Below are positions 1-64,000 of a stretch of DNA of 64,000 nucleotides, one piece after another; the first letter of the stretch is position 1, and every line of letters begins with the position of its first letter. Origin of the DNA: Takakia lepidozioides. Its lineage: Eukaryota > Plantae > Bryophyta. The position numbers were made by a program, and so were the translations under genes. Under the pieces are notes generated by a model, which saw only the letters and a list, made by a program, of their open reading frames with translations, did not search any database and had not been told where the DNA came from. The stretch is taken from contig CM060733.1 in the NCBI GenBank assembly GCA_030704615.1, forward strand, positions 27,838,001-27,902,000. Direction: 5' to 3'.

Positions 1-186
1 CCAAATTTGGCACAGTTTGGTGAGGAAGATTAACAAAACAACACAGCGCTGCAGGCTCACCTAAAACATCGAGCAATTCAGCACTTCCAAGCGAGCAATT
101 CAGCACAACGAGGAGGTCTTCTCTGCAATGAAAGGAAAACAGATTTCAAAGTGGGTTGGAGATTTCCATGAACAGATACGTGCCTC

Positions 187-1062
187 TCACTTTCTAGGCC
201 GGAGAGTAGGTTAAGAATAGCTGGAGAGTGGTTTAGTAAAGTACTTCGTAAGCAATCTGTTATGCCAAGCAGAGAGATTCTCCTGGTGCGCGAGCAGAAA
301 ATGTTGGACGTACATTAGACGTTCGTCGACGAGTTATGTTCAAGCCCACGAATGTCCTGCGTCTCTGAAACCCCGACGACAGAGAGGCATGCATGGCAGC
401 CCTGGGTAACGTAACTCCGACCTAGGGATTTCTGTGTGCCCTCTCTAATCCTGTAATGAAAGATTCAACAGGGGATTTTACAAACTGTGTTACATTCAGA
501 TTTGTTTCGAACAGCAGTTTCAAGCCAATTGTTGACGATTGAAGAGCAATAGAGGAGGACGAGGTTTATGGACAGGGTGATTAGAAAGGAGGCTACCTGG
601 AGGTGGAGAAATATGAGTAGTTACGTCCAGCAGTGATCAAAATTCAGCAAGAGAGTTGCTGGAATAGGCAAGGATTTGGAAAGCCAATATATGGAGGGGA
701 GGACGTTTGGAAGGAGTATTTTTGGAACCTCAGTCCACGGTGCAACAAGCGAGGCACTAAGTTGGGTGTCTGTGTTCTCACTGCACAATCCCACAACCCC
801 ATACACAGTTGTTGCACCTTTCGCAAGCTACAAGGCTAGAGGCTGTGCTAGAGGTGGATTAATCTCTCCCTCTTTCCTTCAGACATGTTTTTGTAGTCCT
901 GTCACCATGTTCTAGAGCCTGGAAGGTAGTTGCCAGTAAAGTTCGGGTTGTCATTACCTGTGATTTTCTGTTCTGGAGGGTGGGATAGCTCAATGAGACA
1001 GGGAGTTAATGTGGGGGCAGATCCATCCTAGAGGACAAGGTTTCAAAGCACAAGCATACTAA
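187..1062 (+). pseudogene. Truncated duplicate of the 5' exons of the PDF-PPR gene (copy A of 1833-2822)
   Basis: Colinear similarity to 1833-2822 (e.g. ggaggctacctggaggtggagaaatatgagta occurs in both). Encodes frameshifted EDVWKEYFWNLSPRCNKRGTK and, after gcag at ~1020, IHPRGQGF-KHKHT. Contains stops and has lost the GT donor (aagttgggt vs aaggtgggt). Confidence 0.75.
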
Positions 1063-1441
1063 CCACTCTGGCACTGATATAGGACCTGGACATCAATCAT
1101 AGGGTACTCTAGCGCCAATAGGGTCTATCGGCTAGGAGGGTCTATCAGCTAGGATATAGGGGTTTTATCAGAATCCATGATTTCAACTACTGTCTACATG
1201 GAATTGAAGTTTGCAGTCCACCTTGCATGCCTGGTAAAGCCCAGTCCCTGTTTCACTGGCAAGCCAATAAGGAAGACCAATTTTTTTCGAGCAATAAAAA
1301 GGATCTTGGAGGTTCACAAGTTCCTACTCGGCACCATGATTTTTTCAGACTTCATGACAAAGAAGATGTATGAAACGTGGCTTGTTTTCCTTTCAATCTA
1401 GTGAAATTGAGTCAGACTGACAAATGTTGTCATTGTAAGAT

Positions 1442-1834
1442 CTATTTAGGAAAGTAGGCCTCAACTACTACTTCCCTTCCTGACACACATGTTGATATGC
1501 TCTCCAACTTGATTAAATCGTTTTCCACACCAAATCCAGGTTTCGTTCTACGTTCCCCGAGAATGGTAGGTGAGATATTAACAACCAATTTATGTGCGAT
1601 TTCTTCCTTCAGAGCTTGTTGGGCCAGAAAGCTTTCAAGTCCTGAAAGATCAGGCCTCCTTGAGTCTAACAGCACAGAGCAAGCACCTCGCTGGTAGCAT
1701 GCATCTAAAACATGGTCAAGACTGAGCTCTTTCATGGTTACTACATCCACCCCCCTTGCACGCAGTCGATACTCCATAGATTGCCCTACTTGTCGACTAT
1801 AGCCTTGAACATCTTCCACTAGTGCGCTTTGATC
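1442..1834 (-). pseudogene. PYRD: 3' fragment of riboflavin biosynthesis PyrD (RibD-type deaminase; C-terminal reductase-like part only)
   Basis: GVDVVTMKELSLDHVLDACYQRGACSVLLDSR...KLVVNISP...VSGREVVVEAYF* resembles the plant PyrD C-terminus. No deaminase exon (HAE / PC..C) is found upstream; the sequence switches to duplicated PPR 5' DNA at ~1834. Confidence 0.7.
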
Positions 1835-2330
1835 ACTTTTTATGGCTGCAGAGTAGGTTAGGAGTGGGTGGAGAGTGATTTAGTATAATACTTAGGAGAC
1901 TTACCGTAAGCAATCTGTAGCAAGAGGAATTCTCAAGGGTGCGCGCACACACGGAGCGGAAGCTGTGGAGAATCTTGGACGAATGTGAATACATTATATG
2001 TTCTTTGAGGAGTTTACGTTCAAGCCCCCGAAACTCTAATGTCTCTACGACAGAGCGGCCATTGTAGGCCGCGGGTGCTCCATGTACGGTGGTTCCCGGA
2101 ATAAGTTATATACATATAAATTTTATATGTATTTGCCCACCCCTGAGCATGCATGTCAGCCTTCCACAAGTTTTCCAGGGATATCGGTGTGCCCTCACAA
2201 TCCTGGAATGGAAGATTCAAGAGGACATTTCACGAACTTCATTACATTCAGATTTTTTTCCGATTAGTTTCAAGCCAATTGTGGGGCATTGGAGACCAGT
2301 AGAGGAGGACGAGGTTTATGGACAAGGGTG

Positions 2331-5300
2331 ATGAGCAAGGAGGCTACCTGGAGGTGGAGAAATATGAGTATTTACTTCCAGCAGTGGTCAAAATTCAGCA
2401 AGAGAGTTGCTGGCATATGCAAGGATATGGAAAGCATGGAGCTTTGGAAGGAGTATTGTTCGAACCCCAGTCCACGGTGTAACAATCGAGGGAATAAGGT
2501 GGGTGTCTGTTTTCTCACTGCACAATTCCCTGTGGCTGGAAACCCCATATACATGTGTTGCCCCTCTCGCAAGCTACAAGGCTAGAGGCTGCTAGAGGGG
2601 GATTAAAATCTCTCTCCCTCTCTCCTTCAGACATGTTTTTGTAGTCCTGTTACCAATTCAGCATATTCTCTGGAGCCTGGTAGGTAGTTTGCCAGTAAAT
2701 TATGGGTTGTCATTATCTGTGATTTTGTGTTCTGGAGGCAGGGATAGCTCAAGGAGGCAGGGAGTGAATGTGGGTGCAGATCCATCGTAGAGGACCAGGT
2801 CTCAAGCACAAGCATATGAACGAGGCACAGTGGATTGCCAGCAACAAGAAACCTCCTTGGATGACAAGCTGGAGGCACCTAGGGGTAAGTATCCTTTTTG
2901 GGATGGATTCTGAACGAGAGAGAGAGAGAGAGAGAGAGAAGCATGTAGAAAATAGAATTTAGGGGGTGATAACTGGGAGACTTCTTGCTACACTGTTCCT
3001 ACGTTTGATCACATGACATGCATGCATTCTGTCAAGGATGGCTCTTTCCGAAGGGTTCTTTTGCCCCTCATTGGCTTACAAAGACCAGCAGGTTGTTGTC
3101 TAGTCAATCTGAAGTTTTTGACAAGTTTATGCTAGGGATTTGCAGAAAAATATGAAAAGAAACGATTACAGAAGTGGAGAAGCTCTTGAATGATGGTTTT
3201 GGAAACCCCAAACAGTGGTGGGACTATCGAGGCAGTAAGGTGACAGCCTGCTATGTTACAGCAGTGTGCAAACGACAAGATCAACGGAAAACCTTCCTCG
3301 CAAATTAGTGATGTTGTCCATGGTCTCTCCCGTGTCTCTCTCACTCTGTTTTTGTGCATCGGGGTTGAGTTGTTTGTCAGTTTCTCTGGTTCTGCTTTAT
3401 TGTCTACGGTGAGTGTTGACATCTCCTATGGACAGAGAAAAATTGTGTCTTTCCTCAACACTGTGACTGGCAGTGCAACCACATTTGCACGTGCCACATC
3501 TCTTGCAAGTGAGAGGACTAGCGGAGCCGGTCTACATCATGGTTTCTATGTTCAGGTTTCTTACTCATTGTTTTCAGAGGTTCTTTTCCTATGCAGAGTC
3601 TTGGCAGCTAGTCACTAAAAAATGATTGGATTGTCTTGTACTCTGTGATGGATTCTCTGAGATACAAGGCTTGTCAAATACACGGGGTGGGGTGGGGGGG
3701 GGATCTATCCTGTGAATTCTGTGGATGGAGGGAGAGCTGAGTGAGGGGGGCCTGGAGTGTGGTGCAGATCAATCCCAGAGGATTAGATTTCAGGCACAAG
3801 GGCACGGAAGAGGCACTGTGGATTGAAGACTACAAGAAACGTACATGGGTCAATGGTCAATTGAAAGTAGCAGCAGCACAGTTGTTTGAATCAGATACCT
3901 CCAGACGAAGAGAGAGAGGTTACAAGAAGTCTTCTGGCTCTTGGGATGTGAGGACAGTATGTAAAATGAGAGTGTGGGTGTGGAACAAGACAAGAGGACC
4001 AGATTGCAGGCATAAGGGCACTGAGGAGGCACTGTGGATTGAAAGCTACAAGAAACCTGCATGGATAGATGGTCAGCTGGAAGGAGGAGCAGCACAAGTT
4101 TTTCAATCAGACACCGCCAAACAAAGAGAGGGGATTCACAAGAAGTCTTTTGGCACGCGGGATGTTAGGACACTATGTAATACAGGACAACTGAAAAAGG
4201 CTCTGCACAGTTTGAACCAAGGTGGCATTCTGGCAGACTCCATCACTTATATCTCCATCTTGCAAGAGTGCACCAAGATGAAAAGCCTAGCAGAGGGAAA
4301 GCAGGTGCATGCCCATATTATCCAAAGTGGATTCAAGCCAGACATCTTACTACACAACACCCTTGTCAACATGTATGCTAAGTCTGGTAGCATGGTCGAT
4401 GCACGCCTAGTGTTTGACAACATGCCTGAACAAGATGTGTTTACGTGGAATATAATGATAGCAGGATATGCCAAGAATGGGCGTGGCAGGGAGGCTTTCA
4501 AGATCTATGAGCAAATGCTACGTGAAGGGATGACACCAGACAATGTCACTTTCTCCTGTCTTCTCAAAGCGTGTGCCAGCCTGGAAGCTTTGTTAAAAGG
4601 CATAGAAGTCCATGCTGACATGATCAAAACTGGAATTGAGCCTGATATTATTCTGGAGAATACCCTCGTTGACATGTATGCCAAGTGTAGGAGCATGAAG
4701 GATGCTCGTCAAGTGTTTGACAAGATGACTAAACGAGATTTATTCACATGGAGGGCGATGATTGCAGGGTATGCTAAGCAAGGGTGCAGCAGGGAGGCCT
4801 TCGAGATCTATGAGCAAATGATACGGACAGGAGTGACACCCAACAGTGTCACATTCTCTTGCATTCTCAATGCATGTGCCAGCCTGGAAAAGGGCATAGA
4901 GATCCACACTGAAATCATCAAAGCTGGAATTGAACCGGATATCATTCTGGACACTGCCCTTATTGCCATGTATGTCAAATGTAGGAGCATGAAGGATGCG
5001 CGTCGGGTGTTCGACAGTACGACTCAACGGAATGTGGTCTCATGGACTCTGATGATCACAGGATATGCCAAGCACGGGTGTGGTTGGGAGGCCCTGCAAA
5101 TCTATGAGCAAATGATATGCGAAGGGGTGACACCTGACAAAGTCACATTCCTTTGTGTTCTCAATGCATGTGCAAGCTTGACAACACTGCAAAAGGGCAT
5201 AGAGGTCCACAGCGCCATCTTGAAAGCTGGGATTGTATCAGACATCATTGTGGACACTGCCCTTGTTGACATGTATGCTAAATGTGGGAGCATAAACGAT

Positions 5301-6944
5301 GCTTGTCAAGTGTTCAACAATATGGCTCGTCGGAATGTGGTCTCGTGGAACGTCATGATCGGAGGATATGCGCAGCTTGGGCGTGGTACAGATGCTTTCA
5401 AGACCTACAAGAAAATGATACTGGAAGGGGTTATGCCGGACAAAGTTACTTTCACCTGCGTTCTAAATGTGTGCGCCAGTCTGGCAACACTGGAAAAGGG
5501 CAAAGAGGTCCATGCTGACATGATAAAAGCAAGAATTGGACCAGATATCATTCTGGAGAATGCCCTTGCTGACATGTATGCCAAATGTGGGAGTATGACG
5601 GATGCACATCAAGTATTTGACAATATGGCCAAGCGAAATGTGGTCTCATGGAATTTGATGGTGACAGGATATGTTCAGCATGGGCGTGGAAGTGAGGCTT
5701 TGATGATGTACACACAAATGATAGGGGAAGGAGTGATACCCAACTGGGTAACTTTTGTTGGCATTCTCAATGCATGTGCCAACCTGGCAGCCCTGGAAAA
5801 GGGCAAAGAGGTCCATGCTGACGTGGACAAAATGGGAATTGAGTCAACTATTATTCTGGGCAATTCCCTTGTCGACATGTATGCGAAATGTGGGGACATG
5901 AAGAATGCGCATCAAGTATTTGACAACATGGCTAAACGAGATGTGGTTTCTTGGAGTTCACTGCTTGCAGGATATGCTCAGCATGGGTGTGGTAAGAGGG
6001 CATTTGAAATCTACGAACAAATGAAAAAGGAAGGGGTGACGCCTGACAGTGTCACGTTTGTATGCATTCTCAATGCGTGTACAAGCCTGACAGCCCTGGA
6101 CAAGGGCAGAGAGGTCCACTCCGACATCATCAAAGCCAGAATTGTGGCAGATATCATTCTTGACACTGCTCTGATGGCCATGTATGCGAAATGTGGCAGC
6201 ATAAAAGATTCGCGTACAGTATTTGACAGCATGGCTGAACGAAATGTGGTGTCATGGAATGCAATGATCGCAGGATATGCTCAGCATGGGTGTGGAAGGG
6301 AATCTTTCAAGATCTATGAGCAAATGATACGGGAAGGAGTTATGCCAGACAAAGTCACGTTCATTAGCCTTCTCCATGCTTGTGCCAGCATGGGAACCCT
6401 GGGAAAGGGCAAAGAGGTCCATGCTGACATCATTAAAGCCAGTATTGTGCCTAATGTCAATCTGGAGAATACCCTTGTTGACATGTATGCCAAATGTGGG
6501 AATATAAATGATGCTCGCCAAGTTTTTGATAATATGACGAAGCGAGATGCAGTCTCATGGAGTGCGATGCTTGCAGGGTATGCTCGGCATGGGTGTGGCA
6601 TGGAGGCCTTGCATCTGTTTGAACAAATGCAGCAGGAAGGCTTGAAGCCAGATGGTATCACCCTTACATGTGTCCTCTCTGTATGTCGTCATTTGGGACT
6701 GGTGGATGAAGGCCTTCACTACTTCGATTCGATGACTCGAGATCATGGCCTCACTCCTACAGTAGAGCATTTTGGTTGCATGGTGGACCTTCTTGGCCGT
6801 GCAGGGCAATTGAATGAGGCCGAGGCTTTCATCAACAAAGTGCCAATCAAACCAGATGCTGCAGTGTGGGGTACCTTGCTTGGTGCCTGCAGAATTCATG
6901 GCAATGTCAAGCTGGCAGAATGCGTGGCAAAAAGCATGCTCTAG
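2331..6944 (+). CDS. PLS-class PPR protein (26 P/L/S motifs plus truncated E1) with N-terminal OSB-type PDF motifs; 5' exons partly degenerate
   Basis: Main exon 3768-6944 (acceptor gtgcag|ATC) reads L-S-(P-L-S)x7-P2-L2-S2-E1, with ~101-aa triplets and TVEHFGCMVDLLGRAG / VWGTLLGACRIHG. Candidate upstream exons: 2331-2498 (ELWKEYCSNPSPRCNNRGNK|gt), 2780-2884 (IHRRGPGLKHKHMNEAQWIASNKKPPWM) and ~3172-3239 (EKLLNDGFGNPKQWWDYRGSK|gt). PPR identity is certain; the exact exon model is less so. Confidence 0.8.
2915..2939 (+). repeat. (GA)n microsatellite in intron
   Basis: Direct observation. Confidence 0.9.
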
Positions 6945-7084
6945 TGGCACCCATAGCTGCTGCCACCTATAGGCTGTTATTGCAGATCTACTCTGTGGCT
7001 GGCTGGCGCAATGATATTGCAAAGGTGAGAAAACTGATGAAAGACAGAGGTATATGAGAGGAGCCACCTCTTTGCTGCTGCTAA
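6945..7084 (+). pseudogene. Out-of-frame remnant of the PPR E1/E2 extension
   Basis: After TAG 6942-6944 a shifted frame reads AATYRLLLQIYSVAGWRNDIAKVRKLMKDRGI*EEP (consensus YVLLSNIYA..GRW..V..VR..MK.RG..KEP). No DYW follows. Confidence 0.8.
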
Positions 7085-7136
7085 GATGAGGTAGGTGCTG
7101 CTAATATGGAACCTCTATTCTAGGGTGGGACAATAC

Positions 7137-9001
7137 TGTAAGGACAGGTCTGCAAAAGGGGCCAGGTCTCGGCTATTTCAAAGATGACATAGGTGTTGCT
7201 ATTCTGTCAAAAAAGCTAGGGTTGCTATCGGGACCACACTGCAAAGGTGACGATCATTTGGCCTCATCAACCCATCCTGGACATTGGGAAGGTGGGCTAC
7301 GACTGCTAGATCCAACAAAAGACATCTCCTTGCTAATCTTTGGAGAGGAGGAAACCCACATAAACCCCGTCGCAGAGCCGGATGGGTCCAAAAGACAAAG
7401 GCAGTATGAGGGGGTCAGTCACTGCTTACAAGGCATGCTCGTAACAGATGCCAGAGACAACGGAACGTGGGAAGCCACGCAGAAAGCGAAGACCTGTAGA
7501 GACTGGAACCCATCATGTGGCTCCACTCATCCCGACCCCTCTACTTCTAGTACTGCGTGCAAAAGCTTTACCATCTACTCTCCCTGTCTTCCAACATCCC
7601 CACTACACTATATGCTCTCTCTCAGCAATGTCGGGGGCAGACCTCTCAGTCCCTCCTCTATGGGCATAGAGGTTTTGGATTTTCCTTCTTTGGTGGATTC
7701 TTTAGTCACTCATGTACATCATAATGTCCATGGCGGAGATTGTTTTACAATAGTTTTACAAGTTACAACAGTTCTAGGTACATCACAGAAGTGTAGTCTC
7801 GACGAGATGGTTAGCTAAAATGTCTTTGATCGAATAGGTCATCAGGTTGAGTCTGCTTCGCGTTATCATTGTTCGTCCTTCAGTATATAATTTTTAAATC
7901 GTCAAATTTGGAAGGGAAAACCTTAGTGTGGACACTTTCATATCCATGTATGTATATTTTTCTCTCCTTTAGTTCCTGTATCCTCCTCAATACTTGCTAC
8001 TGCATCTTTGATACGCTCCTCCTGCCCCCTCCCGCGCAAAGCCCAATCACTACTACAGTCTACAGCCAAGCCAGAACACCACTCAGCTCGAGATATTGTT
8101 ATGTACCACTAGTGCCGTTGGCCCAAGTGTCAAGTGTCATCTAAGCCCAAGTGCGTCTCCTATGTCAAGGCCCAAGTGCGACCTCTAGGGTAGCCTCTGC
8201 CGTTTGCCCAAGGGTCCAAATGTCATCTAAGTCCAATGCAAATCTGACTAAGGGGGGCCTTAACTCAATCTGAGGTATTAAGTGCTACTGATCTAGATTA
8301 TGAGTGCAAATCCAGAAAAGCACTGAAGGAAAATTAGAAGAAGGCAATGCGTGGATTACACTAGTGCTATGAGGGCTGAGGGTTCATGGGAGAGAAGAAC
8401 CAGGGAGAGTAGAATCAGTAGTGACGGTAGTGGCAGGCAAAAACTGAGTGCCTCTTTTATGAAAATGTATTCTATGTATAATGCAGCCTTGAGGCTGTAG
8501 AAGAGGGCTTCAAATGCTTCCAGTTGATGTCTAGTTCAAACTCTGGCGATATGGTGGAGTGTCGTGCCATGGTCCCGCCAACATGATGGAGGGAGCTCGG
8601 TCCATATGCAGGTGTCGATCTCTGGGGAGAAACATATGATGAAGTGGCTTATGTTGCTTAGCCTAATTGAGGACTAGTAGAAGATTAGCCACGATCATAA
8701 TTAAGTAACGGCAGGTAATCCACCACTATGTCGACGAGGGTGGCAGGGCTCTCCACGTGATAATTACTTGGGCGAACTTTCCTGCGTTGAAAGCACCATG
8801 GCCAGTAGAGGAACCTAGGTATAAGATCAGGCTGAGTTTGTGCATACTTATTATTGTGGTGACAGTTGAGCGATCGGACTGATAGATGCATAGCAGAGAC
8901 ACACAGCTTGTTGTTGATGTTCATCGAGTCTTCACACTTAGTGTGTGTGAAAATTCACTATCAATACAAATTTCATATCTCTGACTGATTATGTCTTAAC
9001 A
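7137..9001 (+). mobile_element. Putative LTR (solo or 3' LTR remnant)
   Basis: Imperfect inverted termini TGTAAGGACA...TGTCTTAACA, a purine-rich tract (tagggtggga) just upstream, and clustered gcccaagtg motifs at 8120-8212. No TSD found. Confidence 0.35.
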
Positions 9002-10301
9002 ACATATAAGGCCTCGTTTGCCCAGGTGTTCTGAAAGCTGCCGCATTCCCAGAGTTGCGCTCGATATCTGCACAAGTTTTAGACCATGCTTTTCTTGACT
9101 CTACCCCTAGATCATAAAAGACACTAGCAAGCAAGGCAGAGATAGTGGATGTTTCACCAGAGAAGGTTTTCTTGCATTGGGCCTTCCATAAGTGCCAGAG
9201 GGCGGAGCTCCTAAGGGTCTCAAAAACAGGGCATGAAACAGACCTCTGCTTGGTCTGCTGGTTGTAGTTAAAGAAGAATGTCCAGGGAAGAAAGAGTCTT
9301 AGAGTCCCAAATGTCTGTAAAACTTTTTGACCAAAGGCCAGATTCTGGCTGGGGCAAGACAAAAGAGGATTGACAATGCCAATGCTCCAAGGATTCCTGT
9401 ATGCCTGCTGTACAACAGTTACATAGAAGAGCTGCCTGGAACTGTAACCACTCCCCCACCTTGAGCACTCTGTTAGCCACCTGCCAGAGGAACGCAACAA
9501 TTTTTGCAGGGCGGGATTTAATCCATACTGAGCTCCATATGACCTGCCAGTTCTCACTCTGGAAGCCATAGAGCTCCCATTTGGCATGCCATTTGCCTTT
9601 CAAGCAGCACGCGTTAAAGAGGGCCTTGTATCCCTTCCTAGTGGTGAACTCAAAAAAAGGCTCGGGGCTCCTAGCAAACTTCCAAGACCACTCCATAGGT
9701 CCCAGTGGATGACCCAAGATCCACACAAAGGTGACCAGCAAGCCATTGAGGAAGAGGCGACATGAGATCAGGTTCTATATAGATTGCAAAAAGGCTAGCC
9801 TTTTAGAGCCAACTATTTTAATTAGGTTGCATTCCTGGGCAGAAAGTCTATGTCACTCCTGGACCAGTAAAACTGCTAGGCGCACAGCTCTTGCACAGGG
9901 CTTATCAACAACTGAAGATACCAAATTTTAGCTCTGTCTTGTTGGGTTGGTTCAGACCTACCCCATCACTGGTGGCAAAACATCTTTGGTCTTCCTCCAA
10001 CACTAAATAATGTTCCATGGCTGTCTTGGGAGTATGGGAAAAAGCAGAGATGTTGTTGCCCACATATATTGAATTTTGTTTTTTTAGGGAGACATATCTG
10101 ATACCACAAAACTTGTGGACGTTTGTTTTGAAGGTCTGATGGGCTCCCCAGATAAAGTTTCTGATACATCTCTTCATCTCGTTCATGAATTTCGAGCCCG
10201 GTGTAACACCCATGATCTACACAAACTAAAATAGAAGTACTTCTCAATTTTTTTCCAAAACATCTCGATGCCTTCTAGGCTTTCATTGCATGTTTATATA
10301 C

Positions 10302-11029
10302 TGTCGCGGCCCTTTGCCTTGAGGGCAGGGGGTCGGGACACATGAGGGGCTGCCCCTGTAGTGGGGGCAGCGGCAGCGATAGGTATGGGGGGCTGAAGCA
10401 CCCTTGAGTGCCCAAGGCACTCAAGGAGGCGGAGGCGCTCACTAGGTGGAGCCCCGCACACCGGGTTGCGGTGGGGGTGGCTCCACAAGGGGTGGTGGTA
10501 GCTTAGCGGGACTTAGTGGGGGTGGCATAGGACTCACCATGGGGGCGAAGACCTCGTGGTGGGAGTCGTGGGGAGTCTTGGGACTCATCACGGTCCATAG
10601 GGGCCGTGGTGAGTGGGCTAAGACTCACCGCGACTCATCACCGGGAGTCGAGGGTTTTCGTGGTGGTTCGCCATAAAATGGCATGGCTGGTTGTGAAACC
10701 CCCGCGGACAGCTACAGAAGTATATATAAGGGGAGTAGTGACCCCGAGAACGGTGCAAGCCCGTTGGTGACCAAAAACTAGTGAGTAAGCGAGCGAGCCG
10801 GAAAGCGACCAAAGAGTGGGGAGCTGTTCCGGACTGCCATCTACCAAAGGGAATTCCACTAGGCCCAAATAGGTGGAGGGTTTAGTGGGAGAGCGAAGGG
10901 GGACCGTTATGTCCCGGTGAGCAGCAAAAGCTCCAAGTTGGCCAAGCGGCCAGGTTGGGAGTCAGGCGCGCGCATCAAAGCGAGTAACTATGACTTGAAG
11001 GGGAGCTTACCGAAGTGAGGTGCGCGACA
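10302..11029. mobile_element. GC-rich solo LTR nested inside an LTR
   Basis: Termini TGTCGCG...CGCGACA; TSD TATAC at 10297-10301 and 11030-11034. The sister LTR at 13807+ shows the empty site. Confidence 0.9.
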
Positions 11030-11208
11030 TATACCCTTCACAATATATTATTTTTAAAGGTTTGACTTGAGAGCCTAAAGTCAACCTTCCTAGGTTTGAC
11101 ATATTATCCACAATATGACTTTATCAAACAGTTGACCTATTCTCCATAATATAAATATCTTATAGGTTTGACTTGAGAGCCTTAAGTCAAACTTCCTAGG
11201 AACCTTCA

Positions 11209-11905
11209 TACTCGAGGTTTTTGTGATCAGTATAGACAATGACCTGATGTTGAGCTCTCTCCAATAGATGACGTCACTCCTCAAAAGCATCGATAATCGC
11301 TAGAAGTTCTTTGTCAAGGATTTCATAATTGATCTCAGCAGCGAAAAATTTGCGAGAACAAAAACCAACAGGGTGAAGTCGGTCATCTATACCGTATTGA
11401 GAGAGTACCGCGCCAAGTGCTAAGTCCAAGGTATCTGTTTCCAAAAAGAATGGTTTAGATGGGTCTACATGTAGTAGTATTGGAGCCGTTATAAATGTCT
11501 GCTTCAGCCTTTTAAATGTTTGGTCAACCTTCTCGTCCCATACAAATTTGTCCTTCTTTGTGAGTCGTGTCATTGGTGTAGCAATTTTGGAGTAGTCCTG
11601 GATGAAGATTCTATAGAAATTTACAAATCCTAGAAAATATTGTACATCTCGGACCGAAGTTGGTTTAATCCACTTGATGATGATTTATATTTTCTTCTGA
11701 TCCATCAGGACTCATTTGTCGGAAATAATGTAGCCCAAAAATTCGACTTCAGATTGATGGAAAAGACATTTTTCCAATTTGGCATATAGTCATTTTTCCC
11801 TCAATTTATCAAGGACAATACGTACATGGCGACCACGTTCTTCTTTATTATGTGAAAATATCAAAATGTCGTCCAAATAGATGACTACAAAGTCATCTAA
11901 AAATT
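11209..11905 (-). mobile_element. Ty3/gypsy RT-RNase H fragment
   Basis: FVVIYLDDILIFS, FFLETDTLDLALGAVLSQ, AEINYEILDKELLAIIDAF, VYTDHKNLEY. Confidence 0.9.
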
Positions 11906-11909
11906 CTAA

Positions 11910-13773
11910 AATTTTTGTCAATCTCTCCCACGGACCAATTACGGTCATCATCTTTGAGCAAACCATTTCCACATAAATACTGATGGAAGCCCTGCTATAG
12001 AAAACCTTGCTACTCATCTTGCTACGATTCACAAGGATTTTACATTCCACCTCGCAGAAGCTCAAAAACAATACAAGGAGTATGCAGATCAACGTCGCCA
12101 ACTCTAATCTCAGTTCAAGGTCGGAGATCATGTGTGGCTTCTTCGACGGGACATACAAACCTCGCGACCATCAATTATCAACGCTTCGGACCATTCAAAA
12201 TTATTCGACAAATAAATCCGGTCAGTTTTCGGCTTGAACTCCCACGAAGTATGCGCATCTATCCAGTCTTTTATGTTTCATTATTGGAGTTGTATCATCC
12301 ATCGAATATTCCAGGGAAAGTCTCCGTACCACCTCCACCAATCGAAGTCAATCAGGAAATTGAGTATGAAGTCGACGAAGTCCTAGACTCTCGCATCAAG
12401 TATAAACGTCTTGAGTATTTCGTACATTGGAAATGTTACGACATCAGCGAACGAACGTGAGAACCTTCATCCAACCTCGTCAATGTATCTGACAAAGTCC
12501 TAGAGTTTCATCAACGATATCCAGTTAAGCCCCGAGCTACACGTCAATAAGACGTCACAACGATGATGTCAGCCAAGTTAGCTTCAAGGTGAAGACTCCA
12601 CATTCAATGTACCTGATACACGCTAAGGAGGGAGGAGCACCACACATCATTATATATAGCTACACTTCCAGCACTCTTACATCTTGTATTGGCAGTATGG
12701 AGTCACATGAACCAGATACATTGGAGTTGTCGCTTACCCAACTACCAGATCAGCCGTTCCGACTCTCACGACCTTCAATATCATGCCGACATTCTCGAGA
12801 CGATGGGCCACCAATGCGACGCGTACTTCCTCGTCTGAACCCCGTACGACGGCAAGTGGAGCCTATTCGAAGTCTGATAATTCTGTTGGAGGTTGAGGCT
12901 TCGGACCCAGATGACAACGAAATCATGTTTGAAGGCAGCTTCGAAAATCAGAATGCTCAAATCATTGCGTGGTCCCAAGTTCAAGGTGTTGGAAACTATC
13001 GATGGTTGTAGGGACCTATAAATCATTTGAGTCAAGAACGAAGAGCCGAATACTTGGCAAGTACCATTCGCCGGATTTTGAATTTTCTCCAACTCTATGA
13101 TTTTACTGCTCCTTAAAGAACTCGGTGCTAGAGGAGGGGTGATGTCACGGACATAGCCCAAAAGAACTTATTATGAGTAAATACCAGAAGTTACCAAGTT
13201 ACCATGTTACTGGAAGTTATCACGACTTACCGTAATTTACCATGATTTACCATGATTTACCATTACTTATCAAATTACCAGAAGTTTAGCAAATTATCAA
13301 GAGTAACTTGGGAAACTGCTCATGAAGCTTCTTTTGGATGAAACTTCTCCATCAAGATACCTCATTTGTTTAAGGAAGCTTCTCCATCAAGAAACCTTTA
13401 TTTACTCTTGGAAACTTTTCCATCAAGAAACCTCCATAGGGAAAGCTTCTTAAGAGACTTCGTAGTAACTAGTATATATAGGAGGCGAGACTGGACACTC
13501 TTCAGTCTCGTCAATACCAGTCCAAACTACTCTTGTTTCTAGTTCCCAGTACTCTAGCCCAGTTTCCAGTATCTGGTACTCCAGTCCAGTTTCCAACATT
13601 TCAGTATTCAAGTCGTGTTCCAATATCTTGTACTCTTGTTCATTGTTATAAAGATCGTATTGATTTTTATTTATTCATCATGCATACGTCCACGCCGACC
13701 TTGACTTCTTGTCTAGTCTTGTACCTCTAGTTTGATCTCTTGTTTGTGTTCAGTCATGTTCTCGTCCTTAACA
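11910..13773 (+). mobile_element. 3' half of a chromovirus: integrase C-terminus, chromodomain, extra ORF, PPT and 3' LTR (13143-13773)
   Basis: [19 protein letters not shown]...PVFYVSLL (GPY/F motif); [11 protein letters not shown]...EYFVHWK (chromodomain); PPT agaggaggggtga 13130-13142; LTR TGTCACGGAC...GTCCTTAACA. Confidence 0.85.
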
Positions 13774-16164
13774 CCAACTTTAAGAAAGACTAGGTTCTGA
13801 TACCATTGTAACATCTATGATCTACACAAACTAGAATAGAAATACTTCTCAATTTTTTTTCCAAAACAACTCGATGCCTTCTAGGCTTTCATTGCATGTT
13901 TATATACCCTTCATAATATGATTATTTTAAAGTTTTGATTTGAGAGCCTAAAGTCAAAATTTCCTAAAGTCAACTTCCTAGGTTTGACATATTCTCCACA
14001 ATATGACTTTATCAAACATTTGACCTATTCTTCATAATATAAATATCTTATAGGTTTGATTTGAGAGCCTAAAGTCAAACCTCCTTAAGTCAAACTTTCT
14101 TAAATCAAACTTCTTAGGAACCTTCTTAGTTATTTTGGAGACTTCTAGGGAACTTTCCTCCTCCATCTAGAACCTTCTAGATTCTACCCTGTTACACCCG
14201 GACTCCAAGTGGAGGCAAAATTCCAGATCCCAGGAAGTAAGACCTGGTTGGCAGCCAGAGTTCTTCTGGTGATGGAGATGAACTTAGAGACCCAGAATGC
14301 TAGCTCGTTCTTGAGCCTGGCTATAATGTGGTCCATTCTTTGCTCCTCAGTGAGGTCCAGGCCGAAGATGTGATCCAACAGTGTGGTAGGTTCTCCTGCT
14401 TTAAGCCATGCCATACCTTGGTCAACTCCCCAGTTGGGGTTGATCCCAATAGAAGACAGATGGGTCTTTTATTAGCAAGGCTTTGGTCTTTCTCCAGTTA
14501 ACCCGGAAGCTGGAGACTCTACAGAATTTCTTAAGAGTGCTCTCAACAGCTGTGAGAGTGGAACCTGGTTCTGCCTGAAGTAGCAGGAAGGTGTCATCCA
14601 CAAACATAGAGTCTTTGATTTGTAGCCAGAGTTGAGTTTTTGGATTCCGGAGCTGAAGACCCCTTACCATGAAGTTGTCATTTAGCATGTAACCCAAGGT
14701 GTCTACTACAAAGAGGAAGAGGAAGGGGGCCAGAGGGCATCCTTGCCTTACCGATCTTTGCAGTTGAAAAGGCTTTGAGAGGTGACCATTGATGATAACC
14801 CTACTGGTAGAGCCCCGAAGAAGGATGTTAACCCAATGACAAAAGTCATGGAGCAAGCTTGTTTTTTTAAGAACTGCAATTAGGAAATCCTACCCTACTT
14901 TGTCGAACATCTTCTCAAAATCCAAGAGCCATAGTGCAAATGCTTGGTTAGTTGCCAGGGCATACGAGTTGGCCTCCTGAGCCAGCAAGACGTTGTCGAG
15001 CATGTATCTACCTTTGATAAAACCAGCCTAGCCTGTTCGGATGAGAGAGGGGAGAAGGGGTTGGAGGCGGAGGGCTAGAGCCTTGGCAATGATTTTGTAA
15101 GCGACATTGAGTAGTGTAATGGGTTTATAGTTTCCAATGTCAGCTTTGTCTCATTTCTTGTGGAGCAGGGTAATAACCCCCTGTGACATCTGTCCATGCA
15201 TTGCACCCTGCCGTTTGATCTCATTGGCCATTTCGCAAAAGTCCGCTGTGAATTTTTGGTCACATAGCCTTGTAGTACTCGACTGGCATACCATCTAAAC
15301 TTGGGGTCTTCCTATTATTCATCTGATGAAGGGCATCTTCCAATTCCACGGGGCCATTCTTTTAGTGACGAATAATCGCCAGATTTCGACCTCAAAAAAT
15401 AAAATCGAATATTCTGTCGCAAATCCACTGTATTTTCATGGATGAAATCGCCAAATTTCTCCAAATACAAAATAAATTATGGATGATATACTGGATGATG
15501 GCACATAGGTGGATGAATTACAGTGGATGAAAAGAATAAATGGCTATTTCCTGCAAAACTCTGTAGCCACTCGTGCTGTTTTCCCAATTTCTTAAAAAAA
15601 ACACTACTTAGTCTCTTTCATTAATCACTTTTTTATCGTCTTTGTAAATTATTATTGATAAAATTCCTCCTTTTTGTCCTACCATCATCATAGTAGATTT
15701 CAATATACAATATAATTCGGCATCTACTAAACAACTAAACCTATTTATGAATTCAACCGATATGGAGTTAAATTTTCTGAAAGTACCTCAACATATGGCT
15801 CACAATTAGATCATATTTGGACCAATGCCCAAAATTACCAATGTAAATCTGGTATTTCGGAAGCATACTGGACTGACCATAAACCATATTTATTGCTTTT
15901 AAGTTGCCTAATCACATTTCCGATACCAGCAACTAGCCGCTTTTCACGGCTTCAAGGCTCCTCGGTGGTTATTTTTTCCACCTGCTGTGCTCTTTTTTTA
16001 ATAAAGTTTGAATCAGGGCCACTGTCCCATGTTAAAAAAAAAAAAATGATTAGCCGCTTGTCATATATGCAACGAACGATCAATTAGGACTAGGTTAGGG
16101 TGCAGTCTGGTGGTATTGCATGGAGTTGATGCTTAATTGGGTGGTTGGTTTGGTCATGGTTATC

Positions 16165-16410
16165 TCCATGTAGGTAACTTTCCACTATTCCCATGAAGGT
16201 AGTTTAGCATATTTTTACAACTACGTTCATGCAGGAAAGCTTGCAACTACCTGCATGGAGGTAGTTGTAAATTTTCTAAAGCAAAAAAATTCTCACATGA
16301 AGGTAGTTCAGCATATTCTTACGATCTACATGCAGAAGATCTTATAATTACCTACATGGAGGTAATTGTAAATCCCATAAGCCAAAACCCCCACACATGC
16401 AGGTAGTTAT
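16165..16410. repeat. ~100-104 bp tandem repeat with palindromic core
   Basis: Units start at catg(a/c)aggtagtt at 16192, 16296 and 16396; hairpin caactacct-gcatgg-aggtagttg at 16244-16267. Confidence 0.75.
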
Positions 16411-16664
16411 TAGTTATCCCCTAACTGCCTCTAAAAGCAATGTCCCAAGCTTGTGAGACCCCATTGTATGTCCTGTTACATGTTGTGCTAGGGAATATGG
16501 AGACCTTCACATGGGGGAGAGAGGGAACAGAGATTGAGGTGTGCTATCCCAAGTAAGACAGACCTGCAGTGGGTTTGATTTCAAGAGATGCTTCTAAGGG
16601 ATAGCCAGCCAAGAAAAGAGAAAGGGGGAGGCAGGTTGATGCTCTGAGTTTAGTGCTAACAGCA

Positions 16665-19600
16665 ATGGCGTCAAAGACAAAAAGAGTTGATGACATATGG
16701 AATGCCATGAAAATGAAGGAGGCTAGTTGCAGTCTCCGGAACCGGCCAGGAAATAGCACAAACTGGAACTCTTTCCACATCAAAGATGTTGCTAAGCCCA
16801 AGAAATTGGCCACTCCATCTTCGCATCCGGAGTCCCTTGACTCCCACCTTGCTGATTATTCTCTCATGGAAGCTGCTCACATTTTTCTGAACAGTGAGGG
16901 GGAGCTGCAAGTGGGTTGTCGCTATGATTGCAAAGATACTTATGGGAGCATTACGCAGGGGGAAAAGGAAAATGGGGAGGCTTCCAACTCGAAGGCAGAT
17001 GCGAGATATGCTCATACAGATCATGTGACTACCCGATATGCCAAATTGAAAGCAGCATACCAGGACGAGAAATCCAGAGTACTGTCTGGCTCGAGAGTGC
17101 TGAACGAGCCTGCAAGTGACATTTCCATATCTTGTAGTGAATTGAAAGTGAATGAGCCCGCAGAAACCCTCAGGCAGGATAAAAAAAAGGAACTCGATGG
17201 GAAAATGGAAGAGAGCTCCATGTATACTACTGCAGATATCACTGGGAGCACCGACGAATGCGTAATGACACCCCCATGTACGAAAGGCTTGAAGAACAGC
17301 TTTGAGAAGAAGATCAAGAATGATGGTGCAGAAGGAGGAGGAAGTCCGGAGTGCAGTGCGGCAAATAACAGCAGTCGTAGCGTTCATTTCGACTTGCAGG
17401 ATACGCAGGCCATAGCTACAGAGCCCTGTAACGTGTCAAGTACTTCAGACCTCTGCGGCATTGATGCGGAAGAAAATAGCGAGAAAGAGACTTTAGCAAA
17501 AGCCTTAAACAGGAACTTGAATTGTCTGGTAGACCCAGCAACGGCTGTGCGTTATGCGGCCCTTCTTAGCCTTCAATACGCATTGTTAGGCAGCTCGCAT
17601 GATAACAGGAATGCCGTTGTTTCAGAAGGTGAGCAGATTTTAGAATTTGCGGACAGACCAAAAGAGCTTGGCAAATGCACTCTGTGTTGGGCAACCGAGG
17701 AGTTGGTAACCAAGCCTTTATTGCGACGCTTTGCTGACTCGTCGGAGAAGTGTCGACAACTTTCAATTGCGATTGTTCTGGGGTAAATGCCTGGAGTTCC
17801 TTGCTTGATCTTCTACTTTTTTTTGTGGGATGGTAATTACGATCTTGTAAAGCACATAGACTCTCTTATCCCACTCTCTCTGGATATGAAGTTACTGTCT
17901 TTCTGGTCTTTCTTTCTCTCTCTCCCTGTGGGGGCACGGTGTGACTGGCAGTGTCATCTGTGTGTCAAAATTGGGGGTTACAGCAACAGTAGCCTCTTCC
18001 CCACAAGCTGTAAGTCGTATCTGGGTCGGTCATAACGATTTGATCACATTCCTCCTTGCCTATGTCTCTCCGCGCTTTTAGTTATGTACTAAGAGGTAAA
18101 TGACGTCTGTCTCTAAATTCCGCTGATTTGTTTTTGTTTTAGGTTGTATCAGCTTGGTTGAATACCAGAGGTTAAAACTTAAGGGAGGGAGGGTTATGTG
18201 AGCAGGCTGCTGCTCGAAGTGCCAAGCGCAGTGGTAGCGCTGCTGCCATATGTGCTCCCTGTCATTGCAGAGCGGCTGCCCCTCAAAATACCTCTAACTC
18301 CTGCCAGTGATGACGACTATTTGAAGGAACCGGTACTTAGCAAGGGCATGACAGCCACAAACCACCCATATATTGGAAAACAAGAACGTCTAGAGGAAGT
18401 CAAAGACTGCCAGTGCAACAATGCAAAAGACTGCTATCCTTCAAAGAAAACTTTTAGACTTTAGAGGGGAAGGAACTTACAGCGCAAGATTGGATGAAGA
18501 CTTAGTTAGAACACTCAATAATTTAATGCATAACATAACAATAGGTCTACGTCAGCAGTGCAGAGTAACTGTTCAGAGACCTTAGTTACTCCCATCAAGG
18601 CATTTGTAAGTTCTAAAGTAACAAGCTGTGCTGATGCAGATACTGACAGGTTATAAGGGTAAAGGTCAGCAAGAAGGATTTTACCTGAGAGCATGGAAGA
18701 GAGAGATTACTAATGAGATAACCTGCTTTAATTCCAGGTAGAGGTACAGGCTGTTCTCGTGGAGAAGTCAGAGGAAGTGCGGTTGCAGCTGGTACAGCTA
18801 ATGCATTCGCTGCTAAAGCAAGCCCCTCGCCTGATTCACGCTTTTGCTTCTGATGTTGCATCCATCCTGGTTGCTGCAACATTTGACTCACACCCTGAAG
18901 TCCTTCTGGTATGTTTTGAGGCTATGGTTCTATGCTTGATTTGAGAGTATTGATTTTAAGGGTATCCTGCTGTATGTTGCCTGCCACTGCCAGAAGGCTG
19001 GACACAAGTCCGCTGATGCATGTCTTCGAAATTTTGTTTCCTACTGTCCATCGTCTCCTTGAAGTGGTTTCCTGTTGCTCTACTTTGTCCCATGGCCTCA
19101 GGGCCTCCTCTTGAGGTTAAAATTTCTCTTTTCTTTTATTGCCCTCTATATTATGAGATCCGTGGGAGATCCCACTGTCTATTCCGCGGACTCAATCTCT
19201 CACTGAAGTCTTCCACTATGAGGATCAGAAATGCTTGGCAGCTTACCTGCACAAGGCCTTGACCCTTAGACAATCCGTTGAGCAGTAGTTGCTTTTGGGC
19301 TGTTTCTTGGCTCCGTTTTTGTTTCCTCTCTTATGTTTTTCCCATTTTGTCCCATAAGCTCTTTGAGGTTTCCGCGGACGTTATAAAGTACCATTTAATT
19401 TCATTTCTTTCCTCACAATGCTTTGACCTAGCCTAAAGCGATGAATGCTTCTGTAGGAGACATTTCCAACATTGGCACTGTTTGGAGAGATTATGGGGTA
19501 CAAGATAAAACCTGTGGCCAAGCAAATTGTGAAGGTGGTCCTGCGCTCACTTTCCCACAACCGCTATCGGGTGCGTGTGGCGGCTCTGAAGGCCATCCAC

Positions 19601-22600
19601 AGGTAGTTGCTCGTCATTTTCAGGCACCTCCACCTAGTTCTACACAAAAGGAGTCTCTGTTATTGAGAGATTTCTGCTCCTGTAGTTTGGATGGTACAGG
19701 AAAAGGGGAGAGGTTTCAAAAAGATAAGGAAGGTTACTACTAGCACTGCATAAGTGGGCCATATTCTGTATATGAGATCAGCTGTCCATTTAGATGCACT
19801 TTGGAAGGAGAGACAGAAACAGAGAGTAGCAGGATGAGGGAAGTTAAGTCTGGAAAGGGTGGCAATCGAGGGAACAGGCCTGTAAGTTGCAGCAACCTTG
19901 ATAGGGATGCTTAGTTGGAGGGTCGCTGCAGGTTGGTCATGTGTGGAGCACACGACAGCATATATGAGCTCACTGCATATCGTGATCCCAATCTTGTTCC
20001 CATAAAGTGTTTTTATGGGCCTGATCCCAAGGTGAGAGGTCACTCTTGTTTTCAGGCCTCTTAATGCTCTTTGTGGGAGTCCTGATCTTTCTTAGTAATA
20101 TGCATGTGACCCATTGATGGAAATGGGAAGCTGCTTACAGATTGTCAAAGCATTTTTCAGTAGCAAATCTCTTATTTATTCTGCACCAAAATGTTGTCTT
20201 GTACTTGCAGACACAGTACTTTGCACTGTTGGCCACAGATAGAAATGCTTCTGTAAGGGAGGAGCTGTTGAGAACAATAGCTAGTTGGCTTCGTGAGCTT
20301 GACGAAAGAAAGGAACATGAGGTCCGCCTCATTCCGTAAGTAAACTTCCAGAGGCTTCAAGGGTTCGGACTATTTGTACTCTCTCCAGGTCATTTCTTCA
20401 TGACAGTTGTCACCTCCATCTGTCGAAACCTTTGCATTTCCTATTCTACTCATAGAGTCACCCGTTATTACTTAAACTTCTGAGTGCATTTGAACAAAAG
20501 GCATGTGCACATGAGCTGTCGAAGGGAAGTTCTGAGAGCCCGAAACGCCTAAGAAATCTCTTAGATATATTGCACACCAACAGAACTCAAGAGTGCATTT
20601 GAAAGAAAGTCTTCCTGAAGCAGAAACCCAAGTTCTGAGTATGAGTACCTCTCTTCCAGTCCCCTCCATTATCCTGCAAATGGCTACACGACTAAGAGCG
20701 AATTTACATGAGCAGGTATCTCTTAGCTGGTTTCCAAGATCCAAGCCCACATTTGCAGGATCTTTCCTTTCAACTGATGGATGAAGTCGGCCTACAGTAA
20801 GCTGCAATTTAAACCTACCGTTATTTTCTACTTGAAGAGATTTGTAGCAAAAACCTCACCTAATACATCTACCTTTGTCTGGCTGCCAATGTTGGGCAAG
20901 CTTCACTGGAAAAGAAATTGCAGAAAGATTGAATTGCTGAGGCAACGCAACCGCCACAATTCGAAGTGCTCAGATGTAGTACTGGTTGCATGGCATGTGG
21001 AACGGACAGGTATGAAGAGGAGAATGAGAAAGAAGTCAAGGATATGCGGGTCTACCTTACTGAAGATATTGACGACATTGACTCACTGGCTTGGACAACC
21101 TTGCCCCATCCATTCAAACGTCAGTTCATCTTCTCGAGCTTCCTGTAGACGCCCTGAAGTGGCTCTTTCCTTCTTTAGAAACTCCCATTCCTGGGCAGAG
21201 GCCTTCAGCTTTGAAGATCTGATGTGAATCAGGCACATTTCTTTGTTCTCCCCTGTCCTCCTCATAGCCCCCGTGGACGTTATGAAGTTAATTTGTTTTC
21301 TTGTTTCCTGCTTTCTCGTCCCATAAGCGCCTTGAGCTTTCCGTGGATGTCATAATGTGTCATTTCATTTCTCTCCCTCTCTCTCCTTTGTCACCAACTT
21401 TAAAATTAGCCCTGGTCCTGTTGGGGTCTATTTGCTGGGCAGCTCACATACAGCAAGTTGATACTTCTGTGAAGGGCTGTCTAGAGGATATCTGGAAAAA
21501 CCTGAACTAATTGTCTTTACCAAGGTAAGTCACACTACCAGAGTGAGCCCCTCACAAATGTAGCTTCCCTTTTGTTCCGCCCAAACTGGGCGCGGGGTCT
21601 ATGGCAACAAGGCTACAGGAAAAAATCATATGGATGGAAGACGGTTTGTTCATTCTTTCAACAAATTTTTAATTCATGTCATACTTGGCCATAGCATACA
21701 ACTAAATATATAGGGTTCCATTTGATATCAAGGAGTTTGGCACAGGTAGACCATGCTTAGGGGCAAGGATTATGGTGAAAAGTGTGGCAGCCATCATATT
21801 GCATGCCATAGCTGGCGATTTGGAATGTTGGACCTGCGGTACCAAGGATTTGGCTGCGAACTTTTTGTACACACTATTACTGTTTGCTGAGGAGAACATC
21901 ACGATGCACCTGCAGCCCATGGTCAAACTCTTGCACAAAGGATTGAGTGAAGCATCCATTGCCCCCAAGGTGAGCTCTTCACAGAATCCTGTGGAAAAGA
22001 ATGGAAGAGGGCAGAAACTTTTTAGTGACCATGCAAAAGCCAAGGAACTTCATGATGTCAAACTTATGCATGGAAAGTCCCAAAGGGGGGGGGAGAGAGA
22101 AGAGTAATGAAGTATTTTATTACTTTCATGAGAAAGAAAGAGATAAAGTTATTATGTCTGCAGGAGGGCCAAAAGGCCTGAGGGACCAAGTAGAACAACA
22201 TGGCGGAGTATGTCATCCAGCCGTTAGCTGTTAGCTGTCCTGATAGCTAAGGGCTTTGCCAGAGAGAGGATTCTCTACAAGACACCATCAGCCCTCGGCC
22301 CATCAGCCTTCACCCTGCCTATGCCATTCCCGTTACTGCCTTGACAAGAAGGGACTACAGAATGGAAGGCCTTTCTGAAGTACATGAGACAGCCATTGAT
22401 CCACAGGTTGTTGGGTAGCTGCCTTATACGGCTGCAATCATGCTCAACAGATAAAGGAAGAAAGTTCAGATTCTCTTACATGCATGCTTGTTTGATTGCA
22501 GATTTTGGAAAGCGCAAGGCTTCTTGGGTTCTTTGTTGAACCAAGCTCCTACTTGCCAATCTTGATGCCACGAGTGACTGGGGATATTCATGCAGATGTC

Positions 22601-25600
22601 TCGGTGCAGACAGTCGGGCATGCTTTGCACCTGCTAGCAGGTATTCTGAAAGGCAGCCATGCTGACCAAGTGTCCTTACATATTCCTGAGATATGCTCCA
22701 CCCTCACCGACCGCCATCTTATGACAAGCATCCAGCAGTACGTGTCTCCACTTGCCCAGAACTATGCTTCTCAATTTGTTGCTAAAGGATACACCAGAGT
22801 AGTTTAGAAGTTGACAAGCAACATGAGCATATTCAGTAGTGTGAGAGAAATGAAATGAAATGGTGCTTTATAACGTCCGCAGAAAGCTCATAGAGCTTAT
22901 GGGACAAAATGGAAGGAAGAACATGAGAGAAAATAGGAAAACCAGAGTCAGAGAAAAGAACTATTGTTCAAGTGATTGTCTAAGGGTGAATGCCTTGTGC
23001 AGGTAGGCTGCCAAACATTTCTGATCCTCATAGTGGAAGACTTTAGTGAGAGATTAGGTTCCACGGAATAGACAATGGAATCTCCCATGGATCTCATAGT
23101 ATAGGGGGCAATAGAAGAAGAAGTGTTCTTCGGTTTAAATTTCCTGGTTACGCCCTGTGCAAGCAGGACATAGGCGGTCCTCCCGCTGCAGGTTTTCCCA
23201 TCTGCCAGTCTCTATCCGTAGGTTGTGGGAGCCCACCCTGAACCGCCCCAAAGCCCTCAGGAGAGAAGGGGATAAAGAGGCCGAAAGGTAATTGGGCCGC
23301 AAGATTCTATCATCCCGGAGAACCAAGAATGTTTCTCGATAGAAATGGAGCTTTGTTGTGAGGTTGGGTAACTTTCAAGTTCTCCTGACATGTAACTCCA
23401 TGAGCTCCTTTCTAATGAGTTGGTTGCAGTCATGCCTGGATGTGATTTCCACCTCTTCTGGGTTCACTGGCAAAAGTGAAGCAATAGAGAGTCCATGGCG
23501 TTCAAAAAAGGTATCCACACGGGCATACCAGGATTGTTTGAAGCCTGCATTTTTGAGTCTCATAGATGTTGTGAGGGCCCTGGCCACAAGTCCCTTGGGG
23601 GGAAGGGCTTGTAACCTATGCAGGAAAATTGTAAACCGGAAGAGGTGCCTCAGTTTGAAGTGGCACACAGGCGAATTCTGCATTCAGTATGTGAGATGGA
23701 GTTGTGCCTCTGGCGCCAAGCATTGCTTGGAGGAAAGATGACTGCAATGTTTCCAGATTCTTTTCCCACCAGGAAACTGGGACCATTGGTGCCCAAAATT
23801 CACAACCGAAAGTGGCATTTGGGGTGACCATGCTATCAAACAGCCACTTCTTGGTAGGTGGATGGCGCAGGTGGATCTGTTTGCATTTGGCCTGAAGGCG
23901 GATGGAGACTGCCTTGCCTTTCGTCAATCTGTCCAGGGCAGTCGCTCCAAACTGGAATTTGGGGGAGTGGATAACCAGACCCAGATACCGGTAGGACTTT
24001 GACTATTTCAACCTCCCGGTTGTTGAGGAAGAATTTGCGGTCGGCCTGCCCATTAAAAAACATGATCTTGGTTTTGCTAAGGTTGAAAGAAATGAAATGA
24101 AATGAAATGGTGCTTTATAACATCCGCGGAAAGCTCATGGAAGAAAACATGAGAGAGGAACAAATCCAGAAACCACAATTAATGTTCTAGCGATTGTCTA
24201 AGGGTGAAAGCCTCTTGCAGGTAGGCTGAAAGAAAGAAACTTTATGATGTCCATGGTAAGCTCAAAGAGCTTATGGGACAATGGAAAGCAAGGAACATGG
24301 AATAAAGTGGGGCCCAAAAGTAGCCCAAAATCTTCTGTTTTATATGGAGAGATTCTGTAAGTTTGAGAGCATATGCCACCAGATATCTCTGGTCCTCATA
24401 ATGAAAGAAATAAGCTTTATAACAGCCACAGGGAGAGGAAAAAAAAAAAGTTTTAATGCAGAGAGACTTATATTCTGAAATTTTAGGCAAGACCAAGAGA
24501 TTCTGGAGTGTTAAGCAAGATCAACAGGGAGGTATAGACCTGACTCTGACAACACCGGATGGACAGGGATGTGAATGAAGGGGTGATCGCAGTTGCAGAA
24601 CAGTTGGTGAGGGCGTGGCAGTTAGAGGAGAGCAACCAAGAAGTCACAGCTATGATGTGGTTACTGCTGAACGCTGCAGCAGCTGCTGATTTCTGTTCCA
24701 GACCAATTGTAAAGGCAGGTTTACCATTATTATTCTGAAGGAATCATTTGTAAGGTTGAGAGGGATACAGTCATAAACTGACACACTTAGTGAGGATGCC
24801 ACAACCTTCCAGCAAAGGCCCCACAAGATATAAGATCAGGGCAGCCAAGGCACCGAGTTTGTAAAAGTAAAATGTACTCTAGCTTGTGTGATAGGAAGCT
24901 AACGTTGTTCAGTCTCATGTACCATCGATGTCTCTGAGGTGCTCTAGACTTCCCCTTGCAATTGAATTTGATTTTCAAGCCTGGTTAGCTCTCACGTGGA
25001 ACACAAAAAGTTCTCTTCTCAGTGTCATCTTCTCCCCTTTTTTTCCCCAAATATAGAAAGGAGCAAGTGAATGGATAGTAAGCTTGCCCAATCACAACAG
25101 ATCAACCAAAACGATGTTAAAGAGCTAAAGCCACATCATCTGTTGTTGCTTCCTGCAAACACAGGCTGAAACAGTTTTAAAAGGCCTGGCTGTTGCATCC
25201 GGATTCGAATCAGCTGAAGTGATGGTTGCCACAAACATGGATGACATGTTGGAGATATTGCCCCACCCTCGAGTTTGGGCTCTTCGCTCCTTGGATGCTC
25301 TGGTCTATTCCAGCCTCCTTCGAGCAGCCACTTTGGTGAATGTGGACACACTGGGAAAGTGCGCACTAAGTGTCTTCATTAGTAATTTACAGTCACCTAT
25401 CAGATGCTGCTGTTTTGCTTCTTACACATGAAGGGAAATAGAGAGAGGTGTAGGTTTACTTTACCATTCCCAACATAGCTAGGGCGTCCTGCAAATTTGT
25501 GACCACATAGGATACTGATGACATGCCCAACCCAGTTGCTTGTTTCCATAGAGAGAAAAGGTAAGGCTAATGTCCAAGCAGACGGACCTCTGACACCTTA

Positions 25601-26822
25601 GACACACCATTGCCTTTCAGTTGAGGCATCAATGCTTTTTCATTTTTGTGGGAATTGGAACCATGCCTCCTTGTTGTCACACCACGTAGTATTAACCAAA
25701 CTTGGCAGTAACGATTTTATTCAATCGCAGGTTGGTCGATTCATTCCAAAGCTGCATCAGAGAGTCTGTTGATGATGATGTGAAATTGCGGTCAGTAGTT
25801 TCTGGCAACCTTTCTACATTGTCGCACCTTCATCAATTCATCAGTTCATTCACTGCTTTGACACCAGAGGTCTGCCGATTAGCAGTACTAAATAGTGTTG
25901 TAGGTCAAGTGAAACAAAGTATGCACCCCAAGAAGAGGACATTTTCTTTATAGTTTATGTGAGATATTGGCTTTTATCTCCTATCAGAGGTACAAGAGAG
26001 TGGTCATTAAAATCCAAATCATATGTTTGGTACCAGGCTGTTGCATGAAGTGCAATTGATGTTAACAACAGGACCGAGTGAGTGGGCAAATGGAAAGAAA
26101 CATCTTGGGCATCTTCTGGAGGGTTTTTTGCTGCCTTGCTTGAAGCATGGGGAATCACTGCTTTTTCCCACCCTTGAGGCCATTCAAGCAATTTTGTCCA
26201 AATCTTGGCCAACATCTCTCACATCTAAAACATCATTTCGTGATGCTCTTGAGAACCTTATGGGTTCTGTTGAGCGATGTTTCCACAACTCCAGAGATCA
26301 AGATCAGGGTGGAAACAGTCACAGTGTACAACATGAAGGGCAAGAAGATCAAGTCCAAGAGAAAAGAGAACAAGGTGACGCAGTTGAAGGTGACAAATCT
26401 CGGTGCCAACCGGATCTAGGTGCAGCAGAACAAGATGAATGTCACAAAGAGGGAGATGAAAGTGGCCAAAGCAAAAGCGTTGAGGACCAAAGAGCAGACA
26501 GCATACAACCACATCGTAGAAAACGTGAAGGCAAAGATAATCCAGTTGCTGAAAAATGTAGAGGTAAGATGTCCATCCCTTCTAGACCTGGTCATCAACA
26601 TGCATGTACAAATTTTGTTACACACCTTGATAGTTTGATAATCAGAGTTATACTAGTGCAAATCTCGGGGTCGTTCCCCCTGGTCTGTTTATTTGTACAC
26701 AAGGAAGTATCTCTGTGCACATGATTGTACAAGGCTGCCATTCTTTACCTGCTCGTTTCTATGTTTCAGGAACAATGGTCTTTCTGCTCGACAAAATGAC
26801 TCGTGGACTTGGCAGTGATTGA
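16665..26822 (+). CDS. DNAAF5: Dynein axonemal assembly factor 5 / HEATR2-like HEAT-repeat protein, ~15 exons
   Basis: Mostly phase-consistent GT-AG exons: 16665-17782, 18206-18332, 18738-18908, 19457-19602, 19932-20031, 20211-20335, 20716-20796, 21010-21119, 21747-21969, 22502-22737, ~24568-24714, ~25167-25358, 25731-25790, 26037-26563, 26770-26822. Motifs LNRNLNCLVD, KPLLRRFADSSEKCRQLSI, EKSEEVRLQL, LSHNRYRVRVAAL, RPCLGARIMV. Confidence 0.8.
19105..19420 (+). mobile_element. 3' end of (CATTT)n-tailed RTE-like LINE in DNAAF5 intron
   Basis: Reverse complement of 22847-23140; FFYCPLYYEIRG...HYEDQKCL; ends in catttaatttcatttc. Confidence 0.85.
21270..21372 (+). mobile_element. Two short 3'-tail fragments of the same RTE-like family
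   Basis: ccgtggacgttat and cccataagcgccttgagctttccgtggatgtcataa...catttcattt match the family 3' UTR. Confidence 0.65.
22847..24086 (-). mobile_element. 5'-truncated RTE/RTEX-like LINE (RT thumb region plus C-terminal Cys/His motif), frameshifted
   Basis: LGARGTTPSHILNAEF, RFRVGSHNLRIETGRW...REDRLCPAC...EEHFFFYCPLY; gaaatgaaatgaaatg tail at 22847. The clade assignment is inference. Confidence 0.8.
24089..24405 (-). mobile_element. Two further stacked 3'-end copies of the RTE-like family
   Basis: gaaatgaaatgaaatggtgctttataacatccgcggaaagctc at 24089; aagctcaaagagcttatgggaca at ~24258; HYEDQRYL. Confidence 0.75.
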
Positions 26823-26959
26823 TCTTTCACAAACTGCTGGCAATCTAATATCAATGCATATGGCATGTGAACCATAGCCAATATAGCAAGGCATTGTTCG
26901 GGTGGATGCCCTCAAAGCCTTTCTTGGTACAATTTCGAAGCTGGCAGTGTTCCCAAGCA

Positions 26960-27285
26960 AGCTGCCTGTTTCTTACACCCCACAGCAATAGCATTCAACG
27001 TCATGTTAGCTTTCATAACGTAGCCGGTCACTCTCTCCTTGTTGATTGATACCTTGGGTCGAGATTATTTTATGTTCACATCTTTCTCTCTCATAACAAA
27101 AGACATCGCATTCTTCAAATCTTTCCTCCCTACAGCAACAAAATATGCAGTGAGTTATCACTTACCAAGACAACCCTGCTGGTGCGAAAACACTGCTTCA
27201 ATGAAGGGTGTCCGTCTAGCGATGGATGCCTGTGCAACACAACAGGAGCCGATGGAGGTTATGGCAGTTTCCATATACAGCCCCT
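26960..27285 (-). pseudogene. Inverted copy of MRL7 exon 1 and intron 1 (41775-42085)
   Basis: The reverse complement aligns colinearly, e.g. tcttggtaagtgataac.cactgcatattttgttgctgtagggagg and aacaaggagagagtgac.gg.tacgttatgaaagct. Confidence 0.9.
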
Positions 27286-27583
27286 AGCATCGCCTAAGGT
27301 GCATCCACTTAACCTCCCGTTCAGACTCCAGCCAAGCCATTGTAGTTGTGTTGGGCAGTGTCCCTGCCAGGACAGCTGGGAGGGCCAGTCGCACTGCCTT
27401 GGAGAAATGCTTCTCAAATGAACCTGTTACAAGAGGACTGAAATCACCTGTGGATGTACATATGCGCCTGGTCCTTGACATTGATGCTCCTCTGACACCC
27501 TTGTAACTTCCATTATTGATCTCACCTTCATCTCTTGTCACACCTGCCAGTTGCACCGGCTTCCATGTTTGATAGCAGCACTG

Positions 27584-29794
27584 TCAAGTCCCAGCCTGCT
27601 GTGTATCCCACTTCAGAAGGTGATTTGCAGCGCACTCTGCTAGCTGCACATCACCATGCATCTTGCAGGCAGCAAGCAAGGTCCCCCACACAGAAGCATC
27701 TGGTTCCATTGGCAGCTTTTTAATGAAGTCTTCTGCCTCATCCAATCGCCCGGCACGGCCAAGAAGGTCCACCATGCAGCCACAATGCTCCACCGTGGGA
27801 GTGAGGCCATGATCACGACTCAAGGAGTCAAAATAGTGATGGCCTTCATCCACTAGGCCCACATGGCTACATGCAGAGAGAATAGATATAAAGGTGATAC
27901 CATCTGGCTTCAAGCCTTCCTGTTGCATCTGTTCAAATAGTTGCATAGCCTCCCTACTACACCCATGCTGGGTACTGCCTGCAATCATCACATTCCACGA
28001 GATGACATTTCTTTGAGCCATATTGTCGAACACTTGACATGCCTCCTTGAGGCTTCCGCATTTGGTATACATGGCAGCAAGGGCAGTCTCCAGAATGATG
28101 TCTGGCACAATTCCAGCTTTAATGATGTCAGCATGGACCTCTTTGCCCTTTGCTAGTGCTGCCAAGCTGGTACATGCATTGAGCACACAAGTGAACGTGA
28201 CCCTGTCGGCCGTCACACCTTTTTGTTGCATTTGCTCATAGATCTCGAAAGCTTCCCTACCACATCCATGCTGCGCATATGCTGCAATCATCACACTCCA
28301 TGATACTGCATTCCGTTCCGCCATATTGTCAAACACCTGTCTCGCATTGCTTATACTTCCACATTTGGCATACATGTCAACAAGAGCAGTCTCTAGAATG
28401 ATATCGGGTGCAATTCCAGCTTTAGAAATGTTGGCATGGACCTCTTTCCCTTCTTCCAGTGCTCCTACACTGGCACATGCATTGAGAACGTAAATGAATG
28501 TGACCCTGTTGGGCATCACCTCTTCCCGATGCATTTGCTTATAGACACTGATGGCCTGTCTACCACACCCATGCTGAGCATATCCAGAGATCATCGCACT
28601 CCATGAGACCACATTTCGTTCAACCATATTGTTGAACACTTCAAGTGCATCCCTCATGCTCCCGCATTTGGCATACATGTCAACAAGGCTATTCTCCACA
28701 ACAAGGTCTGGCACTATTCCACTTTTGCTCATGTCAGCATGGACCTCTTTGCCCTTTGCCAGGGCTCCTAAGCTGGTACACACATTGAGAATGCATGTGA
28801 ATGTCACCCTGTCGGCCATTACCCCCTCCTGTTTCATTTGCTCATAGATCTCCACAGCATCCCTACCACACCCGTGCTGGACATATGCTGCAAGAATCAC
28901 ATTCCATGAGACCACAGTCCTCTTAGCCATCTTGTCAAACACATGACGAGCATCCTCTACACTCCCGCATTTGGCATACATGTCAGCCAGAGTATTTTCC
29001 AGGATGACATCTGGCACAATTCCCCATTTGTCCATGTCAGCATGCACTTCTTTACCCTTTTCCAGGGCTCTTAAGCTGGCACACACATTGAGAAGGCAAA
29101 TGAATGTGACCTTGTCTGGCATCACCCCTTCCTGTATCATTTGCTCATAAATACCGAAAGCCTCTCTGCCGCACCCATGCTGAACATACCCTGCAATTAT
29201 CCCATTCCATGAGACCACATCTCGTTCAGCCATATTGCTGAACAGTTGATGTGCATCTGTTACCCTCCCACATTTGGCATACATGTCAGCAAGGGTGTTC
29301 TGCAAAATGATATCTACTACAATTCCACTTTTGCTGATGTCACAATGGACCTGTCTGCCCCTTTCCAGGGCCCTTAGGCTGGCACATGCATTGAGGACGC
29401 AAGTGAACGTGACCTTGTCTGGTGGCACCTTCTCCCATTGCATTTGCTCATAGATCTCCAAAGCCTCCCTACCACAACTACGTTTGGCATAACCTCCTAT
29501 CATTATATTCCACGTAAACAAATCGCGTTCAGGCATTTTGTCAAACACTCGGCGAGCATCCATTAGGCTCCCGCACTTGGCATACATGTTGACAAGGGTG
29601 TTGAGTAGAAAGATGCTTGGCTTGCATCCACTTTGGATAATGTGGGCATGCAGCTGCTTGCCCCCTGCTAGGTCTTTCATTTTGATGCATTCCTGCAAGA
29701 GGTAGCCATAAGTATTGGAATGTTCCTGAATGCCAGGGTGATTCCAAACATGCAGCGCCTCTTTCAGCCGTCGTGCCTTAGTTAGTGTCCTCAT
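27584..29794 (-). CDS. PLS-class PPR protein (20 motifs plus E1, E2 frameshifted, no DYW); possibly pseudogenised
   Basis: L-S-(P-L-S)x5-P2-L2-S2-E1. After TGA 27584-27586, shifted frames give VLLSNMEAGATGRCD and MKVRSIME (decayed E2). The upstream linker is homologous to PPR1 (KRGIDKISFGNSGDMRTL vs REGIHKKSFGTRDVRTL) with a 1-nt loss at ~29830. Confidence 0.85.
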   Translation of the reverse strand: MRTLTKARRLKEALHVWNHPGIQEHSNTYGYLLQECIKMKDLAGGKQLHAHIIQSGCKPSIFLLNTLVNMYAKCGSLMDARRVFDKMPERDLFTWNIMIGGYAKRSCGREALEIYEQMQWEKVPPDKVTFTCVLNACASLRALERGRQVHCDISKSGIVVDIILQNTLADMYAKCGRVTDAHQLFSNMAERDVVSWNGIIAGYVQHGCGREAFGIYEQMIQEGVMPDKVTFICLLNVCASLRALEKGKEVHADMDKWGIVPDVILENTLADMYAKCGSVEDARHVFDKMAKRTVVSWNVILAAYVQHGCGRDAVEIYEQMKQEGVMADRVTFTCILNVCTSLGALAKGKEVHADMSKSGIVPDLVVENSLVDMYAKCGSMRDALEVFNNMVERNVVSWSAMISGYAQHGCGRQAISVYKQMHREEVMPNRVTFIYVLNACASVGALEEGKEVHANISKAGIAPDIILETALVDMYAKCGSISNARQVFDNMAERNAVSWSVMIAAYAQHGCGREAFEIYEQMQQKGVTADRVTFTCVLNACTSLAALAKGKEVHADIIKAGIVPDIILETALAAMYTKCGSLKEACQVFDNMAQRNVISWNVMIAGSTQHGCSREAMQLFEQMQQEGLKPDGITFISILSACSHVGLVDEGHHYFDSLSRDHGLTPTVEHCGCMVDLLGRAGRLDEAEDFIKKLPMEPDASVWGTLLAACKMHGDVQLAECAANHLLKWDTQQAGT

Positions 29795-30076
29795 ATCCCC
29801 AGAATTGCCAAAGGAGATCTTGTCGATCCCTCTCTTGGTCCTGTTTCAAAAGCAGTGGTGATGGTGCAGGTACCTGATTCCAACAATTTTGCCTGATTCA
29901 GCTCTGCCATCCTGCATACTTCCTAGTCATAAACATTCTCTCCAACTCAAATAAGACATCCGAGCTCCTAAATACTTCAAAGAAAGATCTGTTGAGGACA
30001 GGGTTCTTTTCACAAATGAACAAGGTAGAAACTACTTCCAGTGGACACCTTTAAAGCTAAACTGTACTAATACTAC

Positions 30077-30286
30077 CTGTTGTCTGCACCCATAAATCAT
30101 CATTGATACCGTACCCGTTTGGCTCGCTCCATGGCATACATCAATAGTAGAAGCGTCCAAGAATCGTACTCGACCTTGTATCACGGCAGGCAGCTCTGCT
30201 TGTACCCAAGTAGGGTTTGACCGAACCCCAATTCATAGGAACTCTTTTTTGTGCTTAAAGCTGAAGTGTGGTGATCTTGGAATTTT
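30077..30286 (-). pseudogene. Upstream exon of the second PPR gene encoding the C-terminal half of an OSB-type PDF motif
   Basis: ccacag|KIPRSPHFSFKHKKEFL*IGVRSNPTWVQAEL; the conserved W is TGA at 30235-30233; candidate donor after 30077. Confidence 0.7.
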
Positions 30287-30559
30287 CTGTGGAACCACCA
30301 GTGGGCAGCTAAACAGCCATAACTTCCACCCCAGCTAGACTAGGCCATAACTTCCTTCCCTACAACAGGGTATAACTTTGAAAAATCTTGATAACCTGCT
30401 GCTTTCTTTTGATGAAGAGCAGAAATGTCATTGCTTTGAGCAACTTACGGAATTCCAGTTCACAAAACATCAGCATGGCTCCAATCACAACCCCTCCTTG
30501 ACAAACTCTTTCACCTCCTAGCTGAGCTAGCCTCACCATCTCACACCTGTGATCCTACA

Positions 30560-31880
30560 AATGTTTGGCAAGCTTAACTGGCAAATTGCTGAGGCAACAT
30601 AACCGCCACAATGCGCAGTGCTCAGACGTAGTACTGATTTCACAGTATGTGAAATTTAAAAGAAGTAAATGATACGCGGGTCTACCTTACTCTGAAGATA
30701 TTGACGACATTCACTCACTAGCAGGGACACCCTTGCCCCATCCAACGTCAGTTCACCTTCTTGAGCTTCCTGTAGACGTTCTGAAGTGGCTCTTTAGTTG
30801 TGTTTCTGTTCTGTGTGTTCCTTATGCCCATCTGGATTCCCAGGAATAAAATAAACTTTTTCCTTTCCTGATCCAAATCATGTGTTTGGTGCCTTTGCAT
30901 GAAGTGCAACTGATGTGAACGATAGGTGCAAGCGTTTGTGCAAATGGAAAGAAACATATTGCGCATCTTCTGGAGAGTTTTTCACTGCCTTGCTGAGGAA
31001 TCGCTGCTTTTTCCCACCCGTGAGGCCATCCACGCAATTTTGGCCAACATCTCTCACCTCTTAAGCTAAAATACCATGTAAAATATGAAGGGCAAGAAGA
31101 TCAAGGCAAAAAGAGAAAAAGGTGCCACGTCTCTGTGCCAAGTGCAGCGGGACAAGATGAAAGCCAGAAAGCGGGAGATGAAAGCCATCAAAGCAAAAAT
31201 AGACGAGGATCAGAGCGTAATACTACGTCAACATGAAGGCAAAGATAATCGAGTTGCTTCTAGACCTCGTCTTCAAATTTTGTTGCACACTCTTCATAGT
31301 CTGCTGATCGACACAGCAATCCTTGAGGTTACTTTCCATGTAAACCCGTTCCCGTTCTATGACGTCATACAAAAATGGGTTTGACCACGGGTCACTCCTC
31401 CCCTTTCCGTGCACCACCATGGCACGGAAGCGGGACTCCACCGGCACTCTTGCAGGTGTGTGACCCACTTCTTCCTCGCACCCTCGACTTTCCTGGTTTT
31501 CCCGCGCTTTATTGTATCTGTAGGCACATCTTCCTGTTGTGCACAATGTGACCGTCCTCCTCCACACGCTATACAAATTTATGGATTTCAACTTTGAGAT
31601 GTCGGCGTTCACTACCCCTTCCCGTCCCCATGGTTGCGAGGGCATGAGCATGGTTACTCATGCTCTTGCAAATCTCATGGTCATTCCCCTTGGTCTGTTT
31701 ATTATATACAAGGAAGCAATTTCCATGCACACTTGTTCAACTATTCTTAACCCACTTGTTTCTGTGTCTCAAAGGTGTTCTTGCTCGACGAAATGTCTCG
31801 TGGACTTGGCAGTGATTGATCTTCCCCAAAGTGCTGGCAATCAAGAATCAATGCCATTCAGCAAGACATTGTGTGGGTGT
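30560..31880 (+). pseudogene. Decayed, intron-retaining partial duplicate of DNAAF5
   Basis: 30560-30795 matches 20889-21168; 30870-31305 matches 26012-26640; 31665-31880 matches ~26655-26910. Deletions and stops throughout. Confidence 0.9.
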
Positions 31881-32700
31881 AGGTAGCTGCAGTTTTGACA
31901 GCTCATGTTACCCCGGAATAGATAACTGAAGGGATACATTTGTTCATACCGACTTCTCAACGTCCAGGCCATTCCCTGTTGCCCATTTACACCCTGCAGA
32001 ATATTGCACTAACATACTGGTTTCAACTTGCAAAACCACATAAGTAGTGTGAATTATCATTGCACACTACTGAAGGGCAAGCCCAGCCAACCCACAGCAC
32101 TTGGAGGCATCATATTTGAATTGCCTTAAGATACTGTCCTGGACTAACCAGAAACAGAATTACAACAAAAAATTGGAGATGCTTTGGGATACACATCCAA
32201 TCAAAGAAGGTCTGCCCCTTTATAGTTCAATCTCAAATCATACAGTGTGATTGCATGTTATCATAAGAAAACAGTACTTTGTCACATTCAACCCAACTTC
32301 ACTGCGTGGGATGTTACCTTCCACAAATGCTAGCAAGCAGTGGAGAATCATTGTGTCACCAGCTTTCACTTGAATCAGAGGAAATAGAAATGTAATCCAA
32401 GATACCCAACTCATTTGTGTAGACCCTCCTCAGTACCTCAGTCCGAAGCCTTTGGTAAGAACCTGGTAAACCGATCGAGACTGAAGAGACATCTAAGATG
32501 AACTTTGGAGGCAATTTGTACACTTGAATGTCACCCATGACGTTTGAGAATTGCTAGTCCTGGAGGCATGTGTCCTTGGCATGAGCTTGGCATGCTTCAA
32601 CAGAAGATAAACTTCACAATATGGATTTGCACACTACAAGGAACCCTGATGACATGGCTAAACTGCCAAATACAAATGACAGAGTAAACACACGAGAAGA

Positions 32701-34403
32701 TTACAAAGGAGGATTCTGTCGATCATACACAGTAGGAGGATATTGAGCAGGGCGGAGGTAATCCCCTGCTGTGGCTATAGCAGATACAAGGACTGCAGTG
32801 CCTAGCATCTTGGCAGCATTCCCTGTTCGGGCTGACACCAGAGCTCCTGTGATGGCCCCCGATATGCTTGCATTCGCCTGGCCAGGGCGATTAATTAGGT
32901 AACATCCAGGAAAGGCCATGATCTAACAAAAGCGTGGTAACCTCAAAGACCAAAGCAATTGCTACAACCTTTTAGGCAAGCATCAGCTTGCAGTAATGGT
33001 GCATGTGGTGCTTAGCCTGTCTTTCTTCTCAATTAAAATTGTCCAAACAAAATGCCTGTATTTGCAAGAAGATGTACAGGTGCCAAAGGAGGTCATTACA
33101 AACATTGATAAAGGATAGCAGCTCACCCAATCCCTTTTCCTCCTCACAGTCTCCACCCCGCAATTCAATCCCAAATATGCACCTGCAAAACATCCTGCGA
33201 CCCTTCACACAGATGTCAGTCAGAGCTTGGACAGTACATTTCAACTCGTGTTCACAGAGTATCCAGCCGCAGTTTAATGGGAAAGAATAACTTAACAAAC
33301 AGATGAGATGTGGAAAACCGTCTGGAGACGAAGAAGTCTGCATAGAGGAGTGCATGGGTGTGTGAAAGAGGGAGAGAGAGGAAACACAGGACTTTTAAGA
33401 CTGCAGAATCATTCCTTCAGAAACCCAGATGAGAATGCAAGGCAAGAGACTTGGGATGCAGAAAAGAAACAAGGCTGAACTTACCCCATCCAAGGCCATT
33501 CCTCGCGATAGACTTCATCTGTAGTAAAAGAAGCCCATGCCACAATAGTCAATGAACACAGCCACCATCTGCTTGCAACTATGGCTATCTCATGTGTGTA
33601 GAAGTGAGGTCACCCCCCTGCCAAGTCCGAACTAGAAAGCTAAGAGGATTGAGTCTGTGCCAGAAAGGTTGAGTAAAAAATCATTGCCCCAAGTCAGTGG
33701 GAACTGAATGGTTCCACTTTGACTGGTCACAGTACTGATTCCAAAGATTCTACAGTCGAGTGATACTGCTTTTGCTCTACAGGCTTTGTATTGTGCCGAT
33801 CTGCCAGACACTTTGCAGGCACAAGTAAACCTGGCTTACCACATATAGAGCCCGCCCAGCTCCTTTGTGTCCTGAAACAAAAAATAACATTTCCCTTGTC
33901 AAAATATTGGTATGAGCAGATCTGTTCACAAATGGGTATACCAAATAGACCTACTTGCAAAGCTGTGGTACTCAAGACTTACAACTGTTTAAGCGTCTGC
34001 TTCATTGCTGGCTGGACTAAGCCTGTAGCGACCGAGACAGGAACACGGACCATTATGGCATCGGGCTGGCAGTTCACCCCTCACGAAGGAGGGCTACATA
34101 CTGCATGGCTGGCTCAGTGGGCTTCGGAATTCCCTCAGAAATTCAGCTCAGCCGCACACAGAGAGAAAGAGAAGCCTGGAGGCATTGGAAGCTGGGTAGA
34201 CAAGTGAAAGCGAGAAGGGTAAGACCAGTGGGTTTTCCCTCAATGGTGTAACCACACCTACGTTACTCAGAGAGCTCTATGTCACTGAGCCTAAAAACAG
34301 AAGCCTCAAGGCATTGGAGGCTTGGGAGACAAGTGAGAGAGGGCTCCATACCATCTTTAATGGCATCGTGAGATCCCATAAACATTCCCCATGCAACACC
34401 TGC
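32701..34403 (-). CDS. Tim17/22/23 (PRAT) family protein, OEP16-4-like; 5' exon(s) unresolved
   Basis: Exons 34352-34403, 33840-33871, 33485-33518, 33127-33182 and 32701-32877 splice in phase to AGVAWGMFMGSHDAIKDGHKGAGRALYVMKSIARNGLGWGAYLGLNCGVETVRRKRDWANASISGAITGA (R.K.DW.N...G..TG signature). Confidence 0.85.
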
Positions 34404-37400
34404 CTGCATGCATGTCCATTAAAAGTATTATAACCAAGGTGTGCATCCACCTTCATATACAACATACTCCCACCACAATATGAGCTGTATTTGTCTGCTG
34501 TCGGTGTCTGCATAGTTCTCTTAGGAGGCTGTGATGGAAGTACATCTGGTTCAATTCTGTCCATATTTGACATTTGCAAATCCCTTTCAACAATCTTTTT
34601 AGATTCTCAACCAGGCCATGCCTAATCTGGGTGCTAAAGCTTTCCTGAGTGACATTTGAAACTTCTTCATACCAGACCTTCCACACTTTTGTTGGCACAA
34701 ACAAGAACAAGGGCTATTGACAACAAAATGGACAATAAAGACATAATGTCTTGAGATAGAGGTTGCAGACTCCTATAAAGATGGTAAATTGGTCATCCTC
34801 CATTCAAATGACCTGGCCCAAAGGGACAATCATCGCTCCTACAACATTGTAAGTATGCGATTTTGTTTCCAGAGCCCGCAAATAGGCGCGGAGGTGAATA
34901 AGGGAGCCACTCCAGGGTATCCCTTACAAGAATGATTTGGGCTAGATTCCATGTACTCTGGTTTTGAGAGAGCTCGATTCTCTGCCTAGCTGCAAAGTTA
35001 CATTAGGGATTGTAGTGGAAACCAGGATCAGATGCTCTGGCAGCAATGTCTCAGGCAGGGACCCTGAGGAGAGGAAAAGTGACCCTGAAGTCATCCATAG
35101 AATTGGAGAACAGGGTAAATGAGACTCTTGCACCAATCCTCATATTGCAGAATATGAGAATGACAAAAGTTGCAAGTGAGGTGGGATGCCAAGCATCTGT
35201 GTGTGAACCCCTGATTTCATTGTTTCTTGCAAAAGCTGATTCGAATTGAAGTGGTGGTGGACAAATGTAGTTTGTACTCCAGAGACCACGGAGACCGGAA
35301 GTGATTGTTCACATTGCCATCAGAATCTACAAAACTCCAATCCAAAACAGGAATTCAACAGCAAAATATGTGGTCTAGGAGATGGAATCAACGTGGTGGA
35401 TGAATCAAGAGATACTCTCCTTCGCCAAAAGGTAGGTTCAAAATTTGGAGACAGGTCGAAACATGTTCATGCCCAATTTCTGACAAGGTAATTAATCTCC
35501 TAATCGATACTTCAGCATAGGCATAGAGTAAACGCGCGCACAAGGATGTAAAACGTTACCCAACGGTGCATATTTCAAGCAAAGACTGTTGCAAAAGATT
35601 CTGCAAAGAGGGGGACACTGCCTTAGGGGCTTCACAACCATCTCATACACCTACTCTCATACACCTTTTCATGATACCTCCGGATGGAAATAGTAAGGTG
35701 AAAGGCCATTGACGAGATATAGTTTCATAAGCAAGATACTATCGCACCCCTCGGTCAAAATGCCTTTGGCAGTAAATTCGAGACGCTACCAGGTTGCCAC
35801 TCTAGCCCAAGGGAGGATATGTCTCGTGATTTTTCTTTCTCTTTGGCCTTTCTGACTAATTTGGGTTTCATGTCTTCATGGTCACGAGGGGACAGACAAA
35901 GTGATGAAAGTAGATAAAGAAAGGAGAGTGAATGAAGGAGACCAAGGCCAAGAGGGATAGCAAGCTCCCAAAGAAACCCAACGTGTGAGTATCAATCACC
36001 CACTGCATCAAAGGGTAAGTAAGAGGGAGAACCAGAAAAAAGGAGAAACCAGGACAAAACATGTACATGAAGTACGAGAGGAAACAGGGGGGCGGGGTAC
36101 CATGCCAATTCGCACAAACCCATCTACAGCTCGGGACACACAGGGTGGACCTGCCTCGTACATATCTCGGGCATCCATCCCTGTCTTTCTCCCTCTCCTC
36201 CTTTGCTCCTCCTCCTCTTCTCTCTCTCATCACCGTACTCTTTCGGATGTCTCCTGATGTCAAGGCCCAGCCACAATGCCACGTGGAGTTTCCTGGTTTA
36301 GCCACGACCGTGGGTCTTTTACCCATGTCTGTTTTGTGAAGGTCTACTGTGCATAAGCCTGTCGTCTGTTCCTTGGTTGTGCAGTATGTGTGCAGACACT
36401 GTCGGATCCATCCTTTGCTCTATCACTTTCTCATGCAGGCCTGCATTGTATCCAACTTGAACATATACTACGAACTCTACAAGTAAAGGAAATTCCTCTC
36501 TCCCTCGGAATTGGGTAGGAGCAAAGCAGGGAAGGAGGGTTGCACATCCTGAATCCATACATAGAGAGACCTGGTATTCCAGTACACCCAGAGAGCAATC
36601 GCGACTGTAAGCGAACATGTAAGGAGGGAGTATGAGGGAGTTTGTCCTGGCTTCGACTAAGGTTGTCTTGGGGTGGTAGAGGAAAAGGCTCAGTCCCGCT
36701 TGATTGATGATTGACTGGTCTTGGGCGTTGTGCGTCTGAGACTGTATACAGTCCATGAATTTAAGATCATACCTGTGAACGGGAAACAACCCAACGGTGA
36801 GGAAAGCATGGGCTTCGTCACTTCGTTGCAGTATACCTCCAATCAAGCTGCAACGTTGAGTGTCTTGCATCTCAACACGCGCATCCAAAACCGTGGATAA
36901 CTTTCGCAGCATGGATTCCAGAGGTCATCTTTTGTTCGATTCACCGAAGACACCGACTATGTGGGTCGGGCATCCACCAGATGGAGTTCGAGTTCACTGT
37001 CAGTAATCTCCTCAAATTGGAGACTTGTCTCGATTACTTTGTATTGCACCCATGGGAATCAGATCAATTGTGTGCACTTCATCAATCTGAGTTTGCGACA
37101 CCACATTTAGATGGGCTCAGAAAAAATGATTGACTTTCTTGTACTGGAAGGAATGCAACTATTAACGTAGCAGTGCATGGATCTGAAGTGCATGGATCTG
37201 AGCAGCTCATTCAAAATGTAGCAGGCGGCTGCATTGCGAGTCACCCTGTTGAACAGCACATACAGTACACCTTCTGTGGTTTCTGGCGCCGGAGAGAGTC
37301 TCACATCCAAGATCTCACCACTCACTATGCCACGACATGGCCTGATTACAACTCGTGTTGGCATGCCTGGTCAAGAGATGTACAAGCATGAAATGTTTTA

Positions 37401-37564
37401 AGAAGCAAGAAATGTATTAAGGAGCAAGAAACAGCCAGAACATTGAATGCTGCACATGAGCCTCCTTTGCTAGTATGTTTGCTTGTGCAAACAAATATAA
37501 TCTTTCACACAAGCCCCAATCAGAGGGCAACTAATCTGCTGAGAACTGGGCAGCAGAGTTTAGG

Positions 37565-40500
37565 TCACAAATCGTAGATTAGATTCCAATCACCATTTAA
37601 GTTTGCATTCAATGTCCAATTGTTCTCCCTTATTTGAAGATATGGCACCTGTATGACACCAACCTTTGTTAATAGACCAGTACTGAAGGGAAACCAATGC
37701 ACTGAGAGATGATGCTGGAGGCACTGCAGAACAAGTAATTACTAGACCTGCACCAGTGCACTTGTGAACCTGTGTCAAACTAACACTTGAAAAACAAACT
37801 ACTTCACGTGTTCACACCAAAACGATCAACCCTCATTCCCTCGTGTGATTCAATAAAAGAGAAAATTTACAAATTTCAACACCCTACAGAGTAGCACGTA
37901 AGAAGCTTCAAGAGCTGAAGGACAGACCTTCCGAAAAACATTGTAGCCAACTTTGAGTTTCAAGTCTTGGTCTTCTGTGAAGTTGAACACCTTGTAGCTG
38001 AGCTCCATGACCCCCCTTGGCTTTCCCTGCTTACCCGAGTAAAACCAACCACACACATGAAAATCTTAAGGCCGTTTGCAAGCTCCTGCTGCATCAGGAA
38101 GTGAGACTTGAGGGTGAACTCAAAGAAGGATAACAAACCATTTATGCAACACACTATGCCAACACCTGTCTCCCCTGGTTTCCCCCCACTGGAAGAATTG
38201 CTTTTGAGAGGACATAATTAAGCCTATGGCTACTTATGGGACAAGCCTTACATCTTATTTGATCATCTCTCTCTCTACACATATCCAGACTTCACAAAGC
38301 TGGTAGTCTCTAGGCTTTTAAAGAGAGGTGGGACATAAGTTGTATACTATCCATATTTGATAGTACAACCAACATGATTCACTGTAGTATTCTGCCAATC
38401 TGCAACCTGCCCTCACCAGCTCCAAAGACTCCAGCTTCTACAAACATGGGTGGGATACAAGGAGCAAAAGTGAAAACTTCTGAGATCATACACAACAGCA
38501 ACTATCCTTTTACTGGGATGCAGCATGAAACGCACCATCTTGGTACCGGGATTGAAATTGTAGCCCCCTTTGATATCCACACTCAGCAGACCATTGTCTG
38601 TGATAGGCACTGTCTTCTTCGCTTGGATATCATACGTGAACTCCCTCAACTCAGAGTCAAGCTTCGCCCCTATGTCTAAACTTGTCAATAGCTGCAGCCA
38701 CATCAACACTCACAAACCACACGCCACCAAGGTTGAGAGTTGAGAGGAGCAAAACTTTTGTGAGTACATGTATGACAGGGAGGGAAGCAGGATAAGAAGG
38801 AAAAAGTTGATCACGTTGATGGGAGGTCCAGAGGACAATCTATCTGTGGAAGCTCCGATTGCTTATGGGACAAGGAGAAAGTATTGACCTCACTACAGTA
38901 GGCTTATGGCTAGAAACTCCCCCTTGGTGTTCCGAATTATCCTCTGCACCTCCTTTGTGTCAGGCTGCCAAGCTTCCCTACACTACTGGCCTCCCTTCAT
39001 CCCTCTTTCTTATTCTCCTAATAATGGCCGTAACCAGGGTTGCCCAAAACTCCCCTAAGGGCACAAAAATCCCCAGGTAGGTACTTTGAACGCATGACCC
39101 CTTATAAGGCAGCCTCGTGCCCTAGCCACTGGGCCATCTGTTGGATGCTACTCTTGCATAGTCCTACAGTGAGGTGGCAAAGTAACTTTCACATTCTGAG
39201 AATGCAGTTCTGGATCATTAACTGATCTAATCGCTTCAAATTTTATTCTTGTTCTTGTCAACCTTCTGAACCATGTGTTTGTTTCATCATGCCTCTTCCT
39301 ATTTCTCCACCTTTTGCAATTCAACCAGTGCACTACGGACAAGTCAAACAATTGTACCTCTGGAAAAAATTTGCGTTTGAGTTGAGCAATACCGTGAGCT
39401 GCTCCAGTATGAGTGTTCAGCTTCCCATGGACCTATCAGCCATCTCCCAATGTGAGAGCATAGTAAATTCTGGACTCTTATTTGAGGGATAACCAGAGAA
39501 AAATTGAGATGGCCACACCCAAGGTACAAAGAGCACAAGGACAATACATCAAGGAAAGTCACACATAAGAAGAACAATGAAGGAAGGAAACCAGAGAGAA
39601 TGCTATCTCAAAACTTAGAGGATCAATCTAAGATATTAGTCAAATGAACAATATCGAGAGGGAGAGGAATGTACTCATCAGACATTTGCCTTAGCCATGT
39701 GGCCATAGGCCCCACACACAGTTTGGAAGGAAACATAGGGGCACTACCTTTGCGAGGGGCTCACTCCAGTAGGGTGACTTACCTTGATATAAATAATTAG
39801 TTCAAGATATCCTCTAGAATGCGCTTCACACAACCATCAATCTGCTGTGTGTGAGCAGCCCAAAGTTACACGCCAACAGGGCCAGGGCTTTAGGCTCAGC
39901 CTCGAGAATTAAAAGTTGGTGAACAGAGATGCAGGAACCATGTTCTCGATGTTCCTGAAGAGGGCTACTCTCTGGTGACAATACCCCTGAAATGGATATT
40001 GTCTTCAGATTGCCCGCACGTCGGGCAAATACAATCTCCTTTCCTCTCTGTAGACCCAGAGAGACAGAGACAGAGAGAACCCAACTTATGTAAGTGGGCT
40101 GAAAACTGAAAACAGCTTCCCAATTATGACGAAAGAAGTTTGTTCTTGACGATTTTTGAATAGACAAAGGGCTGAACTGCAATATACATACATATGATGA
40201 CAGAGAACAGTTAATATTTTCTTCCAAAGGAGATGCAAAGCATATCCTTTAGCTTCAATTACATGAATGTTTGAAAGACAGACAACTCCTCAGAGCTGCA
40301 GATTAAACCTGTTGAACTCGTATGTGACATACCATGTCCAGAATTTCTGAAGTCCATAATGTAAATTAATTCACACACAGATAGAGAGGCTTTGAAGTGA
40401 ACTCACAGCATAATTATGAATACACAGTTTCATGAGGGAACTTTTAGACAAGCGCAATCTGAAGTTTCTTCCCTCTTATCTTTCAAAATAGCAGAAAGCT

Positions 40501-41347
40501 AAAGACATCATCGTGGACATGGGACTATGGGGGACAGTCCACTGCTTTACACCCCTACCCATACTTAAAAGTCAGGTTTATGTTGTTGGCAAATTATTCA
40601 GACAATACTACTGGAACAAGGTGAGCCAATGTCCCCACTCCACAATCCATCGCAAATTGCAGAAGGACTAGCAAGAATTATGATATAATGACGTGAGTAC
40701 TAAGTGTGCTCCATTAGATGCTATTACCCTAATATTATAGGACTCAAGACCCATACTTCATCATAGAATTCCATCAGCTCTGCGAGTGTAAAACAGGAGG
40801 TCGAAACTCAAAGTACAGAGCAGATAATAGCATTGTAAAAGACTTTGAATCGAAAATTGGACACTGAAATAACAAAGAAATTGAGACCGGAGAACCCGAT
40901 ATGCAACGGATCCAATAGGACATTTTGACTACATGCAAATAGCTCCGTCTAAGAACAATGAGAGCAGAGCATTACCAGAAAATCGTGTAGAAAGTGGGAG
41001 AAAGAGATCAGAGACGAAAGTGATAAACAAAAAGCCAAAACAAGCCACAAGCATTTGAAGAGAAAGAACTTGTATGCAGTAAAAAGAAGACTCGACAAAG
41101 CGGATGGACCTACATGCAATTCCCAAGACAACGAAGCACGACTAATTTCAATCTGCCATGGCTTATCAAGCGAACATTGTGAAGGAATTCCGGCACAGGG
41201 TACTAGCAGAAAGAAAACGAAACCAAGAAGCAGAGAGAGTGGCCGAGCAAAAACCTGTAGAAGAAACGAGCTATCGAGAAGAAAATTTTCTTTTGCGTGC
41301 AGCAGCAGCTGCTTATCTCCCGCCCCGCATCTCAACGATGTCTCCAT
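37565..41347 (-). CDS. OEP21: Chloroplast outer envelope pore protein 21
   Basis: Five phase-0 exons 41255-41347, 39359-39433, 38536-38691, 37928-38026, 37565-37648: METSLR...HAKENF...VHGKLNT...[15 protein letters not shown]...[15 protein letters not shown]...YDL*. Confidence 0.92.
39848..39968 (+). repeat. ~120 bp interspersed repeat (copy 1, OEP21 intron)
   Basis: Matches 43678-43800 (ggccagggctt.aggctcagcctcgaga...caggaacca.gttct). Confidence 0.8.
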
Positions 41348-41776
41348 TCCTCCCCTCTTCTCCGCAGCTCAATGAGAGGAGACCGAGAGATGGAAGCCCA
41401 ATACAGGTTCTTAGAGAATGGAGAATGCGAGTCCCCTCCTTCTTGCTCCGGCCCTCATAGCCGGGTTCGATTCACACGGTTGTCTTATGCGGTGGGGCAT
41501 CCATCCACGTGACAAGAATGTTTGCATGCGGGAACGCAAAAGGCGTTGGTGGATGGAAAGCGAAAGTTCAGGTGCTGGACAGTCTTCCCACTCAAACCTG
41601 GATGCACGTGTCTCGAGATGTTCATAGTTCTGTAGCAGGAGGGTTTTGGGGTTTAGCAGGGCAGGTCTGGGAGAGTGGGTGGGTCGTCTTTCTGCGCAGC
41701 AGTGAGTGAATTCTCCGGAGAACAGGCATCAGGTTTATGTTGCATGAGTCTGGTGGGTGATTTCAGTTGGCAGGGC

Positions 41777-44700
41777 ATGGAAGCTGTCATAACCTCCATC
41801 AGCTCCCGTGTTGTGTTGCACAGGCATTCGTTGCTAGTCGGACACCCTTTTGCATTGCAGTGGTTTCGCACCAGCGGGGTTTTCTTGGTAAGTGATAACG
41901 CACTGCATATTTTGTTGCTGTAGGGAGGGAAGATTTAAAGAAAATTGCGTGCCATTTGGTATGAGAGAGGAAGATGGGACATGAAGAAATCTGGACCCCG
42001 GGTATCAGTAAACAAGGAGAGAGTGACTGGTTACGTTATGAAAGCTGACATCATGGAATGCCATTGTTGTGGGTGGTAAGAGACAAGGGGTTCGTTTGAG
42101 AACATTGCCAGCTTCGAAATGGGGCATACCAAGAAAGGCTGTGATTACATCCAGCAAAAGCGCTACGAACGAGTCTATCCGGGCATCAGAAGATGACAGA
42201 GAAGAAAACGTGATAGGTGGGAACTCCGCTGAAATTACTCAGGTTGCTTCTTCCTCGGTCAAAGAAGCTGTGACTGCACGATCTAAAGGGAAACGAGGGC
42301 CTAGGCGAAAACCTGTGGATACTGAAGTCAAGGTGACCAACCTAACTGCGGAGACCAGCAACGAAGAAGCAAACACGCCGGGGATTCCAGGAGATAGAAA
42401 AGATGAATCTTCCAACGAAGTGGTAGGAAATAAGGTTTCAAAAAGGAAAACTGCAGTAAGGACCACAGATGCCAAACTTAGAAGCGGTCAAAAACGGGCT
42501 AGCAAGGCTGATGGTGAGCTCGAATGGACCAAATCACTGACAGAAATTTGCATTTAGAGTAGACAATATAGAATTGCTAAATACGTTTGGTAATGGGCTT
42601 CCAGGTTATCTGTACATCGGCTTAAGCTAAGTTGTGGTCTCAATTTTTCGTGATAGACGTTTTCTGATTCGTGAATTGTCGAGCTCACCAATCGAAAGGT
42701 TGACAAATGATGAATTGTCGAAAAATCCAGAAGCACGGCCAGAAAGTGTGGAAGGTGCCAGGTCTGACCCAAGCCAGGAGAGAGTGAATGGCAGCTCTGT
42801 TCAAGGAACTGTGCATTCAACTGAGGAGATTTTCCCTCAGTTTCAAGGACAAAGAAAAGAAGAACAAGAGAGTGTTTTTACAGGGAAGACCTCTGAGACT
42901 CAAAGTAATGAGAGGCAAGTGGGCACCATGGACGAGCTAGGTATGATAGTCTTTACTCTCAAGTACTCAAAAAGATTTGGCCTTGCTGAAATTCATGGAT
43001 GTTCCAGTAACGGAAAGCAATACCTTCTTCAGTTTAATTGCTGCGTTCAGCTACAGACTTCAATTGCAGGGTAGTATTATCTTTGCACAATTCTCTACTG
43101 TACACTCTAGTAGGAGGGATGTGAGTGGGGTGGTTCCATTGGCAGGTTTTGCTTCTCTTCTGTAGTGAGTAATACAAAGGGATCTTTCAGAGAACCACAG
43201 GGAGCGAACTTCCTTTTTTGCAGATTCCTTGTTTGCAAAAGAGGACCATGGGATGGCTGAGACCGACGAGGATGACGAGGGACAGCCACTGTGGATGGAG
43301 GAAGATGATCCCACATGGCCTGATGAGGGTGAGGATGGCTGGGGTTTCCGCACTTCCCAGTTCTTTGAGGATGTGAAAATCAAGCCACAGAAGAAATCCA
43401 GTGATGAGGATGACAGTGATGATGAGGATGACGACCTGGCATTGAATTGGGAAACAGAAGCTGATGAATGGATCATAAAGGAGATTACATCTGTAGAGTG
43501 GGAGGCTACGGTGTTTGCAGATCCTAGTCCCCTGCTAGTCTATGTGTTTGCGAGATATGGTCGCAGGTTCGTGTATCAGCCTACCATACTCTCTCTTGTT
43601 TCCCTTGGTGGCGGTTTTGGTTCTAGAGTTTGACCAATGTGTTCAGGCTTTCCAGATATCGTCTTAGCATCAATGTGCTGTGTGTGAGTAGCCCAAAAGT
43701 TAGAGCCCAACAGGCCAGGGCTTAAGGCTCAGCCTCGAGATTTTCAAAGTTCATGAACAGGTACAGGAACCACGTTCTGATGTTCTTGAAGAGGGTCACT
43801 GACAAAGTATCAGAAAATTATTTGAACCAGACCAGGACGTGTGGTCTTGGTATGAGTGGAGAGGGTCAAGGAGGGTTGGAACATACAGACAGAGAGGAAG
43901 AGTGACTAGGCAGCTAGCACATTCGGCAGATGAAGCATGGACATGACCTACCCGTTGGGGTGGGTTGAATGCTGGCAGAGGACCTGATGGATGGAATATG
44001 CTGAAGGAGCTAGAAAAGGCAGTCCAGACCATCTGGGATTCCCAAAAAGCCCCTCTTCGGGTACGATTTCTTCTTCATTGACTCTCTTCAATTTCCATTT
44101 GTTGTCAGATGTAGCCCATTAAAACTTTATACGGCTCTGTAGATCTGGTGTGCAATACATGTGTTCAGAGTGTTCAGATTAGAGCTTCCCAAAGAAAAAC
44201 TAATAGTAGGGCTCTTGACACCTTACATCACAGCCATGCCAAATGCATGAAATAGCGACTACACAATTTATCACGAGTGTGACTGAGCTCTTAGTTGCTC
44301 ACAACATAGTCCATGTGGAACTTTTAATGTTCTTTAGGACTAGCATGTAAGAACAGACGTCAACTGGACACCAGTAGTTGAAGACCGTTGAGTATTTGTG
44401 ACTTTGTCCAGTTGCCATCTAGTAATGGAGTTGTGGTATGGTCAAAAACAGGCAGTGAAGGTGGATGCAGGCCTCGAGATGGACTTGGCATCTGCAATTC
44501 GCATTAACTGTGATGAATGCCCGGTGCTGATCTTTATCAAGAATGGCAAGCTCCTCTACTCCCTTAAAGGTAAGGCTTGCTGTACTTGTGTTGCTTGGCA
44601 AGACTGCAGCTTTGTTTCTCTATTTGCTTGCTTCCAGTTGGTGGTCATTGTACATCTAGAAACTTTGGTACGCTTCTGGACATTGTTTTGGAAGTCAGAA

Positions 44701-45268
44701 AAGTTTCAACACTCGACAAGTTCGGTTGCTTTTCTTGCTGAACTATTCCTCTCTATCATTCTTACTCTCTTTTCACTGCTGTTCTCAACTTGAGACAGCT
44801 CCAGCTAGGATATGTGTAGAATGCAAGTTCGCATAAAGCTGTTTCTATATCTGCATCCGGCACTTCGGAGTGTTTTGATGTGGGTTTCTTGTACTATGGG
44901 CCCTCAGCTCCCCTGTGGTTGTCTTTCTTTCTTTCTCTGCTCTGTGGAAACTGGGCCAGACTGACAAATCTACATTGTGCTACACCCAATGGGCCTGCTA
45001 GGTACATAAATTTGCATGACAAGACCCTCTTTCAAGAATTTGAAGTAGAAATTTGAAGTTAGCATAAACCTGGTTATTGTTGAGAAGTGTGGTATGTAGG
45101 TACAGAGGATTGTATGGCTGATCTGGGAGATGGTTCGGGTGATGCTATGCAGGCATCAGAACTTCGGAGGAGCTGCTGCAACTTATAGCTCATTTTTTCT
45201 ACAACGGCATGCGACCAGCTTGCTTAGAGAAGAACTCAGCTGCAGAGCAGCTTAGAAACATCGCCTAA
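41777..45268 (+). CDS. MRL7: Thioredoxin-like fold plastid protein MRL7/RCB(ECB1,SVR4)-NCP family
   Basis: Exons ~41777-41887, ~42081-42513, ~42731-42940, 43224-43567, 43979-44060, 44452-44569, 45153-45268. Motifs WIIKEITSVEWEATVFADPSPLLVYVFARYG, W.MLKELEKAV, AVKVDAGLEMDLASA, EELLQLIAHFFY. The first three exons are less certain. Confidence 0.85.
43678..43800 (+). repeat. ~120 bp interspersed repeat (copy 2, MRL7 intron)
   Basis: Matches 39848-39968. Confidence 0.8.
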
Positions 45269-46280
45269 GCATAGGTCAAAAAGTACAGGAAGTTGTATGA
45301 GAACATTTAGATTTTTTAGTTGTTTTGGGCATGGGGAGAGAGAAGGAAACAACTTGCAAAAGGTGAGTTTTGACAGGTCTCATACCATTCGAAGTGGGAT
45401 TTGCCCTTCAAAATAAGGGTGATTGTCAAAGTTCCCTGCAAAATGTTATTGGGACGCCCTTCACACTGAAGGGTTTGGAAAAGACTACACCTGGTGCGGT
45501 CCAGTTGCTGTAAACTCTTGTGTAGAGGATGGAGGTAGGCTGCTCGGTTGAAAGCTAGGCTACTTGCTGATTCACTGGTAGTGAAGTCGTGGACCCAACT
45601 GGTTTGCTCGAAATTTAGACTAAGAAGTGGACTTGCCCGTCCAATTTCCATAGTGGCACTCTCATTCCCCAATTGTCTAGATTGACTAACAATTTTGAAG
45701 CTGGGCAGTTTTATATTGAACCTTTTGTCCTCATCTGTACTATGTATATCAACCACTCAAATGTACATCAAGGACATTCGTTGCCTCTTTTGAGCCATAG
45801 TTATGTTGGGATTAGGTTACAGGTGGAGATCCGGTCTAAGGTTGTTGACTCATACTGTATTTTGTGGATAGTCCTGGAATGACAAGTTACAAATGTGAGT
45901 CAGGGAGCAGGTGGCTGCTGGTGTTTCATCAGTGGATTTCCTTTACCTGTATGGCCTTACTCACTGTATTGAAGATGTTTATTAGTACCTGTGATGTTTG
46001 TAGGGACTAGGGACAGTTTGAGCTGTCGTAAGTCACCTCATTACATTACAAGACTCAAGTGTCAACTCTTGCTCTTGAGAGCTCTAGGTCACTGGCGGTG
46101 TAGGGCCCACTTCCTTGGTTTCTCCCCCAAGTAGAGAGTGATGGGAGATCACAGCTAGCTAGCTACAAACATAGACGAAGAAACTCATCTATACCTAGAC
46201 TACACAAGTAGAGAAGTTTGTAAGACTTGCATCTGGCCACCAAGACACCGTTACACAGCAGTGAATCACTATGTATTGGT

Positions 46281-49200
46281 TCACTGTCTAGAGGAAAACA
46301 TTCCATACTGGCGATCGTAGTTCGCCACCACGCTACGTGGAAATATCAAATGGCGTGTTGGAGCCCAAAAAATGGTGGTTGTTATTACAGACCCAAACCC
46401 AATTACCATGCCCAAGACAAAGCCAGGAATTGATAGAACATCTTCCACCCGCTCTATGAATGTCATCTCACCAGTACTGATAGCTGGGCCCCGTGGGGTT
46501 GGCAGTGAGCCGTTCATATTTTCTTGTGAGGGGCATCGGTTGGAGAGAGGAAAGCCGCATAGATTTGGATTGTCGAAAAATGACGAGTTTGGGAATTTTG
46601 AGCTGGAGACGCCATTTGGAATCTGCCCAGAGAGGTTGTTGTGGGAGAGATTAAGGAACCCCAAGGCACTCAAGTCTTCCAAGTTGTCTGGAATTGTACT
46701 ACTCAGTAGATTGTAGGAGAGATCCAACGACTCTAATGCGCTGATGTTGCGCACGCTCCTTGGGATGGGGCCTGTGAAGGAATTGTGGGGCAAATTCAGG
46801 TAGAGGAGCTCACTTAGCTGTCCAATCTCTGCTGGAATCTCGCCAGTCAACGCATTTGCTGAGACGTCAAAAGAGGTTGTGGTCAATAAGACATATTCGA
46901 TTGTCCTTGTGATGCCCTTGAGAGTGATTTGGAGGTCATCAGCATAGAGAGTGAAAGTACCATTCAATCCTTCGTTTATTCCAGTGGATGCATTTGCCTT
47001 CACATTGAAGCCCTTCAACTGATCAAACGTTTTCGGGAGCCCACCTATGACGAAGTTGTGTGAGAGATCCAACACCTGCAATCGAGTCAGATTCCAGACC
47101 CAATCTGGAATTGGACCACTAGTATGCAAAACTGAGCACCCGTAGTTCCTGAAAATCGCCACTCTTGAAAAGTGGGATAGTCCCATTGAACTTGTTTCCG
47201 CTCAAGTCAATCGACACAAGATGGGTACATTTAGCCAAGGAAATTGGAAGTTGTCCTGTCAATTGGTTGTTGTTCACTGATAGTGTCTCAAGAGAACCAC
47301 CAATCTTTGCCAAATCTAATGTGAATTGTCCTGTGATCGAGTTGTTACCAAGTAATATCCTCTGCAAACCCGAACAGTTCTCAAGCTCATTCGGTATGCT
47401 CCCACTCAGGTGATTGTAGCTCCAACAAAGATGCACAATTTCCCAAACTACTGGGAATGGTGCCTCTAAACTTGTTGTTCCCTAGGTAAAGTTTCGTTAG
47501 GTTTTGCAGTTGCCCTAGCTCCATTGGTATGTTTCCACTCAACTGATTGTTGTCCAAGTCCAACTCCACCAAAGAGGAACAATTTCCCAAACTAGAAGGA
47601 ATGGTGCCTCTGAATTTGTTTCTGAAAAGGTAAAGGAGCGTCAACTTTTGCAACCTCCCTAGCTCCATCGGTATGTTTCCAGTGAGCTCATTGGAGTCAA
47701 AATCCAGCTGCACCAACGATGAGCAATTTCCCAAACTAGCTGGAATGGTGCCTGTAATGCTATTGTTCCAAAGATAAAAAAGATAGTTAGATTTTGCAAT
47801 CTCCCTAGCTCCAGCGGTAGAGTTCCACTGAGCCGATTCCGGCTGAAATCCAACTCCACCAACGAGGAACAATTTCCCAAACTAGCAGGAATGGTGCCCA
47901 TTAAGTTGTTTCTGAAAAGGTGAAGGAGCGTCAACTTTCGCAACCCCCCTAGCTCCATCGGTATGTTTCCAGTGAGCTCATTGGAGGCCAGACCCAACCG
48001 CTGCAAAGTTGAGCAATTTCCCAAACTAGCTGGAATGGCGCCTGTAAGGCTATTGTTGAATAGGGAGAGTATTTTTAGGCTTCGCAACCGCCCTAGCTCC
48101 ATCGGTATGTTTCCAGTGAGCTCATTGGAGGCCAAATCCAACCGCTGCAAAGTTGAGCAATTTCCCAAACTAGCTGGAATGGCGCCTGTAAGGCTATTGT
48201 TGAATAGGGAGAGTATTTTTAGGCTTTGCAACCGCCCTAGCTCCATCGGTATGTTCCCACTGAACTGATTGTTGGACAACTCCACCTCCACCAAAGATGA
48301 CCAACCTCCCAAACTAGCAGGAATAGTACCTGTAAGATTGTTGTAAAAAAGGTACAACTCCACCAAATATGAACAACCGCCCAAACTAGTAGGGATAGTA
48401 CTGGTAAGATTGTTATGACTAAGGTGAAGGAGACCCAGATTTGACAACTTCCCTAGCTCCATCGGTATGTTCCCGGTCAATTGATTCACGCTCAAATCTA
48501 GGTCCACCAAAGACGAGCAATTTCCCAATGTAGGTGGAATAGTGCCTACAAGGCTATTGTTCCATAGGTGGAGTATCGCTAGATTTTGCAATTGCCCTAG
48601 CTCCATCGGTATGTTTCCAGTGAGCTCATTGGAGTCGAAATCCAGTTGCACCAACGATGAGCAATTTCCCAAACTAGCAGGAATGGTGCCCATGAAGTTG
48701 TTTCTCAAAAGGTGAAGGAGCGTCAACTTTCGCAACCCCCCTAGCGCCATCGGTATGTTTCCAGTGAGCTCATTAGAGGCCAGATCCAACCGCTGCAAAG
48801 TTGAGCAATTTCCCAAACTAGCTGGAATGGCGCCTGTAAGGCTATTGTTGAATAGGGAGACTATTTTTAGGCTTTGCAACCGCCCTAGCTCCATTGGTAT
48901 GTTCCCAATCAATTGATTCTCGCTCAAATCTAGGTCCACCAAAGACAAGCAATTTCCCAAAGTAGGTGGAATAGTGCCTACAAGGCTATTGTTCCATAGG
49001 TGGAGTATCGCTAGATTTTGCAATTGCCCTAGCTCCATCGGTATGTTTCCAGTGAGCTCATTGGAGTCAAAATCCAGCTGCACCAACGATGAGCAATTTC
49101 CCAAACTAGCTGGAATGGTGCCTGTAATGCTATTGTTCCAAAGATAAAAAAGATAGTTAGATTTTGCAATCTCCCTAGCTCCAGCGGTAGAGTTCCACTG

Positions 49201-51102
49201 AGCCGATTCCGGCTGAAATCCAACTCCACCAACGAGGAACAATTTCCCAAACTAGCAGGAATGGTGCCCATTAAGTTGTTTCTGAAAAGGTGAAGGAGCG
49301 TCAACTTTCGCAACCCCCCTAGCTGTTGGGTATGTTTGGGGGGTGGAGGCCAAGGGGGGCAACCCAACCCATGGGTGGGAAAAATTTCCCAATTTAGCTG
49401 AATGGCGCCTGTAAGGCTATTGTTGAATATCGAGAGTATTTTTAGGCTTTGCAACCGCCCTAGCTCCATCGGTATGTTCCCACTGAACTGATTGTTGGAC
49501 AACTCCACCTCCACCAAAGATGACCAACCTCCCAAACTAGCAGGAATAGTACCTGTAAGATTGTTGTAAAAAAGGTACAACTCCACCAAATATGAACAAC
49601 CTCCCAAACTAGTAGGGATAGTACTGGTAAGATTGTTATGACTAAGGTGAAGGAGACCCAGATTTGACAACTTCCCTAGCTCCATCGGTATGTTCCCGGT
49701 CAATTGATTCACGCTCAAATCTAGGTCCACCAAAGACGAGCAATTTCCCAAAGTAGGTGGAATAGTGCCTACAAGGCTATTGTTCCATAGGTGGAGTATT
49801 GCTAGATTTTGCAATTGCCCTAGCTCCATCGGTATGTTTCCCGTGAGCTCATTGGAGTCGAAATCCAGCTGCACCAACGATGAGCAATTTCCCAAACTAG
49901 CAGGAACGTCTGTGAAGGTGTTGTACCAAAGGTGGAGGATCTGTAGGCTTTGCAACTGCCCTAGCTCCTTCAGTATGTTCCCAATCAATTGATTGTTGTT
50001 CAAATCCAACTCCACCAAAGATGAACAATTTCCCAAACTAGCTGGAATGGTGCCTGTGAAACCGTTGCTCCAAAGGTAAAGTTTCGTTAGTTTTTGCAAT
50101 CTTCCTAGCTCCATCGGTATATTCCCACTCAGTTCATTGTAGCACAGCTCCAGTTCCACAAGAGATGAACAATCTCCCAAACTAGCAGGAATGGTGCCCG
50201 TGAGATTATTGTTCCACAGATAAAGTGTCATTAGGTTTTGCAGTCTCCCTAGCTCCACAAGTATGTTTCCAGTGAGCTGATTGGAGTCCAAGTGCAAGTC
50301 CACCAAAGATGAGCAATTTCCCAATTCCGCAGGGATGACGCTTGTGAGGTTGTTGCATGGAGGTACACAATTGTTAGACCCTGGGTTCACATGTCAAGCT
50401 CCACTGGAGTTGAAATGAAATACTTAGATCTGCTGAAATCTCCAAGAGTTTATGGAACAAAAGAAAGCATTATTAAACAAGACAGAGGTGACCTCCACAA
50501 AGCCCAAAACATTGTTGCTTGAGCAAGTAAGGCAATAGCCCTTCAAGGGTGAAGTGACACCATGGATAAATAAGGCCTGCTTAGGCGGTAGGATTCTTCA
50601 TCTCCTCTATCGCTCTGCTCAAGGGTTTTTCTAAGAGTCAACAACTTACGCATGATTTGCAGATAAGCATTTCTGATCCTTGTCAAAATCATGGATTAGA
50701 AATTTGATAGACTAAGTAAACAACTGTCAATGGAGTGATGGTGCCTTCAAGCTCCATAACTCCAAGATTCAGTTCTATCACATGTGCGTGTGCTTCATCA
50801 CATGCGACCCCCTTCCAGAAGTGACAAATGTCTCTTCCGGCCGCTCTGCTCCAATTCGTTAGCATTCCTGTTGGATCCTTAAGTACGGCATTCTTGAATG
50901 CCAACAACACTTCTACGTCCGCCATCCGGCTCCGGCTTCTTGCGTAATTATCAACCAGTTTTGAGTTTTTGTGCTCGTGCAAGCCTGGATCAGAAACAGA
51001 CGATAGTGGTGTTGCCCCACACAACAAACCTGCAGCCATGACGCCTAGTACTAACAATGTGCCGAAAACCTCGTACAAACGTGTATGAGTCATCGCAGCC
51101 AT
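46281..51102 (-). pseudogene. LRR receptor-like protein (signal peptide, LRRNT, many 24-aa LRRs, island domain, 4 LRRs, TM, short tail, no kinase), disrupted
   Basis: LLAFK...DP.G.L.NW...C.WKGVAC; L..L.L..N.L.G.IP..LG repeats; NPNLCGFPL; TM VLSIPGFVLGMVIGFGSVI. Frameshifts or stops near 47120, 47420, 47780, 49150, 49400 and 50360, plus a TE insertion at 50411-50730. Confidence 0.9.
50411..50730 (-). mobile_element. RTE-like LINE 3' fragment inserted in the LRR-RLP coding sequence
   Basis: TSD TGGAGT at 50405-50410 and 50731-50736; tgaaatgaaa tail; rc aggatcagaaatgctt shared with the 19105-19420 family. Confidence 0.8.
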
Positions 51103-51713
51103 ACTTCTGCACACCCCACCACCTTCGCCTAACACCAGCGCACTAGGGAGAGCAAGCGATTGGGGAGGTGGTCCAGCCGATTACAAAGACTGGTAACAAC
51201 AAGCTTGACCTGGGCACTAAAGATACCGCAATCCCAGTTCCCGCCACCCACAACACTGAAGAGAAATCGACCCTGATTTCAGCTGATGTAGCGATGGAGA
51301 TTGCCATGTATGCTAGATTTTTACTAGGAAGAAACGAAGCACGACTGGGTGGCCAAGAGAGTAGTGTTGTTGGAATCACAGTTCTACATTCAACGAATCT
51401 GCAACTGAACTTAGAGACTAAATTAAAGACTCTAAAAATAACTCTTCTGACTAAGTCCATTCTGACATTCCTCTATAAATAGAGAGTGAAAGATGGTAGA
51501 TCAAAAAGCACGACTACTTTGATTCAGCGTGGACTTAGGAACAATACAAGAGGCTCTGAAATGCCAAACGTCAAATCTCACAGTGACTAGAGCACTCTTC
51601 CGACTACCAACTGTGCGTTCATACTATCTATGGATGTGGAAGAGAAAAACCCACAAAATTCCGGAGCTAACATCCATGAGTTGCCAGTTGGCCTTGATGA
51701 CCGAGAAGAGATA

Positions 51714-52396
51714 CCCTAGTTGAATAGCCGATTAGGCACTTGGCTGCCTAATAATCTTTTTGGGGGCCATTTGGCAGTTAGGCACTTTCCAGAAAAGTTT
51801 CTAAATTAGGCATAAATTTTGAAACTTAGGCAACTAAGAATAATGACCATAAAACAAGAACACAAAAATATAAACATAAAATGAAAACTCATGGCGGGGG
51901 GTGTTCCAGCTGCGGAGGTGAAGGTGATCACAAAGATATCCAAGATGGGTAGCTCTTGGGTTGTGGGAGGCTTGGTGTCATGTTGGATGTCATACAGAAA
52001 TGATTGTGTCTGGTTGTGAACAATGTTGCATTTTACGAATTTGAGCGCGTGTGTAAAGGAGAGGCTATGAGAACTAACTTTGCAAGTGACTTTTTGCCAC
52101 CTCTAATGATATCTTGGAAATCCATCTTGTTATTATGTACCCGACATCAGTTGATAGCAGAGATGTTTGGCAAATCTGTATATTGAAGACCAGGAGCTTC
52201 CTAATGTCAATGATAGTTCAGAATCGGAAGGAGAGCTTGAGGGATAGGAGGCAAACTATGATGGGGTAGTTGAGTCAATGCAAAGACCTACTGGGCTTAT
52301 CTGGAGCTAGTACAAGCATCAAATAGTATGAAGTAGAAGAAAATGGATATCATTTTTAGAAAATTAATTTCTGCCTAACAGGCTATCCCACTAGGG
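51714..52396. mobile_element. Non-autonomous TIR DNA element flanked by TA
   Basis: Left ccctagttgaatagccgattaggca vs rc of right ccctagtgggatagcctgttaggca; TA on both sides. Confidence 0.75.
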
Positions 52397-55300
52397 TAAT
52401 CTTGTTAGGGGCTGCCTATGTGCATGTTATCTATAAGACATTTCATTCACACATATTTATTCTTTTGTACTTGTTTTTGGGATAAACTTAGGATGGAGCC
52501 CTGAAAATATTGATAGGCAAGGAAAAAGAACCTGGCAAGAAACTTAATGAGATTTTTATGATCATTACTCATACTGGAGAGATATGACAAAGTATTTGAA
52601 AATGAAAGAATCCATGGAATCTTCAAGTCACCATACATAAGGTAACCTTTTTGTTTCCACAGTCGTAAAAGCACCGACATAAAAATTTGGCATTTTATGT
52701 GAATTGATGCTCATTCTTGGCCCCCCACGGACTCAGCTAGGACCTCAGCCTTGGGATAGATTCCACAAAGACAATTTGACAATTTGGCATCACCTATTTT
52801 CCAGAATTTTTAAGCTTTGCCCTATTCACCTGGCCAGAATTCTCAAATTTGAAAAAACACTAGGCAGGAATTTCATTGAAGAAGGTGAGGTCTTAGATCA
52901 AAGAGGGAATTTAGCTCAATCCATGAAGAGTTTGCCTTTGGCGTTCTCGGAAGTGCGACCGTTGAGAATGCATGAACCCATCTACAAAACTTTTTTCATC
53001 AATAAAAAAGATTATTGTTCCCAAAATAAAAAGACCAATGGAACCTTATCCAAGACCTTCATAAGGCCATTGCTAACCCAACTGCCCTGTTAAAAGTTAG
53101 AGATACCAGGCTACATCTTCTCACTCAATGCACACACCCTATCTTCACAACCTCCCTCTATCATCCACAACCAAGTTGGTTGTCACTTGTCAAATACGCT
53201 AGTGACTACATGGTCATGCACACGGTATATTTAGATTGTTCACCCTCATCGATGCAAGCATCTTCGAAGTCAAATCATCGACCACACCACACCACACCAC
53301 CCCACCTTGGATCCAACGAACGGGGAGAACCGGCAGCCAGTTACATGTTAGCCAAGTGGTTTCCAGGAATTTCCGAGTGATAATTGAAACCTTAGGAAAT
53401 GTACCAAGGAAATTGATGTAGGAAATTGACCGATCACAGTTACCACTAAGGGGAAGCAACCACCTCCCCAACCCACCTAGGCGGTTGGTTCTCGGAATGA
53501 GGGGCCGCCAGGAACCAACTTGGGTATTGGTATCATGTGAGCATAACCCACAGTCGTGGGAGTTTTGTGTTTTTTTAACCTCGGTCATAAGAGTTATACA
53601 TTGTTTTCAAAACCGAATAAAACCATAAGCATGTATAGAGGACTCGTGCATTTGTACGATACATCTACGCCAATTTGGCGAGGCGAACCCTGCAGTAGTG
53701 TAGCCAGAAATCCTAAACCTATAACGGCGGCGTCAAATTTTGCATTGAGAAATATCTAGTGATATGGGCACAAACCTAAGCAACAGTGGGTTTCGCGTTG
53801 GAAACCGTTAGTGTTATAGCTTGAATCGAAACTATACGAAATCCCATCACCCAATAATCCCACATCCAAAAGGGATGGGTGGGGACTTTAAAGTGACATA
53901 TTCATCCTTTCAGCTACAGTATGAATTCTTCTCAGGCTGGTTGGGTACAAAGTTTTGTTGTGCAAAATTATCCATGGGCCGTCTTCAATTTGAGGTGAAG
54001 CATCACCACCCGCTCTTGCGTCTATTATGGAGAAAAAGTCACTCCTATAGGGTAACATGTTTATTAGGTATAGGTGCTACTTGTTCTTTATGTGTTAGTT
54101 TCGTATAATTGTTAGTCTCGCCAATTTTGTTTCGTTTGAAATATTCCACAGGTATCGCAGAAATTCGGGGATTATGCCCTTGGGCTCACGCACTACCCAA
54201 CCTCATTCAACTCAAATTATTTCACGAACTCGGCCGGATCTTTCCGGGCAGTTGACACCCACACCCCTATAGGTAAGTTAGGGCTCCAACATACAGAAAG
54301 GCCAACACGCGGGCCCTTTTCTATTATTCCACAATTGTGTCAATGTCCGGCATAGGTATGCGCAATGGTGTCTAGACATGTGTTCTTCGTAAACCCTGGC
54401 ACATCTTGATCTAACAGATTTGCCACGCTTTGATGTTGGAAAAGTGGGTTTTTATATGTGATGATTTTACTAAGGTGGGAAATGGAATTGGGTGAGGTGA
54501 CCTTAGTCAAAGGCCTACTACACCTCCTCCCACCAAGTGTAAAGATCGGCCAGAGGATTTCTTAGTTAGAGAGGATGGCACCTTATGGGGAGGGATTTTT
54601 CTACGAGGTGAAGGTTGGCACCTTCCCTTGCGAAAGATTCCTGCTCTTGTGAGCCTTCCGATCAAGGAAATCGTAGCCATCAGAATATGAAATCCTAGTT
54701 GCTCTTTCTTTAGGCAGGGTGCGGCCCGACACGAGGTGGTAAGGCCCCGCACTTTGGGCCTCATCCTATGTACTGGAAGAGAAAAATAGACCCCACTATA
54801 TTTCTCGCCCTAGGACACGGATGGAATGTCGGCCCAACGCTGTTATTAGCGCTGGTGTTAGAGGCAGCATTCACACTATAACAGTCTTGACTCAGCTCAG
54901 AGCTATATTATGTTCTCTCCAAGACAACCAAGTTGTAACCCACTTGGAATGGGCAGAAACCACCTCGGAAGTGGTTGTGGGTTCAATCCACCGATTGGTG
55001 TCACAAAGGTGTCCACTTTTCTGCTGTAAGGGAGTAGCCCTTGGGGTCAGGAGACACCATAGTTTACATTTCCTTGGGGAGGCGTCATATATTATATTAT
55101 TAACTTCTCTCCCAACAATTGTTATGAACAAATGGAAATTGGAAAATAACCAACCCACCCGTCTACCCCCCTCTTGATAGGGCCCATCGTTGAAAGGAAG
55201 TAGTAGCACCAAGGCAAAAAAAACTATTATTTGGGCCGGCTGTGGGCAAAGTCTTCTCTCTCTTAAGGCCACAAAGAGCCCACTTTAAGCCAAACAAGGA

Positions 55301-55449
55301 GAAGCAAATAAAAACTTTGGATTCAAATTGACTTCTTATAGTGCTCAATTTGCTTTACTATTTCCACTTCTTCTTGGTATGCTTCAAAAAGAGGTTGTCC
55401 ATCTCCTGTCAACTGGAAGGGATTACAACTATTTCATAAGATAGGTGAC

Positions 55450-55850
55450 CAGTGTTGGGCGGTTAACCGCTGGTTCCGGTTCTGGTTATATGGAACCGGA
55501 CCGGAATCTGACCCAGTCCTGCAGAACTGGACCCGGAACCGGACCGGGGAATGCAGAACCAGAACCGGAACCGGCGGTTCCTTCCAGGAGTCACATGTGG
55601 GAAAACCGGCAAGAGGGGTTCTTCTTCTTGGATCCTCCAAAAACCCCTTGGTGGGCCCATGGCATAAGATGGCGTAACCCCTCATATTTGTGGAAACCTG
55701 GTGGCCCATGGCAAAACTTCTTTAACTCTCTCAAGCTTGATGACATCCTAGGTTCAATCCTGGAGCTCCATGAGATCTTGGGTTTAAGCTTCAGCTCCAT
55801 GAGATCTTGGGTTCAACCTTTCAGCTCCCGGTGAGAGTCCTGGGTTCACT
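55450..55850 (+). mobile_element. Probable hAT-type transposon end with AACCGG subterminal repeats
   Basis: Starts CAGTGTT, followed by a dense aaccgg/ccggtt cluster at 55460-55610 and ~29 bp tandem units at 55765-55850. The second end was not located. Confidence 0.5.
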
Positions 55851-56943
55851 AATCAAATTGCTAGTATATGCCGATACATCAAGATAGCTCAATTATATTA
55901 ATAACTTCAAGCCACATAAATTTATCTATTTTCTCTTAAAGGTTTTTCAGTCTATTTTTGTTTCAATGAAAACTAACAAAATCCCTAAATTTTAGTTGAA
56001 TATGTTACCAACTAATTTTCCACTTACTGATATTTTTTTATTTTTTTTATTTTTTCGTACCTTCTTCGAGGCTCCAAGAAACGTAGCGCGCCAGAGCCCA
56101 TGAGGACTTAGTCATTTTCCTGCCCTCTCTAATGTTCCCGCCAACTAGCTAGAAATAGCTGACAGCTAGCAAGAAACGATGGGTAGTGGACCTATAGTAA
56201 AATATCGTATCCACCGCTTTAGACATGGCCAAATATAGCAAGGGTAACAGCCATAGCTGCAAACTACGTACAGCACCACAGTGCGAGCTCGGCGCTCAAG
56301 ACCTAAGCGAGACCGTGATAAGAGAGTACAGTGTAGCACAAGGAGAAGGGAGAGGTGCGGCCAGGGAGCACATCGGCACGAGAAACAGACAAGCACACAA
56401 CAAGATCCAGGATGTGGAAAGGCTATCCACTCTACCTCGATGCGTTTCCGAGATAAGGCTATGTATCATCACAAACAAGGCTCTACAGGGGCAGCAAAGT
56501 GCGAAGAAGATGACACGAAGTCAGACAGGCAAACAATTCACGATGCTTAGGAGTAAAAAATGTAATGCAAGGTTGATTTGGGCTATCTGGTGCGCCCCCC
56601 TGTTACTGATGATTGTCTACGGAGGAACAAAGCATCCAGATACATGAGGAGCGCTCCCGTATACCGGATGCAGACAGGAAAACACAAGCGCCGCTCCAGA
56701 ATACAGCACGACAGCCGGAATGGAGCGAAAGACGGGGCAGCACATAGCAACGCACCTATACATAGATAAGTTCTCTATCTTAACAAAAGCAAGGCATGTC
56801 AATCAGCAGGTTGAAAGCAAGACATGTGGGGGAAAGATAGGGATCCCTCCTGGGATCCCCAACGTATTCAGAGTGTCGATCACGGGTGGGTCTGGCCGGA
56901 TCTGGTGTCAAGGCAGGAGGATGCAGTAAGTGCCAGTAGAGAT

Positions 56944-59900
56944 ATGGAGGAGCGGCTCTATATAAAGGAGACAGCCTGCATTTTCAACATCATCATTGAA
57001 TGTGGCTACAAACAGAATGAGGTTTCTCAAGACCTGGATTTCTTAGAAGCAATGCAGAGGAGCAAGTTGGAGCAATTGACACTCTCTGTCGACCCTTTTA
57101 TCCGCAAGTTTGCTCGCTGGACCATACTCAAATAAGCATGGGTGATGAACGCGGCTATCAGCAGGATGGTAATGCAACTAGATGTGGGGAACTACTACTT
57201 TCTTGTCCACGATTATATCAAGCTAGGCGACCTGGTGAAGACATCTAGCTTGGCCGTAGAAATGAAGGAACTTAATGCGGATCCCAATAGTCATCAGAGG
57301 TTGCTGTGGCGAAAATGGGATAAAGTATGGCTCTGGACCTGCTCAACTAGAATCTATAAGGAGCAACCGTGTGCAAGGGAACTCGACCTAACAATGCTCT
57401 TCTCTAGCTCGAATGAAGCGAAAGTCAAGATACCAGCCGATATGGGTATGATCGCAGCAGCACTGGTCGCAGCTACCACCCCAGACACCTCAAGAGCTGC
57501 TCCTGGCAACCGAGGCTATGCGCAAAATGAGTTTTCAAACGTTGAGGTTGATGTGGCACTGGGAAAGGCTGCGAATGAGGCAGGTTACTTGACGATGAAG
57601 CCAGCTGAACGAATCAAACCTGCTGAAGATAGAGAAGCCACTGAAGTTGTTCTTACAGGGAACGATGGTGGTCAAGACCTAGAAGAGGATATGGAGGAAG
57701 GAGGGAGTGACCAAGCCACAACAAGTTCAATAAGTGGGGAAAACACAACTGCACTCAAGACCTCCCTAAAAGCCCAAACTCAAGCACAAGACCAGCAGAA
57801 CACCCGACAATACCACTCTACTCCAGAGAAACAAGTCCCTCACGCGGACGTCCAACACTGGGATATAAGAATGCAGCTGCAACTATTCACCCATGAACAA
57901 TCCACTATGTTCTGCTGCAGATAAGTCTACTGCTAAGTTTGACAGCTTTCCACTCCTAGCATCTCTATCTATTCTCAAAGAGACTATCAATATTGATCAC
58001 TCGCATGCCGAAACCGTGCATGTATTTGCCAAGGAAGCTCACAGAGATATCTATTGTGGAGATTTTTGTACCCTGTTAGCACCAAACGTTGCCTTGCTAG
58101 ATGCCATAGAATCTTACCTCACATTGTGCTGCCATCTGTGTTAGATGAAATGCCTAAAAGCGTTCAAATTGCGCAAGCCCGAATCGAGACAGATAAGTGT
58201 TTGAACTCCCTGGGTATCAAAACGATGCATCCGGCTATGCGAAAACTGATAATGTTCACAAAGAAGGTACGGCTCTCAACTTGGATTCAACGGCAATGTA
58301 GTACCACATGCCTAGATTACACTCAAAAAATTCAGCCATACAGTGTGTTAGGCATGGATAATGTAATCTCCTCGCACACTGAGAATGCAAGCCTACCTCT
58401 TGCGCCTTTGTAAGCTCGCTAACTCTGTGCAATGAAGGACAGGTACGGAAACCACTAGCTCCGCGGGATCCTCAAGGCTACAACTTCACTGCAAGAATGC
58501 ATGCCCACGTCACCAATACAACCCAGTGCTATAAATCAAGATCAAAATCACTGGCTCACAACCGGTTGACACAGCTGCCTGATTTTAAAGCCAGGTGCGT
58601 AATTAAATTCGGGTACTCTCAATTCCAAGCCCACAAACATCTCTTGCCAAAGCATGTTGCCAACCTACGTGCCAAAAAGTACGGGGCTGCTGTTTTGCAA
58701 CAAGGATGAGATGTACATACAGCACGGTCTCAACATCATGGGTACAGTGCTACATTGCTCTGGCACTTGGATACAGATCATGTCAGAGCACCCCCTGGTC
58801 CATTGCGGGGTTATGCTTCAAGATCATGTGTTACTAAATTGAGTGCTAAATCTATGGCCTTACCATCCCATGCCTCAAAATTGTTTGATACTGGTGCTAC
58901 CCCATTACTTCCTGATCTGGTGTTTAGTGATGAATGGGATGCTCCTACAATCTCAGATGCAAAGATATGGGATAATCATTGTGCTCGAAAATTCTCTGCC
59001 TCAAAGCTATGTGTCAACTGGTATATTGATAAACGCCAACATGCTCCTGAAATATACGATAATAAGCAGGCAATGTGGTTTGGAGATATGAACATAGTGC
59101 AAGCTAAGAGACATGGATCTCAGATTAGGAGAGGCTGGTTGCTCCCCTACTGGTATGCCAAGTCTCATGTTAACTCATGGGCGCGGGCAATGTGGGCAAT
59201 GTGGTCTGGAGATGTGAACATATTGCAAGCTAAGAGATATGGATCTCAGATTAGGAGAGGTTGGCTGCTCACCAACTGGTATGCCGAGTCTTATGCTAAC
59301 CCTTGTGTGCAGGCAATGTGGGCAATGTGGCCTAGAAATATGAACATACTGCTAGATAAGAGACTTGGATCTCATATTATGAGAGGCTGGCTGCTCACCA
59401 ACTGGTATGCCGAGTCTCATGCTAACTCTTATATGCAAAAGATACACCTAGGCTGCTGTCTTGTTCCAGGGCTGGGTATCCATAGCTATGTCCTAACAAC
59501 TCGGATACCAAAAAACAGTGCCCAATACTATGCCCCAACACTCTCCAACAACTTCCATCTTGATCTGACACTCTCTAAAGGTGTTATGTCTTGGCATCCG
59601 CTAATCTGCTGCCATGCTACGCTAAAATACTCTGCATTGCCAAATGGTACGCAAAAAATGATGCCCTAACATTATGTGCTGATCCAAAGCTGCCTGATGA
59701 GGATCATATCCCATCTCTCTCTGATAATAAGTTAAAGGAGATGTGGGCTCATTTAACGGCTCATTTAACACCCTCTGCTGAACGGTTATGGGCTTATCAT
59801 TATGCCAGAAACATCTTTGTCCCAAAGATATGCACTAGCTGGTATGCCTCAACACAAAACGAGCATCAACATGCCCTTAAAACATGTAGTCATAAGTGGT

Positions 59901-60229
59901 TAAAGGGATCCAAGCATATGGCACAAAATTTGCACAGCTTCCAGACACATGCAAACGCTTCTCTTGGCAAGCTGCCAGAATACTTGGGGCCTGTTCTTCC
60001 CTTGGATAACCAAATTGCCACAATCACTAACCTTGCCAAGGCATCAGGAGAATCGAACTACGAAATGGTGCCGCTCGACTACCAGCTCCCTGATGCCAGT
60101 GCCGGTGGCTCAGTATTACCACACGAGATAGGGGGGCCCAACACTTTCTCTACTGTTGGACAGCCAACAATGGAAGTACAAATGCACACTATGACCAATG
60201 GCCAGCTAGCACAAACACCACATGAGTAA
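56944..60229 (+). pseudogene. Long decayed intronless reading frame of unknown product, probably TE- or virus-borne
   Basis: Chain of same-strand overlapping ORFs; ATG 56944 reads across a single TAA (57133-57135) in frame to 57924. No motif recognised. Confidence 0.45.
59068..59445 (+). repeat. Three 126-bp (42-aa) Trp-rich tandem repeats
   Basis: AMW.GD.NI.QAKR.GSQIRRGWLL.NWYA.S..N three times, in frame. Confidence 0.9.
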
Positions 60230-60429
60230 ACACCGCACAGAAAGCCGGTATGCCTATATGCTAGAAGTTTGTAGCAGACTACATTGTAGTGTGAATTTAT
60301 TTGGAAGGTACTCCTACCTTGTAAGACTCATTTTGGTCATATTTATTTTTTCTACATTACAAAGTGTCTCGAAAGACTCACAGACGCCCAACAGCATATG
60401 GGCCAGTACCAATGCTCAATCTACAAGAC

Positions 60430-63150
60430 ATCTATTGTATTTGCCTGGTGGTGCTTCGCGTTGCATGGAAACCTTCTTGTGGGTCACTTAGAATACGGTG
60501 TTGTTCACCATAGGTGGATAACATTGTAGTTAAAGTGCTGGTGAATAATTTGTATATAGCGTTTACGAGGGCGATGGGCCTGTAGTTACTGAGGTCTGTG
60601 GGGCCACCTTTTTTGAATAATAGAATGGTCTGTCTATGCTTCTAGGAGTGTGGAATACGATGTAATTGGTAGCTACGGAAAAATTTAAAGAGAAGGTCAT
60701 GGAATGGAGGGTCAAGTGCTTGGAGTATGCCGTTAGGGATGAGGTCCGGGCTAGGGGCCTTAGCTTTGGATAGGGTTTTAAGGCATGAGTCATATAAGTC
60801 TTTTGTGAAGAGGTTCAGGATACGGTCAGTTGGAGGGCCTCGCTTTTCCAGGGAGAAGCCGTCTAGATCATGCCAAGGATAATGTTTGACTTTGCATAGG
60901 TAAGTGGGCGCGTGTTGGCTTGGGTGTAGACAGTTGGTGACAGTTGATGTGTAGGAGGACGATGCTTGCAACCAGATTTCGTTCTTAATGTCATCGGGTT
61001 TGGTTAACATGTGGCCTTGTCTATGTTTAAGACAATCAATGGGGGGGTTATTCGCAGGATTGAAGATGGCTTTGTGGGCTCTTTTAGGGTGTTCATGTAA
61101 TAGTTTGCCAAAGGAGGCAATAAATTTTTTGTGATTGGCAGTGGCTTTTTGTTTTGTGATAATATATGCAGCTTTTTTTGCATCTCAACCGATCTTGGAG
61201 ACGGATGTTGTCCATTGGGGAAGAGACGTTGAGTCCTCAGGTGGGCGCATAAGTGATTGGCATACAATTAAGGTGTTTAAACAGGTTATGCGGCGGTCAG
61301 TTCTCCAGTTGTTATATGACGGGGACGAAGAGGGGGGTATAACGGCGAGAGCTCGTCGTATGGTATGGTAGATGTTAAGGTGGGAGGTCCATTCACGTTT
61401 CTGCGTCCTAGTGAGGTAGCCCCCATTTTGCTTTGAGCGAGTGGTTTGGGGAAAATCTGGGGGGACTGAGCATGTGACTCGGACACTTTCAGTCATTTCT
61501 AGTACCGTAGAGGTAAGTGTGATTTCGGCTTCGGCCCAGGCGGCCTCAGGGGATAAAAGTATATTAGTGTTGGAGAGTGTATGGGAGATTTTGTGTATGA
61601 AGGTAGAGGAGGCTGAGTGAAAATGGCTCTCAAACGCCTTGATGTTGCATTGGGGAATGGGTAAGAGAATTATGGGTGAGGGGGCGGGGTATGTACATCG
61701 GGAATGGGACGGCATGGTATAAGGGATGGGGGGAGGGAAATAGAAACCGGGTAATGGTCCGAGTTGCATATACTATTGATATGAACGTGGCTTTGAAGGT
61801 ACGTTGGGATTACATTACCTGTTCTGAGGTAGAAGCCATCAAGTAGGCTTAAAGATGAGTAATGAAGACCCATGTCTGGAATAGTGATAGTCGGCGGGGA
61901 TATATTTAAGTTTTAGGAGTTGGGTGAATGTAGCCCATTCGTGATCCACAGAGGAGGGGGGTTTGTGGGTTCTGTTATATGAGTGACCCGACAATGTAAT
62001 ATCTCTGTTAAAGTCACCAGCTAGGATGATGTGGTGGTGTTGGTAATCTGGATGATTAATTGTGTGGGTGATAGTGTGTAGTATGTCAGGTATGAGGGGG
62101 AGGTGGCCTGTATGAGAAGGCATATATAAGTGTATGAGAGTGATGGGGCATAGTGCCGGTGGGTGTAGCTGGATTATTTGAAGGTGGGATCGGATGGGGA
62201 TAGGGACGGTTATCTTGGTAGTAGTGCTGGGAGAGTGGTGTGTACGAAGGATGTTGGTAGTAAGGGAGCCCACGTTCCATGAAGTGATAGTAAGTGCCTT
62301 GAAGCAAGCCTCTGGGGTGGTGGGAGTGTGGTGTGGGGGTGGGGGGGGGGTGGGCAGGTGAGGGCTCCTCAGTATGGGATCTAACAGTTGGGGATCATAG
62401 CCGGGTATCGGGGTAACTGCGTTAAGTGTGGCGGCCAGGATATCCGTGGAGAGGAAGGGGAATTTGTTAATGAGCTAGTGGTCTTGGTCGGGTGTGGTGA
62501 CCGTTGCTAGGTGGTCCCCTAGGATATTATGTACAACCCCGGTTTGAGAGTCTAAACGTTTGAGGGAGTTCTGGATCTCGGATAAGCAGTGGGGGGGGGG
62601 CCAAATATTGGTGGGGACACGAAGGTAGCTCTTTTAATTGACGTAGGGGGGATCTGACTTGGGAGATTGAGTGTAAGTAAAGATATCCATTACATATTTC
62701 TGGGAGAGGGGAGATGATGACGACAAGGGAGAAAATGAGCTGTGATGCGGTAAAAATGGCCTGGAGAAAATACCGGAAATGGGTTGGTTGGGAAATCTTT
62801 TTGGAGTACCTTAACGGCCATCTTACTAGGGTAGGGATTGACATGGGTAGTGGCACATTATAAAGGTGTGGATAGCATGAGTCAGCATAGGCTGGGTATG
62901 GGAGGTAAAATAAAATTGGAGTAGCGGTTTGGCCGGTAGAGCATAATATTGTATAGAGGGAGTGTTCATATGGGGTATAGTGTACATATGGCGTATTGTA
63001 TGAAGGTACCATAATTGAGATGTGGGTTGGGTTGGGGTTTTCAAAGTGGATACTGGATGTAAATTAGGCGTCCGGTGCGGATGAATGATCACGGATGAAG
63101 GATCAAGTGGATTATGGATCAAGTGACGGTTAAGTATTGCCACATGGCGA
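60430..63150 (-). mobile_element. Decayed LINE: N-terminal extension, APE endonuclease and start of RT (3'-truncated)
   Basis: LTITSWNVGSL, LIHLYMP, IILAGDFN, DGFYL, SDHYPV; KAPSPDLIPN; NYRPIALVNAIYKLFTS...ILSDPQEGF. Confidence 0.85.
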
Positions 63151-63689
63151 GAGCGGGAGGGTCTGGTTGAGGTTAGTTTCCATATAAAAAGTTAGTTGTG
63201 GCGCTAGGTTTTTTTTTTCCCCGGGCCAAATCGACTTTTATGGACCTCATGCATTGTGATATGCCATTCGGCAGTCCGGAATGCAATTTCCATTTGTCAT
63301 AGTTCAGAGCTTGGGTGGGGTCTTCAGGGTTTTATTTTTCTAATATATGGTGTCTTGCCCCGAGGAGTCCGGCTTCCCTGTGGCTGGGTTGGCGGCATTA
63401 CGGGAGTGTGGAAAGTCACTACAGCTTAAACTGAACCGTTTAGCTTGTGTCGTAGCTCCAGTTCCTTCGGCTAGTGTCACATGAGCTTCAACTCGTAGTT
63501 CCAATCTAATGGGCAGGGGAGCTTTTCTAAGTAGGTCGCACATTGGTGGTGTGCACGAGTGCAGGGAGGCCTCATGGTGTTGGTGTTGGCAACTCGACAT
63601 ACATTTACACTGCCCATACTCTCCCCTAGTAAGTTTCGATTTTGCTTACGCCATTGTTTGCCTACCAGCGGTTGTGTTAGGGTGACATT

Positions 63690-63990
63690 TGGTACAACTG
63701 CAGCAGAATCTTCAAGCATCGTATTCCACGACACCGTATCTCGTTCAACCATAGCATCAAACACTCCCTTTGCATCCTCAATGCACCCACATTTTGTATA
63801 CATGTCCACCAGGATATTGTTCAAAATGACAGTTGGTACAATTCCAGCTCTGAAAATGTCACCATGGACCTCTATGCCCTTTTCCAGATCTGCCAGGGCA
63901 ATGTGCAGAATGACATTTGGAACAACTACGGCTTTGATGATGTCATCAGGTATAGCTTTGTGGGTGTAAAATATATCAAAATATGGTGTT
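63690..63990 (-). pseudogene. PLS-PPR fragment
   Basis: [35 protein letters not shown], with internal deletions on both sides; may continue beyond the window. Confidence 0.8.
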
Positions 63991-64000
63991 TGAGTGTTGG

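Follow-up and report, generated by a model that had tools for sequence, protein, structure and literature searches.

OSB proteins are plant single-stranded-DNA-binding proteins of genome maintenance that carry PDF modules. PPR motifs are organelle RNA-binding repeats, and the PLS-class PPR proteins with E and DYW domains are organelle C-to-U RNA editing factors. For the PDF motif, we follow the definition given for the OSB proteins (PMC6963530). PPR proteins and fusions both go unmentioned in a 2026 survey covering 182 OSB genes (PMC13393729), and no paper connecting OSB or the PDF motif to a fusion with PPR or DYW was found in the searchable literature, many subscription papers being outside its reach. 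The PDF-PPR family described below is provisionally regarded as undescribed.

The window analyzed here is a 64-kb stretch of plant nuclear DNA with a G+C content of 45%. Two complete PLS-class PPR arrays were found in it: that of gene 1 on the plus strand (3741-6944) and that of gene 2 on the minus strand (27584-29794; open over 736 amino acids, PPR_2 E-value 1.6e-113). The gene 2 array has the typical P1-L1-S1 organization with a period of 303 nt. A third PPR fragment (63645-63980, minus strand) is cut by the window end, and its upstream side falls outside the window. A run of receptor-like LRR ORFs (46281-50390, minus strand) contains near-identical internal repeats and is apparently split across several frames. 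At 90% likeness, the summed contig depth over the PPR motif segments at 27700-29700 reaches up to ~3,700 times the single-copy level, which means that the genome holds thousands of near-identical PLS repeat units. Gene 2 is flanked by direct repeats (26041-26857 and 30895-31854) of ~0.8-1 kb that are 82-89% identical in blocks and spaced by about 4.85-5.0 kb; either a repeat element or a segmental tandem duplication may have left them behind, and their neighboring units contain no PPR sequence. A segment at 30584-30795 resembles 20932-21168 (77%), about two flanking-repeat periods away.

As judged from its sequence, the region 30286-29795 upstream of the gene 2 array is very probably the decayed leader of a PDF-PPR family gene, and gene 2 itself is most likely a pseudogene. 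A phase-0 splice acceptor, ccacag, is read from the sequence at 30287-30292 (minus strand), and the frame that it opens at 30286 gives KIPRSPHFSFKHKKEFL, a stop codon after 17 codons, and then IGVRSNPTWVQAEL. This exon contains the decayed second half of an OSB-type PDF motif (30188-30286, minus strand), recognized by a hidden Markov model built from OSB-type proteins only. The earlier note had reported precisely such an acceptor opening a diverged PDF second half upstream of the minus-strand PPR ORF, and had read the conserved Trp codon of the motif (..ALW..) as TGA at 30235-30233; both readings hold, the second being taken directly from the sequence and shared by contigs X1, X2, and X5, the last of which comes from a second sample. 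The Pro-Asp-Phe triad is absent from the relic, which has P-H-F with His replacing Asp. A complete PDF motif is about 50 residues long and includes a first half of the form LW..FF.NP..WWDNR..K, and the relic falls short of it: neither the first half, nor a targeting exon, nor any other upstream exon of gene 2 was found by profile scans or by comparison with gene 1. A putative first-half exon with a donor near 30703, after ..CRQYLQSK, was not accepted, having no profile support and being run through unspliced by the X5 contig. A second relic candidate at ~30896-30858, CKGTKHMIWIRKGK (tblastx E-values 0.16-3.2), was likewise discarded, as it has no positive profile score and lies inside a flanking repeat.

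Pfam has no PDF model, and profiles were therefore built from public proteins; a Pfam scan of the leader pieces yielded only noise. The OSB-only model was derived from 48 complete PDF motifs of OSB-type proteins, leaving out one PPR fusion and the sequence of the window, and was run on the six-frame translation of the window with stop codons written as X. Four places in the 64-kb window obtained positive scores. Three of them are the copies of gene 1 (3987-4082, 41 bits; 3771-3866, 36.5 bits; and 2786-2869, 20 bits), and the fourth is the relic (30280-30188, minus strand, 11.0-11.5 bits); the next-best place scores -2.5. When scored as a peptide, the relic obtains 23.8 bits with the same model, and the profile of lycophyte (Diphasiastrum) leaders assigns it 19.7 bits and also matches the KISFGNSGDMRTLTKARRLKEALH stretch. 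Comparison of fusion-type with OSB-type profiles did not tell apart the subfamily of the relic.

Several observations count against the PDF identity of the relic and could be read as a chance likeness in a lysine-rich upstream stretch. The P-D-F triad is not kept, the score is modest, only 9 of 29 residues match the best PDF copy of gene 1, and blastn and tblastx comparisons of the two leaders report the linker and the first repeat only, remaining silent on the PDF exon. We consider such a coincidence extremely improbable for three reasons: (i) none of 300 dinucleotide-preserving shuffles of the window equals the relic (maximum 6.8-7.4 bits), and none of 5000 shuffles of the 33-residue relic peptide reaches its score with the OSB, fusion, or lycophyte leader profile; (ii) the relic (30286-30188) lies on the minus strand, the strand of the gene 2 array (29794-27584), about 400 nt upstream of it, and this array is one of only two complete ones in 64 kb; and (iii) the relic starts at the intron position of the family and is followed by the family linker. 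The outcome under which the earlier note would have been wrong, a peptide scoring no better than shuffled controls, was thus not observed. At the level of sequence, these scores confirm that the relic is, above chance, an OSB-type PDF second half that has diverged.

The linker between the relic and the array is preserved in two parts. The first part, AELNQAKLLESGT...GPR (29831-29907, minus strand), is one base off the frame of the ATG and fits the ..GKIQSG.. stretch of the family. The second part, GIDKISFGNSGD (29795-29830, minus strand), precedes the listed ORF in the frame of the ATG, runs into the Met at 29794 that opens the 736-residue ORF, and obtains 7.4 bits with the family leader model. 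Between the two parts, a G run that is one base short (29828-29830, minus strand) makes a frameshift. The family linker is present in gene 2 as AKLLESGT .. SFGNSGDMRTLTKARRLKEALH, and its proposed homology to the linker of gene 1 is borne out by the family consensus and by two DNA alignments: a 28-nt match over AKLLESGT (82% identical, E-value 0.016) and a 183-nt alignment (73% identical, E-value 2.5e-25) that extends 45 nt upstream of the gene 2 ATG.

In gene 1 and in the public family members, the PDF half and the linker adjoin, whereas in gene 2 they are 283 nt apart, with the 9-bp direct repeat GCAGAGCTG at the edges of the extra segment (29899-30199, minus strand; copies at 30199-30191 and 29907-29899). 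No second copy of the 283-nt piece is present in the window, and its contig depth is single-copy; the depth over the linker region is ~7-fold, a hint that other, perhaps intact, members may lie elsewhere in this genome. The flanking 9-bp repeat might point to a transposon as the origin of the 283 nt, but terminal inverted repeats and other copies in the window are lacking and the depth is that of a single copy. A single open frame through the PDF half, the linker, and the array does not exist in gene 2, being interrupted by the TGA, the frameshift at 29830-29828, and the 283 extra nucleotides. These lesions, together with the failure to find any upstream exon or first half, leave the leader untranslatable, and the PDF peptide cannot be made from this broken copy.

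Homopolymer runs are typical sites of assembly errors, and if both the TGA and the frameshift were such errors, gene 2 would be an intact PDF-PPR gene. The earlier note had asked for a check at 30233 and at the G run, and no contig of X1, X2, or X5 has another letter or an indel at either place. Contigs X1 and X2 probably derive from the assembly's own sample and may represent its own reads, so their agreement is not independent. X5 comes from another sample and another study, and it has no differences from the assembly over 30111-30286 and is ungapped over 29670-29869. Moreover, the defects go beyond single bases, as they include the His in place of Asp, the 283 extra nucleotides, the missing first half, and the cut C-terminus. 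We therefore hold an intact gene hidden by assembly errors to be highly improbable, and the lesions are treated as real.

The X5 match over this region is provided by record 19 (376 nt), which aligns to 30286-30111 and 29869-29670 and ends exactly at 30286, the predicted acceptor. It skips 241 nt (29874-30114, minus strand); the GGTAC shared by both edges allows GT..AG ends on the strand of the gene, and the join across 30114-29874 keeps the PDF frame into ..TCTITTAFETGPREG. The skipped segment is quite probably an intron and the contig a spliced transcript, on the guess that X5 is RNA. Otherwise, the contig would represent a deletion allele, which would agree with the coverage of 30343-31300 by X5 and with its run type being only a guess. 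Gene 2 is possibly still transcribed and spliced.

At its 3' end, the gene 2 ORF stops 23 residues into the E motif (positions 1-23 of 63 of the E_motif model). In a three-frame translation, remnants of the E region continue past the stop with shifted frames (27300-27583, minus strand), and no recognizable DYW domain lies downstream; E2 is also missing. Gene 2 thus lacks the complete E1/E2 and DYW deaminase part. Just downstream of this end, the segment 26903-27274 is repeated in inverted orientation at 41777-42153 (82.5% identical over 383 nt), and this repeat may mark a rearrangement or an insertion that removed the E2/DYW part. The gene 2 ORF and three Diphasiastrum proteins were absent from the record in exact look-ups.

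The untranslatable leader, the early stop within the E motif, and the absence of a DYW deaminase make gene 2 most likely a pseudogene; that it is dead is our most likely reading of these lesions. Against this counts the 2.2-kb array without an internal stop codon, which would be unexpected in an old pseudogene. The open state of the 736-codon array suggests instead that the decay is recent or incomplete, and the much stronger decay of the PDF half implies that the array may have stayed useful after the loss of the leader. In this reading, the stretch 30286-29795 carries an OSB-type PDF second-half exon and the conserved linker and leads into the PLS-class PPR array; in intact members, leader and array are translated as one organelle-targeted protein; and in gene 2, the array has most likely lost its function only recently or is losing it now.

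Alternatively, gene 2 might still work as a PPR protein devoid of PDF, starting from the ATG at 29794 and retaining the relic as a 5' untranslated exon. The open array of 736 codons indeed scores as a well-kept PLS array, the second-sample contig joins the relic exon to the array start, and contigs X5 and X6 cover the 3' region 27300-27746. However, only ~25 residues would precede the first repeat, too few for an organelle targeting peptide; by comparison with relatives, the Met falls inside the conserved stretch of linker and first repeat; and the protein would end with the E motif cut after 23 residues and no DYW domain. We consider a working protein of this kind unlikely, and a gene in decay remains our preferred reading.

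Gene 1 provides the comparison for this leader. Its first PDF second-half exon (2780-2884, plus strand) scores 20 bits with the OSB-only model, and its second and third halves with their linkers (3768-4082, plus strand; 36.5 and 41 bits) are in frame with the PPR ORF. Both acceptors of gene 1 (2779/2780 and 3767/3768) are of phase 0 and lie at the same position of the motif, and that of the relic (30287/30286) coincides with them, just as the earlier note had held. The leader of gene 1 contains a tandem duplication of ~215 nt (3768-4170) with both copies in the frame of the array, the unit extending from a PDF second half through the linker into the beginning of the first repeat (..DVRT). Gene 1 is broken after its array (6944-7300), where E motifs continue in another frame with stop codons; taken together with the break in gene 2, this means that both PDF-PPR genes of the window have decayed at the C-terminus.

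A profile of the three PDF second halves of gene 1 (A1) detected 118 proteins at E-values up to 0.001 among 1.84 billion. Most of these are of OSB-like length (300-500 residues) and repeat the motif close to their C-terminus. When nine of the matches were scanned with Pfam, three were assigned to the SSB family (two of them below the curated cut-off) and the top match proved to be a PPR protein; the SSB family was found by Pfam in OSB-type matches such as P0009. The recovery of OSB-type proteins by this profile shows that the copies of gene 1 are true PDF motifs. A word search with the gene 1 leader returned nothing, its copies sharing no five-residue words with others. One further protein, P0041 (1526 residues, kinesin motor domain), has three weak PDF-like stretches of 12-15 bits before the motor, which could reflect either a further PDF fusion or an artefact of the gene model.

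The top A1 match, P0001, is an intact ORF of 1371 residues found on a Logan contig of 4755 nt. It begins with a short extension, continues with three complete PDF motifs (75-83 bits), and then enters a PLS array. A search among long proteins with the P0001 leader identified fusions in Adiantum capillus-veneris, A. nelumboides, Ceratopteris richardii, Sphagnum compactum, and transcriptomes. The nearest named relatives of gene 2 are PPR proteins of the lycophyte Diphasiastrum complanatum (49-54% identity). N-terminal PDF motifs, most scoring 58-85 bits, occur in 31 of the 120 best public relatives of its PPR protein: 21 of the 30 from D. complanatum, three from Calypogeia fissa, two from Sphagnum, and one from Adiantum, plus several models beginning at the second-half exon. 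Among the same 120 relatives, nine PDF-bearing proteins have a DYW-type terminus, and seven of these end in CGDYW.

The linker of the Diphasiastrum relatives, ..LG.IQSG.G...SFGNGD.VSKLC.EGRLKEALH, recurs in both genes of the window. In the PDF-PPR family, the motif is divided by a phase-0 intron between ..R..K and.NP..PDF, a position also occupied by the acceptor of the gene 2 relic. In the Sphagnum compactum PDF-PPR gene L003, a phase-0 intron lies at the same place in the motif, before residue 133, and the last exon opens with VNARYPDFKHKK after ..tcatag. The suggestion that the order of PDF, linker, and PLS array is ancestral to both genes, and thus marks a family, is supported by the 31 relatives, the common linker, and the Sphagnum intron. 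The exon and linker upstream of gene 2 are homologous to the leader of this family, which has a conserved intron, and carry the lesions described above.

In a tree of 44 PPR-borne and 48 OSB-type PDF motifs, the label changes 3 times, compared with 31 times when labels are shuffled, and a topology that unites all PPR-borne motifs in a single clade is not rejected (p-AU 0.58). From this phylogeny of fusion and OSB motifs, of the kind that the earlier note had proposed, the support for a single origin is weak, since the tree has 59 columns and its OSB rows are probably mostly from seed plants.

We propose that a large clade of PLS-PPR proteins, often with DYW, in mosses, liverworts, lycophytes, and ferns has in the PDF leader a module that is old, functional, and so far undescribed. 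The module would have been acquired once from an OSB-like gene and lost in seed plants, and it would be marked by the conserved intron within the motif; it would provide editing factors with an additional, sequence-unspecific hold on single-stranded nucleic acid or with a tether to the organelle nucleoid, and the two decayed genes of the window would be by-products of turnover. We regard this proposal as evenly poised between right and wrong. The role of the module in intact members, whether adding sequence-unspecific single-stranded nucleic acid binding or tethering the editing factor to the nucleoid, is a guess on our part.

The gene 2 locus is in itself an ordinary, most likely dead gene, and its value is as evidence for the PDF-PPR family. 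Genes 1 and 2 are neighbors with different repeat numbers, and they share a PDF leader that agrees in intron and linker; the design recurs in a quarter of the closest public relatives and in four major groups of seed-free plants. It places a DNA-binding module of genome-maintenance proteins on RNA-editing factors and, if the module works, bears on how these factors find or hold their substrates. Gene models that begin only at the second-half exon, such as P0135, P0148, P0174, and P0219, would also be corrected once the family is recognized.

Compared with OSB proteins, the gene 2 relic and the gene 1 copies match the OSB-only profile ..NP..PDFKHK.TGEALWI.....P.WV..QL, whereas the relic lacks the Asp, the Trp, and the entire first half. 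In OSB proteins, the PDF motifs are C-terminal and follow an OB-fold/SSB-like domain; in the genes of the window, they stand ahead of the PPR array, and Pfam finds only PPR-type families and no OB-fold/SSB-like domain in genes 1 and 2. None of the three PDF motifs in the one OSB gene looked at, L002 of Sinapis alba, contains an intron, whereas the motif of the PPR genes is divided by one of phase 0. Other OSB genes may have such an intron, judging by several short public ORFs whose start lies shortly before.NP..PDFKHK and whose sequence ahead of it is unrelated.

The architecture described for the PLS-E-DYW editing factors is a targeting peptide followed by the repeats, and a PDF leader does not appear in the searchable literature on them; gene 2 shares the typical P1-L1-S1 array with these factors but lacks E2 and DYW. 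The order of PDF, linker, and PLS array in gene 2 is that of the PDF-PPR proteins of Sphagnum compactum (P0126), Adiantum capillus-veneris (P0120), Ceratopteris richardii (P0125), Diphasiastrum complanatum (P0134 and P0175), and Calypogeia fissa (P0170), and of the transcript ORF P0001. The public proteins have open frames and complete motifs of 58-86 bits, whereas gene 2 has half a motif of 11 bits with a stop codon and a frameshift. It shares its linker with the lycophyte PDF-PPR members and its intron position with the Sphagnum gene.
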